A stretch of 64,000 nucleotides of DNA from a candidate division WWE3 bacterium (GTDB lineage: Bacteria; Patescibacteriota; 4484-211; GCA-002791395), in assembly GCA_013335095.1 (NCBI GenBank), contig JAAXWF010000001.1, positions 292,268 through 356,267 on the forward strand, written 5' to 3'. The notes beneath the pieces are model-generated. The model saw only the letters and a list, made by a program, of their open reading frames with translations. It had not been told where the DNA came from and searched no databases. Both the position numbers and the translations under genes were made by a program. Positions 1 to 64,000 of this stretch are shown in pieces. Position 1 is the first letter of the stretch, and every line of letters begins with the position of its first letter.

Positions 1-24
1 TAAAGTCGAGCGACTAAATCGAGC

Positions 25-360
25 TCATCTGCTCGTCACACGACGAATTGAGCTCATTAACCGATCAGTAATTTGGTCTATTTTTTGATTAATGAGCTGA
101 GGCTTGGTAACAATCACAAAATCATATCCTGCAGGTATCTCTTCCAAATACTGAATAATTATATGCCGAAGTCGTCGTACAACCCGATTACGAATAACAG
201 CTCCACCGACTTTTTTGCTGGCGACAAATGCAAACCGAGAATGTTCGAGATTATTCGGGATCGCATTAACCACAAACCACGCATTATGTACAGGCGTTCC
301 AGCTCGATAAATGTATTTAATTCTTGAAGACTGCTTCAGACGGTGTAATTTAGATAACAC
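25..360 (-). CDS. rnpA: Ribonuclease P protein component
   Basis: 111 aa basic protein with the RnpA motifs KLHRLK...FVASKKVGGAVIRNRVVRRLRH; lies immediately downstream of rpmH as in most bacteria. Confidence 0.85.
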   Translation of the reverse strand: MLSKLHRLKQSSRIKYIYRAGTPVHNAWFVVNAIPNNLEHSRFAFVASKKVGGAVIRNRVVRRLRHIIIQYLEEIPAGYDFVIVTKPQLINQKIDQITDRLMSSIRRVTSR

Positions 361-363
361 AGA

Positions 364-534
364 TTATTTGACTCTTTTAGCAGAAACAGCGAGACGCTTA
401 CGCCCTGCCTTACGGCGATTAGCTATTACCGATCCAACTCGTTGTCCTGGTTTGCGCTTTCCTTTTGACATGCGAGATAAGAAACCGAGTTTGCGTCTGC
501 GGGTTCGTCCTGGTTGATTTGTCCTTTTACTCAT
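364..534 (-). CDS. rpmH: 50S ribosomal protein L34
   Basis: Not in the ORF track (56 aa). Manual reverse-complement translation gives MSKRTNQPGRTRRRKLGFLSRMSKGKRKPGQRVGSVIANRRKAGRKRLAVSAKRVK, the L34 signature, just upstream of rnpA. Confidence 0.8.
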   Translation of the reverse strand: MSKRTNQPGRTRRRKLGFLSRMSKGKRKPGQRVGSVIANRRKAGRKRLAVSAKRVK

Positions 535-661
535 GGCGATAGTTTACCATATCATTGCACCTTGTCCAATAACAACGCGTCTGTGTTAAAATGCACGGTT
601 GCCTGAAATATCAAGGTATCCCTTGCAGGGAGTATTCATATTCAGTTAATATAGTATTGTC

Positions 662-1147
662 ATGGCAAGAATGCATAAAATCCCACAAAATGTAACGACC
701 TACGAAGGAAAAGTAATTGGTCGATTTACGGCTAAACAGTTCATATTTCTTGCGATCGGCGCCATTGCTATATTTTTGGTCATTAGTATACCGCTCCCCA
801 AAGTAGTAAAGATTGTATTAGGCATTATTTTTGGTCTTATATCATTAATATTCGCACTGGCAAATTTTCAAGGAAGAACAACTGATGTTTGGATTAGCAG
901 TTTTCTCAAAGGAGTTAACAGCGCAACTCAGCTAATCTGGCGAAAATCTTACTATCCTCCAATGTACCTACTCCCCGATTATCACCCACCTAAAATGGAG
1001 CGAGGTCCACGCAAACGTTCGACTAATGAACTAGAACGATTTATCCAGTTGTATCAGCCGCCACCGGAAAGTTCCGATTACAGCCCCGAAGAAAATGAAG
1101 TACTACAAAGATTGCGCGAGATGAAAAAACAAGGAGGTACAGCATAA
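662..1147 (+). CDS. Small polytopic membrane protein, first gene of the VirB4 operon (PrgI/VirB3-like topology)
   Basis: 161 aa with two hydrophobic helices near the N-terminus; stop/start is tightly coupled to the next gene (1147/1150). T4SS-associated role is inferred from context only. Confidence 0.35.
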   Translation: MARMHKIPQNVTTYEGKVIGRFTAKQFIFLAIGAIAIFLVISIPLPKVVKIVLGIIFGLISLIFALANFQGRTTDVWISSFLKGVNSATQLIWRKSYYPPMYLLPDYHPPKMERGPRKRSTNELERFIQLYQPPPESSDYSPEENEVLQRLREMKKQGGTA

Positions 1148-1149
1148 CC

Positions 1150-2487
1150 ATGGATGACCAAATAAAGCCGACCCCACAACCAAACAGCACCGCTCATCAA
1201 CCGCCTCCGTCAAATAATATTGCATTTAGACCACTCGCTGGAGCGATAAACACGAATAATCAATCCAATTTAAACAAAAGTACCACCCCAGAGTCTTCAG
1301 CAACTCCGGATTCCCCTAATTTTGTTAAAGGCCATACGGTTATTCCGAGCAGTTCACCTCAAATAGTAACACCAGATCAATCTATCCCCCAAAAACAAAT
1401 ACCAACTACGCCCGAAGCCTCGCAGGTTCGGACTGCAAATCCACTTTTTATGTCCAATGAGCCAACAATACCCTACCAACAATCACAACCCACGATATCA
1501 CAGGCTGGGCCTGGACAACCGCAACCAGTACCAACCCAACCGATAGCTCAACAGGCACCCATTGCACAACCGCCGCAGCCGGCACCGATAATTGATCCCA
1601 CGATATTGCAAAAGAAGGCTGTGGAGAGCCAACAGTTAATGAATGCAGCGGCACAGATTGAACAAAAATTAGTCGAAAAACAAGAATTACTGACAAATTT
1701 GCAAAAGGAAAATCAACCACATAAAGACCAGCTACAAACGCTTAATACTGAATCAAAAACTATTGGCGCGGTCATACAGAATCTACGACAACAATTTAAC
1801 AATTTGGACGGAAATTCCCTGCATGTAGAAACAATGGATGAAATTCAAGAAAAAATCAAAGAAAAAGAACAGCAAAGTATCCAGCTCGAAAGCAAGATAA
1901 ATGCCCTTCATCAAAGCATATCGCAAGAACAGCAATTAACTAATGAAGTCGAAAACTATCGCCAACAAATACGTGAATTAGTTCAGCAGCAACAAAAGCT
2001 TCAAGATGTCATTAATGAAGAAGAACAAAAGCTAAATCAAATTACCCAGCAGCTAAACCAGCAAGTCCAAGAAACACAGAGTCGCGCTAATCAAATTAAG
2101 CAGTTGGAAGAATTCTTGAATGAAGCGATATTAAACACCGCACACACTCCTCCAACACCCGAAACAGTAAAGACAGCCCAATTTATGAATCCAAATGAAA
2201 TCCCAGTCTTAACTCAAAAGCCGAATGCAGTGAATGGTGTAGTTAAAGATCAAAATGGAAGACTATTACCTGACATGGTTGTTATGATTAAAGACGCTGC
2301 CAACCATAACTTGCGGGCAATGAAATCAAATAAATTGGGACAATTTGTTGTAACCACGCCTCTTGTCAATGGACAGTATTACATCGAAGTGTCGAAACCG
2401 GGATTTACCTTTGCAGTTGTAGAGGTTAAACTAGATGGTGGCATACTTCCACCTATTGAAGTAATCGGACATGAAACTACTACCTAA
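1150..2487 (+). CDS. Pro/Gln-rich coiled-coil protein with C-terminal carboxypeptidase-regulatory-like beta-sandwich, T4SS-operon member
   Basis: 445 aa. The N-terminal half is low-complexity (P/Q/T-rich), the middle is a heptad-like coiled coil (QQ..L..E..), and the C-terminus (VKDQNGRLLPDMVVMIKDAAN...GQYYIEVSKPGF) matches the CarboxypepD_reg fold pattern. Overlaps the next gene by 17 nt. Confidence 0.45.
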   Translation: MDDQIKPTPQPNSTAHQPPPSNNIAFRPLAGAINTNNQSNLNKSTTPESSATPDSPNFVKGHTVIPSSSPQIVTPDQSIPQKQIPTTPEASQVRTANPLFMSNEPTIPYQQSQPTISQAGPGQPQPVPTQPIAQQAPIAQPPQPAPIIDPTILQKKAVESQQLMNAAAQIEQKLVEKQELLTNLQKENQPHKDQLQTLNTESKTIGAVIQNLRQQFNNLDGNSLHVETMDEIQEKIKEKEQQSIQLESKINALHQSISQEQQLTNEVENYRQQIRELVQQQQKLQDVINEEEQKLNQITQQLNQQVQETQSRANQIKQLEEFLNEAILNTAHTPPTPETVKTAQFMNPNEIPVLTQKPNAVNGVVKDQNGRLLPDMVVMIKDAANHNLRAMKSNKLGQFVVTTPLVNGQYYIEVSKPGFTFAVVEVKLDGGILPPIEVIGHETTT

Positions 2488-3208
2488 AAGCCAAGACTTT
2501 TTAGAAATAATTGATATTAAAGACGGAGTCCTTGTATTAAGCGGAGGTAAGTTCCGTGTGGTTATTGAAGCAACCGCAATCAACTTTGACCTCTTATCCG
2601 AAGATGAACAAAACGCAACTATATTTGCTTATTCTAACTTAGTAAACTCGCTCAACTACCCTATCCAGATTTTAGTCAGAACGCGTCAAGTCGATATCAC
2701 AAATTATTTGAGTTACCTCAAAAAGTATCTTCGGGATCAACCAACCGCAGCATTAAGAGAACAATTACAAGACTACATCGATTTTTGCCAACAGTTGGTT
2801 TTGGAAAATATCGTCTTACAGAAGCGATTCTTTGTTGTTATCCCCTATTGGCAATCATCAACAACAGGACCAAGCACGCCCCAAAAGAAAGCCAAATCCC
2901 CCGGGTTACTTGATGGACTTCCATTAATTGGCAAAAAATCCACCACGCAACCGTTGGTTGATGACACCATTTATTCAGAAGAAGCATTCAAAAAAGCGAA
3001 ACAAAGTTTGAATCAACGGTATGAAGAGGTTCGATGGCAGTTCAAACGTCTCGGGATACAAGTGCGTCTTTTAGGAACCGAAGAGCTAATTCGGTTATAT
3101 TATGAAATACTTAACCCCGAGACTGGTCAAAATAGAGGACTCAAAGACGATTTATATGGATATACCGTACCGATTGTTAACTCGGCACTCGATATCGGAG
3201 AATACTAA
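2471..3208 (+). CDS. Hypothetical protein, T4SS-operon member
   Basis: 245-aa ORF translationally coupled on both sides (its stop TAA is directly followed by the ATG of the VirB4-like gene). Confidence 0.5.
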   Translation: MKLLPKSQDFLEIIDIKDGVLVLSGGKFRVVIEATAINFDLLSEDEQNATIFAYSNLVNSLNYPIQILVRTRQVDITNYLSYLKKYLRDQPTAALREQLQDYIDFCQQLVLENIVLQKRFFVVIPYWQSSTTGPSTPQKKAKSPGLLDGLPLIGKKSTTQPLVDDTIYSEEAFKKAKQSLNQRYEEVRWQFKRLGIQVRLLGTEELIRLYYEILNPETGQNRGLKDDLYGYTVPIVNSALDIGEY

Positions 3209-5454
3209 TGGATAAAATATTAAAACCGCTAAAAGATTTACTATCACCGAAAAAAAACGCCTCAAAAGCGGCTGCTCCAGCTGGCTCTGGGAATGGACCA
3301 AAACCAGCAGTACCAACTTCTGCATCTCTTAAACCAGGTGTGACACCTGCAGCTCCAAATACGCCAGAACTACCAACTCAAACCGATCAGGTTGATCGTC
3401 AACAAATAGTTAAACAAGCCCAATTATTTGCGCGTGGATTAATTGATATTAGAGACATTATCGCGCCAAGTGGTATTGAAGTTGATTTTAATGAGATTAG
3501 AATCGGATCGACCTATTACCGAACATATTTTATCGCAGGATATCCGCGAGAAGTCGGCCCCAACTGGCTTGCTCCGTTAATTAACTTTCCTCAAGCCCTC
3601 GACATTTCGATGTTTTATTACCCAATCGATGCTCGAGACGTGCTCAAAAATTTGCGTCGAAAAATTACCGAGATGCAGACCGAGCTAAACATAGAGTATA
3701 AAGAAGGACGTATTTTAGACCCCGAAGTTCAATTAGCTCTTCAGGACGCAAAATCGTTACAGGATGAGCTTGTTGCAGAGCGGGAACGATTCTTCCAGTT
3801 TGCCTTATACATAACAATACCTCACGAAGACGTAAAACAACTCCATCTTATTTGTAAGCAGGTCGAAAGCATATTAGCCGGTATCCTTCTACTGACTCGT
3901 AAAGCGACTTTACAGATGGACGACGGTTTTAGATCAACCTTACCAATTCATAACGATAAACTCCAGGTCTACCGCAACATGGATACGACATCGATAGCAA
4001 GTACGTTTCCCTTTACTTCAAGTAGTTTAACCAGTGATGAAGGTATCCTGTACGGTATCAATGAGCATAACGGAAGTTTAGTTGTATTTGACCGATTTAG
4101 GATGGAAAATGCAAATTCGGTAGTATTTGGAAAATCTGGTTCAGGTAAAAGTTACACGGTTAAACTTGAAGCAATCAGATACCTACTTCTAGGCACAGAA
4201 ATCATTGTTATTGACCCTGAACAGGAATTCAGAACCCTCAGCGATGTTATTGGTGGAGAGTATATTACCTATGACTTCACCTCAAAAACACGTATTAATC
4301 CATTTGATCTATCTCAAGTGTTTGAAGAAGGAGAAGATCAGCTTGAGACGAAGATCTTAGTTCTTCACTCACTCATGAAACTAATGCTTGGAGATATGAC
4401 CGCTAGCCAAGAAGCGGTGTTGGACCGAGCACTTTTGGAGACGTATCGATTAAAAGGAATATCATCAGATCCAAGCACCCAGCGAAAAGAACCACCACTT
4501 ATGGAAGATTTGTATAAGGTATTTCTTGGAATGGAAGATGAAGACGCCAAAGAACTCTCAAAACGATTGGAAAAATTCGTCATGGGATCGGCTAAAGGAC
4601 TCTTTGACCAGCCGACTAACATCGATATAAAAAATACATTTACCGTATTCGGTATTCGCGATCTAGAAGAAACAATCCGACCGATTGGTATGTTCTTAAT
4701 TCTTGATTATATCTGGACCAGAGTCCGTCGTGACCGACGCAAACGTCTACTCTTCGTCGATGAAGCGTGGATCATGATGAAGAATGCCGATTCTGCTAAC
4801 TTCATGCATTCCCTTGCAAAGCGAGCCCGAAAATATTACCTGGGAATAACCACGATCAGTCAGGATATTGAAGATTTCTTCAACCATGAAAAGGGTTTAG
4901 CAATCATTAAAAACAGTTCCATTCAGGTGCTCATGAAACAATCATCAAGTGCTATAGATAAACTGGCGGATGTCTTTATCCTATCTGAAGGTGAGCAAAA
5001 TCTACTCTTGTCGGCAAACGTTGGTGAAGGATTATTCTTCGCCGGACAAAATCACGTCGCGATACAGATGGTAGCCGGTCTCAAAGAACACGAATTAATA
5101 ACAACCAACCCAGCCGAATTACAACAAATCGAACGGATGAAACAACAACAAAACTCCGATGACCGTATCCGTAAGCTACAAGAACAGGGTCGGTTAACAT
5201 TCCAGACACCAACACAGCCGGATGCCCAACCAGCCGAACAACAAATGACGGATATGACATCGGCTCCAACTCCCGATGCATTAGATCAAAACGCCGGAAT
5301 GCCAGCATCTGATTCTTATGAGGCAGCTCCGACCCAGCAAACTGAAACAGAGATGTCACAAGGTGTTGAGATTACTGATTTCTCCCAAGGAGAGTCGACC
5401 CAACCGTCTCAACCCGAAGCAACGACGTTGCCCGATGATCCATCACAGGTCTAA
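3208..5454 (+). CDS. VirB4/TrbE/CagE-family type IV secretion ATPase
   Basis: 748 aa. Walker A VVFGKSGSGKSYTVK, Walker B RLLFVDEAWIMM, then TISQDIEDF, with a size and domain order typical of VirB4-like conjugation/T4SS ATPases. Confidence 0.75.
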   Translation: MDKILKPLKDLLSPKKNASKAAAPAGSGNGPKPAVPTSASLKPGVTPAAPNTPELPTQTDQVDRQQIVKQAQLFARGLIDIRDIIAPSGIEVDFNEIRIGSTYYRTYFIAGYPREVGPNWLAPLINFPQALDISMFYYPIDARDVLKNLRRKITEMQTELNIEYKEGRILDPEVQLALQDAKSLQDELVAERERFFQFALYITIPHEDVKQLHLICKQVESILAGILLLTRKATLQMDDGFRSTLPIHNDKLQVYRNMDTTSIASTFPFTSSSLTSDEGILYGINEHNGSLVVFDRFRMENANSVVFGKSGSGKSYTVKLEAIRYLLLGTEIIVIDPEQEFRTLSDVIGGEYITYDFTSKTRINPFDLSQVFEEGEDQLETKILVLHSLMKLMLGDMTASQEAVLDRALLETYRLKGISSDPSTQRKEPPLMEDLYKVFLGMEDEDAKELSKRLEKFVMGSAKGLFDQPTNIDIKNTFTVFGIRDLEETIRPIGMFLILDYIWTRVRRDRRKRLLFVDEAWIMMKNADSANFMHSLAKRARKYYLGITTISQDIEDFFNHEKGLAIIKNSSIQVLMKQSSSAIDKLADVFILSEGEQNLLLSANVGEGLFFAGQNHVAIQMVAGLKEHELITTNPAELQQIERMKQQQNSDDRIRKLQEQGRLTFQTPTQPDAQPAEQQMTDMTSAPTPDALDQNAGMPASDSYEAAPTQQTETEMSQGVEITDFSQGESTQPSQPEATTLPDDPSQV

Positions 5455-5495
5455 AAATATTTCACACACAAAGAATCTATGTTATATTAATAAAT

Positions 5496-6197
5496 ATGAA
5501 CCAACGTGCTTTTATGGTCGTTGAAACAGGAATAGTAGCAGTTATTCTCCTGATTTTGGCGACAATATGGTTCGTTAGGTATAGTGCTCCGGTTCCGGTT
5601 TCACCATCGCAAGAGACGCCGCATCAATCGCCTACTCCTACCCTAACATCAATAATAACTAGCGCCCCAATACAAGAAGCCCAAACGCTAGATTTTCCTG
5701 AAAATTACCAATCGGCTTCTTGGACAGTGAATAACGTAGACGAGTTATCATTTCAGCTAAATTGCTTTGATACAAAAAGTCAAAAAATAGTTGATTGCAA
5801 TAGCCCTAAAAAAGGTGAAAAGATGTCAACAACGATTCCTAATATACCCAGCATTGAAGAGGCCCGAGACAAAATTGACAAGATTGGTGAATACTATGTT
5901 TCCGAGTTAACAAAACAAGGCTGGAATCATTACCTGTCTTTTAACGACGTCGATGTTTCATTACCTAATGGCGATGGACCAGCCGCGACAGCGTGGGGAA
6001 TGTTGGGCTACAAAGAACATACAGTGCGTTCTGCGTTCTTCTCGCAAAGCATTGAAGGAATAAGTTGGAATGAAGAAACCCTGGAGCCGATTTGTCCATG
6101 TACCGTTAAAGTTGACATTGAACTTAGTGAAAAAGCCCCCTTTTCACTCCCCCCTATTAGTATGAACAAATTCCCGCAAACATTTTCCGCACGATGA
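5496..6197 (+). CDS. Hypothetical membrane-anchored secreted protein
   Basis: 233 aa with an N-terminal transmembrane helix (VVETGIVAVILLILATIWFV), a P/T/S-rich linker and a Cys-containing C-terminal domain. Confidence 0.45.
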   Translation: MNQRAFMVVETGIVAVILLILATIWFVRYSAPVPVSPSQETPHQSPTPTLTSIITSAPIQEAQTLDFPENYQSASWTVNNVDELSFQLNCFDTKSQKIVDCNSPKKGEKMSTTIPNIPSIEEARDKIDKIGEYYVSELTKQGWNHYLSFNDVDVSLPNGDGPAATAWGMLGYKEHTVRSAFFSQSIEGISWNEETLEPICPCTVKVDIELSEKAPFSLPPISMNKFPQTFSAR

Positions 6198-6281
6198 ACA
6201 GGCTTCATGACAGCCTATATATCATTAATCGATACGTTAACCGCACAAATACCCGCATTATTTTCCCGCAATAACCGCATG

Positions 6282-7379
6282 TTACAGTACATTTAATTCC
6301 CGCAAATCAATTCGGGAATCATTCGGGAAATATTCGGGAATCATGTGGTCATTTACCGCTGCGGTAATAAATGTCTGATATGGTGCAATTTCTTGCGAAA
6401 GAACCGCCCGATTTGATTCATCTAACTCTGAAAAAACATCATCAAGAAGCAATATCGGACTATTACCAGTACTCTCAGACAAGATATCCCTCTCCCCCAT
6501 TTTTAACCGCATCATCGCCACCCTTTGTTGCCCACGAGATCCATAAATTCCCGCATCTTTCCATCCTTCAGGAGACGATTGATCAGCTATAAATACCGAA
6601 AAATCATCCCGTTGATTCCCTGTTAAGGTGAATTTTAATAACCTCTCTTTTTCCCGCAATCCCCGCATTTTTTCCCGCAATAATTCCCGCACATTTACCG
6701 AATTATTCTCCGCATTTATTTCCGCAAGATTCCCGCGCAATTCCCGCGGACTTGGTAAATAATTAATTTTGACGTCATATGGGGACAAAAGCCCATTTAA
6801 CCGATCAATTACCGCATTCCTGCGGGAATAAATTACCGCACCTTTTTCACTCATTCGGTCCTCAATAACCTCAAGAACATCCAGATTACCGCTTAATTCC
6901 CGCAGCAAGGCATTCCGCTGATGCAATAACTTTTGATACGTAATTAAATCTGCCAGATATTCAATATCATACTGCCCAATCAATCGATCTAAAAAATTAC
7001 GTCGTATGGCTGGAGAACCCGTCAGTAAATACAAATCGGTCGGTTGAAAATAGACAACACTAAAGTGACCGAAATAACGGCGAAAATCTACTTTTTTACG
7101 ATTAACAAAGAATGTTTTTCTAGTTAACTGAACAGCGACTGACAAAACAAAGTCACTAACGCTCCCCTCTATACGTGCATATGGTTGTTGCCACTGAATT
7201 AATTCCCGCATATGAGAAGTACGCGGAGAACTCCCCGTAGCAAGAAGGTAAATAGCCTCTAAAAGGTTACTTTTCCCGAAACCGTTCCGTTCAATAATGA
7301 CATTCGTAGTGGGATGAAAATTATTAAGGGTAATGCGGGAAATATTGCGGTAATTCTCTAAAATCAAATCTGTAAGCAT
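6282..7379 (-). CDS. recF: DNA replication and repair protein RecF
   Basis: N-terminus MLTDLILENYRNI...NVIIERNGFGKSNLLEAIYLLATG is the RecF Walker A region; length 365 aa; lies downstream of dnaA-dnaN. Its coding sequence carries an unusual TTCCCGCA array (see findings). Confidence 0.8.
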   Translation of the reverse strand: MLTDLILENYRNISRITLNNFHPTTNVIIERNGFGKSNLLEAIYLLATGSSPRTSHMRELIQWQQPYARIEGSVSDFVLSVAVQLTRKTFFVNRKKVDFRRYFGHFSVVYFQPTDLYLLTGSPAIRRNFLDRLIGQYDIEYLADLITYQKLLHQRNALLRELSGNLDVLEVIEDRMSEKGAVIYSRRNAVIDRLNGLLSPYDVKINYLPSPRELRGNLAEINAENNSVNVRELLREKMRGLREKERLLKFTLTGNQRDDFSVFIADQSSPEGWKDAGIYGSRGQQRVAMMRLKMGERDILSESTGNSPILLLDDVFSELDESNRAVLSQEIAPYQTFITAAVNDHMIPEYFPNDSRIDLRELNVL

Positions 7380-7384
7380 ATCAA

Positions 7385-8989
7385 TTACCGCTTTCTCGCA
7401 TACGCACCATTAATCCAACCTTGTTTTCCATCTTGCATTAAGATCAAAATATACCCGTTTTCCTCTCTAATCCAACCAAACTTGTCACCAGGAAATACTG
7501 TTGTAACAAGAGGTGCATTAAGGCCAGCACCTTCTCGGACATTTAAAAATCCTGTTGGTGTGTCTAGTATTGTTAACATATTAGTCTGCTCTCCAACGAC
7601 GTTCACCGATAAAGATATTCCGGAATCGGGAATAACATTCCCCTTTTCATCGCGTAATACAAACCTTTCATTAATCGTATCGGTATAAATAGGAGCTTTA
7701 AAATAAAATTGGAAGGTCGCGATAGAGCCCGGAAGCACCTGATCTTCAACAAAAGTTCCGACTTCATGGGGAGACCTCCAGCTCTCAGGATCATATAAAT
7801 ATGACTGTTCTCCCGTATCCGACGTGGTAAGTATCAACCGATGACTTCCCGACTTTTGCCATACAAATCCACTCATATTCTGCCATTTTAGTTCAGCTTT
7901 TCGCCGCTCCCCTGTCGAATAAGTCAGATTACTAAGTTGAGTTATTGATCTTGCATTTATCTGAGGATCCTTCCCAAGCTGAGAACGAAGCAGAGCAATA
8001 CTATGGCGAACCGCATCATTTAATGGCTTATCTTCGGAATTAACGACCAAAACAGGTGCAACATTGGCCTTATAACCAAGCTCCAAAAATTGAGAAAAAT
8101 CAAAATCAAAGATTCCCAACCCTTCATAAACCCGCCCCTTCTCATCAATTAAATAGGCAAACGGTAATCCAGTTGTCTTATATGTCGTTTCCATTAACGA
8201 TTCATATTCCCGCAAAAAATCCGGAAATAAATCGACATCGTTGTTTAACACCGAACCTTCGAGAGGAATACTCCAAACATCTAAAGAGTTCCAAGGTTTT
8301 ACGATCAATTTAAGATTATTCATAACCACCGATCCGCCCCCCCATTGTGCCCGAGACATTACGGTAAGGTCTCCATTGTCAGAGCCGGTATCTTCAACGT
8401 CCAATTTTTCGAGCTGATTTGTAAGTGAAGGAAGTAAGTCAACATTAATAGTGGTAAGTCGATCATTGGCAAAATCGAATTCGATAGTCTTATCCTGATA
8501 TCCTGGACGTTTAATCAGTATGGCGTGATGACCTGGGGCAACATCTTCTAAGGACAAGGGAGTAGATCCGACATCGGTGCCATCTAACGATATATTCGCA
8601 TTTGCCGGACGAGTTGCGATAACCACTTTACTTGAACCAGAAAATAATACGTGTGCAGGTTCGACACTTAATGAATATCCATAGGCAAACTTTTTATCAC
8701 CGGATATTTGACGTGAAATAATGCTTTCATTTCCAGAACCGATCGAAATTTTCTCTTTCCAAATATCTCCAATTTCGACAAGTTGCTTTCCTGCACTAAC
8801 TTCGACCGATTTCAACGGCGTATTCCCAACAATAACACCATTCACTTTTACTTCTTGAGAATCCATAGTTACATCAACCGAGAGAGTACCTTTTTCAGAA
8901 GTGGATGGACCATTAAAATAACCGAGCGCAAACCAAACGCCTACGATAACAGATACAATCAGAATAAATATTACGATGATACGGCTCAT
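7385..8989 (-). CDS. Cell-envelope protein with N-terminal transmembrane helix, PEGA domain and C-terminal SH3b-like domain
   Basis: 534 aa. PEGA-like segments VKVNGVIVGNTPLKSVEVSAG and ANISLDGTDVGSTPL...HHAILIKRPGYQDK; the C-terminus GFLNVREGAGLNAPLVTTVFPGDKFGWI...GKQGWINGAY resembles a bacterial SH3 domain. The stop overlaps the dnaN stop region, so it is operonic between dnaN and recF. Confidence 0.5.
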   Translation of the reverse strand: MSRIIVIFILIVSVIVGVWFALGYFNGPSTSEKGTLSVDVTMDSQEVKVNGVIVGNTPLKSVEVSAGKQLVEIGDIWKEKISIGSGNESIISRQISGDKKFAYGYSLSVEPAHVLFSGSSKVVIATRPANANISLDGTDVGSTPLSLEDVAPGHHAILIKRPGYQDKTIEFDFANDRLTTINVDLLPSLTNQLEKLDVEDTGSDNGDLTVMSRAQWGGGSVVMNNLKLIVKPWNSLDVWSIPLEGSVLNNDVDLFPDFLREYESLMETTYKTTGLPFAYLIDEKGRVYEGLGIFDFDFSQFLELGYKANVAPVLVVNSEDKPLNDAVRHSIALLRSQLGKDPQINARSITQLSNLTYSTGERRKAELKWQNMSGFVWQKSGSHRLILTTSDTGEQSYLYDPESWRSPHEVGTFVEDQVLPGSIATFQFYFKAPIYTDTINERFVLRDEKGNVIPDSGISLSVNVVGEQTNMLTILDTPTGFLNVREGAGLNAPLVTTVFPGDKFGWIREENGYILILMQDGKQGWINGAYARKR

Positions 8990-10125
8990 GCATTTGTCTC
9001 ATTGAGAGTCATCGGCATAACAATATGTTGATAATCGTGGCGATCATCAATCGCTTCAAGTAGTACGGGCGTACTCATACCGCTAATTTTAAGACGAATC
9101 TGTTCAGCATCAATCGATGAAACACCTTCTAATAAATAACGTGAATTAAATCCGAGTTGGATTGATTCGCCTTCAAGTACTCCGGTAATTTTACCGGTAT
9201 GACTTCCGACCTCTGAACTACGAGCGCTCAATTGCATAGTCTGAGTCTCTTTATCAAATTTTACCGTGATCGCTTGTCCTTCGCGAGAGGCAAACAGTGA
9301 TGTAGCTCGTATAGCTTCAATAAACTGTGATCGATTAAATGTTCCAGTCGTTACAAATTGCGTAGGGAATATTCGCTGATACGGAGGATATTCGGCTTCA
9401 AGAAGACGTGAGATAATCTCGACCTCACCATATTGGAAAAAGATTTGACTATCTTCTCGACTAAAAAATACCCCAACATTATCGGCACTCGTACTTGAAT
9501 CAGCTATCAGGTGATCAACCTCAGCCAGTGCTTGAGCAGGAACGATAATAGATCCATTCATCGCCGCATTGGTCGGTAATTTATATATAGACAAACGAAA
9601 ACTATCTGTCGCGACAACCGAAAGCATGCCCTCTTCAGCCTGAGTTAGTAGCGCACCAGTTAAAACAGGATGAGTCTCTCCTCCGGCAGCTGCAAAGCAC
9701 ACCTTTTTAACCATCCGACGAAATAGTTGAGGATCAAAACTCATATGGTTAGTTTGATTTTGACGACTTGGAAGCTCTGGAAAGTCCGTTGGTGGCATAG
9801 TTACGAACGTTGCTTGATTACTATTTGATTCAACAACTAATTGACGAAGATCACTATGCAACGTGAGTGTTTCGTCAGATAAGAGAGAGAGGAATTCACT
9901 GAATTTTTTTGCAGGTATAGTTATTTGTCCTGGTTCTTCGACTTTTGCCGCTATGGTTAATCGAATTGATAATTCAAGATTTGAAGATTCTATCTTTAAC
10001 AGGTTATCGGGAGTAGCGGTGAGCAGTAAGTTTGAAAGAATCGGTAAATTAGACTTAGTCGTGACTATCTTGGCGGCAAACAATGATCCTTTGTACAAAC
10101 GCTCACGAATTACGCTTAATCTCAT
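8986..10125 (-). CDS. dnaN: DNA polymerase III beta subunit (sliding clamp)
   Basis: MRLSVIRERLYKGSLFAAKIVTTKSNLPILSNLLL aligns with the DnaN N-terminus. The ORF track extends 12 codons further upstream (to 10161) but MRLSV is the likely start. Three-domain length of about 380 aa. Confidence 0.85.
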   Translation of the reverse strand: MRLSVIRERLYKGSLFAAKIVTTKSNLPILSNLLLTATPDNLLKIESSNLELSIRLTIAAKVEEPGQITIPAKKFSEFLSLLSDETLTLHSDLRQLVVESNSNQATFVTMPPTDFPELPSRQNQTNHMSFDPQLFRRMVKKVCFAAAGGETHPVLTGALLTQAEEGMLSVVATDSFRLSIYKLPTNAAMNGSIIVPAQALAEVDHLIADSSTSADNVGVFFSREDSQIFFQYGEVEIISRLLEAEYPPYQRIFPTQFVTTGTFNRSQFIEAIRATSLFASREGQAITVKFDKETQTMQLSARSSEVGSHTGKITGVLEGESIQLGFNSRYLLEGVSSIDAEQIRLKISGMSTPVLLEAIDDRHDYQHIVMPMTLNETNA

Positions 10126-10161
10126 AGTCAATACTTTAACATACACATTCTTTAGTAGCAA

Positions 10162-10404
10162 TTATAGGGGACGTGGATTAGTGGAAAACTACGTTACGCT
10201 ATGTTGATATACGCAAAGTGTTGTGGAAACTGTCGGGAAGAGTTTGGGATAGATTGTGGATTATTCACAATCTATAAATATTTATCCACAAAATAAAAAT
10301 ATAATCTACAAACTATCCACAAAATATAAAAAGTTATCCACAATTACAAACTTTGAGATACATTTATTAAAATTACGCCTATGAAATTATTATCCTAAAG
10401 ATGG
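10162..10404. promoter_or_regulatory. Putative oriC: DnaA-box cluster plus AT-rich unwinding region between dnaA and dnaN
   Basis: Perfect TTATCCACA boxes at 10282-10290 and 10334-10342; near-perfect boxes TTATTCACA (10261), CTATCCACA (10313), TAATCTACA (10302), TTGTGGAAA (10221) and TTGTGGATT (10254), followed by an AT-rich tract (aaaatataaaaag, catttattaaaatt). Further boxes lie upstream of dnaA (TGTGGATAA at 11922-11930, TTGTGGAAA at 11847). Confidence 0.7.
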
Positions 10405-11820
10405 TTATCCGTAGAGTTCCTGACGAATGTGATGAAGGTGGGAGCGTAATAGGGGATTATTATTTTGTTCGATAGCCTGTTTAATTCGATCGCATCCATG
10501 CATAACGGTCGTATGATCTCGTCCACCCAGAACCTCGCCTATTTCTTCGAGGTTCATCCCTAGTTCATTTCGTAAAAGAAACATCGTCATTTGGCGGGGG
10601 AGTACGATCTCCTTTTTTCGTTTTTTTCCGCAGAGGTCTTTTATGCTTGTGTCGAATTGGCGTGTTACTAATTCGAGTATTAGTTCCGGAGTGATACGTT
10701 TTTGAACGGTTTGTACATCGGCTTTGGGTTCTATAACTGATCGGACAAATGCGAGATTGATTGGCTGTGATTGAGTATTGGCCAGTGATTTAACCTGCAG
10801 GAGTGTTCCTTGAATCTCTCGAACGTTTTGACTTGATTGTTCGGCAATGTACTCGTAAATAGCATCGCTTAGATTTATTTGCAATTCTTCAGCTTTTGTT
10901 CGAACGATAGCGAGACGCGTTTCGTAATCCGGCGGGCTTATCTGAACCATTAATCCGCCCTTAAATCGCGAGATTAGTCGATCGGTTAATCCTTGAATTT
11001 GGGATGGTTCGCGGTCTGATACAACGACGATTTGGCTGCCTATTTGTTGCAGTTCATTAAAGCTGTGGTAAAACTCTTCCTGGCTCGACTCCTTTCCTGC
11101 GAGAAACTGGATGTCATCGATTAAAAGGGCATTACAGGTTCTGTAGCGGCTTCTGAACTGTTGCATATCCTTTTTCTGTCTCAGGTGTTCAACCATGTCG
11201 TTAACAAACTTTTCGCTGGTTGTATACATAATTCGATACGAGGAGAAGTTCTCTAATATCCCATTCCCAATCGCATGGAGGAGGTGCGTTTTTCCAACGC
11301 CAGTTGATCCATAAATGAATAGTGGATTATAAATGTGTCCAGGATTTTCCATGACCGATACCGCAGCTGCGTGTACCACCCGATTGCTTGGCCCAACTAC
11401 ATAATTGTCTAGCGTCATCTGGGGATTTAGAAGTCCTACCTCTGGTCTTTGAATAGACATTGTCGAACTTTCTCGTGGGGTGTAGGTGGTTGGGGATGAG
11501 TTTGTGGCCAGTGGAGAGGCTTTTAAGTCTGGGGCTTCGTCAAATAAGGGCCCGTGCACCGGTGTTTGTACGCGAAGAGGCTTCACAATAAAGTCGATGC
11601 TGTATTTACGTTGCTCGATCTGTCGGATGATATCGGCGATTTTATCGGCATAGCGTTTTTGGATAATACTTTTGCTATATGAATCGGTACAAGCGATGAT
11701 TATTTTATCTTCACTTGTTTCATAAAGCTGAGTGTTGCGAAACCACGTAGATACTGCAGCTGGATCTAATTCTATTTCTAATGTTGCTAAGACTTGTTGC
11801 CATAAATTGGGAGAAGCCAT
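10405..11820 (-). CDS. dnaA: Chromosomal replication initiator DnaA
   Basis: 471 aa. AAA+ Walker A NPLFIYGSTGVGKTHLLHAIGN, a C-terminal DNA-binding domain (HTTVMHGCDRI), and DnaA boxes on both flanks. Confidence 0.9.
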   Translation of the reverse strand: MASPNLWQQVLATLEIELDPAAVSTWFRNTQLYETSEDKIIIACTDSYSKSIIQKRYADKIADIIRQIEQRKYSIDFIVKPLRVQTPVHGPLFDEAPDLKASPLATNSSPTTYTPRESSTMSIQRPEVGLLNPQMTLDNYVVGPSNRVVHAAAVSVMENPGHIYNPLFIYGSTGVGKTHLLHAIGNGILENFSSYRIMYTTSEKFVNDMVEHLRQKKDMQQFRSRYRTCNALLIDDIQFLAGKESSQEEFYHSFNELQQIGSQIVVVSDREPSQIQGLTDRLISRFKGGLMVQISPPDYETRLAIVRTKAEELQINLSDAIYEYIAEQSSQNVREIQGTLLQVKSLANTQSQPINLAFVRSVIEPKADVQTVQKRITPELILELVTRQFDTSIKDLCGKKRKKEIVLPRQMTMFLLRNELGMNLEEIGEVLGGRDHTTVMHGCDRIKQAIEQNNNPLLRSHLHHIRQELYG

Positions 11821-11944
11821 GATGTTCTCCTACGATACTTGTTTTTGTGGAAAACTGTCAATTCGATTTTAGGTTGATACGTTAGTGTTTTTAGGTCAAT
11901 GGGAAGTATAGGCTACTGCTATGTGGATAACTCTGGTTTTGTAA

Positions 11945-12856
11945 TTATGCTTTTCTAAAACTGATTACAAAGCCGTAAGCGGTGAGCATAAACAGCAGGG
12001 TAAAGAAGATTAACGTATTTTCGGTCGTACCGCTTTCAGGTAATACCGTGGCAAGTGGAGTTGGAGTGACAGTTGGTCGTGATGTCGGTGTCGGGGTTTT
12101 TGTAGGTGTTGGTGTGCTTGTCGCAATTGGTGCCCCTAGTGCTACTGTGGGGGTATTTGTCGGACGACTGGTAACGCTTGGTGCTTGGGTTGGGGTATTT
12201 GATGGTTTTGCGGTTACAGTTGGGGCTATTGTTGTTCCCGCTGTAGGGGATGCCGCTGGGGTCGTATTTGCGTTTGTTCCTTCGCAGTCAAACGAAGAGC
12301 TGCAATAATTTTGTCCCGGACCAGGAACTTCGACGCATAATCCAAAACGGCATTCCAAATGGGTCTGGGATTGAGCGGTTTCAGAAGGAGTTACCGTTGG
12401 TGTTACTGCTTTAGTTGGCGTGGCAGTTGGTTCGGGTGTTTGGTTATTTGTAGAAGATGGTTTAAAGAAAAAGAACCACGCCGCCGCTCCAAGGCCTACT
12501 ATTAAGATACCAACAATGAGTAAGATGATGCGCATTTTTCCTCCTGAAGATCCTGATTCACCCTCTGTGGTTAGGGCTGGCGCCGGTTGATCTGGTTGTC
12601 CTGCGTTTTCTAGGTAATTTACGCCAAGTTGATCATGGGCATGATCTGGTTCAGGTGCGGCAATCATATCGTTGGGGTGGGGTTGATCAACCGGTGGGGT
12701 TGTGTTGAAGCTATTTGTAGTATCTATTGGCATGGGTGCTTGTGCGATTGGTTGTTCTGGCGCATATCCGGATTGAATAGGTTCAGCTGTTGGTGGGTAA
12801 TTGGTCTCGTTTATTGGAAGATCGTTCTGGGGTAGTGATTGGTCTTGGCTATCCAT
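11945..12856 (-). CDS. Pro/Thr-rich membrane protein, hypothetical
   Basis: 303 aa; central transmembrane helix (IILLIVGILIVGLGAAAWFFFF), a long PT-rich low-complexity segment, a Cys-rich module (CRFGLCVEVPGPGQNYCSSSFDC) and a C-terminal hydrophobic helix. Confidence 0.45.
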   Translation of the reverse strand: MDSQDQSLPQNDLPINETNYPPTAEPIQSGYAPEQPIAQAPMPIDTTNSFNTTPPVDQPHPNDMIAAPEPDHAHDQLGVNYLENAGQPDQPAPALTTEGESGSSGGKMRIILLIVGILIVGLGAAAWFFFFKPSSTNNQTPEPTATPTKAVTPTVTPSETAQSQTHLECRFGLCVEVPGPGQNYCSSSFDCEGTNANTTPAASPTAGTTIAPTVTAKPSNTPTQAPSVTSRPTNTPTVALGAPIATSTPTPTKTPTPTSRPTVTPTPLATVLPESGTTENTLIFFTLLFMLTAYGFVISFRKA

Positions 12857-12923
12857 ACTATAGAATCAGTATCGCTAAGCGCATAAGTCGTGTCAAGTGT
12901 AGTAGGTGTTACAATACGAATAT

Positions 12924-14231
12924 ATGAATAAAAAACCAATTGTAACAACCGAAGGCTATCGTGGGACTCGTGATTTTTACCCATCAGAGATGGCTAAATT
13001 ACGATACATTTTTGACGTTTGGAGTCGAGTATCAAAACGATATGGATTTGAGGAATATTTAGCTCCACTTTTAGAAAATTGGGATTTGTATGCTGCTAAA
13101 AATGTCAGCGGTGAAGAGATTGTTAATGAACAATTGTACTGGTTTGAAGATCGTGGCGGACGAAAAGTAGCCATTCGTCCCGAAATGACGCCGAGTGTAT
13201 CGCGTATGGTTGCAGGTCGGCTGCAGGAGCTCATAAAACCGGTTCGATGGTATTCGATTGCCAACTTTATGAGGTATGAGAAACCACAGCGGGGGAGGGT
13301 GCGGGAATTTTTTCAATTGAACGTTGATTTGTTTGGTGATGACAGTATTTTGGCCGATGCGGAAATTATCGAAATTGCTGCGGCAATTATGCGGGAATTT
13401 AACGCAACCTCGGAGATGTATGCGATCTACGTAAATAATCGAAAATGGATGGATTTTTGGGTAAGTAAAGTGTTGTCATATAAGGGTGAAGTGTCTAAGT
13501 TGAATAGATTGATTGATCGGTTACCTAAGCAGTCTGAGTCTGAGAATGCGGCCCAGTTGAGCCAGTTAGGGCTTTCTACCAAACAGGTGGATATGGTGTT
13601 GCAGCTTCCTTTCATGTCTATTTCAGATGTGGCGAAATATCAACGAGAATCTGAAGGTGCCCGTGAATTAGTGGGTTTGTTTGAGGTCGTTGATAAAAGA
13701 AGCATAGGTGATATTGTTTCTTTTAATTGTTCGATTATGCGCGGGTTGGATTACTATACCGGAATGGTGTTTGAGCAGTTTGATTTAAATCCGGAGAATA
13801 AACGGAGTATGTGTGGCGGTGGTCGATATGAGGGCTTAGTTAGTATGTTTGGAAAAGATAATTTGACTGCGGTCGGATTTGCTCCAGGAGATGTCACGAC
13901 GTTAAACTTTTTAGAAGGATGGAATTTATTACCACAAATAAGTACCAATGCACCTATTTTGGTGTCTGTATTTAATTCGTCTTTGCAGGGTGAATCGTGG
14001 ATGTTGGCGCAAATTTTGAGACAATCGGGTTTGGACGTCGAGCTTTATACAAAGGATGGTATATCTATTTCTGATCAGTTAAAGTACGCCAATAAAAAAG
14101 GGTTTCGGTATGTGTTGATTTTAGGTGAAGATGAATTAGCTAAGGGTGAAGTCTTAGTTAAAGACATGGTATTAGGTAAACAGAATTCTGTTGTGGCTTC
14201 TGAGTTACCATCTCTACTTAAAAACTCCTGA
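12924..14231 (+). CDS. hisS: Histidine--tRNA ligase
   Basis: Class II aaRS motifs RGTRDFYP and ...KRYGFEEY..., HisRS-like length. Start taken at MNKK; the ORF track starts 6 codons earlier at 12906. Confidence 0.8.
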   Translation: MNKKPIVTTEGYRGTRDFYPSEMAKLRYIFDVWSRVSKRYGFEEYLAPLLENWDLYAAKNVSGEEIVNEQLYWFEDRGGRKVAIRPEMTPSVSRMVAGRLQELIKPVRWYSIANFMRYEKPQRGRVREFFQLNVDLFGDDSILADAEIIEIAAAIMREFNATSEMYAIYVNNRKWMDFWVSKVLSYKGEVSKLNRLIDRLPKQSESENAAQLSQLGLSTKQVDMVLQLPFMSISDVAKYQRESEGARELVGLFEVVDKRSIGDIVSFNCSIMRGLDYYTGMVFEQFDLNPENKRSMCGGGRYEGLVSMFGKDNLTAVGFAPGDVTTLNFLEGWNLLPQISTNAPILVSVFNSSLQGESWMLAQILRQSGLDVELYTKDGISISDQLKYANKKGFRYVLILGEDELAKGEVLVKDMVLGKQNSVVASELPSLLKNS

Positions 14232-14309
14232 TTTTAAAGAAAGATAGGGGCTGGATCTCCGAAATTAATCGAAGAACCAGCCCGTGGCCGTTACAAACCT
14301 AGTGGTAGG

Positions 14310-14534
14310 TCAGATCTTGTTCTTCCCGCCGAAGACGGCGAGCATGAGCCCGATCAGAATCATGACGACGCAGACACCGATGCTGCAGATGGCAGCCGAG
14401 ACCTGGTGGTTGCTCACGAAGAGCATCACCAAAGCCGGGAAGCCCGTGTACGGATCATTCTTGAGACCCGCATACGTGCTGACCCCGAGCCCGAACCCAA
14501 CGACCGTCATAACGATACCGATGATCTGTGCCAT
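14310..14534 (-). CDS. Small two-helix membrane protein (GC-rich ORF)
   Basis: AGGAGG RBS 8 nt upstream of ATG (complement of 14534); 74 aa MAQIIGIVMTVVGFGLGV...MILIGLMLAVFGG. About 60 % GC versus the AT-rich flanks. ORF track extends to 14597. Confidence 0.45.
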   Translation of the reverse strand: MAQIIGIVMTVVGFGLGVSTYAGLKNDPYTGFPALVMLFVSNHQVSAAICSIGVCVVMILIGLMLAVFGGKNKI

Positions 14535-14769
14535 GACCTTGAACCTCCTAAATAAGATTGAAACGTGCCAGTGCCTCCGGCAGGGGATAAACCGCACCGT
14601 AGGCTTAATTTAAGTATACCGCTACCATACCCTATAGCAAGTTGCCGATAGTGCGAAATTTGTATTCCTATAGTTATTGCGGTAATTGTGCGGGAAATAT
14701 CATTACCTTGTTCATGCATAACCTTGATCAAATACACAATCAATATGGTTATTATGTTGCGGTTAGGAG

Positions 14770-14979
14770 GTGATAAACATGGATGAAAAAACTGTAAACC
14801 CGATCCAAATTCAGAAGTTTCTTGCCGGTGTCGATTATCCGGCAACAAAGGATGAATTAGTTGACTCTGCGGTAGAGCAAGGAGCTGATGACTCTGTTAT
14901 CGAGTCGCTCCAAAGCCTTCCGGATCAAGAATACCAAAAACCCACGGACGTTAGTGAAGCGCTAGGTAAAAAATCTTAA
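14770..14979 (+). CDS. DUF2795-like small protein
   Basis: KFLAGVDYPATKDELVDSAVEQGADDSVIESLQSLPDQEYQKPTDVSEA matches the DUF2795 pattern; a GGAGGTG RBS precedes it. Confidence 0.5.
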   Translation: MINMDEKTVNPIQIQKFLAGVDYPATKDELVDSAVEQGADDSVIESLQSLPDQEYQKPTDVSEALGKKS

Positions 14980-15249
14980 ATCTTACCTAATTATTACGAA
15001 AATGTTAACAAATATTCATGATATAGTTTTACGATTTCTGTGGTTAAGGTGTTACTGTTATAAAATACAACCGATCAGATGCGTTAGAATGCCGCAGATC
15101 TAGCGTATCTGTATCTGGTTGCTCCCCTACTTATTGAAAAAATTTTTACGAGCAGAGAGAGTCTTGAACGCTGAGTGATCTGAAAAGGAGTGGTCCGTTT
15201 GATATATACTCTAGTAAATCTATTTTATTGTTTCGTAATTATCTTGGAG

Positions 15250-16824
15250 CTATTTTTTAACCGTATCAATGCCAATTACTTGAGAGATATGATTAAAGCC
15301 ATCTCGTTGAAGAAGTTCTTCCAAACCTAGATTTATCGATCCTATTAACTGTGGGCCAACAAAAATCATACCGGTAATAAGTTGTACCAAGCTTGCGCCA
15401 AGTCGTATCTTTGTATATGCATCTTCAGCCGAGAAGATTCCGCCACACCCAATAATGGTGAATCGCTCGTGATACGTGCCGTATGCCCGAGAAATTAATT
15501 CATTTGAGCGATTCCAGGTTGGTTTACCGCTAAAGTTTCCTACCGTAAACTGGTTTACTTCATCAGCTTGCAGTGGTTCGGCGGTCCTGTCTTTTTGCAG
15601 GTTTCCGACAATTATTCCGACAATCAAAGGTTCTTGAGCGAGCGTTTCTAATATGGCATCAAATTGATCATTTGTTACAGATATCGGCATTTTAACCCAA
15701 ATTGGACGGGTGATATTAAGTTTATGTACGCCTTGCAATAGTACCGAGAGATTATCCACGTTATAGAAATCTATTGAGGTTTGTAAATTCGGACAGCTAA
15801 TATTTAGTTCGTAATATGAATGAGAGAGCGTTGAGTGCTCGAACTTCTTAAATGTTTCGGTAATATCGATTACTGCATCCTCTACAGTTTGTATGTCTGA
15901 AGTATTTGTTGTTCCGATACTCACCCCTATTTGCCCAAACATTTCGTGTTTTGCCAGTTTTGTAATTACCGTGTCGGCTCCGGGGTTACGAAAGCCTTTG
16001 TTAACCATGAGCGATTGTGACTGTATCAATCGTCCAAGTTGTGGATCCGGATTACCCTGGCATGGTTTGTTGGTGATTGTTCCGATCGTTTGAAAACCGA
16101 ATCCCATGCTTTCTAGAATTTGAGTTAATTGAGCGTTGTAATCAAATCCGGCAGCTAACCCCACAGGAGAACTAAAGTGAACACCATGATACGCTTGGCA
16201 TAATTTTGAAGAATCATAGTCGTATAACCACGACATAAATGTTCTGGTTATGAGGCATTTTCCAAGTAATTCGCCCACGTTGGTCATACCTATGTGCACT
16301 GTTTGAGGCTTATGAGTAAACAGGAGTGGTTTTAGAACTCTTTGATATCCGATCTTAGTTGCAAAGCTTATTGTATCGACCCGTTCTCGTGTCATTATCA
16401 GCCATATAACCCCAGCGATTACAGTTGATATAAATGCTGATGTGGTGCAGAAAAGGCAGATCGCGCCAATGACAAAAATTTGTAAATACATAAAGTACAG
16501 TGAAGCGAAAAATCCTCCCGCACTGATAGGGTAGAGTAATCGATCGACAAACTTTGTCTTTGGATTTAAGGTTAGTAGCGTTACGGTAAGTATCGTCAGG
16601 TAATAAATAACGCCGATATATGCAAGTGGTATCGAAAATATTTGTGAATAGCTGCTCTGCAGGACACTTCCGCAGTCACTCGCCAAAAATCCGACGCTAC
16701 ATTGTGGTATTGTTCCTGTTGCATGCTCATATGATAGATACCCAGCGTCAAGTAGGCCGAAAGTTGCTAAGCTAAGTATCGAAAGCTTGGCGAAAGATAG
16801 TGAGTTTGATGTAGTGTGAGTCAC
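15250..16824 (-). CDS. Fusion protein: N-terminal VKOR (vitamin K epoxide reductase) membrane domain + C-terminal dihydroorotate dehydrogenase-like flavoenzyme domain
   Basis: VKOR loop Cys pair CSVGFLASDCGSVLQSSYSQ and the TM4 CXXC (ICLFCTT) across five predicted helices. The C-terminal half aligns to family-2 DHODH over its full length (GLAAGFDYN, GFGFQTIGTITNKPCQGNPDPQLGRL, NKGFRN, IIGCGGIFSAEDAYTKIRLGASLVQL), but the catalytic-base position reads NISCPN (Cys, as in family 1) rather than Ser. Confidence 0.7.
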   Translation of the reverse strand: MTHTTSNSLSFAKLSILSLATFGLLDAGYLSYEHATGTIPQCSVGFLASDCGSVLQSSYSQIFSIPLAYIGVIYYLTILTVTLLTLNPKTKFVDRLLYPISAGGFFASLYFMYLQIFVIGAICLFCTTSAFISTVIAGVIWLIMTRERVDTISFATKIGYQRVLKPLLFTHKPQTVHIGMTNVGELLGKCLITRTFMSWLYDYDSSKLCQAYHGVHFSSPVGLAAGFDYNAQLTQILESMGFGFQTIGTITNKPCQGNPDPQLGRLIQSQSLMVNKGFRNPGADTVITKLAKHEMFGQIGVSIGTTNTSDIQTVEDAVIDITETFKKFEHSTLSHSYYELNISCPNLQTSIDFYNVDNLSVLLQGVHKLNITRPIWVKMPISVTNDQFDAILETLAQEPLIVGIIVGNLQKDRTAEPLQADEVNQFTVGNFSGKPTWNRSNELISRAYGTYHERFTIIGCGGIFSAEDAYTKIRLGASLVQLITGMIFVGPQLIGSINLGLEELLQRDGFNHISQVIGIDTVKK

Positions 16825-16928
16825 GAGATTTCCTAATATTTTGTAATACTGAGATTTACTGATATTATAACCCAGTAATGTAGTATCAGTCTTTGCGAAT
16901 GTAGTGATAATATAGTACGTCTTGGCTT

Positions 16929-17576
16929 ATGCAAAAAGATACGTATACTTTTTTGAATAGCTACTTTGAACATAATCCTATGCACCATTTGGATGCAGGG
17001 GATATCTTAGTCCATCCTTCAAACCATTCACCAAATCTTCATTTCTTAGTAAGCGGCACCATTAAACAATATTCTATTGGAAGTAACGGTGAGGAATTAG
17101 TTATAACGGTGTATAAGCCGGGTAGTTTTTTTCCTTTAATGACGGCGCTTGGCGATATTCCTAATCGATATTATTTTAGCGCGCCGGAAGAATCAGAGGT
17201 TCGGATAATCTCGGTGGATGAAGTTAAAGAATTACTTCAAAAAGAACCAACGATTATGTTTGATCTGATAGGACGATTACTCCGAGGTATGCACGGGATA
17301 ATTAGTCGTTTAGAGTCGATCGCATTGGGGGACGCCCATGCACGGGTTGGGACGATGATCGCAATAACAGCTAAGCGTTTTGGCAAAAAAAACGATACCG
17401 GGAGCTTGGAGATTTCTTTAACACATCAAGAGATTGCGGCTGCTACTGGACTTAACCGAGAAACAGTTACCCGAGTACTGCGACATTTTAAAGAGATGGG
17501 GTATATCGATGCCGAGCATGGACATTTATACGTTCGAGATATTTCTATACTCGAATCTTTAGTTGCCGGGGAATAA
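16929..17576 (+). CDS. Crp/Fnr-family transcriptional regulator
   Basis: N-terminal cNMP-binding beta-barrel pattern and C-terminal HTH (SLTHQEIAAATGLNRETVTRVLRHFKEMGYI). Confidence 0.65.
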   Translation: MQKDTYTFLNSYFEHNPMHHLDAGDILVHPSNHSPNLHFLVSGTIKQYSIGSNGEELVITVYKPGSFFPLMTALGDIPNRYYFSAPEESEVRIISVDEVKELLQKEPTIMFDLIGRLLRGMHGIISRLESIALGDAHARVGTMIAITAKRFGKKNDTGSLEISLTHQEIAAATGLNRETVTRVLRHFKEMGYIDAEHGHLYVRDISILESLVAGE

Positions 17577-17597
17577 CTATTTTCACTATATAAAGTA

Positions 17598-17645
17598 AGG
17601 GCCGGCACCTTCTGATCTTGGTGATCAGTTGGTACCGGCCGTGTT
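17598..17645 (-). terminator. Intrinsic terminator downstream of island gene A
   Basis: On the minus strand: GGCCGGTACC...GGTGCCGGCCC stem enclosing an inner TGATC/GATCA palindrome, followed by a T-rich tract. Confidence 0.4.
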
Positions 17646-18221
17646 TTAGCGCGAAGGTCGAAGGACCTCGACCATGATCTGCTCTTTTAGGGCGGTTATC
17701 CCACCCTGCGAGAGCTTCTCGGTGATGAGGTCATGTCCGAGACCTGACCGTGCCGCCGCTGACCTCGCCCTCATCATATCGCCATATTGGCGGATGAGGT
17801 CTTCTACCGGCTCGTAGCCGGTGAAGCACTGGCCGAGCGTCATTGCGAGCAGGTTGGCTGGGATGCCGACCCGACGAGCCTGTATACGAAGGCTTTCCCG
17901 ATACTCACGTTCGGTAAGGTAACCTTCGTCCTCGTCTGGTTTCGGACGATGCCCGTTGAGCCGGTTGGTGCCGGCGAACCAGGCCGCTAGTTGTGCAATC
18001 TCTGGCTCGGTGGCTGCCCGTTTCGGGTCAGTTTTTCGAGTCAAAGCACACAGCTGAGCGGCGAGCTCGATGAACTCCCGGTCAACGATTATCGTGACCG
18101 GCTTGGGCTGGGCGATCGGCCGAGCCGGTCCCGACAACCCTTGACGCTTGAGCAGTTCGAGCGTTTTGGTTTTTCCGCCTCTAGCACCGTTATGTTGGTG
18201 CTTCCGTTGGGTGGTGGTCAA
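17646..18221 (-). CDS. Hypothetical protein (GC-rich island gene A)
   Basis: About 65 % GC. AAGGAGG RBS 5 nt upstream of a TTG start at 18221 (the ORF track extends to 18287). A consensus sigma70 promoter TTGACA-N18-TATAAT lies on the minus strand at 18258-18287. The product is Ala/Arg-rich with no recognised domain. Confidence 0.5.
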   Translation of the reverse strand: MTTTQRKHQHNGARGGKTKTLELLKRQGLSGPARPIAQPKPVTIIVDREFIELAAQLCALTRKTDPKRAATEPEIAQLAAWFAGTNRLNGHRPKPDEDEGYLTEREYRESLRIQARRVGIPANLLAMTLGQCFTGYEPVEDLIRQYGDMMRARSAAARSGLGHDLITEKLSQGGITALKEQIMVEVLRPSR

Positions 18222-18257
18222 GCCGACCTCCTTTGTTTTCAAAGAACTCGTTTTTAT

Positions 18258-18287
18258 ATTATAGGATAAAGATGTGTGTGTTGTCAA
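18258..18287 (-). promoter_or_regulatory. Consensus sigma70 promoter for island gene A (TTGACA N18 TATAAT on minus strand)
   Basis: Reverse complement of 18282-18287 is TTGACA and of 18258-18263 is TATAAT; the RBS and TTG start follow about 35 nt downstream. Confidence 0.5.
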
Positions 18288-18393
18288 AACGAAAAAACCC
18301 GGCCCTTTTTTCGCTCCCGAAGGAGAAAAATAGGTACCGGGTTGTGAAGAAGGGGACTGTGGTTAAGCCCCCTCCCTCTTCCGACTTAGCGAA
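18288..18393 (-). repeat. Structured repeat element copy 1 (UUCG-tetraloop hairpin nested in ACCCGG/CCGGGT stem) directly after stop of island gene B
   Basis: Shares about 90 nt with 19408-19504: ACGAAAAA(A)CCCGGCCCTTTTTTCGCTCC...GGAG...AGGTACCGGGT..GTG...CCGACT.GCGAACTA.GCC. The inner stem loop is CUCC-UUCG-GGAG on the minus-strand RNA. Confidence 0.55.
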
Positions 18394-19059
18394 CTAGGCC
18401 GCGGCCAGCTCGTGCTCGTGGATCACGGGCATCGGGCAGGTGCGCACCGGCTCCGGGGCCTTCTTGGCGGCGATGGCCGCCTCGAGGGCCGAGAAGTCGA
18501 CCTCACACTCCTCCTTGAGGATGCGGGTGACCTCGTTGGTGTCGATGCCAGCATCGGCGGCCTGCTTGCGCAGCTTGGCCAGGAGAGTGTGGCGGTGGTT
18601 GTCCGCCTTCTTCTTGGCCTCGGCCTTTTCGACCTCGAGCTCGGCGCGGCGCTCGATGAGCGCGCGCTTGGCCAGGCGGAACTCGTCGTCCCAGCCTCGG
18701 GCAATGATCTGCCCGAAGTTGGCCTTGCCCATCCCGAGTTCCTCGGCCTGCTTAAGCAGCGACCGCTTGATCTCGATGAGCTTGGTGTGGCGCAGCTTGG
18801 CCTGGTAGCGCTGCTCATAGAGCTTTGCCACCTCGGCGAGGGCTTCGGCGTTCTGCGCCTGGGCGACCTCGTCGACGCGGTACTCGATGCCGCGGTCGTG
18901 GCTCCAGTTGAGTAGCGCCAGCTTAGCCTTGAGCAGCATCAACTCCTCGAACTCCATCTCGCTGCCGTTCTTGCTCGTGAGCCCAGCGCGGCGGGCGCGG
19001 GGGCCGATGTCGGCGCGGAGACGGATGAGCTGGCTCTGCTGGCTGTTGTCGGTAGTCAT
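18394..19059 (-). CDS. Hypothetical coiled-coil protein (GC-rich island gene B)
   Basis: 221 aa at about 68 % GC; GAGGAG RBS 8 nt upstream of ATG. Charged/Ala-rich heptad segments (KRALIERRAELEVEKAEAKKKAD). Confidence 0.5.
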   Translation of the reverse strand: MTTDNSQQSQLIRLRADIGPRARRAGLTSKNGSEMEFEELMLLKAKLALLNWSHDRGIEYRVDEVAQAQNAEALAEVAKLYEQRYQAKLRHTKLIEIKRSLLKQAEELGMGKANFGQIIARGWDDEFRLAKRALIERRAELEVEKAEAKKKADNHRHTLLAKLRKQAADAGIDTNEVTRILKEECEVDFSALEAAIAAKKAPEPVRTCPMPVIHEHELAAA

Positions 19060-19228
19060 GGGAGATTCTCCTCATGCATGTGGGGCATCTGCCCCATATC
19101 TTGACCACTAGGTCTCCATAAGACTGGGCGAGCCCTTTTTAGGGGGCGGCCCATCATTCCGACGGGTTGAGGGCGTGAGCCCTCTCCGAACCCCCGAAGG
19201 GGTCCCAAGTTACCCCGCCAGGCGGGTT

Positions 19229-19282
19229 ACTATGGGTGAACCAACTTGTCGATCTGTATCAACCGGTTAATTCACCCATAGT
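19229..19282. repeat. 12-bp perfect inverted repeat ACTATGGGTGAA...TTCACCCATAGT with 30-nt spacer, upstream of island gene B
   Basis: Read directly from the sequence. A second copy of the same arm sequence with a different spacer lies at 20366-20431 upstream of gene C. Confidence 0.6.
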
Positions 19283-19407
19283 TGTTCGCATTTACTTTGA
19301 AAAGTACGGTGTAATAACGTGTGTGTTATTACGGCAAACGGTTCTTATATTATAGCGAAATAGGGGATAAAAGTCAATTGCTATGGGGTAGTTGTGCGTA
19401 GCGTATA

Positions 19408-19504
19408 ACGAAAAACCCGGCCCTTTTTTCGCTCCTTGCGGAGGAATTAGGTACCGGGTGGTGGTGGGAGTCCCGGAGGACTCCCGCCGATCCGACTGTG
19501 CGAA
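19408..19504 (-). repeat. Structured repeat element copy 2 (GCAA-tetraloop version) directly after stop of island gene C
   Basis: Same element as 18288-18393; the inner hairpin here is CUCC-GCAA-GGAG on the minus strand, a compensatory GNRA loop in place of UUCG. Confidence 0.55.
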
Positions 19505-20179
19505 CTACGCCACCTTCTTGCCCTTCTTGCCACCGCCCTGCTTGTGCAGGGGCTGCTCGTTCGAGGGCCCCTTGGGGTTGGGGTTGCCGACGTTGGTGCG
19601 GCCACCCGGGGCGCGGTGCTGGGCGCTGGTGGCCTGCTTGGCCTCGATCTGGTCGAGCCAGTCGGTGAACAGCGCGTAGTTGCGCTGCGCGACGGCCTCG
19701 GCGAGGCGGGTCTCGCGGGTGCGGGTGTCGATGCCCATCTTCTTGGCGCGGAGGAGCAGGAAGCCGCGGTAGGTGCGGTCCTGCTGCATCTCGCGGATGC
19801 GCTCGTCGCGCTCCGTGGCCTCGGCCTCGAAGGTGCTCTTGGCGACCGCCTGCTGGGCGGCCTTAGCCTCGAGCTGGACAGCCTGCTCGCGCTTGGCGAT
19901 CCGGGCCTTGTAGCCCTTCATGCCGTTGGCGCGCTGGCGGAGCTTCTTGGCGTCCTCGGGGCAGATGCCCACGAGGTCGAAGAAGCTCACGTCGTTCAGG
20001 CCGACCGACGTGGTGAGCTCGAACAGCTCGAACGCCGCGTCGAGCGCGGCCTGGTCGATGCTGTGGAGCCTCATGACGATCTTCGCCCGGTCGGGGTTGC
20101 CGACGTTGGGGACGATCCCGAGCTTGCTGGCGCGGCTGACGTTGCGGGCGCGGAGCTCGAGGGTGCTGTTCGTCGTCAT
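19505..20179 (-). CDS. Hypothetical protein (GC-rich island gene C), distant paralog of gene B
   Basis: Start taken at MTTNSTLELRARN (the ORF track begins 16 codons earlier). Its N-terminus shows limited similarity to gene B (TT.S..L.LRA....RA..G). About 66 % GC. Confidence 0.45.
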   Translation of the reverse strand: MTTNSTLELRARNVSRASKLGIVPNVGNPDRAKIVMRLHSIDQAALDAAFELFELTTSVGLNDVSFFDLVGICPEDAKKLRQRANGMKGYKARIAKREQAVQLEAKAAQQAVAKSTFEAEATERDERIREMQQDRTYRGFLLLRAKKMGIDTRTRETRLAEAVAQRNYALFTDWLDQIEAKQATSAQHRAPGGRTNVGNPNPKGPSNEQPLHKQGGGKKGKKVA

Positions 20180-20365
20180 GGTAGGGCCGTTCCTTTCTGC
20201 GGGGGCGAGAAGCCCCCCTAGAGCCACCTGATGTGGTGGCCTCCTGGGCTAGGGACACAGCGACGCGCTGGTCCCTCCTGGGGTAAATGGTGGGTTTAAC
20301 CCCACCGGTGCGGCAAAGGTTGCCGCTCCACCCAACCGGGCGTGGGTTTCCCACGTGCCGGCCAT

Positions 20366-20431
20366 TTATGGGTGAATAGAGGCGCCTAGGAGGGCCCCAA
20401 TAAAGGGGTAAGCACCTCTGTTCACCCATAA
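20366..20431. repeat. Inverted repeat TTATGGGTGAA...TTCACCCATAA (about 44-nt spacer) upstream of island gene C
   Basis: Same arm sequence as the inverted repeat at 19229-19282; its inner part carries an additional imperfect palindrome (AGAGG.GC / GCACCTCT). Confidence 0.55.
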
Positions 20432-20597
20432 AAGCAGGAAAAAGGAACGAAAGGACTACCAATAAACGTAGTTCTTAAGTCGTGATGAAAATGTGCAAAG
20501 GGTATCTTATAAAAGTACCCCGTAAGCCCTGATAAGAGCTTACGTAATTATTATAGGGCATATTAGTGCCGAAAGTCAAGAGTTATGGGGTATAGAA

Positions 20598-20674
20598 TGG
20601 TACGCCCGGAGGGATTCGAACCCCCGATCTTCAGGACCGGAACCTGACGCTTTATCCAGCTAAGCTACGGGCGC
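20598..20674 (-). tRNA. tRNA-Arg (anticodon CCG), CCA encoded
   Basis: Manual fold of the reverse complement: acceptor GCGCCCG/CGGGCGT (with a G1-U72 pair), D-arm GCTT-AGCTGGATA-AAGC, anticodon stem TCAGG/CCTGA with loop TTCCGGT (anticodon CCG), T-arm GGGGG-TTCGAAT-CCCTC, discriminator A, CCA. Lies at the edge of the GC-rich island. Confidence 0.8.
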
Positions 20675-20739
20675 ATCTATCGTTATTATAACAACACACC
20701 GATTCAATAATAGAAGAAATTGTATGTAAGAGATGGTAA

Positions 20740-21699
20740 TTACTTCTTAACTTGCCCAGAGTTGGCGATTAACTGCGCCTTCTTTGCTCGTCGGCGCCAC
20801 CAAATAAAAGCGGCTAATACAGGAGCCCAGATGATGCTATATACTACAACCCAAATAATAAACTCACCACAATCTCTAAGTGTTCCAAGCATTGATCGCA
20901 CTGCTTGTTTGAAAATAACTGCTGGACGAAAACTCTCGGTAGGAGCATACGGTAATGCCAACTCATCGGTCGAAAGATTTACCGTAACCTTTGAAAGAAG
21001 TGCCGTCTGATCTAAATATTTTTGTTGACCTTTAAGACTATCAATCTGTGTTTGCAGACTGGTAATCTCACGTTGTACTTCGACTAATTGATTTACTTCG
21101 GTTGCTTTTTGTCGAATCTCTTCATAGCGGGTGAGGGTTTGATTCATCGAATCAATTCGTGATTGGAGATCGATATACTGATCGGTAACATCCTGACCAT
21201 ATAAACTCTCATTAGTAACTTTTATCGCCAAAGAACGATAATGTTCAACAACATCTTTAAGAAATTTACTTGGTACTCGAAGCACTATTTGTGCATAGGG
21301 AGATTCTTCAGGATAGGAGAGGGTACTTGAAACCATATACCCACCAACGAGCTCTGCTTTCGCTACCATCTGTTCCTGCGTTTTAGTAACATCTTTAACT
21401 AACAACGAAAGATACGAATCTTGAACAACTTTTCTATCTGTTGTATTGGTTTGGGGTGTAGCTGTTTGACTAACCGGAAGGTACGTTGATTTGGAATTTC
21501 CTAGTGCACTTACTCCATCAAATATACTCTCTGACGCTCCATAATAATTTCCTGATGAGCTCGTGTTAATAGAATAAAGAGTAGCAGAGCCTAATAATTT
21601 ACCACCAATAAACCAAACTCCAATCGCAATTAATGCCGTCTCGGCTTTGTGGTTTTTGACCCATTCAATTGCATTCATATTTCTAAAGATAAACTCCAA
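20740..21699 (-). CDS. Coiled-coil membrane protein (DUF4349-like topology), hypothetical
   Basis: 319 aa with an N-terminal hydrophobic helix, a long coiled-coil middle (QIDSLKGQQKYLDQ...) and two C-terminal transmembrane helices (FIIWVVVYSIIWAPVLAAFIWW). Confidence 0.4.
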   Translation of the reverse strand: MEFIFRNMNAIEWVKNHKAETALIAIGVWFIGGKLLGSATLYSINTSSSGNYYGASESIFDGVSALGNSKSTYLPVSQTATPQTNTTDRKVVQDSYLSLLVKDVTKTQEQMVAKAELVGGYMVSSTLSYPEESPYAQIVLRVPSKFLKDVVEHYRSLAIKVTNESLYGQDVTDQYIDLQSRIDSMNQTLTRYEEIRQKATEVNQLVEVQREITSLQTQIDSLKGQQKYLDQTALLSKVTVNLSTDELALPYAPTESFRPAVIFKQAVRSMLGTLRDCGEFIIWVVVYSIIWAPVLAAFIWWRRRAKKAQLIANSGQVKK

Positions 21700-21753
21700 T
21701 TATTAAAAACACAATAGAGTTGGGAAGACCATTTTGGTGGCCTTCCCTATTTT

Positions 21754-23148
21754 TTAGACTCTTAGCCCTAGCTCTGCGATCCAGTGCTCGGTGATTGCCC
21801 GGGTTCGTTCTACCGCCTGACCCAAGTAGTGTGTGGGGTCGTCAAAAAGCTGAAGCTCGGCCGGTTGGAACTGCCGCAAATACGGCTCGAGCGATGTGGT
21901 CTTTTGCGCAACCATGAGCAGTGTCTCGTTTGGAACAAGCGAACGACGCATCTCGTTGGTTACGAGTCTAACCGCCTCATGTGCATCTGGATGGCCGTAT
22001 TTGGCCAGCAGAATGTATAGCGGTTCGGCCATGGTTAAATCGGCCATGAACGAAACGTTGGCGCTCATTTGGCGTCGGTTTACCGCCAACTTTCGCATCG
22101 CCCGGTTCAGTCGAGTAATCATATTCGCCAGATATGCGACGATCTCGACCATTGTTCGGCCCGACGCCGATCCGGTTAAATCCCGCTGATGCTCGCTGAT
22201 CTGGTCAAGCATCACCGTGACCATTCTTCCTACAAGTACCTTCCATTGGCTCTCGATCTGCTCGAACGTGATCGGGTTCTTTTTGTGCGGCATGGTCGAT
22301 GATCCGACGTCCGCTCGACCCTGAACTTCTCCGACCTCATTGATTTCGGTGCGTTGCAGATGCCTCATATCGCGGGCAATATTGGCCAGGATTCCTCCGG
22401 TAAATGCCAACTCATTCATCAACCGCATCATCGGCTCGGGGGGAGCGATCTGGGTTGAATGAATGTCGCTCGAAAGACCAAGAGCCGACATTACCACCTG
22501 CTCATGGGCGAATCCATCGTCCACAACGAGCTGCATCGCGTTGTACGAACCAACCGCTCCGGAAAACTTACCGACCAATTGTCCGGTAAGCGTCGTGAGC
22601 ATGTTGATCGAATTGCCGAGTCGGTTGATGTATCCACATACGGTGAACCCGAATGTGACCGGTACGGCATGCTGACCATGGGTTCGGCCGATCTGGATGG
22701 TGAGCGCCTCGTTTTTAGCGATAGCGACGAGCGTCTCCAGCAGATCAATAAGCCGAGGGATAATCACATCATCCATCACTTCGGTCATGCGCAGCGCATT
22801 GGCCGTATCGATAATGTCGTATGACGTTGCCCCGAGATGGACGTACTGCCGCATATCTGGGGGGAGTAGCGACGTGAATACATTCACCAGTGCCCGGATG
22901 TCGTGATGGATTCGATCCTCTTCGGCATACACCGCTTCGGTCGTAACCTTTTGGCTTGCCTCAAGTGCCGCCTGGCATACCTCATCGGTGCAGACCCCGG
23001 CATCGCATAATGCGCTTAAGTGAGCAAGTTCGACACGTAGCAGATATCCCGTGAATGCTTCTGCACTAAGTCTCTTTGCGACCTCGCTATCATAGTAGCG
23101 ATAATCGAGCGGCGATATGGCATCAAATCTTCCCGATCTCTGAGTCAT
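21754..23148 (-). CDS. purB: Adenylosuccinate lyase
   Basis: N-terminal ISPLDYRYYD motif and fumarate-lyase signature GSSTMPHKKNPITFE; 464 aa. Confidence 0.75.
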   Translation of the reverse strand: MTQRSGRFDAISPLDYRYYDSEVAKRLSAEAFTGYLLRVELAHLSALCDAGVCTDEVCQAALEASQKVTTEAVYAEEDRIHHDIRALVNVFTSLLPPDMRQYVHLGATSYDIIDTANALRMTEVMDDVIIPRLIDLLETLVAIAKNEALTIQIGRTHGQHAVPVTFGFTVCGYINRLGNSINMLTTLTGQLVGKFSGAVGSYNAMQLVVDDGFAHEQVVMSALGLSSDIHSTQIAPPEPMMRLMNELAFTGGILANIARDMRHLQRTEINEVGEVQGRADVGSSTMPHKKNPITFEQIESQWKVLVGRMVTVMLDQISEHQRDLTGSASGRTMVEIVAYLANMITRLNRAMRKLAVNRRQMSANVSFMADLTMAEPLYILLAKYGHPDAHEAVRLVTNEMRRSLVPNETLLMVAQKTTSLEPYLRQFQPAELQLFDDPTHYLGQAVERTRAITEHWIAELGLRV

Positions 23149-23217
23149 CGGACTCTCCTTTACTAAGGGTGCGAACTGACGAAAACAAAGCTATTGTACA
23201 CCGGGTATAATACACAT

Positions 23218-23760
23218 ATGTCCGGACATTCAAAATGGCACAAAGTAAAAAATGAGAAGGCGCTTAAAGACCCCAAAAAGAGTAAGAATTTTACCCGACT
23301 AAGTAAGCAGATACAAATTGCAGCCCGTCAGGGCGGCCCAGATCCGTCATCAAACCCAACACTTCGTAAAGCGATGGAAGATGCAAAAGCAAGTAATTTA
23401 CCAAAAGAAAATATTCAACGAGCCATTAATAAAGGAGCCGGAATCGGTGATGAAGGTCGACTCGAAAGCGTATCGCTTGAAGGGTACGGACCAGGTGGTG
23501 TTGCAATTATGGTAAGTGGTGAAACTGATAACCGAAATCGAACAATAGCCGAAGTCCGGGCACTATTTAAAGAGTATGGCGGAAGTTTAGGAGAACCAGG
23601 TTCAGCAGCATACGTGTTTGGTGCGGATCCGCATAATCCAACGTTCAAAACGCCCGTCGAGGATGAACATTCTCTAGGCCAGCTCGCATCACTAATCGAA
23701 GAATTAGAGAATCATGACGACGTCATGACCGTATTTCATAATCTCCAGGAAGAAGAATAA
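23218..23760 (+). CDS. YebC/PmpR-family protein (short form)
   Basis: MSGHSKWHKVKNEKALKDPKKSKNFTRLSKQIQIAARQGGPDPSSNPTLRKAMEDAKASNLPKENIQRAINKG matches the YebC N-terminal domain. The start is taken at MSGHSKW (the ORF track starts at 23194). It is shorter than canonical YebC, so the C-terminus may be truncated. Confidence 0.6.
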   Translation: MSGHSKWHKVKNEKALKDPKKSKNFTRLSKQIQIAARQGGPDPSSNPTLRKAMEDAKASNLPKENIQRAINKGAGIGDEGRLESVSLEGYGPGGVAIMVSGETDNRNRTIAEVRALFKEYGGSLGEPGSAAYVFGADPHNPTFKTPVEDEHSLGQLASLIEELENHDDVMTVFHNLQEEE

Positions 23761-23795
23761 AAAAGGTGAGCATCGATTAGACACTCACCGTTATA

Positions 23796-24341
23796 TTATT
23801 TTGTAAAAATCTCACTGTTTGTTGTGGTTGATCGGCCGCGATATATGGTTCGTTCGGTATCATTTCCGAATATGACGAACTGGTTTTCGGCCGCATCGTA
23901 GGGATCGAGCCCTACCAAGCCAATATTCCCAAGAGGCATTCCGGCGGGAACGACAAATGCGACGTTCAGATACTCCGCAGACCGTTCACCTCCCACATAA
24001 TAAATGTCGACGATGACGAGTTCTGTTCCTTTTTCGCTATTAAACACTGAACGCCGTTCGTTTCGCCCTTCGAATTTAGGACGACTCGGGCGCTGGGGTT
24101 TAGTAACCTCCGGCGTTATCTCGGCCGGTTGATCTATCCGATGTACTATGTCCGTCGCTTCATCCGCCTCTGATCCTTTTTGTCGTGTCGCTCGATGAAA
24201 TAGTATTCTGAACAGAATCATTCCGACAGCGAGCAGCAGATCAAAGAGATAACCGAATATGGTTATCAAGCCAGCTAGTAGTCCCAATGCGACTGCCATA
24301 GCAAACAGTACCTCCCATACACCAAACTGGTGTCCAGACAT
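23796..24341 (-). CDS. Membrane protein with two N-terminal TM helices and a C-terminal beta-rich domain, hypothetical
   Basis: 181 aa; its topology is reminiscent of short NfeD-like proteins but with no diagnostic motif. Confidence 0.35.
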   Translation of the reverse strand: MSGHQFGVWEVLFAMAVALGLLAGLITIFGYLFDLLLAVGMILFRILFHRATRQKGSEADEATDIVHRIDQPAEITPEVTKPQRPSRPKFEGRNERRSVFNSEKGTELVIVDIYYVGGERSAEYLNVAFVVPAGMPLGNIGLVGLDPYDAAENQFVIFGNDTERTIYRGRSTTTNSEIFTK

Positions 24342-24418
24342 CTTGCATCCATCCTTTCCAGTAAAGCTAGGGTGTAAAAAGTAGTATAGCTGATCGCGTC
24401 GAGGTGTAAAATGAGTGT

Positions 24419-24655
24419 ATGACGGTAAACGATGTGTACGAAAAATATCCAGATAATAAATGGGTTCTTTTACGGGTAATAAAAGAAAATCAAGAAACTC
24501 ATGAAATAGAAGAGGTCGAACCGTTATTTGTTAGTGATAGCCGTGACGAAATGTATGAGAAGATAAACAATTTGCCCGAAGGCGATCATGTGATGACCTT
24601 GTTTACCGGTCCTATTCTAAAGGAAGGGGAAGCGTTCGCGTTTTCTTTTGTATGA
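24419..24655 (+). CDS. Small acidic hypothetical protein, translationally coupled to aspartic protease gene
   Basis: 78 aa; its stop overlaps the next start (ATGA at 24652-24655). Confidence 0.4.
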   Translation: MTVNDVYEKYPDNKWVLLRVIKENQETHEIEEVEPLFVSDSRDEMYEKINNLPEGDHVMTLFTGPILKEGEAFAFSFV

Positions 24656-25074
24656 GCGAAAAGGAATCACTTCGATTTGATCCGAGCGCTGGGATTATCT
24701 TAATCGATGCAGATTTACACGGACGTGTGATTGAGCGGTCTCGCCTCGTTTTTGATACTGGGGCAACGTACTGCATGCTTCCGTGGAAGTTGGTTACGGC
24801 CCTTGGTATTGAAATCAACCAGAACAATACTATTCAAACAACTACTGCTTCGACTATCGAAACTTCGCCGATTATAACTATTCCGATAATGACCGTACTC
24901 GGATTTTCAGTAAAGAATGTTAGTTGTATTGTGCGAGATTTGCCATCAGTCAGTGGTGTCGATGGTTTACTGGGGCTTAGTTTTTTGAAGCACTTTAAGA
25001 TGAAGGTCGACTTTGCCAAAGGAGAGCTTGAACTGTCCCGGTCTCGCCGTGTTTTTCCTAAAATAATACTCTAG
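24652..25074 (+). CDS. Retropepsin-like (clan AA) aspartic protease
   Basis: 140 aa with the catalytic motif FDTGATYCML (D-T-G-A) and a C-terminal dimerisation-like segment GLLGLSFLKHFKMKVDFAKGELEL. Confidence 0.55.
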   Translation: MSEKESLRFDPSAGIILIDADLHGRVIERSRLVFDTGATYCMLPWKLVTALGIEINQNNTIQTTTASTIETSPIITIPIMTVLGFSVKNVSCIVRDLPSVSGVDGLLGLSFLKHFKMKVDFAKGELELSRSRRVFPKIIL

Positions 25075-25161
25075 ATTCTGGACTCTTGCTGTTTATCCTT
25101 ACCTTTGTTACCATCTTTTAGTCTGTTTTTCGCTTCGGGATACCTTTGTGGAGGTGAGTCT

Positions 25162-25551
25162 ATGTCTCCGTTAGTTCGGACCGGCAGTTTCGCTCTGGTC
25201 GTGGAGCCTGGTGATTCAGGCGTTGTATTCCGTGTGTACGAGTTTGTAACAGCATCTGGAGATTCTCTGGATTCAACGGTGCCGCCGGTTACTCATGTTA
25301 TAGCCATGTGTGATCATGCCGAGGCGCGGGCTTTTGCCCGGGGTTGTACCGTCGACGAGTCTAGGCCTATCGTGGTGGGGGATATCGTAATCTCCCTAGA
25401 AGAGCCCGTCGATATGATGGGTTCGGGTAAATGGGGATTTGCCCATGTCGTCGTCAAAAAAGGGGACCGGGTGTTTCCATTTAATTATCAGGAAGCATAC
25501 AGGTTACAGGCAATGCGCTCGCAGGTTTTGGCGATCTGTGGTCGTGGGTAA
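25162..25551 (+). CDS. Hypothetical protein (GC-rich ORF)
   Basis: GGAGGTG RBS 6 nt upstream of ATG at 25162 (the ORF track starts at 25105). About 56 % GC, in contrast to the neighbouring genes. Confidence 0.45.
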   Translation: MSPLVRTGSFALVVEPGDSGVVFRVYEFVTASGDSLDSTVPPVTHVIAMCDHAEARAFARGCTVDESRPIVVGDIVISLEEPVDMMGSGKWGFAHVVVKKGDRVFPFNYQEAYRLQAMRSQVLAICGRG

Positions 25552-25617
25552 TATTTGATAGTCCACAAATTGTGGCTATACACAACTTTGCGGCGTGTAG
25601 AAATATACGCCGCTTTT

Positions 25618-26868
25618 TTAGCGAAGCATTTGACTTGCTTTTTTCAATGAATCAATTAATTGATCTATTTCGGTCGTTGTGTTGTATACCGCGAGGCTGA
25701 CACGAACGGTCGTTGAGGTTTTAAACACCTCTTTATGCAAGGGAATGGTGCAATGATGGCCACTGCGAACCATAACATTGTCGTCATCGAGATAGTTGCC
25801 GATATCTTCTGCCGCAATATTATCGATGTAAAAGCTCACAATGCCAAGCCGGTTTAATCTTTCTCGTTCGTGTTGTACCTCTGTTTGTCCAATTATGTGT
25901 AATCCTTCAATAGCGCTTTTTTGCAATTCTTCGAGTACATATTTGGTTAACTCAATCTCATGGGACATTATGTGCTCGATTTTTTGGTGATTAATGAAAT
26001 CAATCGCAGCGTATAAGCCAACCGCCCCGGCGACGTTTGGTGTTCCTGCTTCAAGCATTGACGGTATGCGGCGAGTTTTAATTTCTTCTTCCTCGATATC
26101 GTTAATCATTCCACCACCCCATAGAAGCGGGGTGAACTGGTTGAGTAGTTCGCTTTTTCCATAGAGCACGCCTATCCCCATCGGGCCGTACATTTTATGG
26201 CCAGAAAAGAATAGGAAGTCACAATTAAGATGATCAATGTTTACTGGGATATGGCCTACGGCTTGTGATGCATCGACTGCAATCAGCGCATCAGGGCGAT
26301 ATTTTTTTGTTACTTCAGCGATCTTTCGAATCGGGTTAATTGTTCCTAAAACGTTTGAGACATAGGTAATGGATACAAATTTAACCGGAAAAACTGTAAC
26401 GATTTCGATCAGCGAATTGATGTCGAGGGTTCCATCTGGTCTTAATTGAATGTATTCCACTCGAGCACCAGTTTGTTTTGCGACATCTAACCAAGGCAGT
26501 AAATTACTGTGATGCTCTCCTTGAGTTAGCACAATCACATCGTCCGGTTGTAAAAAATGCTGTGCATATCCGTACACGATTAAATTGGCTGATTCAGTCG
26601 CATTATGAGTAAACACGACTTCCGATGAATTTTCGGCGTGGATAAACTTTGCTACGGCTTCTCGCGCCTGTTCGTACATGGCTGTTGATTCTCGGGTTAA
26701 TCGATGATTTCCGCGTCCGACGTTGCCGTTGTGATTTCGATAGTAATCCGTCATTGCAGATAGTACTGATTCGGGTTTTGGGCTGGTACTGGCATTATCA
26801 AGATAAACCGGAGTAGGGGAATTATCTAAGAAACGGAATTGTTCTCGAACCGATTGTGTATCAAGCAT
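25618..26868 (-). CDS. Cysteine desulfurase, SufS/NifS family (class V aminotransferase)
   Basis: PLP-lysine motif FFSGHKMYGPMGIGVLYG and the active-site Cys motif RSGHHCTIPLH; 416 aa. Confidence 0.8.
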   Translation of the reverse strand: MLDTQSVREQFRFLDNSPTPVYLDNASTSPKPESVLSAMTDYYRNHNGNVGRGNHRLTRESTAMYEQAREAVAKFIHAENSSEVVFTHNATESANLIVYGYAQHFLQPDDVIVLTQGEHHSNLLPWLDVAKQTGARVEYIQLRPDGTLDINSLIEIVTVFPVKFVSITYVSNVLGTINPIRKIAEVTKKYRPDALIAVDASQAVGHIPVNIDHLNCDFLFFSGHKMYGPMGIGVLYGKSELLNQFTPLLWGGGMINDIEEEEIKTRRIPSMLEAGTPNVAGAVGLYAAIDFINHQKIEHIMSHEIELTKYVLEELQKSAIEGLHIIGQTEVQHERERLNRLGIVSFYIDNIAAEDIGNYLDDDNVMVRSGHHCTIPLHKEVFKTSTTVRVSLAVYNTTTEIDQLIDSLKKASQMLR

Positions 26869-26874
26869 AGGTAT

Positions 26875-27453
26875 TTATTCGGCAACCGCATGCTCAGACT
26901 TGGCTTGTTTTTCCATTAACTCATCAAGCTCTTCTGTTGATAAGAGTTTTGATTCTAATTTATCGATAAAGAGTACGCCGTCTAAATGATCAATCTCGTG
27001 TTGTAGTAGTCGTGCATAAAAGTCTGCAGCTTTTATCTCGATAGCCTTTCCGTCACGATCGAGTGCTTTTAGTTTAACCGATGTCGATCGGCGAACTAAT
27101 CCCCATTGGTCAGGCGAACCTTCTTCGTTAACAAAACTTAGACACCCTTCCCAATCTAAGTCCGTTTGCTTTGATGCTTCAATGATTTCGGGATTTATTA
27201 AGATTTGTTTTAAGAAAACATCGTCGCTAACCTCTACGTTTATCGCTATAAATCTTTTAATTATGCCGATCTGATTAGCCGCAAGTCCTGCCCCCATCGG
27301 GTATTCATTCTCGAGTGTTTCCATCATATCGTCGAACATTTTTTGTAATGTAGGGTCGGCGAGTTCTGATTTTGTTAGTTTTACCGCCTTTTGACGTAAC
27401 GTCTCGAACGGAAATTGTTTGATGGGTAATAATGCCATGTCGTAATTATACAT
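26875..27453 (-). CDS. def: Peptide deformylase
   Basis: The three PDF motifs GAGLAANQIGI, EGCLS and HEIDHLDG are present. Confidence 0.9.
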   Translation of the reverse strand: MYNYDMALLPIKQFPFETLRQKAVKLTKSELADPTLQKMFDDMMETLENEYPMGAGLAANQIGIIKRFIAINVEVSDDVFLKQILINPEIIEASKQTDLDWEGCLSFVNEEGSPDQWGLVRRSTSVKLKALDRDGKAIEIKAADFYARLLQHEIDHLDGVLFIDKLESKLLSTEELDELMEKQAKSEHAVAE

Positions 27454-27603
27454 AACATTTGTTATTTATGGCGATAGGATAGGGGATGTAGGGCGATTTG
27501 ATCTCGTTTATAAAAACTGTGCGGGAAATATGCGGGAATTAAGTAAGAAATGACCGGAAACTTTATAAAGCTTCCGGTCTTAACTATTGTCAACCTCAAC
27601 ATC

Positions 27604-28254
27604 TTATTGGACCGCGGCAAATGTTCCTCGGGGAACATCGTCCTGTAGCTGAATTGAGAGAATCAGCTGCGGCGGCTGGTTAATAGACGAAACCATCACC
27701 CCATTAATCAACCAGCTTCGTGTGATCATTCGACTATTAGCATCAAGAATGCGAAGCTCCAGCGCTTGTCCCTGCTCCAGCTTATACAGTTCGCTTTTGG
27801 CATCAAATGCTGGCGTTAAGACATCCGCTCGCTGGATCCCGACCTGGTACTTTGAGACACCCCCCCGAAGTCCACTGACCGATTTTACTAGCATCAACCA
27901 TTCAGGATTTTGTCCCTGATGGTTTTCGTACAGACGCCGAAGCGTGCCTTCCATTTGGAAGTACCTGATGGTTGCACCGCTTTGGTCGTCCCTATATACG
28001 ACTATTGGAATTTCGGTCGGAAAAGCCTGTGTTGCCGATGTCGGTTCCAAGGCCTGGGCATTGCCGAAATTAATTTCGACCTCCCGCGAAGTCGTTTGCT
28101 GATATTCATACCGAAATCCTATGTTTGCGCATAGTTGCTGGGCACCTACAATCAAGATCGCGAGTAGCGCAATTAGATATGGACCGAGCGTGACCCAATC
28201 AGTCCTGCGATACCAAGGCGTGTCATTGGGCAGTTCCCCGTCGTGTGTGTGCAT
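27604..28254 (-). CDS. Hypothetical membrane-anchored protein
   Basis: 216 aa with one N-terminal transmembrane helix (LGPYLIALLAILIVGAQQL) and no recognised domain. Confidence 0.4.
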   Translation of the reverse strand: MHTHDGELPNDTPWYRRTDWVTLGPYLIALLAILIVGAQQLCANIGFRYEYQQTTSREVEINFGNAQALEPTSATQAFPTEIPIVVYRDDQSGATIRYFQMEGTLRRLYENHQGQNPEWLMLVKSVSGLRGGVSKYQVGIQRADVLTPAFDAKSELYKLEQGQALELRILDANSRMITRSWLINGVMVSSINQPPQLILSIQLQDDVPRGTFAAVQ

Positions 28255-28793
28255 CGCACCCTCCTGTGCTCATTGTTCCCATTTACACTATCGGACCTCG
28301 TTTACCACTGTCTTGATTATATCTGTCCAATTCTACTAACTTATATTTAAATTTAAGCTTAGTTTTTTAGTTATTGTGTTTTACTGCTGAGTCGGTGTTT
28401 CTGTTTCTATCCCATCCATAGGCTAGGGTTAATAAAGTTTAGTGAATGAGAATAATTATCACTTAATTATCAAATAGTGCCAGTGAGTAAAAAGATTACC
28501 CTTAATATTGGTGCGGGTTGCGATTGAGTTAATAACGAAGATGTTGATTTAACTTTGTCATGTAGGACGTTTTAGCTTTTTTCGAGTACTATTATTTATC
28601 TATGTGTCTATTTTTGTTCTTCAAAAAGCAACCTAGTGAATGTTGTGCTACGTTTTTCAAAATGAGAATTGTACTATGAGTAATATTATGGGCGGCAGAT
28701 CTGTATGCAGAAAAAGTCGTTGAACTATTGGATATGAGAAAGGCCGGGCCCCCTTTCTCGGGAACCCGGCCGTGCTTGTGCAGAAAATTACCT

Positions 28794-29351
28794 TTACGGA
28801 TAGTAGGCCATGTAAACTACGAGTTTGCCGGAGTCACCCGCGCTAAAATCAGCGTAGGTGAGAATCCGGTCGAACGAATCAGGCGGGGTAGTCGTGATGG
28901 CGCCTGCCATCAGATACCCCGTGAACTTGAAGCCACTCCCATTGGGGCCGCTGCCGACGCCGATGAACATGGCGTCGCCGTTGGCGATGAAGAGAGGCGT
29001 GTGGCCGTCGATCGTCTGGTCGACGATGGTTCCGTCACGGTGGATGGTGACCTTGACGTAGGTCACCTCATCGCCGATGGTCCCATTGTCTGAGAAGGTC
29101 GACTTGACCCGCAGGGCGGGGTGTCGATCAAACGCCCCGGTGTCGGTCACGTTGACCGGCAGCTCCAGCTCGCGCTGGATCTCATCGAGGAGGATGTAGC
29201 TGAGCCCGGGAGCCGCGTAGACGGTTTTGAAGTTGTACGCCGGGATCGTTCCCAGCTCGGGCTTCTTGACCTGGCCGGTGTTACCGCCACAGGCCGACAG
29301 GATCCCGAGGGCGACCAAGCTGGCCAGCGCGATCAGGATTTTGCGAAGCAT
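28794..29351 (-). CDS. Lipoprotein, hypothetical (GC-rich islet)
   Basis: Signal peptide with the lipobox LSAC (MLRKILIALASLVALGILSACGG); about 62 % GC versus a 450-bp AT-rich non-coding flank. A GAGGGAG RBS is present, and a hairpin terminator lies at about 28745-28790 on the minus strand. Confidence 0.5.
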   Translation of the reverse strand: MLRKILIALASLVALGILSACGGNTGQVKKPELGTIPAYNFKTVYAAPGLSYILLDEIQRELELPVNVTDTGAFDRHPALRVKSTFSDNGTIGDEVTYVKVTIHRDGTIVDQTIDGHTPLFIANGDAMFIGVGSGPNGSGFKFTGYLMAGAITTTPPDSFDRILTYADFSAGDSGKLVVYMAYYP

Positions 29352-29571
29352 TGGCTTCTCCCTCTAGTAACGGGGCCACCATTAGGCCCCTATCCGTAAG
29401 ACACCCACCATCCCGCGTTGGGAGGGTGCAGACAAGCGGTTACTTATTATAATCACCTGGCTGCACCTTTCCATCGAGAGTAAGTAGGTGTGCTATACAT
29501 ATGTAAAAGTACGATATATCCGCACCATAATGCGTACTTTAATAATACTATAGGTGGATTTGTGGGCAAAT

Positions 29572-31017
29572 TTATAAAATTTTGAGCTTTTGGTCAGATA
29601 GATTCATGATCTTCTCTACGGCAACATTTTTCACAAAATAGCGATCGTGTGACACCAATAATAGAGCTCCCTTATACTCTTGTAGCGCCTCTTCGATTGC
29701 CTGCTTAGTCCAGATATCAAGGTGGTTTGTTGGTTCATCAAGAATCAGAAAATCAAACTCTTTTGTCGTGAAGATCGCGATGGTCAGACGAGCCCGCTCT
29801 CCTGGACTTAATTGTCCTAATGTTCTCTTCATATGATCGTCGGTAAAGTTTAACTTCTGGAGAAAATTTAATGCCTGATAAGGTTGCAGGCTTAATTCTT
29901 TATGAATATACGCATCAACCCGAACATCGGTTGGTAAATGTTTTTGATTCTGTTGGAAATATCCCCAGCGCACATTCAATCCGATCTCGGCTTTTCCGTT
30001 GGTCGGGTGGAGATGTTTCGTGATTATATTTAACAGTGTACTTTTTCCGGCTCCGTTACGTCCAAATAGCCAGACCCGTTCCGTTCCTCTAATCTCAAAG
30101 CTAACCTCTTTAAGCACATCGTGATTTCCATATTGATGAGAAAGATGATCAACACGCAAGATTAATTTGTCTTTATGTGTTTGTCCGGTGAAATCAATTC
30201 CATCGATACCGTATCGTTCGTATTGGTTTATCTCATTGGTTGTAACCTCTCGTTCCATTCTTTTCTCGGCAGCGCGAAGTGCCTTGCCTCTCTTTTTACC
30301 GTCTTTAATCTTTTGTGCATTCTCCATTAATTGTTCGAGTTGCGAGCGTTTTCGTTCTTGGGCTTTATACATTCGGTCTCGATGTTCAATCCACGTTTCC
30401 TTTTGATTGACGTAATCAGAGTAGTTACCGACAAACATATGCAGCTTATATTCATCAATCTCATAAATATGAGTGGCGGTATGATTCATAAACGCCCGGT
30501 CATGTGAAATCATTAATACCGAACCATCAAATTCGTTAATAAACTTTTCGAACCATAATAACCCGTCAATATCGAGATGATTGGTCGGTTCGTCTAAAAG
30601 CAAGATTGTTGGTTGATTAAGAAGTATTTGGGCAAGTTTTAGTTTCATTTTTTGACCTTCACTAGAGCTGTTGATCGGATGATTTCGAGACAGCTGTTGT
30701 AATCCAAGTCGAGATAATATCTTTTCGAGTAGGTGCTGTTTGGTCTTATCGGCAATAAGTGAGTCAAAATAATCACCAACGGTCTTGTATTCGTCAAAAG
30801 AAAATTCTTGCGGAAGATAACCGATGACTTCTTTTTCGAGCATTATTTGCCCGTCATCAATCTCTTCTATCCCGATAATCATTTTCATTAACGTGCTTTT
30901 TCCGCAGCCATTTGGCCCAATCAAGGCTACGCGTTGTTTGTTGCCAATGGTAAACGAGACTTCCTTGAACAGTACGTCGCCCCGAATATATTTTGTTAGA
31001 TTTTTAATTTTTAGCAT
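29572..31017 (-). CDS. ABC-F family ATPase (tandem ABC domains, no transmembrane domain)
   Basis: Two Walker A motifs (GPNGCGKST, GRNGAGKST), two signature and Walker B motifs (LLLDEPTNHLD, LILDEPTNHLD) and a charged inter-domain linker. Confidence 0.75.
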   Translation of the reverse strand: MLKIKNLTKYIRGDVLFKEVSFTIGNKQRVALIGPNGCGKSTLMKMIIGIEEIDDGQIMLEKEVIGYLPQEFSFDEYKTVGDYFDSLIADKTKQHLLEKILSRLGLQQLSRNHPINSSSEGQKMKLKLAQILLNQPTILLLDEPTNHLDIDGLLWFEKFINEFDGSVLMISHDRAFMNHTATHIYEIDEYKLHMFVGNYSDYVNQKETWIEHRDRMYKAQERKRSQLEQLMENAQKIKDGKKRGKALRAAEKRMEREVTTNEINQYERYGIDGIDFTGQTHKDKLILRVDHLSHQYGNHDVLKEVSFEIRGTERVWLFGRNGAGKSTLLNIITKHLHPTNGKAEIGLNVRWGYFQQNQKHLPTDVRVDAYIHKELSLQPYQALNFLQKLNFTDDHMKRTLGQLSPGERARLTIAIFTTKEFDFLILDEPTNHLDIWTKQAIEEALQEYKGALLLVSHDRYFVKNVAVEKIMNLSDQKLKIL

Positions 31018-31123
31018 GCACTACTAAGAATACACGGTGATTGCCACTTTTCACTATTAGGTATGGACGTAACGACATAATTATTAGTTGCGAAGGTAAA
31101 TAGTGTTAGAATGACTTTTTACT

Positions 31124-32932
31124 ATGCCTCGTATTCATCAATTACCAGAGCAACTTGTGAATCAAATCGCCGCCGGCGAGGTGGTTGATCGTCCTTCTTC
31201 TGTGGTTAAAGAACTGGTTGAGAATTCGCTTGATGCTGGTGCTTCTCGAATCGAAATCTATATAGAAAAAGGTGGAAAAAAGTTGATTCGCATTGTTGAT
31301 AACGGAAACGGAATGGAGCGGGAAGATCTAGAAGGTTCTGTAAAACGACATTGGACCTCTAAAATAAATAATCTTGAAGATTTGCATAATATCCAATCGT
31401 TTGGATTTAGGGGTGAAGCATTGGCGAGTATTGCTTCGGTTAGTAAATTTGAAATTCGATCTCGCCAATCAAATTCCGATGAAGGATGGAGTTTAACAAT
31501 GGGTGAGAATGGTGCTCCTATCATTAAGCCAATCGGTATGCCAAGTGGAACCGAGATCATTGTTGCAGAGCTCTTTTATAACGTACCTGCTCGGCTGAAT
31601 TTCTTAAAACAAGATGCAACCGAGGGGTCTCATATCCAAGAATTAGTGTATCAATTGGCATTGATTAACCCGAATGTCATGTTTGTACTGCATAAAGATG
31701 GACGCGCGGTGTTTCGATCACCGGGCGGAAATGAGATTAGACCCTTACTCAATGCGGTTCTCGGCGAATCGTTAGCGGGTCAGATGGTTGCTATTCATAA
31801 CGAGAATCCTCATGTTGAAGTGAGTGGGTGGGTCGGCAAACCTGGAACAGGAAGTGCAAGTCGTGCCCGGCAGTATGCATTCGTTAACGGGCGCATTGTT
31901 GATAATCGGATTATTTGGAGTGCGGTTGCCGAAGGATATGGTTCGGTCTTAGGACGTCATGAAAAACCTCAGTTTGTTATTCGGATTGATATGGCACCTC
32001 ACCTCGTTGATGTGAATGTTCATCCTCAAAAGAAAGAGATAAAGTTTAGTAGCCCTCAGTTGGTTTTTCAACTTATTCGCCAGGCGATTATTAATGCGTT
32101 TTCTCAGTTACGAGAGCAATTACCTGAACCAACGATCACTCCTCAATCAACGTCAGAAGATGCTCAGGCACCCACACCCGTTCCGAAAACCTTTTTCCCA
32201 CCAGTGCCATATCCATCGTATTCAGCAAACTCAAAAGTACGAGAGGTTGCTGATCCAACCCAACCAACCTCTAAACCGATATTTTCTCCGTCAATGATTA
32301 GTGCGTCACAGTCTGTTCCCGAACAATCGTTTGAATTAACGAAGCCACTGCGTGTGTTCCAGTTATTGGATCTTTTTATTTTTGAAGAAAAAGAAGACGG
32401 TATTGTTGTATATGATCAGCATGCAGTTCATGAACGCGTGTTGTATGAAAAGTTTACTAATCAATATTTATCCGAAAAACAAAATCGACTAATTCAACCG
32501 CTGCTCGTACCCACGCTGATTGAAGTGTCGCCACTGGAACTCTCATTGTGGGAGCAAAGTCGTGACCTGTTGTTTGAGTTAGGTTTTGAAACAGAGCTGA
32601 TGGGTGAGGGGACTATTCGGATCAATTCGGTTCCATCGGTTCTTGCCGGAAATATGATCGGTGTTCTTTTAAAAGAATTCCTTCAGGATCTTTCGGATTC
32701 GGATGATGTTGGTGAATCAACCGTAAAGGGAATTGATATGCAGACACATCGACGCTTGGCATATCTGTCGTGTCGAAGCGCGATAAAAGCTGGTGATCGA
32801 TTAAAGCCCGAAGAGATTCAACGTCTTATTCGTGATTTTCATGGAACGACAATTAATTTTACGTGCCCACATGGACGTCCTGTTCGTATAGAGTTTTCCC
32901 GACGCGAGATGGAGAAGTGGTTTAAGCGATGA
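31124..32932 (+). CDS. mutL: DNA mismatch repair protein MutL
   Basis: GHKL ATPase N-terminus (QIAAGEVVDRPSSVVKELVENSLDAGASRIEIYIEKGG...IVDNGNGM); 602 aa; the C-terminal dimerisation domain contains CPHGRP. Confidence 0.85.
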   Translation: MPRIHQLPEQLVNQIAAGEVVDRPSSVVKELVENSLDAGASRIEIYIEKGGKKLIRIVDNGNGMEREDLEGSVKRHWTSKINNLEDLHNIQSFGFRGEALASIASVSKFEIRSRQSNSDEGWSLTMGENGAPIIKPIGMPSGTEIIVAELFYNVPARLNFLKQDATEGSHIQELVYQLALINPNVMFVLHKDGRAVFRSPGGNEIRPLLNAVLGESLAGQMVAIHNENPHVEVSGWVGKPGTGSASRARQYAFVNGRIVDNRIIWSAVAEGYGSVLGRHEKPQFVIRIDMAPHLVDVNVHPQKKEIKFSSPQLVFQLIRQAIINAFSQLREQLPEPTITPQSTSEDAQAPTPVPKTFFPPVPYPSYSANSKVREVADPTQPTSKPIFSPSMISASQSVPEQSFELTKPLRVFQLLDLFIFEEKEDGIVVYDQHAVHERVLYEKFTNQYLSEKQNRLIQPLLVPTLIEVSPLELSLWEQSRDLLFELGFETELMGEGTIRINSVPSVLAGNMIGVLLKEFLQDLSDSDDVGESTVKGIDMQTHRRLAYLSCRSAIKAGDRLKPEEIQRLIRDFHGTTINFTCPHGRPVRIEFSRREMEKWFKR

Positions 32933-33176
32933 CTTATAGTGATTGATGTCTTTGGTGTTTTTTGTTAACATAGTGTATCTATATTGAGTAATTTCCGTCA
33001 CGTGATTCCGAATTAGTTTGACGTTGAGTTGTTAACGATGAGGCTTAACAATTGAGCGTCCCGCTAATCTGGTATTGGGCCAGACAGGGAATCCTGTGAA
33101 TTTTACAGGATCGGAGCCAGGTATCGTGCTTGGTTTTTAATGAACCCTTTTGGGTTACAACGTTAGGAGGAGTCTA

Positions 33177-33653
33177 ATGGACGCCATGCATGAGGTTGGG
33201 GCGTGGAAGTTAGAGGTATTCCACGTAGCGACGGTAGATGGTCAATGTGTAAAGGTTCCTGGTCCGGATTGGGCGGGGCGCATCTGCTTCCCAGATCCGG
33301 TTGGGCAGATTCGCAATGCTGCATTCGGGATGGATGTTCCTGAATGGGCTGGAAGTAGTGTGCCGCTGATCTTCGTTACGGAGGTTATTTGGCGGGCAGC
33401 TCATGTTTTCACCATCGAAGAGATGTTTGCGATTCTTCGGGAGGGGGAATACAAAGAGTTGATTGAGTATCTTTGCCGGGCTTATCGGCCCGAGGGAAGC
33501 GCCTTTACGTTGGAGGACATTCAAAGGCATGGGTTATGGGCCTATGTCGCGGGTGGGCAATACGGGTATAGTCCCGAATTTGCTCGCGTCGGGTGTATAT
33601 TAGGCAAGTTCGTAACATGTTGGGACCTCTTTCGGTTCCGCTATACACAGTAG
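33177..33653 (+). CDS. Hypothetical protein (GC-rich ORF)
   Basis: AGGAGG RBS 7 nt upstream of ATG at 33177. About 57 % GC with no recognised domain. Confidence 0.45.
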   Translation: MDAMHEVGAWKLEVFHVATVDGQCVKVPGPDWAGRICFPDPVGQIRNAAFGMDVPEWAGSSVPLIFVTEVIWRAAHVFTIEEMFAILREGEYKELIEYLCRAYRPEGSAFTLEDIQRHGLWAYVAGGQYGYSPEFARVGCILGKFVTCWDLFRFRYTQ

Positions 33654-33654
33654 G

Positions 33655-33876
33655 CTTCACTCAGCCGTAAATGAGTGAGTACTCTGCACATGCCAGCCTT
33701 TTAGAGCGCCGCTGGGCGTAAATGGCTTTCCGGCTAGTAACCGGAACCGTGAAATAGGCCTAAGAAGCCTTCACGGGCGTAAATCCGCAGCTGCGAATGC
33801 AGGTGCGGAGTACTTTTTGTACGAATCGATTATTTACAGAAGGAGGGTGCGGTGAACGCATCTAACCAAACATGAA
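33655..33876 (+). ncRNA. Candidate structured RNA / 3-prime UTR element with three GCGTAAAT-containing stem-loops
   Basis: Hairpins TCACTCA-gccgtaaa-TGAGTGA, TTCCGG-ctagtaa-CCGGAA and CCGCAGCTGC-gaat-GCAGGTGCGG; the motif (G)CGTAAAT occurs three times (about 33668, 33715 and 33780). It ends at an intrinsic terminator. Confidence 0.35.
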
Positions 33877-33910
33877 GCGGGATGACTTTGTATGTCGCCC
33901 GCTTTTTTTT
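33877..33910 (+). terminator. Rho-independent terminator
   Basis: GCGGG-atgactttgtatgtc-GCCCGC followed by TTTTTTTT. Confidence 0.7.
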
Positions 33911-33940
33911 ATTATTTACCGATCTGTATAATATAAAAAG

Positions 33941-34999
33941 ATGGACAGTGCTTCTTCGATTTATAAAATAATTCAGCAGTATGATAACTTTGTATTACCT
34001 TTGCATGTAAGCCCAGATGGAGACTCTGTTGCTTCAACTTTGGCAATGCGTGAAGCTTTACTATCTTTGGGAAAACGGGTCCGAGTTACGTGCGACGACA
34101 AATTGGGTATCGAGGCTGATATCGATTTTATCTTGTCGCCAGATTCAATAATTCAAAAAGAAACTCCATTACCTCTAGATATCCCGTCTGTGTATATATT
34201 TATGGACGGGAGCGAATTATACCGGTTTACTCAAACATCTATTGATTTAAATCACCCCCATATCCAGCGAGTCATAAATATAGATCACCATCCAAAAGGA
34301 GATATTGCTGATTTTATCGATAAAAGCGGAAAGGGCGCATGGGTAAATCAGGATGGGTTAACCGCAAATACGCAGGTATTGCTAAATCTGTTTAAATCCT
34401 GGGACATTACGATTACTGATCGTATCGCTAAATTATTAATGTATGGAATTTATTCTGATACCGAAGGATTACAAAATTCTGACCTTCAAACTCAAACTTT
34501 TACCGATTTAGCAACATTAACTGAGCTTGGAGCGGATTGGCATGAGTTTGTGGTTAACGTTACGTGGAACGTTAGCCTAGATACGATGATGTTATTAAAG
34601 GAATATCTATCAAGACTTAATCTGGACGAAGAGTACGGGTTTGCGTGGGTCGTATTACCGTATTGGATTCTCGCGCAATATGATGAATCCAATATTGATT
34701 TTGACTACATTAAACATCGATGTTTACGAGTCATAAAAGGAATCCGTTTTGCCGCTGATATCAAAGAAAAAGAAGATGGGCGAATCACTGTTTCTTTGCG
34801 TGCCCGAACACCCGATATCGATCTCGGAGAATTGGCTAAAAAAATAAGCGCAAAAGGTGGGGGGCATCCAGGAGCTGCTGGTGCAATTATTGAAGGTATG
34901 ACATTGGTCGAAGCCGAAGATCATATTGTGGATGCTTCACGCGAATATTTATCTCGAAAAGGCTTTGTAAAAAATCCACAACCCAAATATTTGGTATAA
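33941..34999 (+). CDS. DHH/DHHA1 phosphoesterase (NrnA-like oligoribonuclease/pAp phosphatase)
   Basis: DHH motifs HVSPDGDSVAS and INIDHHP, and the DHHA1 motif GGGHPGAAGA; 352 aa. Confidence 0.7.
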   Translation: MDSASSIYKIIQQYDNFVLPLHVSPDGDSVASTLAMREALLSLGKRVRVTCDDKLGIEADIDFILSPDSIIQKETPLPLDIPSVYIFMDGSELYRFTQTSIDLNHPHIQRVINIDHHPKGDIADFIDKSGKGAWVNQDGLTANTQVLLNLFKSWDITITDRIAKLLMYGIYSDTEGLQNSDLQTQTFTDLATLTELGADWHEFVVNVTWNVSLDTMMLLKEYLSRLNLDEEYGFAWVVLPYWILAQYDESNIDFDYIKHRCLRVIKGIRFAADIKEKEDGRITVSLRARTPDIDLGELAKKISAKGGGHPGAAGAIIEGMTLVEAEDHIVDASREYLSRKGFVKNPQPKYLV

Positions 35000-35054
35000 T
35001 AACGCCGTATCCCCGATTTATAGGATAGTTGTGGGCCTGATAAGGAGGCATCCC

Positions 35055-35465
35055 ATGTCGGATCCAATGCAGAAGCTGGAGCCTTTGGCTCGAGTTAACT
35101 GGTCGGAAGTCCCTGTCGAAGTGGTCGCTGCCTGTGTCAACATGGCGATAACCCGTATCCGGGGGCTCCACCCGGGTTTTAACGAGGGATTCAACGCGAT
35201 CTCTATTCCAGAAGATCCAAAAGATCTTGCGGGGTGGGAAACTGCTGTAGAGCAGCTGACCACCTGGGCAGAATCGCTTAGTCCAGGTCTGGACTTTGCT
35301 GACGCAGTGGGGCTTGTTCTACTAGCCTGCATGGACGTCGCTGCTCAGCGTGGCGGTGTAGCGATGTTTATAAATCTGACCATCGCAGTCGGATCCTGCA
35401 ATGAGGAACAGGCTGGGGTGTTCGCTTCGGCGTGCGTCTCCAAGCTTTTTCTGTACTTGCGGTAG
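35055..35465 (+). CDS. Hypothetical protein (GC-rich ORF)
   Basis: AAGGAGG RBS upstream of ATG at 35055. About 58 % GC. Followed by the terminator GGGAGGGTTT-attaaa-AACCCTCC-TTTTT at 35500-35529. Confidence 0.45.
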   Translation: MSDPMQKLEPLARVNWSEVPVEVVAACVNMAITRIRGLHPGFNEGFNAISIPEDPKDLAGWETAVEQLTTWAESLSPGLDFADAVGLVLLACMDVAAQRGGVAMFINLTIAVGSCNEEQAGVFASACVSKLFLYLR

Positions 35466-35563
35466 CCATTTCGAGTAAGTCGTTCATAATTTAAATTAGC
35501 GGGAGGGTTTATTAAAACCCTCCTTTTTATAAATCATTCTAATGTGACGATGGCACTTTTTCG

Positions 35564-36085
35564 TCACGTGTGTTTGTCGGCGACGCTCGCCGCGCCAAAT
35601 GCTTCTGGTTTAGTCTTAACAATAAACCCACTTCCACGAACCATTCCTACGACTTCATTTATTACTTCACGAGTTTTGCCGGTATGACTTACATCAACGT
35701 GAATCTCTAAATTAAATTTGATAATACCTTCAATTTTGAATTGTTCCATAAAATCATTTGCCAAATCCATTGAGAGTACCGCTTCATGATACATGCGGTC
35801 TCTTAAAACATATTTGCGATGTTCTTCCCGATTTCTTTTCCAGAAGTAAATGCCGCCTTCGCCCCGGCGATGTACGATTATGGCAGAAACAAAATCAACT
35901 CGATCCGAATACACCTGGGAATCACTTCCCAACACCACATCATAAATTGCTGAAGGACGATTGTGCATGAATGTACCTATATGGAAAATAACCTCTTTAA
36001 AGGTGAGATCGCCGTATGTCGGAGAATGAAATAACCGTTGGTCGGCGATATTTTGTTCGACTAATAAGTCAATATCACGACGCAT
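35564..36085 (-). CDS. YkuK/DUF458-like RNase H-fold protein (tentative)
   Basis: 173 aa; its size and conserved acidic/His positions resemble the YkuK family. Low confidence without a search. Confidence 0.3.
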   Translation of the reverse strand: MRRDIDLLVEQNIADQRLFHSPTYGDLTFKEVIFHIGTFMHNRPSAIYDVVLGSDSQVYSDRVDFVSAIIVHRRGEGGIYFWKRNREEHRKYVLRDRMYHEAVLSMDLANDFMEQFKIEGIIKFNLEIHVDVSHTGKTREVINEVVGMVRGSGFIVKTKPEAFGAASVADKHT

Positions 36086-36170
36086 GCTTTAATTATCTCA
36101 AATCTGTAAACTAATGAAAAAGGCCGGAGAGAAAAATCCCTCCGGCTGGCTAACTAGACTGACTTTGGGG

Positions 36171-36443
36171 TTACTGTTGAGCCACTTCAGAAGCGTGGAA
36201 CACCTTCGCCCTCTGGAGATGGTAAAAGATCCCCTGTGTCCGTTCTTCGACCATGACGGGCGTGGTTGCGACGATCGTCCATCCTTGGGATAGAAGGTCG
36301 TTGACTCCTCCGGGCTGGGATAGTTTACAATTATCGACGAACCAGGTCCAATCGCTTGCTGGGTTTTGGCTGTCGACGCGCCTTCTGATTACCGGACAAA
36401 AGATCGACGTATGCTCGAATCCATTTACGAGATGGGCTGCCAT
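36171..36443 (-). CDS. Small hypothetical protein (GC-rich ORF)
   Basis: 90 aa; AAGGAGG RBS upstream. A bidirectional hairpin terminator GCCGGAG-agaaaaatcc-CTCCGGC lies at 36121-36150. Confidence 0.4.
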   Translation of the reverse strand: MAAHLVNGFEHTSIFCPVIRRRVDSQNPASDWTWFVDNCKLSQPGGVNDLLSQGWTIVATTPVMVEERTQGIFYHLQRAKVFHASEVAQQ

Positions 36444-36520
36444 TGGCGCCTCCTTATTGAGCGTGTCCGCTCATTGACCTTATGGTATGTATAGTATTAT
36501 AGGGTATTTAAGCAATCGTT

Positions 36521-37174
36521 TTATTGGCTTAAGATATTTTTTATAAAACTCTGTCGGTGGAAGGGGGACGGACCATACAGTTTAATCATTGTACGATGAT
36601 ATTCAGACGCGTACCCAACGTTTTCATACCATCGATATATATTTAAAGGAAACTTGCTTCCGATCCGTTTCATATATTCATCGCGCCACACTTTGGCAAC
36701 AATACTTGCTGCGGCAATCGAAAAACATGCATCATCACCTTGCATAATTTCTTGGTGATGGAGGTGGGCAAGTCCCTTTTGCAATAACCCTCGGTCAGTC
36801 AGCAGGATTATGTCGTCTTGAATACTTTTGTGAATCGCATTGAGGGTTGCGATCTTTAATGAAGCGGTAATTCCGACTAAATCTACCACCTGAGCGGGGA
36901 CGGCTCCGATACCCCAAAATCGCGCATGTTTTTTGATCAATGGCATTACTTTTACCCTTCTATCATGGGAAAGCTTTTTTGAATCACGGACATCAGCCAG
37001 TTCATCAAATATTTCGCTGTTATCAATATTCGGATTAAACATAACCGCTCCTACTACAAGAGGTCCTGCTAACGCGCCTCGACCGACTTCATCTAAACCT
37101 ATTGGTAATATATTTTTACTCCAATATGGTTTCTCAAAATCACAGGTAAGAGGGGAGCTTTTTAACATGGTCAA
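36521..37174 (-). CDS. rnhB: Ribonuclease HII
   Basis: The GLDEVGRGALAGPLVVGAV motif (DEVGRG) and the remaining RNase HII core; 217 aa. Confidence 0.8.
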   Translation of the reverse strand: MTMLKSSPLTCDFEKPYWSKNILPIGLDEVGRGALAGPLVVGAVMFNPNIDNSEIFDELADVRDSKKLSHDRRVKVMPLIKKHARFWGIGAVPAQVVDLVGITASLKIATLNAIHKSIQDDIILLTDRGLLQKGLAHLHHQEIMQGDDACFSIAAASIVAKVWRDEYMKRIGSKFPLNIYRWYENVGYASEYHRTMIKLYGPSPFHRQSFIKNILSQ

Positions 37175-37297
37175 TAGATAGTAGTCATTCTAATCTATTT
37201 TAATGATTTGTTGAGGTGGAAACGATTTGATACTATACGGGAGCTGTTAATAGGTTCTTCACCATCGGGTGAAGACTATTTGAGTGGAGGTGGCCGT

Positions 37298-38026
37298 ATG
37301 GATACGACAATGTCGTTGCTACCTGTCGGTTTCCCGTTCATTCCCGTATCGGATGGTTCTACCCTGGCCTTGAGTCAATCCGCTCGGCTACAAGCCCTAT
37401 TGGGGGCTGGCGTCGTGGTGCGGTTAGCTGATGATGTATATCAGCACGGCTCTGTTTATCGGATCGATCACCCAGAACTGATCGGATGTGAGGATGATTG
37501 GATCCTCATGGCATGTGTTGAGCAGATGTATATGCCGGGGCGCTTGGCTGCGGCAAACAATCTGTTCATCGTCTCAGCTGGTAGGTCAGGGTATTGTCCT
37601 ACCGATGAGGAGTCGCCTGCCCTTGCGGATGACGAACTGTTTTGTGAGCAGGCTTCGGATGGTACCTGCCGGCGGTTTAAGATCTTGGCCCAGCCCGAAC
37701 ACATGCCCGACTGGCTGGCGACGGCATATCGTCGTCAGCTGAGTGCGTTTACCGTAAGGGGATTTCGTATCTTTGCTCTCTCGTCCAATAATGAGTCTCG
37801 TTTCACGGTCGTGATGCGTTGCGGTACGAAATTCGAACGGGATATGTTCCTGCATGCAATCCGGTATTTTACCGGCATGCTGGATGTTCGGATTGTTAAT
37901 CAGGACTACCTAGAATCGGGTGCGGTGAATATGATCATCGTCTCCCTTTCGGGGTTTGATAATAATCTTCGAATCCTAATTAATAAGATTCGGGATGCGT
38001 TCTTTTACGATATCGTGATAATGTAA
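37298..38026 (+). CDS. GC-rich paralog family A, member 1 (hypothetical)
   Basis: Start at MDTTMSL with a GGAGGTGG RBS (the ORF track starts at 37208). Shares HPEL...W.L.AC.EQ...PGR.AA.N.F.V, MPDWLATAYRRQ, GFRIFA and RDAFFYD motifs with members 2 and 3. About 58 % GC. Terminator at 38051-38085. Confidence 0.55.
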   Translation: MDTTMSLLPVGFPFIPVSDGSTLALSQSARLQALLGAGVVVRLADDVYQHGSVYRIDHPELIGCEDDWILMACVEQMYMPGRLAAANNLFIVSAGRSGYCPTDEESPALADDELFCEQASDGTCRRFKILAQPEHMPDWLATAYRRQLSAFTVRGFRIFALSSNNESRFTVVMRCGTKFERDMFLHAIRYFTGMLDVRIVNQDYLESGAVNMIIVSLSGFDNNLRILINKIRDAFFYDIVIM

Positions 38027-38389
38027 GGATCACGATTCGTTGGTATAAACCCGGCCGTCTACCCTAAAGTAGGCGGCCTTTTTTGTTATACTAGCTTCCT
38101 TCGGGTGCGACGGCGGAGAAACTGTGTGGGAATGGATACTCCTGATGGATCTTACAACGGTATTGCCAGCGGATATTCCATTTGTATTTGTTTGCTCGTG
38201 TATGCCGATCGATCGGGTATTGTGTTTGTGTCGGTATATTTCCGATGCGTACTTTTACAATGTTCGATGGGTGTAACGTACAAATTTTACCGTCTAATTA
38301 ATTTAGACGATACTATGTCCTATAGTTCTGGTATAATTGATTGTGCTAATTGGGCAAGTGGAGATTCGTTGATACGAAAGGGGTTTCGT

Positions 38390-39118
38390 ATGTCGGAGGC
38401 GACTCTGTTGCCAGAAGGGTGTCCGTTTCGGATGACGCTTGGGAATCACGGTTTTACCCGTGAGCAGCTTGAGCAGCTCGATGCCCTTGTTGCGACAAGT
38501 GTTGTTGCCGGCCCATTTGGGGCTATGTCTAGCACCTACCAGTACTACTACGTCGATCATCCTGAGCAGCTCGGGGTGGAACACGAGTGGCTTGTTAAGG
38601 CTTGTATCGATCAGTTCTTTGATCCTGGTCGGCAGGCCGCGACTGATAACTGGTTTGCAGTCGGCCGTGAAAGAGGCCAGTGCCTGCCCACTGCGGAGCA
38701 GTGGCCCGATCTCGAGCGTCCGGAGATTGTGGCCGAACAACGGGACGTCGGCCACAGCACCCTCTATCGGATAGCTGTTGCGCCGGATCTGATGCCGGAG
38801 TGGTTGGCCACGGCATTTCGTGTCCAGGTGAGTGATGGGGAACTCCGAGGGTTTCGGATCTTGGCTACCCAGTCAGATCCTCAGGGGCGTCCCCAGATCA
38901 TCATCTACACGACTTCACCCTATATGAGGAATCTTTTCCTCGCCGCTTGCCGATATTATTCGGCGCAAATGGGGATACCGGGGCCGTTTCTTGTAGGTCA
39001 GGATCAGAACTCTCGTGAATATTATGCGGCGATCCAGTCGCATGAGTCACTGGAGGTCGTCCGGCCGATGTGGGAGAGGGTGCGCGACGCCTTCTTCTTC
39101 GAACTTAAGATGGTGTAG
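38390..39118 (+). CDS. GC-rich paralog family A, member 2 (hypothetical)
   Basis: Start at MSEATLLPEG, preceded by the conserved leader GGGGTTTCGT-ATG-TCGGAGGCGACT (the ORF track starts at 38105). Motifs HPEQLGVEHEWLVKACIDQ, MPEWLATAFRVQ, GFRILA, RDAFFFE. Followed by the terminator GGCCGCC-tgaaatat-GGCGGCC at 39141-39178. Confidence 0.55.
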   Translation: MSEATLLPEGCPFRMTLGNHGFTREQLEQLDALVATSVVAGPFGAMSSTYQYYYVDHPEQLGVEHEWLVKACIDQFFDPGRQAATDNWFAVGRERGQCLPTAEQWPDLERPEIVAEQRDVGHSTLYRIAVAPDLMPEWLATAFRVQVSDGELRGFRILATQSDPQGRPQIIIYTTSPYMRNLFLAACRYYSAQMGIPGPFLVGQDQNSREYYAAIQSHESLEVVRPMWERVRDAFFFELKMV

Positions 39119-39252
39119 TTCGTCGCTGTCGACTAAACACGGCCGCCTGAAATATGGCGGCCCTTTTCTTTTTTTTTTGAAATAACCCATAGTTTTTGAT
39201 ATACTTACCGTACCGTAATTCGGCTTATGGATTATACGGAAGGGGATTTCGT

Positions 39253-40038
39253 ATGACGGAGGCAACTATGTTGCCGGCGCTGCCGGAAGGAATGGTTATT
39301 CGGTTTGCATTGCAGCCGAATGATCCCGAATACCCGGAGCTCTCTGCGGATATGGAAGCGGCGCTTGAAAATCTCTTCAACTGGGATGTCGTCAAGCTCT
39401 CATCCGTTGTGCGGTCAGGGAGTCGGCCGATGCTGTCATGCTATGTGGGCAGATCGGATCTTGGATTCCCGCAATGGTTGTACGAGGAGGCGGTTCGCCA
39501 GCTTGGCCTGATTGGCCGGCGAGTCCAGTTGACAAACTGGTTGTGGGTTGGGCACACCGAAGGGTGTGTCTGGCCCAGCAATGAGCAGTTCGCCGAGCTT
39601 CATCAGTTGCTGGATGGCGGCATCGTCCGAGAGGACCTGCCACTTGAGCATCGTTGGCGCTATCACGTCCGCGATGCAAGCCGACTGCCGGAGTGGTTTA
39701 TCAAAGCCCACCGGCAGCAGTGCTCTCAGGGGCGGGATTTCAGCATTCAGCTTCATCTACCCAGCATCGAGGTTGGGCAGGGTGCCATGCTGACATTTCG
39801 CGGTGGTTTGACCGAAGAGCTCCATGCGATTCTGCGGGTGGTCGAGTACCATTCGCGAAAGGTGGGGCTCAACGCAACTCGAACGCGGTTCGAGATTATG
39901 GAGCGTCCAGGGATGAGTAAGATCATCGTCTGGGAACTCGTGTGTTACGGGTCTGAAGACCTGGTCGCGTCCCTGCGGCAGCTGGCCGAGGCCATCTCGG
40001 TAGCGTTCTACTACGACGTGGTCGTGGTAGAGCCGTAA
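39253..40038 (+). CDS. GC-rich paralog family A, member 3 (hypothetical)
   Basis: Start at MTEATMLPALPEG, preceded by the leader GGGGATTTCGT-ATG-ACGGAGGCAACT (the ORF track starts at 39196). Motifs LPEWFIKAHRQQ and VAFYYDVVVV. An identical terminator copy lies at 40067-40094. Confidence 0.55.
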   Translation: MTEATMLPALPEGMVIRFALQPNDPEYPELSADMEAALENLFNWDVVKLSSVVRSGSRPMLSCYVGRSDLGFPQWLYEEAVRQLGLIGRRVQLTNWLWVGHTEGCVWPSNEQFAELHQLLDGGIVREDLPLEHRWRYHVRDASRLPEWFIKAHRQQCSQGRDFSIQLHLPSIEVGQGAMLTFRGGLTEELHAILRVVEYHSRKVGLNATRTRFEIMERPGMSKIIVWELVCYGSEDLVASLRQLAEAISVAFYYDVVVVEP

Positions 40039-40100
40039 GGATTCTTGTGCGTCTGTGAGTAAACCGGGGCCGCCTGAAATATGGCGGCCCTTTTCATATC

Positions 40101-41147
40101 TTGTTTCCTTGCTACAACTCCGCTAGGATAGTTATTAGAATAAAAATAATGACCAATTTGTCTCCTTTTGCCTGGCTGACAGTACGTTATGTCCGCTTCT
40201 CGTGGAAAGTGTTAGTCATGATTTTTGCCATCCTCTCGGTTAGTGTGTCATTTACCTTCTTTTTTGCCGTTGATGCTAAAGCGTCTGAGCTGACTATTTC
40301 GTATGAACAATCTCAGCGTATTGCCCAAAAACGAATTGTAGCAGTGCGGGATTTGCAGGATAAAAAAATCGCATTAGATATTCAGCTCGCCAAAATTGAA
40401 ACCGATCTACCAGGCATTGTCCCAAATGCGGCGAGTTTATTAGTCGAGCGGTTTGTACTGGACTTGCAGGTTGGGGATTACCTTGATGCTAAAGATACAT
40501 TAGATCAAGCATCAAAGGTCGTATCCGAAATCCTGGCTAGACAAGACGAAATTGCTCAGGCTGAGATCGATCGACTGAATGCGTTGATCGATCAACAAAA
40601 TAAAGAAATGAACGAAATCTTTGCAGATAGATCAAACATATCTACCGAAAAATTAGCATCCGTCAAAGACAAAACTAAGAAGCCAATTGAACGATTAGCT
40701 ACTGCCCGCGAACTTGTTGCAGCGATGGGGGAATCTATTCAACAACGGAAAGTTGAGATGCAGGATGCGGTTAAACAAATCGTCGTCAAAAAACACGAAA
40801 TGAAATTGTATATGTTTGAAAATGGCCGTGAGATATATTCAATGCCGGTATCATTGGGTAGACCAGGGGCAGCAACAAAATCGGGTCAATTCTCAATCCT
40901 CGATAAATTAGGCACTGTATGGAGTTTTTGGCAAATCTGGCTGCCTCAGTGGATGGGGATTTACTTTGCTGGCTCAAGCGAAAACGGCATTCACGGACTA
41001 CCGTTCGATAAAGCTGGTCATACGTATTGGAAAAATGATATTGGGGTTAGAAACATAACATACGGTTGCGTGATGCCAAATGACGAAAATATGACTAAAT
41101 TGTACAATTGGGCCGAGGTCGGTATTCCTGTTACGGTAGTTGAATAG
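40101..41147 (+). CDS. L,D-transpeptidase (YkuD domain) with N-terminal TM helix and coiled coil
   Basis: C-terminal catalytic motif GIHGLPFDKAGHTYWKNDIGVRNITYGCVMP (His...Gly-Cys); hydrophobic helix WKVLVMIFAILSVSVSF. The true start may be an internal Met (MTNLS at about 40150). Confidence 0.55.
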   Translation: MFPCYNSARIVIRIKIMTNLSPFAWLTVRYVRFSWKVLVMIFAILSVSVSFTFFFAVDAKASELTISYEQSQRIAQKRIVAVRDLQDKKIALDIQLAKIETDLPGIVPNAASLLVERFVLDLQVGDYLDAKDTLDQASKVVSEILARQDEIAQAEIDRLNALIDQQNKEMNEIFADRSNISTEKLASVKDKTKKPIERLATARELVAAMGESIQQRKVEMQDAVKQIVVKKHEMKLYMFENGREIYSMPVSLGRPGAATKSGQFSILDKLGTVWSFWQIWLPQWMGIYFAGSSENGIHGLPFDKAGHTYWKNDIGVRNITYGCVMPNDENMTKLYNWAEVGIPVTVVE

Positions 41148-41197
41148 CTAATCTATTTGTTCGCGTTACAAGTTACTATAGTACAATATCTTTACGT

Positions 41198-41794
41198 ATG
41201 CTTCATTCTGGATTGCGAATCTTTGCGTTTGTTATATCACGAATCTTTAGTCCCTTCGTCGCCATACCGTTGCTTCTTTTCTATCTTCTTTTTAATAACA
41301 CCAATCTGAATTCATACCAGCAACTGCATTACTTTCCGGTTATCGTTGGATTTAATTATGTTGCACCGATTGGTTTATTTCTATTTTTCCGATGGAAGCG
41401 ATGGATATCAGACTTAGAAGTCCGAACATGGTCGCAACGATTAATACTGTTGACGTTAGTTTCTTTTGTGAGTTGGATTGGCGTACTCTTCGCCTTTGTT
41501 GTTGGGCTTCCAAGTTTGTTCGTGTCACTTTTAGGGTACGAAGTCCTTGTATTAACGGCGCTAACTTTCTTGTCTCGGTATACCAAGGTTAGCCTTCATA
41601 TTGGTATTAACAGTGCACTGTACTTTATTATCGTACAGATTTTTGGTGCGACTTGGTGGTGGCTCTGTGTTGTCCTTATACTTATCGGATGGGCGAGGTG
41701 GTATCTAAAACATCATACTGTATCTCAGCTCCTTTTGGGCTTTTTCTCAGCTGGAGCGGTTTTCTTGACAGGTGGGTTCGCCATGTTAGAATAA
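41198..41794 (+). CDS. Polytopic integral membrane protein, hypothetical
   Basis: 198 aa with about six hydrophobic helices and no secure family assignment. Confidence 0.4.
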   Translation: MLHSGLRIFAFVISRIFSPFVAIPLLLFYLLFNNTNLNSYQQLHYFPVIVGFNYVAPIGLFLFFRWKRWISDLEVRTWSQRLILLTLVSFVSWIGVLFAFVVGLPSLFVSLLGYEVLVLTALTFLSRYTKVSLHIGINSALYFIIVQIFGATWWWLCVVLILIGWARWYLKHHTVSQLLLGFFSAGAVFLTGGFAMLE

Positions 41795-41798
41795 CGGC

Positions 41799-42041
41799 AT
41801 GAAGCACTATTCGGGCCTTCCCATAGTCGGTCCTGCTTCGGTTAACGGCGTTTATCGGATCGGCGAGGACTTTGAACAAAGTGTTAGTTCAGTATTAACT
41901 CACGATGCCGCGACTAAAATCACTCTCCAAGCACTCAGTCGTAAGTTAATGCAGTCCGAAGGATTGATTAAAGATGAAGTCGATGCCGAAGACACGGTTT
42001 CTCTCCTCTTATTAGATGAAAATTTTGAAGGGGAGGAATAA
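41799..42041 (+). CDS. Small hypothetical protein
   Basis: 80-aa ORF directly after the membrane-protein gene, with an acidic C-terminus. Confidence 0.3.
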   Translation: MKHYSGLPIVGPASVNGVYRIGEDFEQSVSSVLTHDAATKITLQALSRKLMQSEGLIKDEVDAEDTVSLLLLDENFEGEE

Positions 42042-42110
42042 GCTGTATTTTCACCAAGAATACGGTTCTGTTCTTATAGCATTTTCAAACTATTTAGATA
42101 CAATTGGCAT

Positions 42111-42692
42111 ATGAGATTTTCTGAAATTGAGATTTCTGAACTAGCTAAAGCGTGGGTTGCGATATCTTTTGCGTTTGCAATCGCTGGTCGTGGCGGATTC
42201 GATTCCGATTTCGGGTATATCTTTTTAACCACCGCACTGACGGTTGGCGTGGCATTTATATTACATGAACTCGCTCATAAATTTGTTGCACAGCGGTTTG
42301 GCTGCTGGGCAGAATTTCGTTCATATGACACCGGATTAATTCTTGCGATAGTGATGAGCATTTTTACTGGATTTGTATTTGCCGCTCCTGGTGCTGTGAT
42401 GATTTCTGGTCTTGTCACAGCCGATGAAAATGGAAAGATTGCGGCTGCTGGTCCAATTACAAACTTAATTCTCGCTGGGATCTTTTGGATACTTATTTTA
42501 TTTGCTCCATCGACGTTGAATTGGATGGTATTTAGCTTTCTTTATAGTGGGTTTACCGTCAATGCTTGGTTAGCATTATTTAACCTAATTCCGATACCGC
42601 CATTAGATGGTTCCAAAATTTTGCCGTGGTCTCGGCCAGTCTGGATTACCCTTTTGGCGATTGCCGGATATTTGACATTTTTTGTCTTTTAG
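42111..42692 (+). CDS. Site-2-protease-family (M50) zinc metalloprotease
   Basis: Intramembrane HExxH (ILHELAHKFVAQRFG) and the downstream NLIPIPPLDGSKI motif; polytopic. Confidence 0.65.
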   Translation: MRFSEIEISELAKAWVAISFAFAIAGRGGFDSDFGYIFLTTALTVGVAFILHELAHKFVAQRFGCWAEFRSYDTGLILAIVMSIFTGFVFAAPGAVMISGLVTADENGKIAAAGPITNLILAGIFWILILFAPSTLNWMVFSFLYSGFTVNAWLALFNLIPIPPLDGSKILPWSRPVWITLLAIAGYLTFFVF

Positions 42693-42736
42693 CAGATTAT
42701 TGACACGATTGCCAGTTATGTTATTATGTTCACGTC

Positions 42737-45208
42737 ATGGGATTATTTGACCGTAAAAACAAACCAGAATCAGCTGATGAACCAATAAATTCACCCAAAG
42801 AAAATAAAGATCACCAAATACCGAAAGAGCTTCCGGTAATTGCCTTAAAGAATACTGTAATATATCCACACACTGTTGTGCCGGTATTCTTTGAAGATGC
42901 CGCATCGCTATCTGCTCTTGAGGCCGCTCAAAAGCAAGGTGGAATGATCGGCTCATTTGCCCTCAAGGACGATGCTCGTAAGCGAATAGAAACTGAGGAT
43001 AATGACACTGAAGTCGAGGACGATGATACGCCTGTTACCGAAGGTGATAAAACCGAATCTTCTCGAGTAAAACCAGCTGATTTATATCGTATCGGTACCG
43101 CGTGTTTAATCCATCGGGTAATGCCAATATCCGGCCGACAGGGGGCAATGGTGGTTCTCCAGGGATTATCTAAAGTAAACGCCCTCCAAATGTGGCGCGA
43201 GCAACCATATATCACGGCAATGGTTGAAGTTATCGAAGAAGAGTCCAGTGAAAGTAAAGAAATTCGAGCGCTGATGAAAAATGCGCTTTCAACCGCACAG
43301 CGAATTATCCAGAATACCCCGTACCTTCCGCAAGAACTACAGATAGCGCTTGAAGATCTGAGCGATCCTTTAAAGTTTGTGTATCTACTAGCTACATTGG
43401 TTCGATTTGATGCATCTGAAAAACAGATGATCTTAGAAGAGGTTCTGGTCGAAGATAAATTAAAGAAAACCGCTGCGATTCTTTCTCGCGAATTAGAGCA
43501 GATTGAGCTAGGGGGCAAGATCGTCTCAAACGTTAAAAAAGAATTTAACCGGATGAGCCGTGAGGCATTTTTACGCCAGCAATTGAAAGAAATTCAACGT
43601 GAATTAGGCGAAGAAAACGAATCTGCACAAGAAGCTGGCGAGTACCGCCAAAAGCTTGAAAAAGGTAAATTCCCTAAAGAATTCGTCAAAGAGATATCTC
43701 GAGAAATCGACCGGCTCGAAACTATGCATCCGCAATCGTCTGAATATCAGGTCATTCGAACCTATCTTGATTGGGTATTTGATATCCCGTGGACGTTACA
43801 AAGTCGTAAAAAGCCAGGTCTTGCGACTGTCGAAAAAGTTCTTAATGCCGATCATTATGGACTAAAAGAAACGAAAGAACGTATTTTAGAGTACCTGGCA
43901 GTGCGTCAACTGAATAAAAATCACCATGGTCCGATCTTGTGTTTGGTTGGACCTCCGGGTGTCGGTAAAACGTCTCTAGGTAAATCGATCGCTAAAGCAT
44001 TAGGGAAATCGTTTATCCGAATGAGCTTGGGTGGAGTACATGATGAGGCCGAAATCCGAGGCCATCGACGAACATATGTTGGTGCGATGCCCGGTAAGGT
44101 TATTCAAGGTATGCGCCGAGCTGAATCTATTGATCCAGTGTTTATGCTTGATGAGATCGATAAAGTAGGCAATGATTACCGCGGCGATCCTTCTTCGGCA
44201 CTGCTTGAGGTGCTTGATCCAGAACAGAACAATACTTTTAGAGATCATTATTTAGACCTGGATTATGACTTGTCGAACGTCTTTTTTATAGCTACAGCTA
44301 ACGTTCTCGAAACCATTCAGCCAGCACTCCGTGATCGTATGGAGATAATTCAACTCTCAGGATACGTTGATGGGGAGAAGATTGAAATTGCTAAACGCCA
44401 TATTTGGCCAAAAGTGCTTGAACGACATGGGATTGAACCAAAACAGGTTAAAATCACGGATGATATTTTCCCGACGATTATTAATCAATATACCCAAGAA
44501 GCCGGGGTTCGTGGTTTGGAGAAACAGTTATCCAGGCTTGCCCGTAAAATTGCATTCCATATAGTCAAAACGAAAGAGCGGAGAATAACGATAGATGAAG
44601 CTAAGTTAAGAGAATTTCTAGGACCTCAGAGGGTATTTCCGGAAGTTGCTGCACGAACCGCAAATCCAGGTGTTGCAACCGGTTTAGCGTGGACCGCCGC
44701 AGGTGGAGAGATCTTATTTATCGAAGCAAATAAAATGCCAGGGGGAAAGAAATTTGAACTAACCGGTCAGCTTGGAGCTGTGATGAAGGAGTCCGCTAAA
44801 ATTGCATATAGTTTGGTTAGGGCTCGTTCTGAACAGTTGGGCATCGCATCAGACTTTTTTACTAAACACGATATTCATTTACACGTGCCGGCCGGTGCCG
44901 TGCCTAAAGATGGTCCAAGTGCTGGTATCACAATGACTACCGCAATTGCATCACTGGCATTAGGGCGACCTGTTCGGAATGATTTTGCAATGACTGGTGA
45001 AATTACATTAAGTGGTCTGGTTTTACCGATTGGGGGGGTGAAGGAGAAAGTTATTGCGGCCCGTCGGGCAGGTATAAAGACGGTGCTGTTGCCAGAAAAA
45101 AATCGCGCTGATATTAAAGAGGTCGATCCTTCATTAATTGAAGGTCTATCATTTGAATTTGCCGAGACTATCGATCAGGTATTAGATATTGCCTTGTTAA
45201 ACAATTAA
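42737..45208 (+). CDS. lon: ATP-dependent Lon protease
   Basis: AAA+ Walker A GPPGVGKTSLGKS, Walker B VFMLDEIDK and the proteolytic Ser motif KDGPSAGITM; 823 aa. Confidence 0.9.
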   Translation: MGLFDRKNKPESADEPINSPKENKDHQIPKELPVIALKNTVIYPHTVVPVFFEDAASLSALEAAQKQGGMIGSFALKDDARKRIETEDNDTEVEDDDTPVTEGDKTESSRVKPADLYRIGTACLIHRVMPISGRQGAMVVLQGLSKVNALQMWREQPYITAMVEVIEEESSESKEIRALMKNALSTAQRIIQNTPYLPQELQIALEDLSDPLKFVYLLATLVRFDASEKQMILEEVLVEDKLKKTAAILSRELEQIELGGKIVSNVKKEFNRMSREAFLRQQLKEIQRELGEENESAQEAGEYRQKLEKGKFPKEFVKEISREIDRLETMHPQSSEYQVIRTYLDWVFDIPWTLQSRKKPGLATVEKVLNADHYGLKETKERILEYLAVRQLNKNHHGPILCLVGPPGVGKTSLGKSIAKALGKSFIRMSLGGVHDEAEIRGHRRTYVGAMPGKVIQGMRRAESIDPVFMLDEIDKVGNDYRGDPSSALLEVLDPEQNNTFRDHYLDLDYDLSNVFFIATANVLETIQPALRDRMEIIQLSGYVDGEKIEIAKRHIWPKVLERHGIEPKQVKITDDIFPTIINQYTQEAGVRGLEKQLSRLARKIAFHIVKTKERRITIDEAKLREFLGPQRVFPEVAARTANPGVATGLAWTAAGGEILFIEANKMPGGKKFELTGQLGAVMKESAKIAYSLVRARSEQLGIASDFFTKHDIHLHVPAGAVPKDGPSAGITMTTAIASLALGRPVRNDFAMTGEITLSGLVLPIGGVKEKVIAARRAGIKTVLLPEKNRADIKEVDPSLIEGLSFEFAETIDQVLDIALLNN

Positions 45209-45618
45209 TTTGGTAAATCGTTCGAGTGTTCGTTATATTTTCCCTATCTTTCTATTTGAATAAAACAATTTAAATATCATTGTTTTCCATTGTCGTTGAG
45301 TCGGGGATTGTCTCTGTTTTATCCAGTAAACGCCGCGAGTCTTATAGTATGCGGGAATTATTTAGTGCTATGTAAATGTTGTTATAGATTGACCTAACGG
45401 TTAAAAACCGACTATTCCACGTATTTACTAACATCGTGTTGACACATTACAGGATGGTATGTATAATTCTTACATAACGCTGAAATGTACCCAGTTCCCA
45501 GTGTTTGGCTTAGACGGTATTAACCTTGAGTTGATGCATGTTCGAAGCTGGGCACTTGGATCTGGGTATATTTTTATTGGTTAAACTTTTCCCCCAAAAT
45601 TAAAAAGGAAGTACGTGT

Positions 45619-46113
45619 TTACTCTTCAATATCGTTAGTCATGCGGATTATCTCTTCTTCTATTATTTGATCTGTCACTCCTAGGAGTAGGGCATTTTGA
45701 CGAATTTTCATATTAATCTCGTTATTAACAGCCTGAAATTCATCGCGGCATTGGGTTAGCTCATGAACTATCTTGGTTCGGCCTCGATTCGTATTTAATA
45801 GTCCGGCATGTTGCCAGAAATAATGATGGGTTAAATGATTTCGTTGGTTTAGTACATTAAATAACCTTTTGACAAAGCGAGTGTCAGATGTTTGGTATCT
45901 AAATTTGAAAATAAGATTACCGAGTGTTTGTTGCGACAGATCATCAACTACTTCGTCATACGTATCGGGTTGATTGGTCGTTGGTGTTGTATCGTCGAGT
46001 AATGATAGAAGCATGGCCAAATTGCGTTCAATTGATTGTGAGAGGAATAAAACTAACCCGAAAAGTGAATATATTTCTTGCAACTGCGCTTGCTTTACCG
46101 CTTCTTGATTCAT
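45619..46113 (-). CDS. Hypothetical protein
   Basis: 164-aa ORF with an N-terminal hydrophobic segment and no recognised domain. Confidence 0.35.
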   Translation of the reverse strand: MNQEAVKQAQLQEIYSLFGLVLFLSQSIERNLAMLLSLLDDTTPTTNQPDTYDEVVDDLSQQTLGNLIFKFRYQTSDTRFVKRLFNVLNQRNHLTHHYFWQHAGLLNTNRGRTKIVHELTQCRDEFQAVNNEINMKIRQNALLLGVTDQIIEEEIIRMTNDIEE

Positions 46114-46152
46114 TGCTCGATTGTACCCTTAATGTAAATACGCGACTCTAAT

Positions 46153-47091
46153 CTATTTGTCGTAAACCCCAATTAATTTTGCAGTAGTTAGAAACCGGTT
46201 TATTGGATTTCCGGGAGGATCGCATGTCTGAAGTGTTAATGCTGGATAGTCATGTTTGCGTGTTAAAACGGTGGTGTCAAAGCTTGGGACAACTTCTTGT
46301 TGAGTTATTTCGTAATCAAATCTTTTGTTATTGTGAAAAACTGTAATCTTATCGCCTAATGTAAGTTGTTTTGTTTTAGTAAATACCGCAGCATAGCGAG
46401 CGATATTGGCTTCATTTGCAGTTGAATGGGCGAATAAGTAGGTGTTTGTATTTGGTTCATCGGTAGGTAAGCTGGTGCCTTTAGCGTGGGCTACACCTAT
46501 TTCAAGAGCTTTCATGTATGCTTGGCGATCATTGACTGGCGTATCTAGTGCGATCGGGCTGTTTACTCCAATTTTAGGAATGATGATACTGGCTGTTCGA
46601 TTAATTGGCTCAACTCCAATGTTTGGGCCGATTATCTTTATTGTTCCGATATAATCCGTCTCTTCGCTTGTTATGTCTTGATTTTCCTCTTGTTGTGTTT
46701 GTTCTCCTAAGACTTGTTCTTCGGTTATTGTAGTTGATGAATCAGTAAATAAATCAGCCGTTATCCCTCTACTATCTGTTTGAGGAGTATTGGAGTCTTG
46801 GGTCGGTTCAATTATGGGCGTTTCGGTTATTTGAGGTGTTTCAGTAATTGTCGGTATCGTTTCGGCTACGATTGTTCCGGTTTTTCCCGTGAATACCGAT
46901 CCATAAATTTCACGAACATCGATTGGAGAGGGTTCTACGTCAGCCTGAGTCTTGGGTGGAGTTCTAAATGCCTTTAAATCCGGCAGGTAGCTGGTAATGG
47001 TGAATAGTCCTACCGAGATAAAGAATGTTGCGGAAAGGGGCTTGAGTTTTGACACTCTTAATATATAGCACGATTGCGGTGATATAATCAA
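46153..47091 (-). CDS. Sortase-family transpeptidase (membrane anchored)
   Basis: Catalytic Cys motif LTLQTCDPPG with a downstream Arg (NRF), a conserved His (YLFAHS), an N-terminal transmembrane helix and a Thr/Glu-rich linker. Confidence 0.55.
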   Translation of the reverse strand: MIISPQSCYILRVSKLKPLSATFFISVGLFTITSYLPDLKAFRTPPKTQADVEPSPIDVREIYGSVFTGKTGTIVAETIPTITETPQITETPIIEPTQDSNTPQTDSRGITADLFTDSSTTITEEQVLGEQTQQEENQDITSEETDYIGTIKIIGPNIGVEPINRTASIIIPKIGVNSPIALDTPVNDRQAYMKALEIGVAHAKGTSLPTDEPNTNTYLFAHSTANEANIARYAAVFTKTKQLTLGDKITVFHNNKRFDYEITQQEVVPSFDTTVLTRKHDYPALTLQTCDPPGNPINRFLTTAKLIGVYDK

Positions 47092-47176
47092 TCAAAAGCC
47101 GTATTTTAATCTGTCTGAAAGGGGATTAATTTATGTTTTTGAGATTAGGTGTTATATACTTGTTTTGTTGAATTTT

Positions 47177-47253
47177 GGGCGCGTAACTCAGTTGGTTAGA
47201 GTATCAAGCTTATACCTTGAAAGTCCCTGGTTCGAGTCCAGGCGCGCCCACCA
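47177..47253 (+). tRNA. tRNA-Ile with anticodon UAU (ATA-decoding), CCA encoded
   Basis: Manual fold: acceptor GGGCGCG/CGCGCCC, D-arm ACTC-AGTTGGTTA-GAGT, anticodon stem TCAAG/CTTGA with loop CTTATAC (anticodon TAT), T-arm CCTGG-TTCGAGT-CCAGG, discriminator A, CCA. Confidence 0.7.
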
Positions 47254-47622
47254 GTTTTTTAGATTATCGGTTTTATCGTTATTCATTTTGACCATTTTCG
47301 TTTGACTCCTTATTTCTCTCAATGTAAAAGCATAATTTCTAGTTATTAGCTAAAAGTACTATTTTAAATTCATAGTTAACTGCGATCACTGTAAAATCAT
47401 TTCTATAGCGGGTTTCTATTACTATGCGTGTGATTTGGCTATCTTTGACTATTATGTCTTAAGTTGTCTTATTTGGTGAAACATTATGCTGGCTTTTGAC
47501 TAATACATAGGACTAGGGCGTTTTCTAGGCCCTTTTGTTTGTTTTGAAATAGACTAGGGGGTGGTTGAAGTCTGTTAATGTTGGATTTGATAACAAGGTA
47601 TAATAGGATGTGTTTCTGCTTT

Positions 47623-47699
47623 GGGCCTGTAGCTCAGTTGGCTAGAGCGCATGCATCGCACGCATGAGGTCAGGGGTTCGAGTCCCCTCAGGTCCACCA
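47623..47699 (+). tRNA. tRNA-Ala (anticodon CGC), CCA encoded
   Basis: Acceptor GGGCCTG/CAGGTCC with a G3-U70 pair (the Ala identity element), anticodon stem CATGC/GCATG with loop ATCGCAC, T-arm AGGGG-TTCGAGT-CCCCT, discriminator A, CCA. Confidence 0.75.
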
Positions 47700-48447
47700 T
47701 TTATCATTTATTGAGTACGAAGATTATTAGATTATAAAATTCACGGACTCTATCTATATATAACATTGCACCTCCTCCTACAAGAAAGTACGGTGTCGCT
47801 TTGCCTAAATTAATAGCCGCATTCTCTACGTATGGCTCAATTGCATGAACTAAAAACCACTTGAATAATCGGTCTCGTTTGTTTGGGGTTGTGTATTTTT
47901 TCTTCATCATTCTATTCGTATCTTACAAACTAAGTGCCCGTTTCTTATATATTTCAGTTTTTAGCAATTTCTCCGTTGGTGCTCTTACTTCTTATGATTA
48001 AAATTGCTGGGAAGTACTCCATGTTCTATAAGATCACTCTACTTGCCTGAGTTATAAAGATAACGACTTTGCTTTTTGATTCGCGTATAAAAAAAGCCGC
48101 TCCTGTATATCTCAAACTCTTTCGAGTTCCCGGACTAAGTTCTTTTCTTTAGTTCGGTAGATAGACACGAGCGGCGCCTTTTGTTTAGGTAGCCTCCTCT
48201 TGATTTGAATTTATTATACCACCAGTCCGGTTGATTGGTTGAGTCATGTTAGATGTGTTTGTCGATTGCTTGGAGTGTTTGCTAATTGTTGGGTCGGTTA
48301 AATCGCTGCAACTTTATCGTAATTTTCTTTGAAGAATGAACCGTCACCGTAAAACCAGTGGTGCACTCCTATCTTGATGCAAGCTGTTCGCTTATAGATA
48401 TTTATGGTTATTGCAGAGCTTGTATACTCCGACTTGAGGCCTATAGT

Positions 48448-48476
48448 TTGACGATTTTGTGCTTTTCCCGTATACT
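48448..48476 (+). promoter_or_regulatory. Sigma70-type promoter TTGACG-N17-TATACT for family B member 1
   Basis: Preceded by the CCTATAGTT motif; the GCCAC putative +1 follows the -10 hexamer. Confidence 0.55.
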
Positions 48477-48519
48477 AAAGCCACTTCATGTCCGTGGAAT
48501 TAACTAAAGGAGGTAGCCA

Positions 48520-49302
48520 ATGGCTACTATTCGAGGACGGAGTCTTGGACGGCTAAAGTTTGCCGAAGTCGAAGAGCTTTGCCCGATCCGGTGCGTGATT
48601 CACGACCAGCGGGTGACCCGTGATCAGATCGTTCATCCCGCTCCGGCTGAAGGGCGACTGATCAACAACCGAGGCTTCGCGTATGGCGAACTGACGAGCT
48701 CAGTTCAGGGGCCATTTCTGGTTCTGAATCATCCGGGTCTCTACAAGGGTACCAGGATGGTTCATTATGGCATGCACCAACAGCCCCTGAATTTCGAGGC
48801 TATTGAGGGGTATGAGATCCTCGAGGGTGATGTTCCCTCATTCGATCTCGGCATGCTTGAGCCTCGGCCGAATCGTCCCGCCGATGTGCGGGGGTGGAGC
48901 CTGTATGCCTACCTCACCGAGCGGTTCGGCAAGCATGACGCCGTGCTTGTCACCTGGCACAAGCCGGATGGCCGCCTCTACGACAGAGGTTTTTGGCCTA
49001 CCTATTTTCCGGTGACGCCGTCCGGGTTCGATCAGATTGCGGCACGTGAGTTGTTGGGGGAAAGCTATGTGCATAACCCCTACGGCCAAATGCCTGTGTC
49101 TTTGATCGAGCTGCTGATTGGCGGCCAGCTCGAGTACGTTGTACCTGGGAATCCGATCCCAGGAGATGTCCCGGCGACAGTCCAGATCTGGCCCAAAGCC
49201 AGACGGCTGGAGCGCTCGGATGCGTCCGTGATATGGGTGCAAGTCTCGGCCCACGCGCGGATGTTTGATGACATGGCTCCGGGAGCCATTAGTCTCGCCT
49301 AA
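48520..49302 (+). CDS. GC-rich paralog family B, member 1 (hypothetical; no zinc ribbon)
   Basis: AGGAGGTAGCC-A-ATGGCT start context shared with members 2-4. N-terminus MATIRGRSLGRL...ELCP and core LNHPGLYKGTRMVHYG are shared with the other members. About 60 % GC. Terminator at 49321-49350. Confidence 0.55.
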   Translation: MATIRGRSLGRLKFAEVEELCPIRCVIHDQRVTRDQIVHPAPAEGRLINNRGFAYGELTSSVQGPFLVLNHPGLYKGTRMVHYGMHQQPLNFEAIEGYEILEGDVPSFDLGMLEPRPNRPADVRGWSLYAYLTERFGKHDAVLVTWHKPDGRLYDRGFWPTYFPVTPSGFDQIAARELLGESYVHNPYGQMPVSLIELLIGGQLEYVVPGNPIPGDVPATVQIWPKARRLERSDASVIWVQVSAHARMFDDMAPGAISLA

Positions 49303-49364
49303 GTTATTTCGAAAACGGAAAGGCAGGGGAAATTCCTCTGCCTTATTTTTTATTAACCCATAGT

Positions 49365-49393
49365 TTGACTTGTTCATTACTTTTTCTTATACT
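49365..49393 (+). promoter_or_regulatory. Sigma70-type promoter TTGACT-N17-TATACT for family B member 2
   Basis: CCCATAGTTTGACT...TATACTAATGCCAC; the spacing was counted by hand. Confidence 0.55.
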
Positions 49394-49435
49394 AATGCCA
49401 CATTTCGTATCGGAGACTATATAAGGAGGTAGCCA

Positions 49436-50497
49436 ATGGCTGCTGAGTTGGATACGGGAAATTTGTCCGATAAAACCTGGCGCGAGATCGCAGGGTTGTG
49501 TCCGTTGTCTGTTCGACTGATGCAAGGTCCCCTCGATGATTCCGTTTCGATCATACATCCAAACGGGACCGAAGGGGAGTTGACCGTCGTAATCCATGAT
49601 AACGGCTGGATTTTTCGCCATTCTGCCCTGCATAATGGCGAGGTGCAGATACCAGCGGCAGAGGGTGATGCGACACCGGCGGCATCGAGGATATCTCTTC
49701 GGATTTATGAAAATCCGGTGGTGGTGTGCCCAGTGTGTAGGCATCGTAACGACCCGACTTATCGATATTGTGATAACTGTGGGGCTGACCTAAGGTTTGG
49801 TGATGAGCGACGAGGGGCACCACGCGCTAAACCGTGGGTTGATAAACAGCCCTATCTTGCCGAACCGTTCCAGCCTACATTTGTCTCTCAATGTCCGGCA
49901 TGTGGGGCCTCGACTTTCGGGTATGAACAGTTCTGTGATAGTTGTGGGGCTCATCTTCGTCTTGGGAAGGCCACTATTAACCCACAGGGCGATCAGGCAC
50001 TCCCGCTTATTGCTTCCGCACCAGCTTCTTTTCAGTTGGAGCTAAACCCAAGTGTGGTGTTGCATACCACAACTTACAGGGAGCTGAAGCGGCGTTTTGG
50101 TGAGCACCGTGGAGTGTATATCACCTGGCAGGTGAGTTCTGGGGGCGCCCGGTATGGAGGTAATTACCCGTCGATAGTTTTCGCGGTTGACCCTGATGAG
50201 ATGCAGCGCATCGTAGCTCTGTCGGGTTACGGTAGCCGATGTCGGGTTTTGCCATACTCTTCAATGAACGACGCCTTAATTGCGCGTTTGCTCTCGGAAG
50301 AGGTGGTACAAAACCTCCCGATTCCACCCGAAGTTTCAAACATTCGGGCGGGGTTTGACGTCATGAGCGGACTTGCTTTGCTGGTGCAAGATAATGAAGC
50401 TCAGGTGATTGCTGTCGTTGTGGGAACCCATGCACTGCCATCTGAACTTCGTCGGCTGGGGTTGATCTCTGACGAAGAGGGTCCAGCCTCTGCCTAA
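49436..50497 (+). CDS. GC-rich paralog family B, member 2 (two zinc-ribbon modules; hypothetical)
   Basis: Double zinc ribbon CPVCRHRNDPTYRYCDNCGADL and CPACGASTFGYEQFCDSCGAHL. The C-terminal block RCRVLPYSSMNDALIARLL...ELRRLGLISDEEG is shared with member 3. Terminator at 50515-50540. Confidence 0.55.
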   Translation: MAAELDTGNLSDKTWREIAGLCPLSVRLMQGPLDDSVSIIHPNGTEGELTVVIHDNGWIFRHSALHNGEVQIPAAEGDATPAASRISLRIYENPVVVCPVCRHRNDPTYRYCDNCGADLRFGDERRGAPRAKPWVDKQPYLAEPFQPTFVSQCPACGASTFGYEQFCDSCGAHLRLGKATINPQGDQALPLIASAPASFQLELNPSVVLHTTTYRELKRRFGEHRGVYITWQVSSGGARYGGNYPSIVFAVDPDEMQRIVALSGYGSRCRVLPYSSMNDALIARLLSEEVVQNLPIPPEVSNIRAGFDVMSGLALLVQDNEAQVIAVVVGTHALPSELRRLGLISDEEGPASA

Positions 50498-50558
50498 TTC
50501 ATGTGTGCGATGTTGCCGGGGAGAAATCCTCGGCTTTTTTATATCTATACCCCATAGT

Positions 50559-50587
50559 TTGACTTGTCCTTTGTTTTTTCTTATACT
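50559..50587 (+). promoter_or_regulatory. Sigma70-type promoter TTGACT-N17-TATACT for family B member 3
   Basis: CCCCATAGTTTGACT...TATACTAATGCCAC. Confidence 0.55.
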
Positions 50588-50629
50588 AATGCCACTTCGT
50601 ATATCCTGGATTATCTAAGGAGGTAGCCC

Positions 50630-51616
50630 GTGGCTATCAGAGGTCGCTATCTTGGTCATTCCCGCTTGTTCGATCTTGCGGCGTTAACTCCGCTCGAATG
50701 CGAGTTACGCTATGCACTGCCGTCAGACCCGGAAGCCTTGCTTCCATCAGACGCCGACAGTCCTGATCCGTACATTCCGGGAACGTTGACCCTCGATTTT
50801 GAGGGTGAGGGACTGGACATGTTGGTGTTACGCCATCCTGGACTTAAAGGTGGCGAACTGCGTGTTCCATTTGGTGATCGCGAGAATCCGCTGACCCATT
50901 ACGGGGTTCAAGTGTTTGCTTTGATCGAAGGCACTTTCCGCAGCACCTGCCCGATGTGCCATGCTCCCAGTGTGGTCCCTGAACAGCGCTTTTGTGAGGC
51001 GTGCGGTGCGAGCCTCGTGGTCTCATTTGGACGACGACGGCAAACCGCAGTGAGTAGCATCATGCCGTGGGGGACGTCCGACATCGACTATGAAGTGGGT
51101 GCAGGGCGAGTTCTGGGACCGAACATTACTGTTGCCGCTGTTCCCCTCAAGGTTAAAGCATCCCATGGGGATGCGTTACCGCCTGAACTCATCAAATTTG
51201 AGGCTCACCTGGTGTATCGGGCGCTGAAAAAGCGAGTCGGTCACCACCTGGCGATGGGTGTGGTATGGCGAACCGAAAATGGTAGCGATGATGAGGAACT
51301 GTGTTTTCGTCCGTTGCTTTTCGCCATGGATGTGGGCCTGGCAGCGGACCTTGTATCACAAGGTTCTCATGTCGTTCGTCGATATCGGGTGCTACCGTAT
51401 TCCGATATCAATGAGGCGCTCGTTGCTTTGCTGGTTGATGATTCTCGCCAACAGCACCAGCTTGCCAGTGTCGATGGGAGACCAGCCGTGCTGGAAGTGT
51501 TTGAGTCAGTGATTTCGTTGAATTCACAACTGGAATATCCGGTTGTTTCGTTGATTATTTCAGCAAACGCTCACCCAGACGAGCTCGCTCGACTTGGGCT
51601 TTTGTTTGCTGACTAA
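50630..51616 (+). CDS. GC-rich paralog family B, member 3 (one zinc ribbon; hypothetical)
   Basis: GTG start in the same AGGAGGTAGCC context. Motifs MAIRGRYLG, RHPGLKGGELRV, CPMCHAPSVVPEQRFCEACGASL, RYRVLPYSDINEALVALLV...ELARLGLLFAD. Terminator at 51638-51664. Confidence 0.5.
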   Translation: MAIRGRYLGHSRLFDLAALTPLECELRYALPSDPEALLPSDADSPDPYIPGTLTLDFEGEGLDMLVLRHPGLKGGELRVPFGDRENPLTHYGVQVFALIEGTFRSTCPMCHAPSVVPEQRFCEACGASLVVSFGRRRQTAVSSIMPWGTSDIDYEVGAGRVLGPNITVAAVPLKVKASHGDALPPELIKFEAHLVYRALKKRVGHHLAMGVVWRTENGSDDEELCFRPLLFAMDVGLAADLVSQGSHVVRRYRVLPYSDINEALVALLVDDSRQQHQLASVDGRPAVLEVFESVISLNSQLEYPVVSLIISANAHPDELARLGLLFAD

Positions 51617-51676
51617 TCAGTTGTATCGGTAAACCAGGCCGGGGAGAAATCCTCGGCTTTTTATTAATCCTATAGT

Positions 51677-51705
51677 TTGACTTTATCCCGGATTTTCTTT
51701 ATACT
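51677..51705 (+). promoter_or_regulatory. Sigma70-type promoter TTGACT-N17-TATACT for family B member 4
   Basis: CCTATAGTTTGACT...TATACTAAAGCCAC. Confidence 0.55.
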
Positions 51706-51755
51706 AAAGCCACGTCATAAGTCTGGAGCGCTTCGGCGCGTTACGGAGGTAACCG

Positions 51756-52277
51756 ATGGTTATCACTAGTAGGTCGGATTTAAACCGACTGCCAATCGGG
51801 GAGATCGGACGGATGTGTCCTATGTATGTGGAACTCGCACAAATAGGACCAGAGGACTATGCCCCTGGCGTAGATAGTTCGGGGCATCCCTGTCAGAAGG
51901 CCACCTACAACTATGTTAAGGGGTGGCTAACGGCAGAGGAGATCCCGCACTTCTGGGTGTTTCGGCATCCCGGGTTGAAGAACGGAAAGCTTCGGGTCTC
52001 TGCATTCAATTCGGATGTTAAGCCGGGATTCTACAACGTTGCCCTGTATCGCTGTGACGCCCCGGCTGTGGTGGCGTCAACTCCGCCGGCTGAGTGCCCC
52101 AACTGCGGGGCGCCTATTCCGCCGGATCCTGCCGTTCGCTTCTGCGACGTCTGCGGGACATCGCTTGAGCCAATGCCTGAGTCGGCGACGCCGAATGGAC
52201 GATTTCAGATCGGGGTGAATGCCAAGATCACCTGCACCCCATCAGGCATATCAATCGTCTTCAACGTCGACGAGTAA
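51756..52277 (+). CDS. GC-rich paralog family B, member 4 (short form, one zinc ribbon; hypothetical)
   Basis: Motifs RHPGLKNGKLRV and CPNCGAPIPPDPAVRFCDVCGTSL; 173 aa, lacking the C-terminal block of members 2 and 3. Confidence 0.5.
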   Translation: MVITSRSDLNRLPIGEIGRMCPMYVELAQIGPEDYAPGVDSSGHPCQKATYNYVKGWLTAEEIPHFWVFRHPGLKNGKLRVSAFNSDVKPGFYNVALYRCDAPAVVASTPPAECPNCGAPIPPDPAVRFCDVCGTSLEPMPESATPNGRFQIGVNAKITCTPSGISIVFNVDE

Positions 52278-52414
52278 CGTTCACTATTCGCGTCGGTCAA
52301 AACGGGGCAGGGGATGGTTTATCCATCCTCGGCCCTGGGATTATATTTTTCCCGGTTTGTTACAATACATCTGTTGATACACTAGCCCATTAACCATGGC
52401 TTGGAGGTAATTCT

Positions 52415-53185
52415 ATGGAGGCCCAAGGATTTAGCCTGGTCCCATCCTTAGATGGTTCTCAGTCGATGCCGGAGGTATGGTATCGATTTATGGATGGGCA
52501 ACTCGAGCTCCGTTTTACCGGACTTGAGCCGTTTGCTCTGCCGATGCGACTTGTGCTTGGCGGTGGATTTGGTGGCTACCTTTTTACCACTGGACTGCAT
52601 AATCTCATCGACCTGTACTACCTTTGCCACTGGCTTGCAGCCATACAAGGTACTCCGGGCGAGATGATCGCGGCATTCAGTTATGAGTACGACCCTGATA
52701 ACGTCATGGTCCAACGAGTTGCGGCATTGTTTAAACAGTACCGGAGCCAGCTCAAACTGTTGCGTAACCAGATCGATCAGCGCTATGAGCGAATACTCGG
52801 AGCGACTAATCCCGCGACCGATCCGGGCTCGGGGGCGATTGGGATCATCGAAATTGATGGTGAATCATATTTCGAGGTTAATGCCACGCGACTTGAAGGA
52901 TCTGATGCCTTCTCGGCAAGCATCCTGCTACCCGTTGCGGCAATGCCACTGCTCTTGAGTTTAAAAGAGCAGGAAGATCAGGGGCCCTTTGGCTTCTATC
53001 TTCAAACGGTAACGGAACTGATCGGTGATTCGGTGGATATGCTCATCTGGCTATTCCACACGAATATGTTCAATCGTCCTGTATTGGAACTCTTGGAGGT
53101 TCCCACTCCCACCCGCATCTTCCTCGACCTACAGTACCAACTTGTCCAGCAAGTTATGGAGGTGATTAGGTCTTCAAGTCAGTAA
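52415..53185 (+). CDS. Hypothetical protein (GC-rich)
   Basis: 256 aa with a GGAGG RBS, same strand and composition as family B but no shared motifs. Confidence 0.45.
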   Translation: MEAQGFSLVPSLDGSQSMPEVWYRFMDGQLELRFTGLEPFALPMRLVLGGGFGGYLFTTGLHNLIDLYYLCHWLAAIQGTPGEMIAAFSYEYDPDNVMVQRVAALFKQYRSQLKLLRNQIDQRYERILGATNPATDPGSGAIGIIEIDGESYFEVNATRLEGSDAFSASILLPVAAMPLLLSLKEQEDQGPFGFYLQTVTELIGDSVDMLIWLFHTNMFNRPVLELLEVPTPTRIFLDLQYQLVQQVMEVIRSSSQ

Positions 53186-53242
53186 ATTATTGATACTGTG
53201 GCAGGAGCATTATGCTTCTGCCATAATCTTTAAAGAGATAAA

Positions 53243-53545
53243 TTAACTAAATAACACCCCAAAAACGACAAGGGCGTTAGCAATAGTATTCAGGCTGTTG
53301 GCGATGATTAATGGTCTGTTTTGCGTCTGTAATCCGTAAATTGTCCAGCATAGAGCTAGTATGGTGTAGCCCATCCACGATAATACCGAAACTCCTTGGG
53401 TGTTCTGATTTATCCAGATTCCAATAATTTGAGGTACGGCTATTAAAGGTTGGATTATCGCAACGATGTAAATAAAAAAATGATGTGGATGATTACTAGT
53501 CGAAGTATTTTTTTTCGCCACCAATGTAAGAGTAACAGAATTCAT
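53243..53545 (-). CDS. SemiSWEET-type (PQ-loop) sugar transporter half-unit
   Basis: 100 aa with three transmembrane helices. The TM1 PQ motif LIAVPQIIGIW and the ...WTIYGLQTQNRPLIIANSLNTIANALVV block match the canonical SemiSWEET pattern (W..YG....D/N.P.I.AN). Confidence 0.6.
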   Translation of the reverse strand: MNSVTLTLVAKKNTSTSNHPHHFFIYIVAIIQPLIAVPQIIGIWINQNTQGVSVLSWMGYTILALCWTIYGLQTQNRPLIIANSLNTIANALVVFGVLFS

Positions 53546-53654
53546 GTTTGTATTTCAATCCGTATAAACAATATGGTTTTAGAAGAGGGAATAGATCCTA
53601 TGGGGTATAATGATTTCGCGCGTTTTTCGATATCGGACATCATAAGGAGGCTAC

Positions 53655-54671
53655 ATGGCCGCAGGTTCAGAAGTTCGCCAGCTTGCAGTTAAGGCAGCTG
53701 CGATCATTCAGGCCGAACCGGATACCCACATTCAGCACGATCGAATTGCCGAGATCGTCGGTCAGGTTATTGCTGATGCTGGGGTCGTGAATGCAAAGCG
53801 AAGGGGGATCGCTGCTCGGATTTTAACCGAGCTCACGGAGTATTGCGGTTTCTGGCGTTATGCGTCAGTGTGGGTCACCTTACCCAGACGTTCATCTGAT
53901 TGGATGAACCATGGGAAGGGGGACTTTGTCGTTTTTTGGACCTTACATTTCTTTGGTCCACAGAAGCTAGACGCACTCAATGCTCTGTATTTAGTGTGTT
54001 CTGCGTCACCTAAATCCCTACCGGATGGTTTTAAAGACGCTCTTAATTCACTTATGACCAGTAAGTGGATTGGGGTGGATGAAGGCGATGATCTGATCGC
54101 ACTGACTGAATGCGGTGAAATGCTGGTTAAGCTTTCGCTTGCAACTGAGGTCGATCCACAGCTCATCACTCAAGTTGTCCGACTGCGCCACTCACTCGGT
54201 TTTCGATATGGACGCGATACCCAAGATTGGTTTCGCAACTTGGGTGTCGGCGATTGGAAGAGCAAAGGTCCGGGTAAGCCCTCGCAGCTCACGTGGGCAG
54301 ATCATGCCGTGCAGGATATCGTCGTTGAAGAAGCTGGGGGACAGGCCAGGTACTCCGGTACCTCTTTGCTGCATCGATTGCCGCTAGACTCTGCTGCACA
54401 GTTGGTGCTGGGTAAGATCGTCGCGCTGCTCGTTCAATACGGCAGCTGGGCGATCCGCAAGGAGGAGCTCCTCCGTGAGATGTATGGGGGCGGTTGGGGT
54501 ATGTCAGTGTGGACGCCCTCTGAATTCGTCGAAGCAGTAATTGGCTACCTCATCAAGACGGGCCTGATCGTCTGTTACTCTCATAAAGTAACGGGTCAGG
54601 AGTGGTTTTGTTTAGCCCATTGTCAGCTACACGAGACGCTCATCGATCAACTCGATTTGGTTCGTAGCTAA
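53655..54671 (+). CDS. Hypothetical protein (GC-rich), flanked by the two SemiSWEET-like genes
   Basis: 338 aa with an AAGGAGG RBS; Trp/Gly-rich with no recognised domain. Confidence 0.45.
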   Translation: MAAGSEVRQLAVKAAAIIQAEPDTHIQHDRIAEIVGQVIADAGVVNAKRRGIAARILTELTEYCGFWRYASVWVTLPRRSSDWMNHGKGDFVVFWTLHFFGPQKLDALNALYLVCSASPKSLPDGFKDALNSLMTSKWIGVDEGDDLIALTECGEMLVKLSLATEVDPQLITQVVRLRHSLGFRYGRDTQDWFRNLGVGDWKSKGPGKPSQLTWADHAVQDIVVEEAGGQARYSGTSLLHRLPLDSAAQLVLGKIVALLVQYGSWAIRKEELLREMYGGGWGMSVWTPSEFVEAVIGYLIKTGLIVCYSHKVTGQEWFCLAHCQLHETLIDQLDLVRS

Positions 54672-54726
54672 GCCTACCTTGAATAGTTAATTAAACTTGG
54701 CCTGCAATCATATACGATTGCAGGCA

Positions 54727-55056
54727 TTACATAACAAACCCTTTTTGTAAAACCAAACTAATAAATACAATAATTGTTGATAATAAATTCAGAGCATTGA
54801 GGATAATTAATATTTCGTTTCGTGAATAAATTGTGTATATAAACCAACTTAAAGATATTAGTCCATAACCTCCAAACATCACGATCGAGAGTGATTCTAT
54901 CTTATGAAAACCCAACACCTCAACCAGCTGCCAGGTATTCATTATTAATATTCCACTTGTTACTAAATATGGCGAAAGTTGGGAGAATGGTAGTTTTTGA
55001 AGCTTGTGATTAATTTTACTAATAATGCGTTTCATAGGCCATTTATAGAGTATCAA
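54727..55056 (-). CDS. Divergent SemiSWEET-like three-helix membrane protein (PQ replaced by WQ)
   Basis: WFIYTIYSRNEILIILNALNLLSTIIV aligns with the SemiSWEET TM2-TM3 block of the 53243..53545 gene; the TM1 motif reads NTWQLVEV. Confidence 0.45.
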   Translation of the reverse strand: MILYKWPMKRIISKINHKLQKLPFSQLSPYLVTSGILIMNTWQLVEVLGFHKIESLSIVMFGGYGLISLSWFIYTIYSRNEILIILNALNLLSTIIVFISLVLQKGFVM

Positions 55057-55101
55057 AAAAAGATGCCTGGGAGAATTAAATCCCAGGCGTTTACGTAGCT
55101 A

Positions 55102-55755
55102 CTATTCTTCGGGCAAGGGTGGTTCTTTACCTTCCCATTTTTGCCATATCGGATTCGTCTGTTGATCTCGCGGCATGTTGTGGGTTTCAAATTCTGCCCA
55201 CCATGCAGCTGGATCTGGTAGGTGTGTGAGGACGGTTGCTGACCGATCACCATACTCCACAACACGCGAAAAGACCTTTGGCGTCTCGAAATGATTTCGA
55301 CGAGCAAGAGCTCGGTCTCGATCTTTGTTTGTTGGCCAGGTAACTAAGTACCAGGTTAACTGGCGTAGAGTCAAACCATTGACTATTGTTTGAGACAGGC
55401 CTTGTTTTAGCCATCTCATCGTGATGTTGTAAATATCGATTTGACCCATGATCCTACTCGGTATTCGTGGACCAAATAGGCTAATGGCAGCTGTTGCCCC
55501 ATGTGCTGGCTTGGTGATGCGTAAAGATCCTAGTAGTCCACCGACTTCATAGTCGATGATACTATGTTTGCGATATCCGGCAACGGTTTCGGCTAATATC
55601 CGTGCGGTTGCATCATCCAGATCGACCCGTAAATAAGGATCAATCGCCATTCCCGATACGACAACGTATCCCCCCAAAAGGGTGATGGGTCCAACATCTG
55701 GTATGCACACCAGTAATCCTCGGTTGCCGACCTCGATTAGTTGCGATAGACTCAT
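55102..55755 (-). CDS. Hypothetical protein (GC-rich)
   Basis: 217 aa with an AGGAGG RBS upstream; terminator hairpin GCCGGAGAA-agaat-ATTCTCCGGC at about 55828-55855. Confidence 0.45.
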   Translation of the reverse strand: MSLSQLIEVGNRGLLVCIPDVGPITLLGGYVVVSGMAIDPYLRVDLDDATARILAETVAGYRKHSIIDYEVGGLLGSLRITKPAHGATAAISLFGPRIPSRIMGQIDIYNITMRWLKQGLSQTIVNGLTLRQLTWYLVTWPTNKDRDRALARRNHFETPKVFSRVVEYGDRSATVLTHLPDPAAWWAEFETHNMPRDQQTNPIWQKWEGKEPPLPEE

Positions 55756-55883
55756 CGCGCCTCCTTAGGCTTTGTAGTGCCTATTCCTAGTATTCTAATA
55801 CTTGATAATTATAAAGCACATAATCAAAAAGCCGGAGAAAGAATATTCTCCGGCTCGGTGTAAAAATGTTGTAGTGTATTGTT

Positions 55884-56240
55884 TTACGTTAGTTTCGATT
55901 CCTCGTCTAGCCAGATCGAGCTAATCGGTGCATTAACTTGCATCAGTCGAGGGTAGAGCCATCCCCACACTAACGCAATTTGCTGACCTTGGATAAAGAC
56001 ATACCCACTCACTGGCTCCTTTGTATCAGATGAGATTACCTGATAACGAACGCCATCGCTCTCATCTTTGATCACCTGCGAGACTCGTTGAGTCCCTCGG
56101 CAATAATTGATTGTGATTTGATGGATCGTTGGTTCTAGCGCGCTACGTAGGGTTACTTCTACGTTTAAGTCCGGCACACTTCCTTCTTGGAACACTCGTT
56201 CCAGTACCAAACGTGATGGATCCGCAAGGGCGGTTCGCAT
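55884..56240 (-). CDS. Hypothetical protein
   Basis: 118 aa with a GGAGG RBS upstream. Confidence 0.4.
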   Translation of the reverse strand: MRTALADPSRLVLERVFQEGSVPDLNVEVTLRSALEPTIHQITINYCRGTQRVSQVIKDESDGVRYQVISSDTKEPVSGYVFIQGQQIALVWGWLYPRLMQVNAPISSIWLDEESKLT

Positions 56241-56458
56241 GGCAAACCTCCATGGAGTTTGACCGGCGGGAATTGCCCTCTGATTATACCAAAAATGGGT
56301 TTTTATTGTTTTTTCTTTAGATTAGTGTTTGCACTATATGCAATAGGTGTGTTACAGTAGTACATTGACTCTTGCGTTGTGGATCGCCAGAGTGTGTGGA
56401 TAAGCGGGGGCGTTGTAGCGCCCCCGCAGGCTTTTCCCCATAAGAGCAACGAGGCTCT

Positions 56459-56647
56459 CTAGTCTGCAGCCCCATGGCTGCTAGTGAACGCGGTGGGGGA
56501 GGCCGCGCTTCCATTGCCGTTAGGCGGGGCGACATCATCGATATCGCCGGTGAACGAACCCAATGGGGTGAACCCTCTCTGATGGGCAAAAAGCCCTAGG
56601 CCTGCTAGGACTACCCCACCTCCAAAAGCTGCTATTAGAAACAGCAT
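56459..56647 (-). CDS. Small GC-rich membrane peptide
   Basis: 62 aa (MLFLIAAFGGGVVLAGLGLFAH...) with a GGAGGG RBS 5 nt upstream; a perfect 9-bp hairpin GCGGGGGCG-ttgtag-CGCCCCCGC lies downstream at 56402-56425. Confidence 0.35.
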   Translation of the reverse strand: MLFLIAAFGGGVVLAGLGLFAHQRGFTPLGSFTGDIDDVAPPNGNGSAASPTAFTSSHGAAD

Positions 56648-56764
56648 ATCGACCCTCCTTCCGACGTGGATGGTTATAGGCTCTATTATACGCTAGCTGT
56701 GCTAGTTAACTCTAAATATATCAAATTGAAAATAAAATGTACTCTATTTGGATTAAGGATTTCT

Positions 56765-58576
56765 TTAAAAACTTTGCATCCTTCTCATTGCCTGAGACAT
56801 TGGCAGAACTTCAATTCCGCTTGAAGAAGCATAATTTACGATTGTTTGAAAATTACTTTGTAGATATTCAATTGATGAACTTGGTGCAGTCGGTGTAATC
56901 CGGTGGAACGTGAGTATTAACCATTCTTTGTTCGCTATCGCTGAATCAATCCAGCCTTGAACCGTTGCGGTACTATCATAATCATGGACGATTCTAGAAT
57001 GAATGGTCATCGGATTCATATAGGAAATTGGTTGATTCGTGTTAACAATAGTACGGGCAAGTGAATAATACTTTTGAGTAAGTGTCATAATACTAGGATT
57101 AACCCCACCGTTAGGATACGCAAAGATTTCTGCACCTCTATATCCGTGTGATTGTAGATATTGTTTGGTTGAGCTCAAGTTACTTTCTTGATCGGCTGCG
57201 GATAGGGTTGTTAAATTGGTTTCGCCATGGCCGCTAATCTCCCACCCAGAATTATGCATTGTGTCAACTTGGGTTTGTGTCATATAGCCATTGGTACCGA
57301 GATATGATGGGATGATAAACAAGTTGCCTTTATAACCTTTGGATTCCATCACTTGCCGGGCTAGCGTATAGTCCGAGCTGTGGCCATCATCAAATGTTAT
57401 GCTTAGCATGCTTCTTGATGAGTTGCTAATAACCCCATATTCATCAAACCATATCGATGGTGTCGTTCCACTATTACCTATTCCACGTACAATTAATTGA
57501 TTCACGGTGGACCAATTTGGACTACCAACAGAAGTAAAATGGGAAGTTGGAATGATAAATTCTATCCATTGATTATTCCAATCGGTAGGGGTTGTTAGTA
57601 ATGGGCGAATACTGGCTTGAAAATGATCGACAAATTGACCATTTGTCGATACCAGCAGACGAACCTCGTTTATATTCGACCAGTTATCTACTTTGACCCA
57701 GATCTTTATGAATTTACCGCTCCAGTCCTGAGTGCCTGAGAGCGTCTTTCTGGCACCAGAGTTTGTTGCATTATTACTTGTTACTACTTTGACTGATGAT
57801 GTCCCACTCTTATAGTCGCTCGTATCATAAGAGATCGTGCCGTTCCCATAAAAGCTCGACCAACCGGATTCCATTTGATCTATGTATACATAGTTGCGTT
57901 GTATTGGTAATACCGAACTATACCCACCCAAAGCCGTGTTTGATTGAATTTGAGTAGTTGTTTCTGCTTTGGTGTAGTATCGATCATCGTGCGCGTGTGT
58001 TGTATCTGATTTATTAGCAAGCAAGGCAGTTGTTTCGGTCTCGGTAAAATATTTGTCATCGTGGTCGTGGGTTGATGCTGATTTACCAGAGAGCGCAGAA
58101 TCAACTTCCGTTTTAGTGTAATAGTTACTCAGTCCGGTGGTGTTTGCTTTGGTATCTAAAAGCGTATTCGATTCGGTCTTTGAATAATAGAGCGAGTTGT
58201 GATCGTGATTTGTATTTGCTTTTGCACCAAGTAAATTACCCGTTTCTGTTTTGGTATAGTAACTATTTTTTGATGTTGCCCAGAGGGGGTCTGATTCAGC
58301 TCCTGGTTTAATATATCGGCTATCCAAAAGCTTTCCGAGATCCGTTTGTTCAAAATTATTTACCAAATAGGTGATTACATCCATAACTACTGATGAAGGC
58401 GCTGTTTTGGACGATGTATCGGGAAGCTTTGAGGCCCCAAGAGTTGGTGTAATAGATTCATTCGCAGATGGATTCGATGGTTCTATTAAGGTATAACGAA
58501 AAACATAAAAATAATACGCATTAATTGAAATGATTCCCGTAAATAATGCTAAAAAAAATTTCCAACGGATTTTCAT
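56765..58576 (-). CDS. Surface protein: N-terminal TM anchor, phage-tail-fibre-type repeats, C-terminal polysaccharide deacetylase (NodB) domain
   Basis: Repeats of about 20 aa YYTKTE(T/V)..LL..KA.T..H.HD (five or more copies, similar to the Phage_fiber_2 repeat). C-terminal TFDDG motif (LSITFDDGHSSDY) and the His pair expected of the NodB homology domain. Confidence 0.55.
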   Translation of the reverse strand: MKIRWKFFLALFTGIISINAYYFYVFRYTLIEPSNPSANESITPTLGASKLPDTSSKTAPSSVVMDVITYLVNNFEQTDLGKLLDSRYIKPGAESDPLWATSKNSYYTKTETGNLLGAKANTNHDHNSLYYSKTESNTLLDTKANTTGLSNYYTKTEVDSALSGKSASTHDHDDKYFTETETTALLANKSDTTHAHDDRYYTKAETTTQIQSNTALGGYSSVLPIQRNYVYIDQMESGWSSFYGNGTISYDTSDYKSGTSSVKVVTSNNATNSGARKTLSGTQDWSGKFIKIWVKVDNWSNINEVRLLVSTNGQFVDHFQASIRPLLTTPTDWNNQWIEFIIPTSHFTSVGSPNWSTVNQLIVRGIGNSGTTPSIWFDEYGVISNSSRSMLSITFDDGHSSDYTLARQVMESKGYKGNLFIIPSYLGTNGYMTQTQVDTMHNSGWEISGHGETNLTTLSAADQESNLSSTKQYLQSHGYRGAEIFAYPNGGVNPSIMTLTQKYYSLARTIVNTNQPISYMNPMTIHSRIVHDYDSTATVQGWIDSAIANKEWLILTFHRITPTAPSSSIEYLQSNFQTIVNYASSSGIEVLPMSQAMRRMQSF

Positions 58577-58762
58577 AGGCAGGTTTTATTCAATACATAC
58601 TCACAATCATAACCGAAAAGGTTGATTATGATGTTCATACATACTATTTGTATTACGGATTTCAATTTTATGCAATTTTTTCTTTAAAAAAATGATTAAC
58701 TAGAGTTGATGTATAAATAAAAAATGCCAGGTACTCACTTTGGGTGAGCACCTGGCATGGTC

Positions 58763-60439
58763 TTAAGGCGGCGGCATGTTTACTCCCTCTGGGGGAGGTT
58801 GTTCAAGCCGCCTTTCCTCCACGAACTGTTGGAGCGCGTCCCGATTGATTTTACAGACCTCAACGGTGTCTTTAAACCCGTCGAAGACCTGTACCGTCGC
58901 ACAGTAGCGCGCTACATTCCGTCGACCGCCAATCGCCTGTGGAATATCGGCGGTCGTTGAGCGATACAGCCCAAGGTATTCTACTTTCAGAGCAAGTAGC
59001 TCCTCGGGTGAGCTCTGATCGATCCGGGCATATGGCTGGGGAATGAGTACCCCAATATATGGTTCCGTACCGATTATCGCGTCTTGCGGTAGCATTGCCC
59101 CCATGAAGTCGGCAGACCGCTCTACCGCATTTCCTCGTGCAGTCAGAACACGGGTATAGTAGGTCCCCGCATTCATAACTACCACCACTGCTAGTATGAC
59201 CATAGTCGTCTTCGGACGCTTTTTGTAGAGCGTTGTCAGACCAATGGCAAGCAGTGTCAAAAGCGGCAGTTGCCAGAGCATGAAGTAGTGCGGACTTTTA
59301 AGGGCCGCACCGGCTCCAAATACTAAGGCGCCTACCGACCACGCGACGATCACCCAGGTAACCCGCTGCATCTGCAGACTCTCGACGATGCGCTGGACTG
59401 CTTTTGCAGATCTAAAGGTTACTCCAAGGCCTACTCCTACAAGCATCAGATACTGATTGCTAAAAAGAATTCCGATGCTCAGGAGTCCTGCGCCTACTCC
59501 CCAAGTCAGGGCCGTATGCAGGTTTGGTCGTGCCACGATCCGGCGTAGGATTCGTGACGAGTAACCTGCCGCGGCAATTGCTGCTCCTCCAAGGAGTCCC
59601 ACAATCGTCGTCGGGAAGATCCAGTATCGTTCGGTCACCACCTCTATGATGTGACCGATACCGTAATTAAGTCCTCGCGACGGGCGAAGACCAAATGTTC
59701 GGTACACTTGGACCATAGTCGGCTCGAGCCATTCGCCATGCCACCGGACATACATCGCGGTGCCGTAGGCGATCGTAACGAGCGCTACCATAATTCCAAG
59801 GACGATATGTCCTTTCCAGTGACGTCTGTCAATCAACCAGTACGCCACTACTCCGAAGATCAGGTAGACCCCGATATGCTTATAGATAAACGGAAGTGCT
59901 ATTGCCACTCCCGCGATCATGTAGCGTATCAAGGACTCCTTCCCATCCACCGAAATTGCACGGTAATAGAGGATAACCGCGACCACAATTAAGACCATCT
60001 GGATATTCTCCAGATAGACCATACTGTTGGTCACGACCATCCAGCCATCCAGACCGAGCAGCATCAAACAAATGGTCCCTGCCGGTTTATCAACAACTCG
60101 TCGTAGAAAGATGCTCAGCATCGTGATGGCGAGAGTTGACGTTACTGCCGACAGAAGTCGTGCCTGGATTACCCCAAGTCCGAATACCTGCATCCACCCC
60201 CAGATTACGTAGAATCCGAAGAAGGGGTGGAAGTGGTATGCCCGTACTGCTTCATGCAGCTCTCCCCGAAGGGCTGGGTATCCAACTCGACTGATGAACC
60301 GAGCCGCCGTGTAATTGATAGGCTCGTCCACCTCCATACCAACCTGTTGAGCTGCGATGACTCTTAGGGCTAGTACGATCAGCACTAGGCCGATAAATGC
60401 AAATCGGCTTTCCAAAATCCGTTTACTCATCTTCCTCAC
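58763..60439 (-). CDS. GT-C-fold membrane glycosyltransferase (ArnT/PMT-like), GC-rich
   Basis: 558 aa with 12 or more transmembrane helices and a DE motif in the first extracytoplasmic loop (VGMEVDEP); about 58 % GC. Confidence 0.5.
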   Translation of the reverse strand: MRKMSKRILESRFAFIGLVLIVLALRVIAAQQVGMEVDEPINYTAARFISRVGYPALRGELHEAVRAYHFHPFFGFYVIWGWMQVFGLGVIQARLLSAVTSTLAITMLSIFLRRVVDKPAGTICLMLLGLDGWMVVTNSMVYLENIQMVLIVVAVILYYRAISVDGKESLIRYMIAGVAIALPFIYKHIGVYLIFGVVAYWLIDRRHWKGHIVLGIMVALVTIAYGTAMYVRWHGEWLEPTMVQVYRTFGLRPSRGLNYGIGHIIEVVTERYWIFPTTIVGLLGGAAIAAAGYSSRILRRIVARPNLHTALTWGVGAGLLSIGILFSNQYLMLVGVGLGVTFRSAKAVQRIVESLQMQRVTWVIVAWSVGALVFGAGAALKSPHYFMLWQLPLLTLLAIGLTTLYKKRPKTTMVILAVVVVMNAGTYYTRVLTARGNAVERSADFMGAMLPQDAIIGTEPYIGVLIPQPYARIDQSSPEELLALKVEYLGLYRSTTADIPQAIGGRRNVARYCATVQVFDGFKDTVEVCKINRDALQQFVEERRLEQPPPEGVNMPPP

Positions 60440-60440
60440 C

Positions 60441-62120
60441 TCACAGTTGAAACAACCGTAAGCCCCGCAGGAACTCGGCCAGCCACGGAGGTATCTTACC
60501 CCCTCGCGCAGCTGAGTACCAGTACCCGACGAGCCAGACGGTAATCTGGATGAAGGTGAGGATTGGAAACACCATTGCTTTGATGGTCCCGGCCTTTAGG
60601 GCGTTATACACCCCGAGTGTGCCGAATCCACCGAGCGCAAGTGCTCCAACCATCGCAAGACCAAACAGCCATCCAAAATATGCGATGGCGCTCACCGCGA
60701 AAACGACAGCCCCGAGGATTACTCCTGTGGAGACCACCGCCATCCGGTGCCGATTTTTCGCAAACCGGTTGTTCGGGCGAGCGATTAGGAACTGCCGAGC
60801 GGCCATACCTGTTACCAGATGCTTTGCCAGCCGAAGCTTAACCTCATGCATCCGGTGGTTGTACCACTCGTTGGTTGTCCTAATCGTGACCCCTGCGTTC
60901 ACGATCGTTGAGCTTAGCGCAAAGTCCTCCCACCCCGAAAATCCCTGAGTGGGGAAGTCACCTTCGATGGTGACAAATACCTCGCGCGTAAACGCCAAGC
61001 ATGCCGTTACCGGCAGACCAGTTCCTTTACCAAAGTTGGCTTTGGTTAGGATGGTCGCGTTAAACCTGACGTTCTCCGACAGTAGGGCTTCGTCCGACAT
61101 TAGGGCGAGCAGGCGTTTGTCGCCAGGCATACGAGTTGTTACGCCCGCAATAGCGACCTCGCCTTGCCCCCCAAGCTCGCTAGGAGCCATCAGTCGAACG
61201 ATCTTTTCGCACCAATCCTCCGGTACAAGGATCTTCGCATCAGTTAGGGCGAGGATGTCGCCTGTTGCTGCTGCGAGTCCCGCTTTACGCCGGGCATTGG
61301 TGTCTCGACCCACCAGATTTGATGGTCTGGTGAACGGCACAATCCGAACCTTCCCTGAAACAATGTAGTTGTTCAGAAGTGGGATGGTCGGGTCGGCCAG
61401 TTCGGTGACAATGATAATCTCGTGCACCGGGTAGGTCTGGTTTAGCAGCGCATCTACGCAAGCGTGTATGCGCGTCCTTTCAGTACCATCCGGGAACGTG
61501 ATCATCGCCGGCTCGTTTCGGGCCGGGATTATCACCGAGACTTTAATCCCAGGTGGCGCCTCTCCAGTGATATCGGGCTGGCGCGGGGCCGCCTCCTTGC
61601 GGAAGACAAACCGATCCATTCCCAGATATCGCAGAGAAGTGATTATCACCTGGACTGCGGCTACTGCAACCCACCACGGTTGTCCGAGGTTTAGGATCAG
61701 GTTGTATATCACCTGACCAAGCGGTACGGTGAAGGCCGGTATTAGGTGATACCGCCTCCAGTGTGCCCAAAATTGCTGACTGAATGTGCGGCTTAGCCAA
61801 TCCTTTAGGCGACTCCATCGCGGAGCCGTTTTGGGGAAGCGAGCCGGGACCCATTCGGTTCGGTCTTTCCAGGTCACCCACCGATTTATGGCGAAGTTGA
61901 TCTCGACACTTAGGATCGAGACTACTAAATTCGCCAACCGTGGATTAACCCGGATCCATTCGATCAATACGTAGAGAAGTGCTAATCCAAAGACGAGCAC
62001 CCCTACGCCCACTAGTCCAAATCCGGCGATACGCCGTCCGGCATTTTGGTCCGACAACGGAACCTCCTTTACTATTCGGATTCCTTGTCGAATGCGTCTA
62101 TGCACGCTCCTTTTTATCAA
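60441..62120 (-). CDS. Membrane GT2-family glycosyltransferase with N-terminal GtrA-like domain and C-terminal TM bundle, GC-rich
   Basis: GT2 motif VSVIIPARNEP and the DxD region (LALTDAK); a GtrA-like N-terminal membrane segment (...FAINRWVTWKDR); about 60 % GC; tightly linked to the upstream GT-C gene. Confidence 0.5.
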   Translation of the reverse strand: MIKRSVHRRIRQGIRIVKEVPLSDQNAGRRIAGFGLVGVGVLVFGLALLYVLIEWIRVNPRLANLVVSILSVEINFAINRWVTWKDRTEWVPARFPKTAPRWSRLKDWLSRTFSQQFWAHWRRYHLIPAFTVPLGQVIYNLILNLGQPWWVAVAAVQVIITSLRYLGMDRFVFRKEAAPRQPDITGEAPPGIKVSVIIPARNEPAMITFPDGTERTRIHACVDALLNQTYPVHEIIIVTELADPTIPLLNNYIVSGKVRIVPFTRPSNLVGRDTNARRKAGLAAATGDILALTDAKILVPEDWCEKIVRLMAPSELGGQGEVAIAGVTTRMPGDKRLLALMSDEALLSENVRFNATILTKANFGKGTGLPVTACLAFTREVFVTIEGDFPTQGFSGWEDFALSSTIVNAGVTIRTTNEWYNHRMHEVKLRLAKHLVTGMAARQFLIARPNNRFAKNRHRMAVVSTGVILGAVVFAVSAIAYFGWLFGLAMVGALALGGFGTLGVYNALKAGTIKAMVFPILTFIQITVWLVGYWYSAARGGKIPPWLAEFLRGLRLFQL

Positions 62121-62195
62121 TGTGCCTACATATACAGTATGTAGGGCAGCGTGCTGTTATTATACCCTATAATATTGTGATTATCTATGGATTTT

Positions 62196-62840
62196 CTAAT
62201 TTATTAGGCAAGGAGATACCTCAAGTAATTCTGCTGTTACGATTCTTCTATTTATCGGTAATCCAGGAGGATCACATGTTTGGAGTGTTAATGTTGGCAA
62301 CGATTGATCTTGTTGTAGGGGAGTTAGATCAAATGATTTAACGACGCTATTTTCGCTCACCTGATAATGGTATGTGTTTTCTTTATAGCGGATATAAATG
62401 TCATCACCGAGTTCTAGTTTATGTAGTAGGGTGAAGTATGCCGAGTAGTGTTGTATTTCAAAAATATTTTGAGTGGAGTGAGCAAATAAATAGGTATTTC
62501 CGGGTTCCTCCGATGGGAGATTACTGCCTTTTGCTTGGGCTATGCCTTCTTTTAACGCGTCGAAATATTCCTTTTCATTAGAAACAGATACGTCAGTCTT
62601 TATTGGGGCTACGATTCCAATTTTAGGAATTAATAAGTCGTAGTTACCGTTAGATTGAAGGCATTGATCAATTTCTTCATTGATCGCATGAGATTGTGTT
62701 TTTTGATAAACCGTATAGGTTATTTCTGCTTTCAGTAAAGGGTATGCAGCAGCTATAGTATACAAAAAGCCGACAACCATTAGCAGTCTGGGTAATTGTC
62801 TGATTGTGTATGCTAGAAATCCTTTAGTATCGACTTTCAA
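62196..62840 (-). CDS. Sortase-family transpeptidase, paralog of 46153..47091
   Basis: TLTLQTCDPPGLPINRR and NTYLFAHST motifs as in the other sortase-like gene, with an N-terminal transmembrane helix. Confidence 0.5.
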   Translation of the reverse strand: MKVDTKGFLAYTIRQLPRLLMVVGFLYTIAAAYPLLKAEITYTVYQKTQSHAINEEIDQCLQSNGNYDLLIPKIGIVAPIKTDVSVSNEKEYFDALKEGIAQAKGSNLPSEEPGNTYLFAHSTQNIFEIQHYSAYFTLLHKLELGDDIYIRYKENTYHYQVSENSVVKSFDLTPLQQDQSLPTLTLQTCDPPGLPINRRIVTAELLEVSPCLIN

Positions 62841-62847
62841 CGGGAAT

Positions 62848-63726
62848 TTATAGTTCTTCTAGGCTCAGGCTTCGATCGCCATTCATATCGAGGTGTTCAA
62901 GGTATTTTTCTGTAGTGGCTAATCTCTTATGGCCTGCCATTTTTGAAATTGTTACCAAGCTAGTACCTTGTTTTATATGATGAGCGATCCATGTGTGACG
63001 TAAGTCGTTGACTTTAGCATGCTCAATACCAGCTTTTTCATAATAACGGTCAATGCTTGCGCGTATATTACGAACTAAGAGTGATTTACCAGTTCGAGTA
63101 ACAAAGAGGTGCTCATCTTCGGTCTGTGGTCGTTCTTTTAGATAATCTTGAATAGCCTGTGTTGCGGCTTTATTCAACGGTATTTTTCGACCTAGAGTTG
63201 TTCGAGATTCAGGAATATTTAATGTACCGGTACCAGTTTGATCATCTACTTCAAGATCTTGTGTCTTAATTCGTGCTAATTCGCCGATTCGAATACCGGA
63301 TTGGAGTAATAACTCGATGATCGCATATGTTCTTCGATCATCGCGGGCAGCATCTCTGAGGGCTCGATACTCGGTTTTTGTGAGTATACGAGGTGGAGGT
63401 GTTTCAAATTTAGGATGAGGAATAACAACTGATGGATCTTCGACAACCAGTTCATTTAGTTTCAAAAATCTAAAAAACGTTTTGATTGAGTTAATTTTAC
63501 GAGAGATGCTTTTTTTCGTATAGTTTTCGTCATCTAAGCTAGATAAAAACGATTTTATATCGTCTGTCTGGATGTGGTGGACATGTGATTTCTCACTTGT
63601 TTTATTTATATGATGTAGTAACTGCTCAATGTCTTTTCCGTAAGCAAGAATGGTTGATTCTGCACGATCTTTATTCGAGAGAAATGAGACGAACTGGGCA
63701 TGAGCTTCCTCAAATTTTATCATCAA
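62848..63726 (-). CDS. Tyrosine site-specific recombinase (XerC/XerD-like)
   Basis: C-terminal catalytic motifs ...LRHTWIAHHIKQGTSL...GHKRLATTEKYLEH (R-H-R-Y arrangement) and an N-terminal SAM-like core-binding domain. Confidence 0.75.
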   Translation of the reverse strand: MMIKFEEAHAQFVSFLSNKDRAESTILAYGKDIEQLLHHINKTSEKSHVHHIQTDDIKSFLSSLDDENYTKKSISRKINSIKTFFRFLKLNELVVEDPSVVIPHPKFETPPPRILTKTEYRALRDAARDDRRTYAIIELLLQSGIRIGELARIKTQDLEVDDQTGTGTLNIPESRTTLGRKIPLNKAATQAIQDYLKERPQTEDEHLFVTRTGKSLLVRNIRASIDRYYEKAGIEHAKVNDLRHTWIAHHIKQGTSLVTISKMAGHKRLATTEKYLEHLDMNGDRSLSLEEL

Positions 63727-63841
63727 AAAAGTTTATCACTATAAAATAACGCTGTCAATAGCAAACAATATAGGATAAACAGGCGTAGGTAAAGGCTTCT
63801 TTACTGTATTCGGTTAATGATACCATAGTATATATGTATAT

Positions 63842-64000
63842 GAAATCTTTTTTTATACAGTGGTTGCCTTATGTTCTATTTGTATTGTTGGCTATCAGTT
63901 TTGTAAAAACGATGGTTGATACATATAAAGCTACTGAGCAAGTCCTCTCATTACGTCAAGATGTTCAAGTATTAGAAGATGAAAACCACGAGCTCACTCT
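63842..64000 (+). CDS. Partial ORF (5-prime end): TM helix plus coiled coil, FtsB/DivIC-like septation protein (tentative)
   Basis: MKSFFIQWLPYVLFVLLAISFV...LRQDVQVLEDENHEL; runs off the window end. Confidence 0.25.

Follow-up and report, generated by a model that had tools for sequence, protein, structure and literature searches.

This locus belongs to a tiny uncultured bacterium of candidate division WWE3 (CPR). It comprises four co-directional genes (here B1–B4) on the chromosome, at positions 48520–52277 of a window of 64,000 nucleotides, i.e. the whole stretch of DNA that was analysed (Table 1). The array that the initial annotation had described was confirmed as a whole but several details have to be corrected. 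The ORF coordinates bear out four + strand genes of 260, 353, 328 and 173 aa, but their coding GC is 53–58% and not about 60%. Judged by BLASTP the four proteins are true paralogs as had been assumed, with E-values of 4e-19 (B2–B3), 2e-14 (B2–B4), 8e-12 (B3–B4), 7e-10 (B1–B2, C part) and 5e-9 (B1–B3, N part). Their pairwise identity is only 18–31%. The deposited annotation is truncated for two of these four genes (P0002 represents the final 184 aa of B3 alone and P0005 begins at Met23 of B4) and its correction is due.

Table 1. Positions of the genes and of their predicted regulatory elements within the window
Feature	Positions	Strand	Description
B1 promoter unit	48440..48484	+	CCTATAGTT, -35 TTGACG (48448-48453), 17-nt spacer, -10 TATACT (48471-48476), AAAGCCAC
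B1 SD/start-codon hairpin	48512..48528	+	GGTAGCC-AAT-GGCTACT, ATG at 48520
B1	48520..49302	+	260 aa; N-module joined straight to divergent C-module; no zinc ribbon
B1 intrinsic-terminator-like hairpin and T-run	49320..49354	+	hairpin 49320-49344
B2 promoter unit	49357..49401	+	CCCATAGTT, TTGACT, N17, TATACT, AATGCCAC
B2 SD/start-codon hairpin	49428..49444	+	
B2	49436..50497	+	353 aa; N-module degenerate; zinc ribbons at residues 98-115 and 153-170; C-module canonical
B2 terminator	50515..50540	+	GCCGGGGAGAAATCCTCGGC and T-run; hairpin 50515-50534
B3 promoter unit	50551..50595	+	repeat and promoter scans
B3 SD/start-codon hairpin	50622..50638	+	GTG start at 50630
B3	50630..51616	+	328 aa, GTG start; N-module, one zinc ribbon (residues 107-125), C-module
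B3 terminator	51636..51663	+	hairpin 51636-51659
B4 promoter unit	51669..51713	+	repeat and promoter scans
B4 SD/start-codon hairpin	51748..51764	+	GGTAACC-GAT-GGTTATC; one G-C pair changed to A-T relative to B1-B3
B4	51756..52277	+	173 aa; N-module canonical; single zinc ribbon at residues 114-133; short tail; C-module absent
B4 imperfect hairpin	52305..52335	+	GGC(A/C)GGGGA...TCCTCGGCC core common to array; no immediate T-run

Transcription units and predicted start-codon hairpins

Each of the four genes is preceded by the element CCYATAGTT fused to a near-consensus predicted promoter, TTGAC(G/T)-N17-TATACT, exactly as proposed initially. These four are the only promoter matches at 10/12 within positions 47000–55200. 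The 50-nt promoter block forms a repeat family of four copies, and the sequences TATAMTARWGCCAC and GGAGGTARCCNRTGG occur four times each (0.12 and 0.02 expected, respectively). The longest homopolymer in the promoter spacer is T5–T6. All four copies would obey one shared transcriptional input. CCYATAGTT is not confined to the array, since four of its eight copies in the window (0.9 expected, all on the + strand) lie outside of it. In a metagenome scan the regulatory pattern gave eight further matches, which were rejected as chance hits, none of them encoding one of the two protein modules described below. An own hairpin terminator follows B1, B2 and B3, those of B2 and B3 being identical over 25 nt, whereas the hairpin behind B4 is imperfect, lacks a directly following T-run and escaped the terminator scan. 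Altogether four separate promoter-to-terminator units are supported.

A strong RBS can be read from the sequence at each gene. The RBS–start context, claimed to be identical throughout, differs at three positions in B4 (CGGAGGTAACCGATGGTT). A leader hairpin enclosing the start codon is predicted in all five available leaders, namely B1–B4 and the ortholog P0004 (see below). The folding energies of the initiation regions are -6.7 to -10.1 kcal/mol versus -3.2 on average (sd 3.0) in 33 other genes of the window. In the hairpin 97% of the cells pair and one pair is changed on both sides (G-C to A-U, B4), but with five sequences only this covariation is not significant, being reached by 99 of 500 shuffles. 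Rfam 15 covariance models gave no match at E ≤ 1 in positions 47700–52450, and matches at gathering score were tRNAs only. We propose that translation might be gated by this hairpin, which would sequester the start codon together with the 3′ end of the Shine–Dalgarno sequence; the location of the start codon inside a conserved predicted hairpin argues against simple maximal expression and tempers the initial description of the genes as strongly expressed. The palindrome of the leader could instead be a DNA operator. Should promoter element and start-codon hairpin prove to be real control points, they would offer a rare regulatory handle in an uncultured phylum.

Protein modules and their relatives

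The family architecture consists of a β-rich N-module of ~95 aa, zero to two zinc ribbons on flexible linkers and an α/β C-module of ~140 aa, in the order N-C (B1), N-Zn-Zn-C (B2), N-Zn-C (B3) and N-Zn (B4), so that the postulated modular gain and loss is supported. A regular-expression scan for CxxC...CxxC four-cysteine units detected two of them in B2, one each in B3 and B4 and none in B1, in agreement with the one or two ribbons suggested for members 2–4. In B3 a Cys-less stretch between ribbon and C-module occupies the position of the second ribbon of B2. The match of B2 to the double zinc ribbon profile DZR (PF12773; 1.5e-9, 38.3 bits) is above the Pfam gathering score of 27.3, as is that of P0004 (31.7 bits), whereas B3 (18.7 bits) and B4 (23.1 bits) remain below and B1 gave no match with this profile. 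The supposedly common MA.IRGR block is found in B1 and B3 but not in the others, and the (R/N)HPGL core is degenerate (RHSALHNG) in B2. The C-terminal module, seen at first in members 2 and 3, is also present in B1, with HMM scores of 4.8e-51 for this module and 1.2e-25 for the N-module (the model alignment itself contains B1–B4).

Both modules correspond to no Pfam model and no described family, and no significant structural neighbour was found for them. Literature searches for WWE3 and for double zinc ribbons turned up no work dealing with this family in particular, and the initial statement that it matches no described system still holds. An AlphaFold model of B2 based on 16 sequences reaches pLDDT values of 87–97 over most of both modules with linkers of low confidence; that of B3, computed from the single sequence, was uninformative (pLDDT 36). 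TM-like segments, signal peptides and lipoboxes were found in none of the four proteins, which are presumably soluble and cytoplasmic because TM segment and lipobox are absent. Conservation is limited to single positions with His, Cys, Tyr or Gly, which form no catalytic-looking set. Reading the C-module as a papain/C39-like cysteine peptidase was rejected (weak scores, no cysteine conserved), and so was a CCCH zinc site in the N-module, where only Cys21 and the histidine of HPG are consistently conserved. As catalytic signatures are absent and zinc ribbons are present, B1–B4 would be binding or adaptor proteins and not enzymes. The ribbons may tether N- and C-modules to a nucleic-acid or protein partner.

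An exhaustive profile search among 1.84 billion representatives yielded 75 matches at E ≤ 1e-3. Excluding B1–B4, the only relatives identified beyond the ribbons are one full-length ortholog (P0004), seven N-only and three C-only proteins, and a further search added two C-only sequences (five in total). Other matches, with their best stretch on the ribbon columns, resemble generic zinc-ribbon proteins (only three of them were read, P0010–P0012). Word-indexed homolog searches returned almost exclusively proteins of the source genome itself, and tight alignments in a search for related loci in IMG/VR and GTDB representatives gave no genuine relative; a single GTDB match in a Rhodanobacteraceae MAG is spurious (antisense, out-of-frame, 23 residues). 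By these searches the family is so far seen in the source WWE3 genome and in a few uncultured, CPR-like genomes. P0004 shares promoter, leader hairpin, RBS/start context and terminator core with the array. Its N-module shares 48% identity with B4 against 30% with B2; for the C-module the identity with B2 is 52%. The N-only and C-only homologs are stand-alone, single-copy genes beside recA, dnaE, mnmA or thrS-infC-rplT-pheST/truB, and no partner gene recurs in their vicinity. One C-only homolog has a tRNA gene and the gene of a large serine recombinase as neighbours. Since N- and C-modules are fused here and occur as separate genes elsewhere, with four of the five C-only proteins membrane-anchored, they would act together.

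Age of the array and its possible origins

At codon position 3 the array genes are 22–35% identical, i.e. saturated at the random level, whereas the 80-nt upstream regions are 69–88% identical, which shows that the duplications are old and that the regulatory unit has been constrained. The near-constant parts comprise promoter, transcription-start region, SD/start region and terminator core. The description as a rapidly evolving family has to be abandoned, because such third-position identities indicate ancient divergence of the copies, and it is the constraint on regulatory DNA that stands out. The upstream regions of B2 and B3 are 87% identical and those of B2 and P0004 only 75%, although the B2 protein is closer to P0004, so local gene conversion may contribute alongside selection. 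The losses are complementary. B4 has retained a canonical N-module and lost the C-module, B2 has a canonical C-module and a decayed N-module, the ribbons of B1 are lost and B3 has one ribbon instead of the two of B2.

With a probability of about 0.6 we regard the array as four tandemly duplicated whole transcription units that code for a soluble cytoplasmic protein family and not as a mobile, phage or defence element; the searches revealed no evidence for such an origin. Its genes could nevertheless have been acquired horizontally, because they are GC-rich (GC3 0.50–0.64 versus 0.29–0.41 in core genes) and located just downstream of two tRNA genes. It is doubtful that they are cargo of a degraded integrated element (prophage or island remnant) downstream of tRNA-Ala and serve this element. 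A GC-rich block (~48.4–54.7 kb) starts ~740 bp after tRNA-Ala, the downstream genes N5 and N6 are GC-rich ORFans as well, and P0004 has a similar GC contrast to its flanks (57% vs 43%). However, housekeeping genes of this genome like purB are equally GC-rich, so a high GC content by itself is not diagnostic. Promoters and terminators between the genes are host-like (GC 36–47%) and N6 is flanked by two host-type paralogous membrane-protein genes. Neither an integrase nor an att repeat adjoins the array, the island contains no recombinase and no phage-like gene, and the 3′ end of tRNA-Ala (25 nt, ≤3 mismatches) occurs only once, i.e. without direct repeat. The nearest tyrosine recombinase is Xer-type (62848–63726), 10 kb away. 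Viral or plasmid relatives were found neither in IMG/VR nor among INPHARED phages and PLSDB plasmids, and blastn against the 50,697 phage records gave no match. N5 and N6 were also considered as cryptic family members and dismissed (hhalign probability below 1%).

We consider it unlikely that, as had been put forward at first, the array represents an effector, immunity or anti-defence family undergoing diversification, i.e. a tandem arsenal whose divergence derives from conflict of an episymbiotic CPR bacterium with hosts, competitors or phages. The tandem arrangement of extremely divergent proteins, their GC-atypical genes next to tRNA genes, the very narrow distribution, the gain and loss of modules and the recombinase beside one C-only homolog would fit. 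But B1–B4 belong to no family of PADLOC-DB v2 at E ≤ 1 (the neighbour N5 matches BrxB with only 12.7 bits), PHROGs gave ribbon-level matches only, the best E-value in BFVD was 0.06, and the above-mentioned viral, phage and plasmid collections contain no relatives. Secretion signal, TM segment, toxin-like or enzymatic domain and a recurring partner gene were not found, the homologs are single-copy genes in core-genome neighbourhoods, and with saturated synonymous sites age explains the divergence, so that accelerated protein evolution is not evidenced.

A broader reading joins several of these elements and is to be taken as speculative and rather improbable. Here the modules would be two new folds forming a CPR-specific pair, ribbon-fused in WWE3 and split into soluble and membrane-anchored proteins elsewhere, under an own regulon element (CCYATAGTT/-35, -10/GCCAC) and a hairpin at the start codon, and the conserved terminator-promoter junction might be a recombination module by which whole cassettes duplicate and exchange parts. 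If true, the array would be the promoter-carrying counterpart of a cassette platform, tied to the episymbiotic lifestyle. Very unlikely is the proposal that the terminator-plus-promoter junction (~130 nt) itself is a functional, recombination-promoting repeat that shuffles or exchanges cassettes in this manner: conservation is far higher in the junctions than in the cargo, the junctions are more identical within than between genomes, identical terminators lie on either side of B3, P0004 is a mosaic (B4-like leader and N-module, B2-like ribbons and C-module) and a second array of the window (37208–40038) is built in the same style (repeated terminators, CCYATAGTT), but no dedicated recombinase is adjacent, the metagenome scan revealed no other cargo behind the junction, plain duplication suffices for mutually homologous genes and complementary decay after duplication explains the mosaic equally well.

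On the preferred reading as old duplications of whole transcription units, the conservation of regulatory DNA has by far outlasted that of coding sequence across paralogs and across organisms. The locus defines two domains, predicted to fold with confidence and without detectable relatives in sequence or structure, that occur in fused, split and membrane-tethered forms and readily lend themselves to new domain-family entries and to structural work. A substantial part of the diversity of bacteria belongs to the CPR, whose lineage-specific genes mostly lack annotation.

Comparison with known systems

DZR (PF12773) and Zn_Ribbon_1 proteins share the CxxC-x9-13-CxxC units with B2, B3, B4 and P0004. 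Typical DZR proteins are membrane proteins with N-terminal ribbons. In the array, by contrast, ribbons are only short linker elements that B1 and all N-only and C-only homologs lack, and the family signature resides in both flanking modules, for which Pfam has no model.

In the vlp/vsp/vsa arrays of Mycoplasma a conserved 5′ regulatory region with the first codons precedes a divergent rest and every gene has its own promoter. The likeness lies in tandem genes with conserved 5′ end, divergent coding sequence and individual promoters, but the WWE3 array is devoid of signal peptide, lipobox, a long homopolymer in the promoter spacer, internal coding repeats and invertible element. Integron cassette arrays are similar in their co-directional single-gene units with conserved structured junctions in between. 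In contrast with integrons, each unit of the array has its own sigma-70-like promoter (10/12) and there is no IntI-type integrase next to the array. The hairpin of the junction, a G+C-rich terminator with T-run, shows by eye no GTTRRRY core, and the cargo consists of paralogs instead of unrelated genes.

The duplication–degeneration–complementation model is resembled in that copies keep different modules (the N-module in B4, the C-module in B2, and both in a P0004-like gene). In this model the regulatory regions are normally the parts that partition, whereas here they are the most conserved element.

Modular composition of the four paralogs

The tandem array of four genes described in the initial annotation (B1-B4, together family B) is confirmed with minor corrections. 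Its members are clearly paralogs, with B2 and B3 matching over their full length (BLASTP 4e-19), B2-B4 at 2e-14 and B3-B4 at 8e-12, and B1 is linked to them by its matches with B3 (5e-9) and B2 (7e-10). They are composed of an N-terminal domain of about 95 residues (N-module), four-cysteine zinc ribbons and a C-terminal domain of about 140 residues (C-module) in varying combinations. The C-module, formerly ascribed to B2 and B3, occurs also in B1, and the coding GC content amounts to 53-58% instead of about 60%. All four proteins are acidic and soluble, and neither a transmembrane segment nor a lipobox was found in them. The deposited proteins of B3 (184 aa, beginning at Met145, which means that the GTG start was missed) and B4 (151 aa, beginning at Met23) appear truncated; the conserved RBS and the alignment of the N-module point to the longer forms.

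Features of the array, its surroundings and the loci of outside homologs (window coordinates unless a locus is named)
Feature	Position	Strand	Description
B1	48520-49302	+	260 aa; N-module, C-module
B2	49436-50497	+	353 aa; N-module, two zinc ribbons, C-module
B3	50630-51616	+	328 aa; N-module, one zinc ribbon, Cys-less stretch at position of B2's second ribbon, C-module
B4	51756-52277	+	173 aa; N-module, one zinc ribbon, short tail
CCYATAGTT outside family B	14667, 19275, 38319, 39186	+	
DHODH-VKOR fusion	15250-16824	-	
GC-rich region	17646-20462	-	contains the two ORFs below
GC-rich ORFs	18394-19059, 19505-20227	-	GC3 0.92-0.96
Terminator-like repeats	18293, 19411		
purB	21754-23148	-	GC-rich housekeeping gene
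Second array	37208-40038	+	three paralogs
Second-array terminators	39141, 40068		near-identical
tRNA-Ile	47177-47253		anticodon UAU
Y-shaped element	48096-48175		just upstream of array
N6	53655-54671		GC-rich ORFan
Membrane-protein paralogs	53243-53545, 54727-55056	opposite to N6	flank N6; E 4.6e-6
P0006	L016 853-1647		264 aa; two tandem N-modules
P0044	L006 4669-6321, L007 4944-6565		C-only; between recA and tRNA gene

Matches to known profiles are limited to the ribbons, of which those of B2 pass the DZR gathering score. The N- and C-modules have no match in PHROGs, PADLOC or NCBIfam, and no recurring weak family emerged when every member of each module alignment was compared with Pfam at E <= 10. 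An AlphaFold model of B2, based on an alignment of 16 sequences, has a mean pLDDT of 78, with most of both modules at 87-97 and linkers of low confidence; it predicts a mainly beta N-module and an alpha/beta C-module. Foldseek retrieved nothing significant with this model (best E 0.1 in PDB and 0.06 in BFVD), and profile searches of PDB sequences were empty save for one repeat artefact. Two weak themes, one papain/C39-like and one SH3/PH-like, stayed below significance; the former was rejected for the C-module, which has no conserved cysteine.

The shared regulatory unit

Each gene is indeed preceded by a promoter-like unit of its own, in which CCYATAGTT is fused to TTGAC(G/T), followed by a 17-nt spacer and TATACT; no other promoter-like site in 47000-55200 scores as high. 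TATAMTARWGCCAC occurs four times (0.12 expected) and GGAGGTARCCNRTGG also four times (0.02 expected). The blocks CC-ATAG-TTGA, TATA-TA--GCCAC and GGAGGTA-C...TGG are invariant upstream. The RBS-start context, initially regarded as identical, deviates in B4 at three positions. A terminator-like hairpin is present behind each of B1, B2 and B3, those of B2 and B3 being identical over 25 nt; the imperfect hairpin of B4 has no adjacent T-run but retains the core GGC(C/A)GGGGA...TCCTC(G/T)GC, which is common to all five terminators if the full-length relative P0004 is included. In the whole window CCYATAGTT occurs eight times (0.9 expected), always on the + strand, and may serve in this genome as a common upstream element of promoters or as the site of a regulator.

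The last two of the copies outside family B lie in a second tandem array of three paralogs (BLASTP 3.6e-42 and 5e-11) that is unrelated in sequence. Its true starts are likely the ATGs near 38432 and 39293, and the two of its genes that were scanned gave no Pfam match. Both arrays share the style of a conserved regulatory unit with divergent cargo.

In all four leaders the palindrome around RBS and start is predicted to form a hairpin of 7 bp whose loop contains the start codon, and a 5-bp version is predicted in the P0004 leader. Over these five leaders 97% of the cells pair, with one compensatory change (G-C to A-U in B4); in a shuffle control 99 of 500 replicates reached the observed covariation score, which is thus not significant with five sequences. 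Rfam contains no family matching the leaders. Since folding of the initiation region is strong (-6.7 to -10.1 kcal/mol versus -3.2 +/- 3.0 for 33 other genes of the window), the predicted hairpin argues for gated and not simply maximal translation.

Distribution, age and genomic setting

A word-indexed search of 5.8 billion proteins returned almost only the genome's own copies. An exhaustive HMMER search of 1.84 billion representatives yielded 75 proteins at E <= 1e-3, most of which align best at the ribbon columns; those that were read, P0010-P0012, are generic multi-ribbon proteins. The one full-length ortholog identified is P0004 (358 aa), whose gene stands alone in the sole other organism with a full-length gene. 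Seven relatives of 81-103 aa consist of the N-module only, and one further protein has two in tandem. The latter, P0006, is encoded next to a PFOR operon in a genome of 56% GC, and its domain E-values (3.5e-31 and 6.2e-25) come from repeats that both belong to the HMM's own seed alignment. Three proteins of 154-175 aa, five in total after further search, carry only the C-module; four of the five possess an N-terminal hydrophobic helix (checked numerically for P0013 and P0042, read from the sequence for P0076 and P0077). No relatives were found in IMG/VR, 185,579 GTDB species representatives, phage genomes or plasmids.

The outside homologs reside in ordinary core genome (mnmA, recA-recX-rny, SmpB, PFOR, thrS-infC-rpmI-rplT-pheST/truB, dnaE) with no recurring partner gene, and the promoter design of family B is absent from the distant single-module genes. 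No hidden paralogs came to light when all retrieved loci were scanned with the HMMs, so the tandem fused array is specific to this genome. Past the tRNA gene beside P0044 the contigs part ways, each leading into a different large serine recombinase, and another three contigs stop at this point; this tRNA looks like an integration hotspot that adjoins the gene and does not contain it.

Protein identity is 29-48% over locally aligned segments (per-module values down to 16%), and third codon positions are saturated between the paralogs (22-35% identity). The 80 nt upstream of the starts are still 69-88% identical, including P0004 from another sample. It follows that the copies diverged long ago and that selection maintains the regulatory unit; local gene conversion may contribute, since B2 and B3 (87%) resemble each other upstream more than B2 resembles P0004 (75%). 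The N-module of P0004 is 48% identical to that of B4, 52% to the stand-alone P0008 and just 30% to that of B2; in the C-module, P0004 and B2 share 52% identity, and a GCGC-tetraloop hairpin is common to the leaders of P0004 and B4. This complementary retention could equally reflect a P0004-like ancestor that was duplicated and whose copies then decayed in complementary ways, or cassettes that recombined with one another.

The window represents chromosomal DNA of a bacterium, with genes for DnaA, MutL, Lon, PurB, a DHODH-VKOR fusion, sortases and a Xer-type recombinase, and the deposited record (a 536-kb contig of a candidate division WWE3 bacterium, CPR) lists the family B genes as hypothetical proteins. 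The array starts about 740 bp downstream of tRNA-Ile(UAU) and tRNA-Ala(CGC). The former is uncommon in bacteria, where AUA is usually decoded by a lysidine-modified CAU tRNA. The Y-shaped element is stable (-38 kcal/mol, z about -4.2 on both strands), has an A-run on one side and a T-run on the other and no Rfam match; possible interpretations are a small RNA or a bidirectional terminator into which hairpins were inserted.

Against a background of about 40% GC with several richer islands, GC3 of family B is 0.50-0.64 versus 0.29-0.41 in core genes, and the spacers have 36-47% GC. As purB (GC3 0.61) and two glycosyltransferase genes are equally GC-rich, composition alone is no proof of recent transfer, and a search of the window found neither att repeats nor an integrase at the array. 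The GC content of this genome is a mosaic that extends to core genes. Elsewhere, the two ORFs with GC3 of 0.92-0.96 have no Pfam match and look strongly foreign in composition, and N6 looks as if inserted between a duplicated gene pair.

Placement of the family

Positive evidence for the proposed effector, immunity or anti-defence role was not obtained, and several findings weigh against it. It is well supported that family B arose when whole transcription units were duplicated in tandem long ago, with promoter and leader staying strongly conserved. Most economically, B1-B4 would be cytoplasmic proteins that are regulated together and act in binding or as adaptors. Equally well supported is their assignment to a modular family that is very rare and contains two domains not described before; in agreement with the first impression, the locus, apart from its generic zinc ribbons, stands outside every described family.
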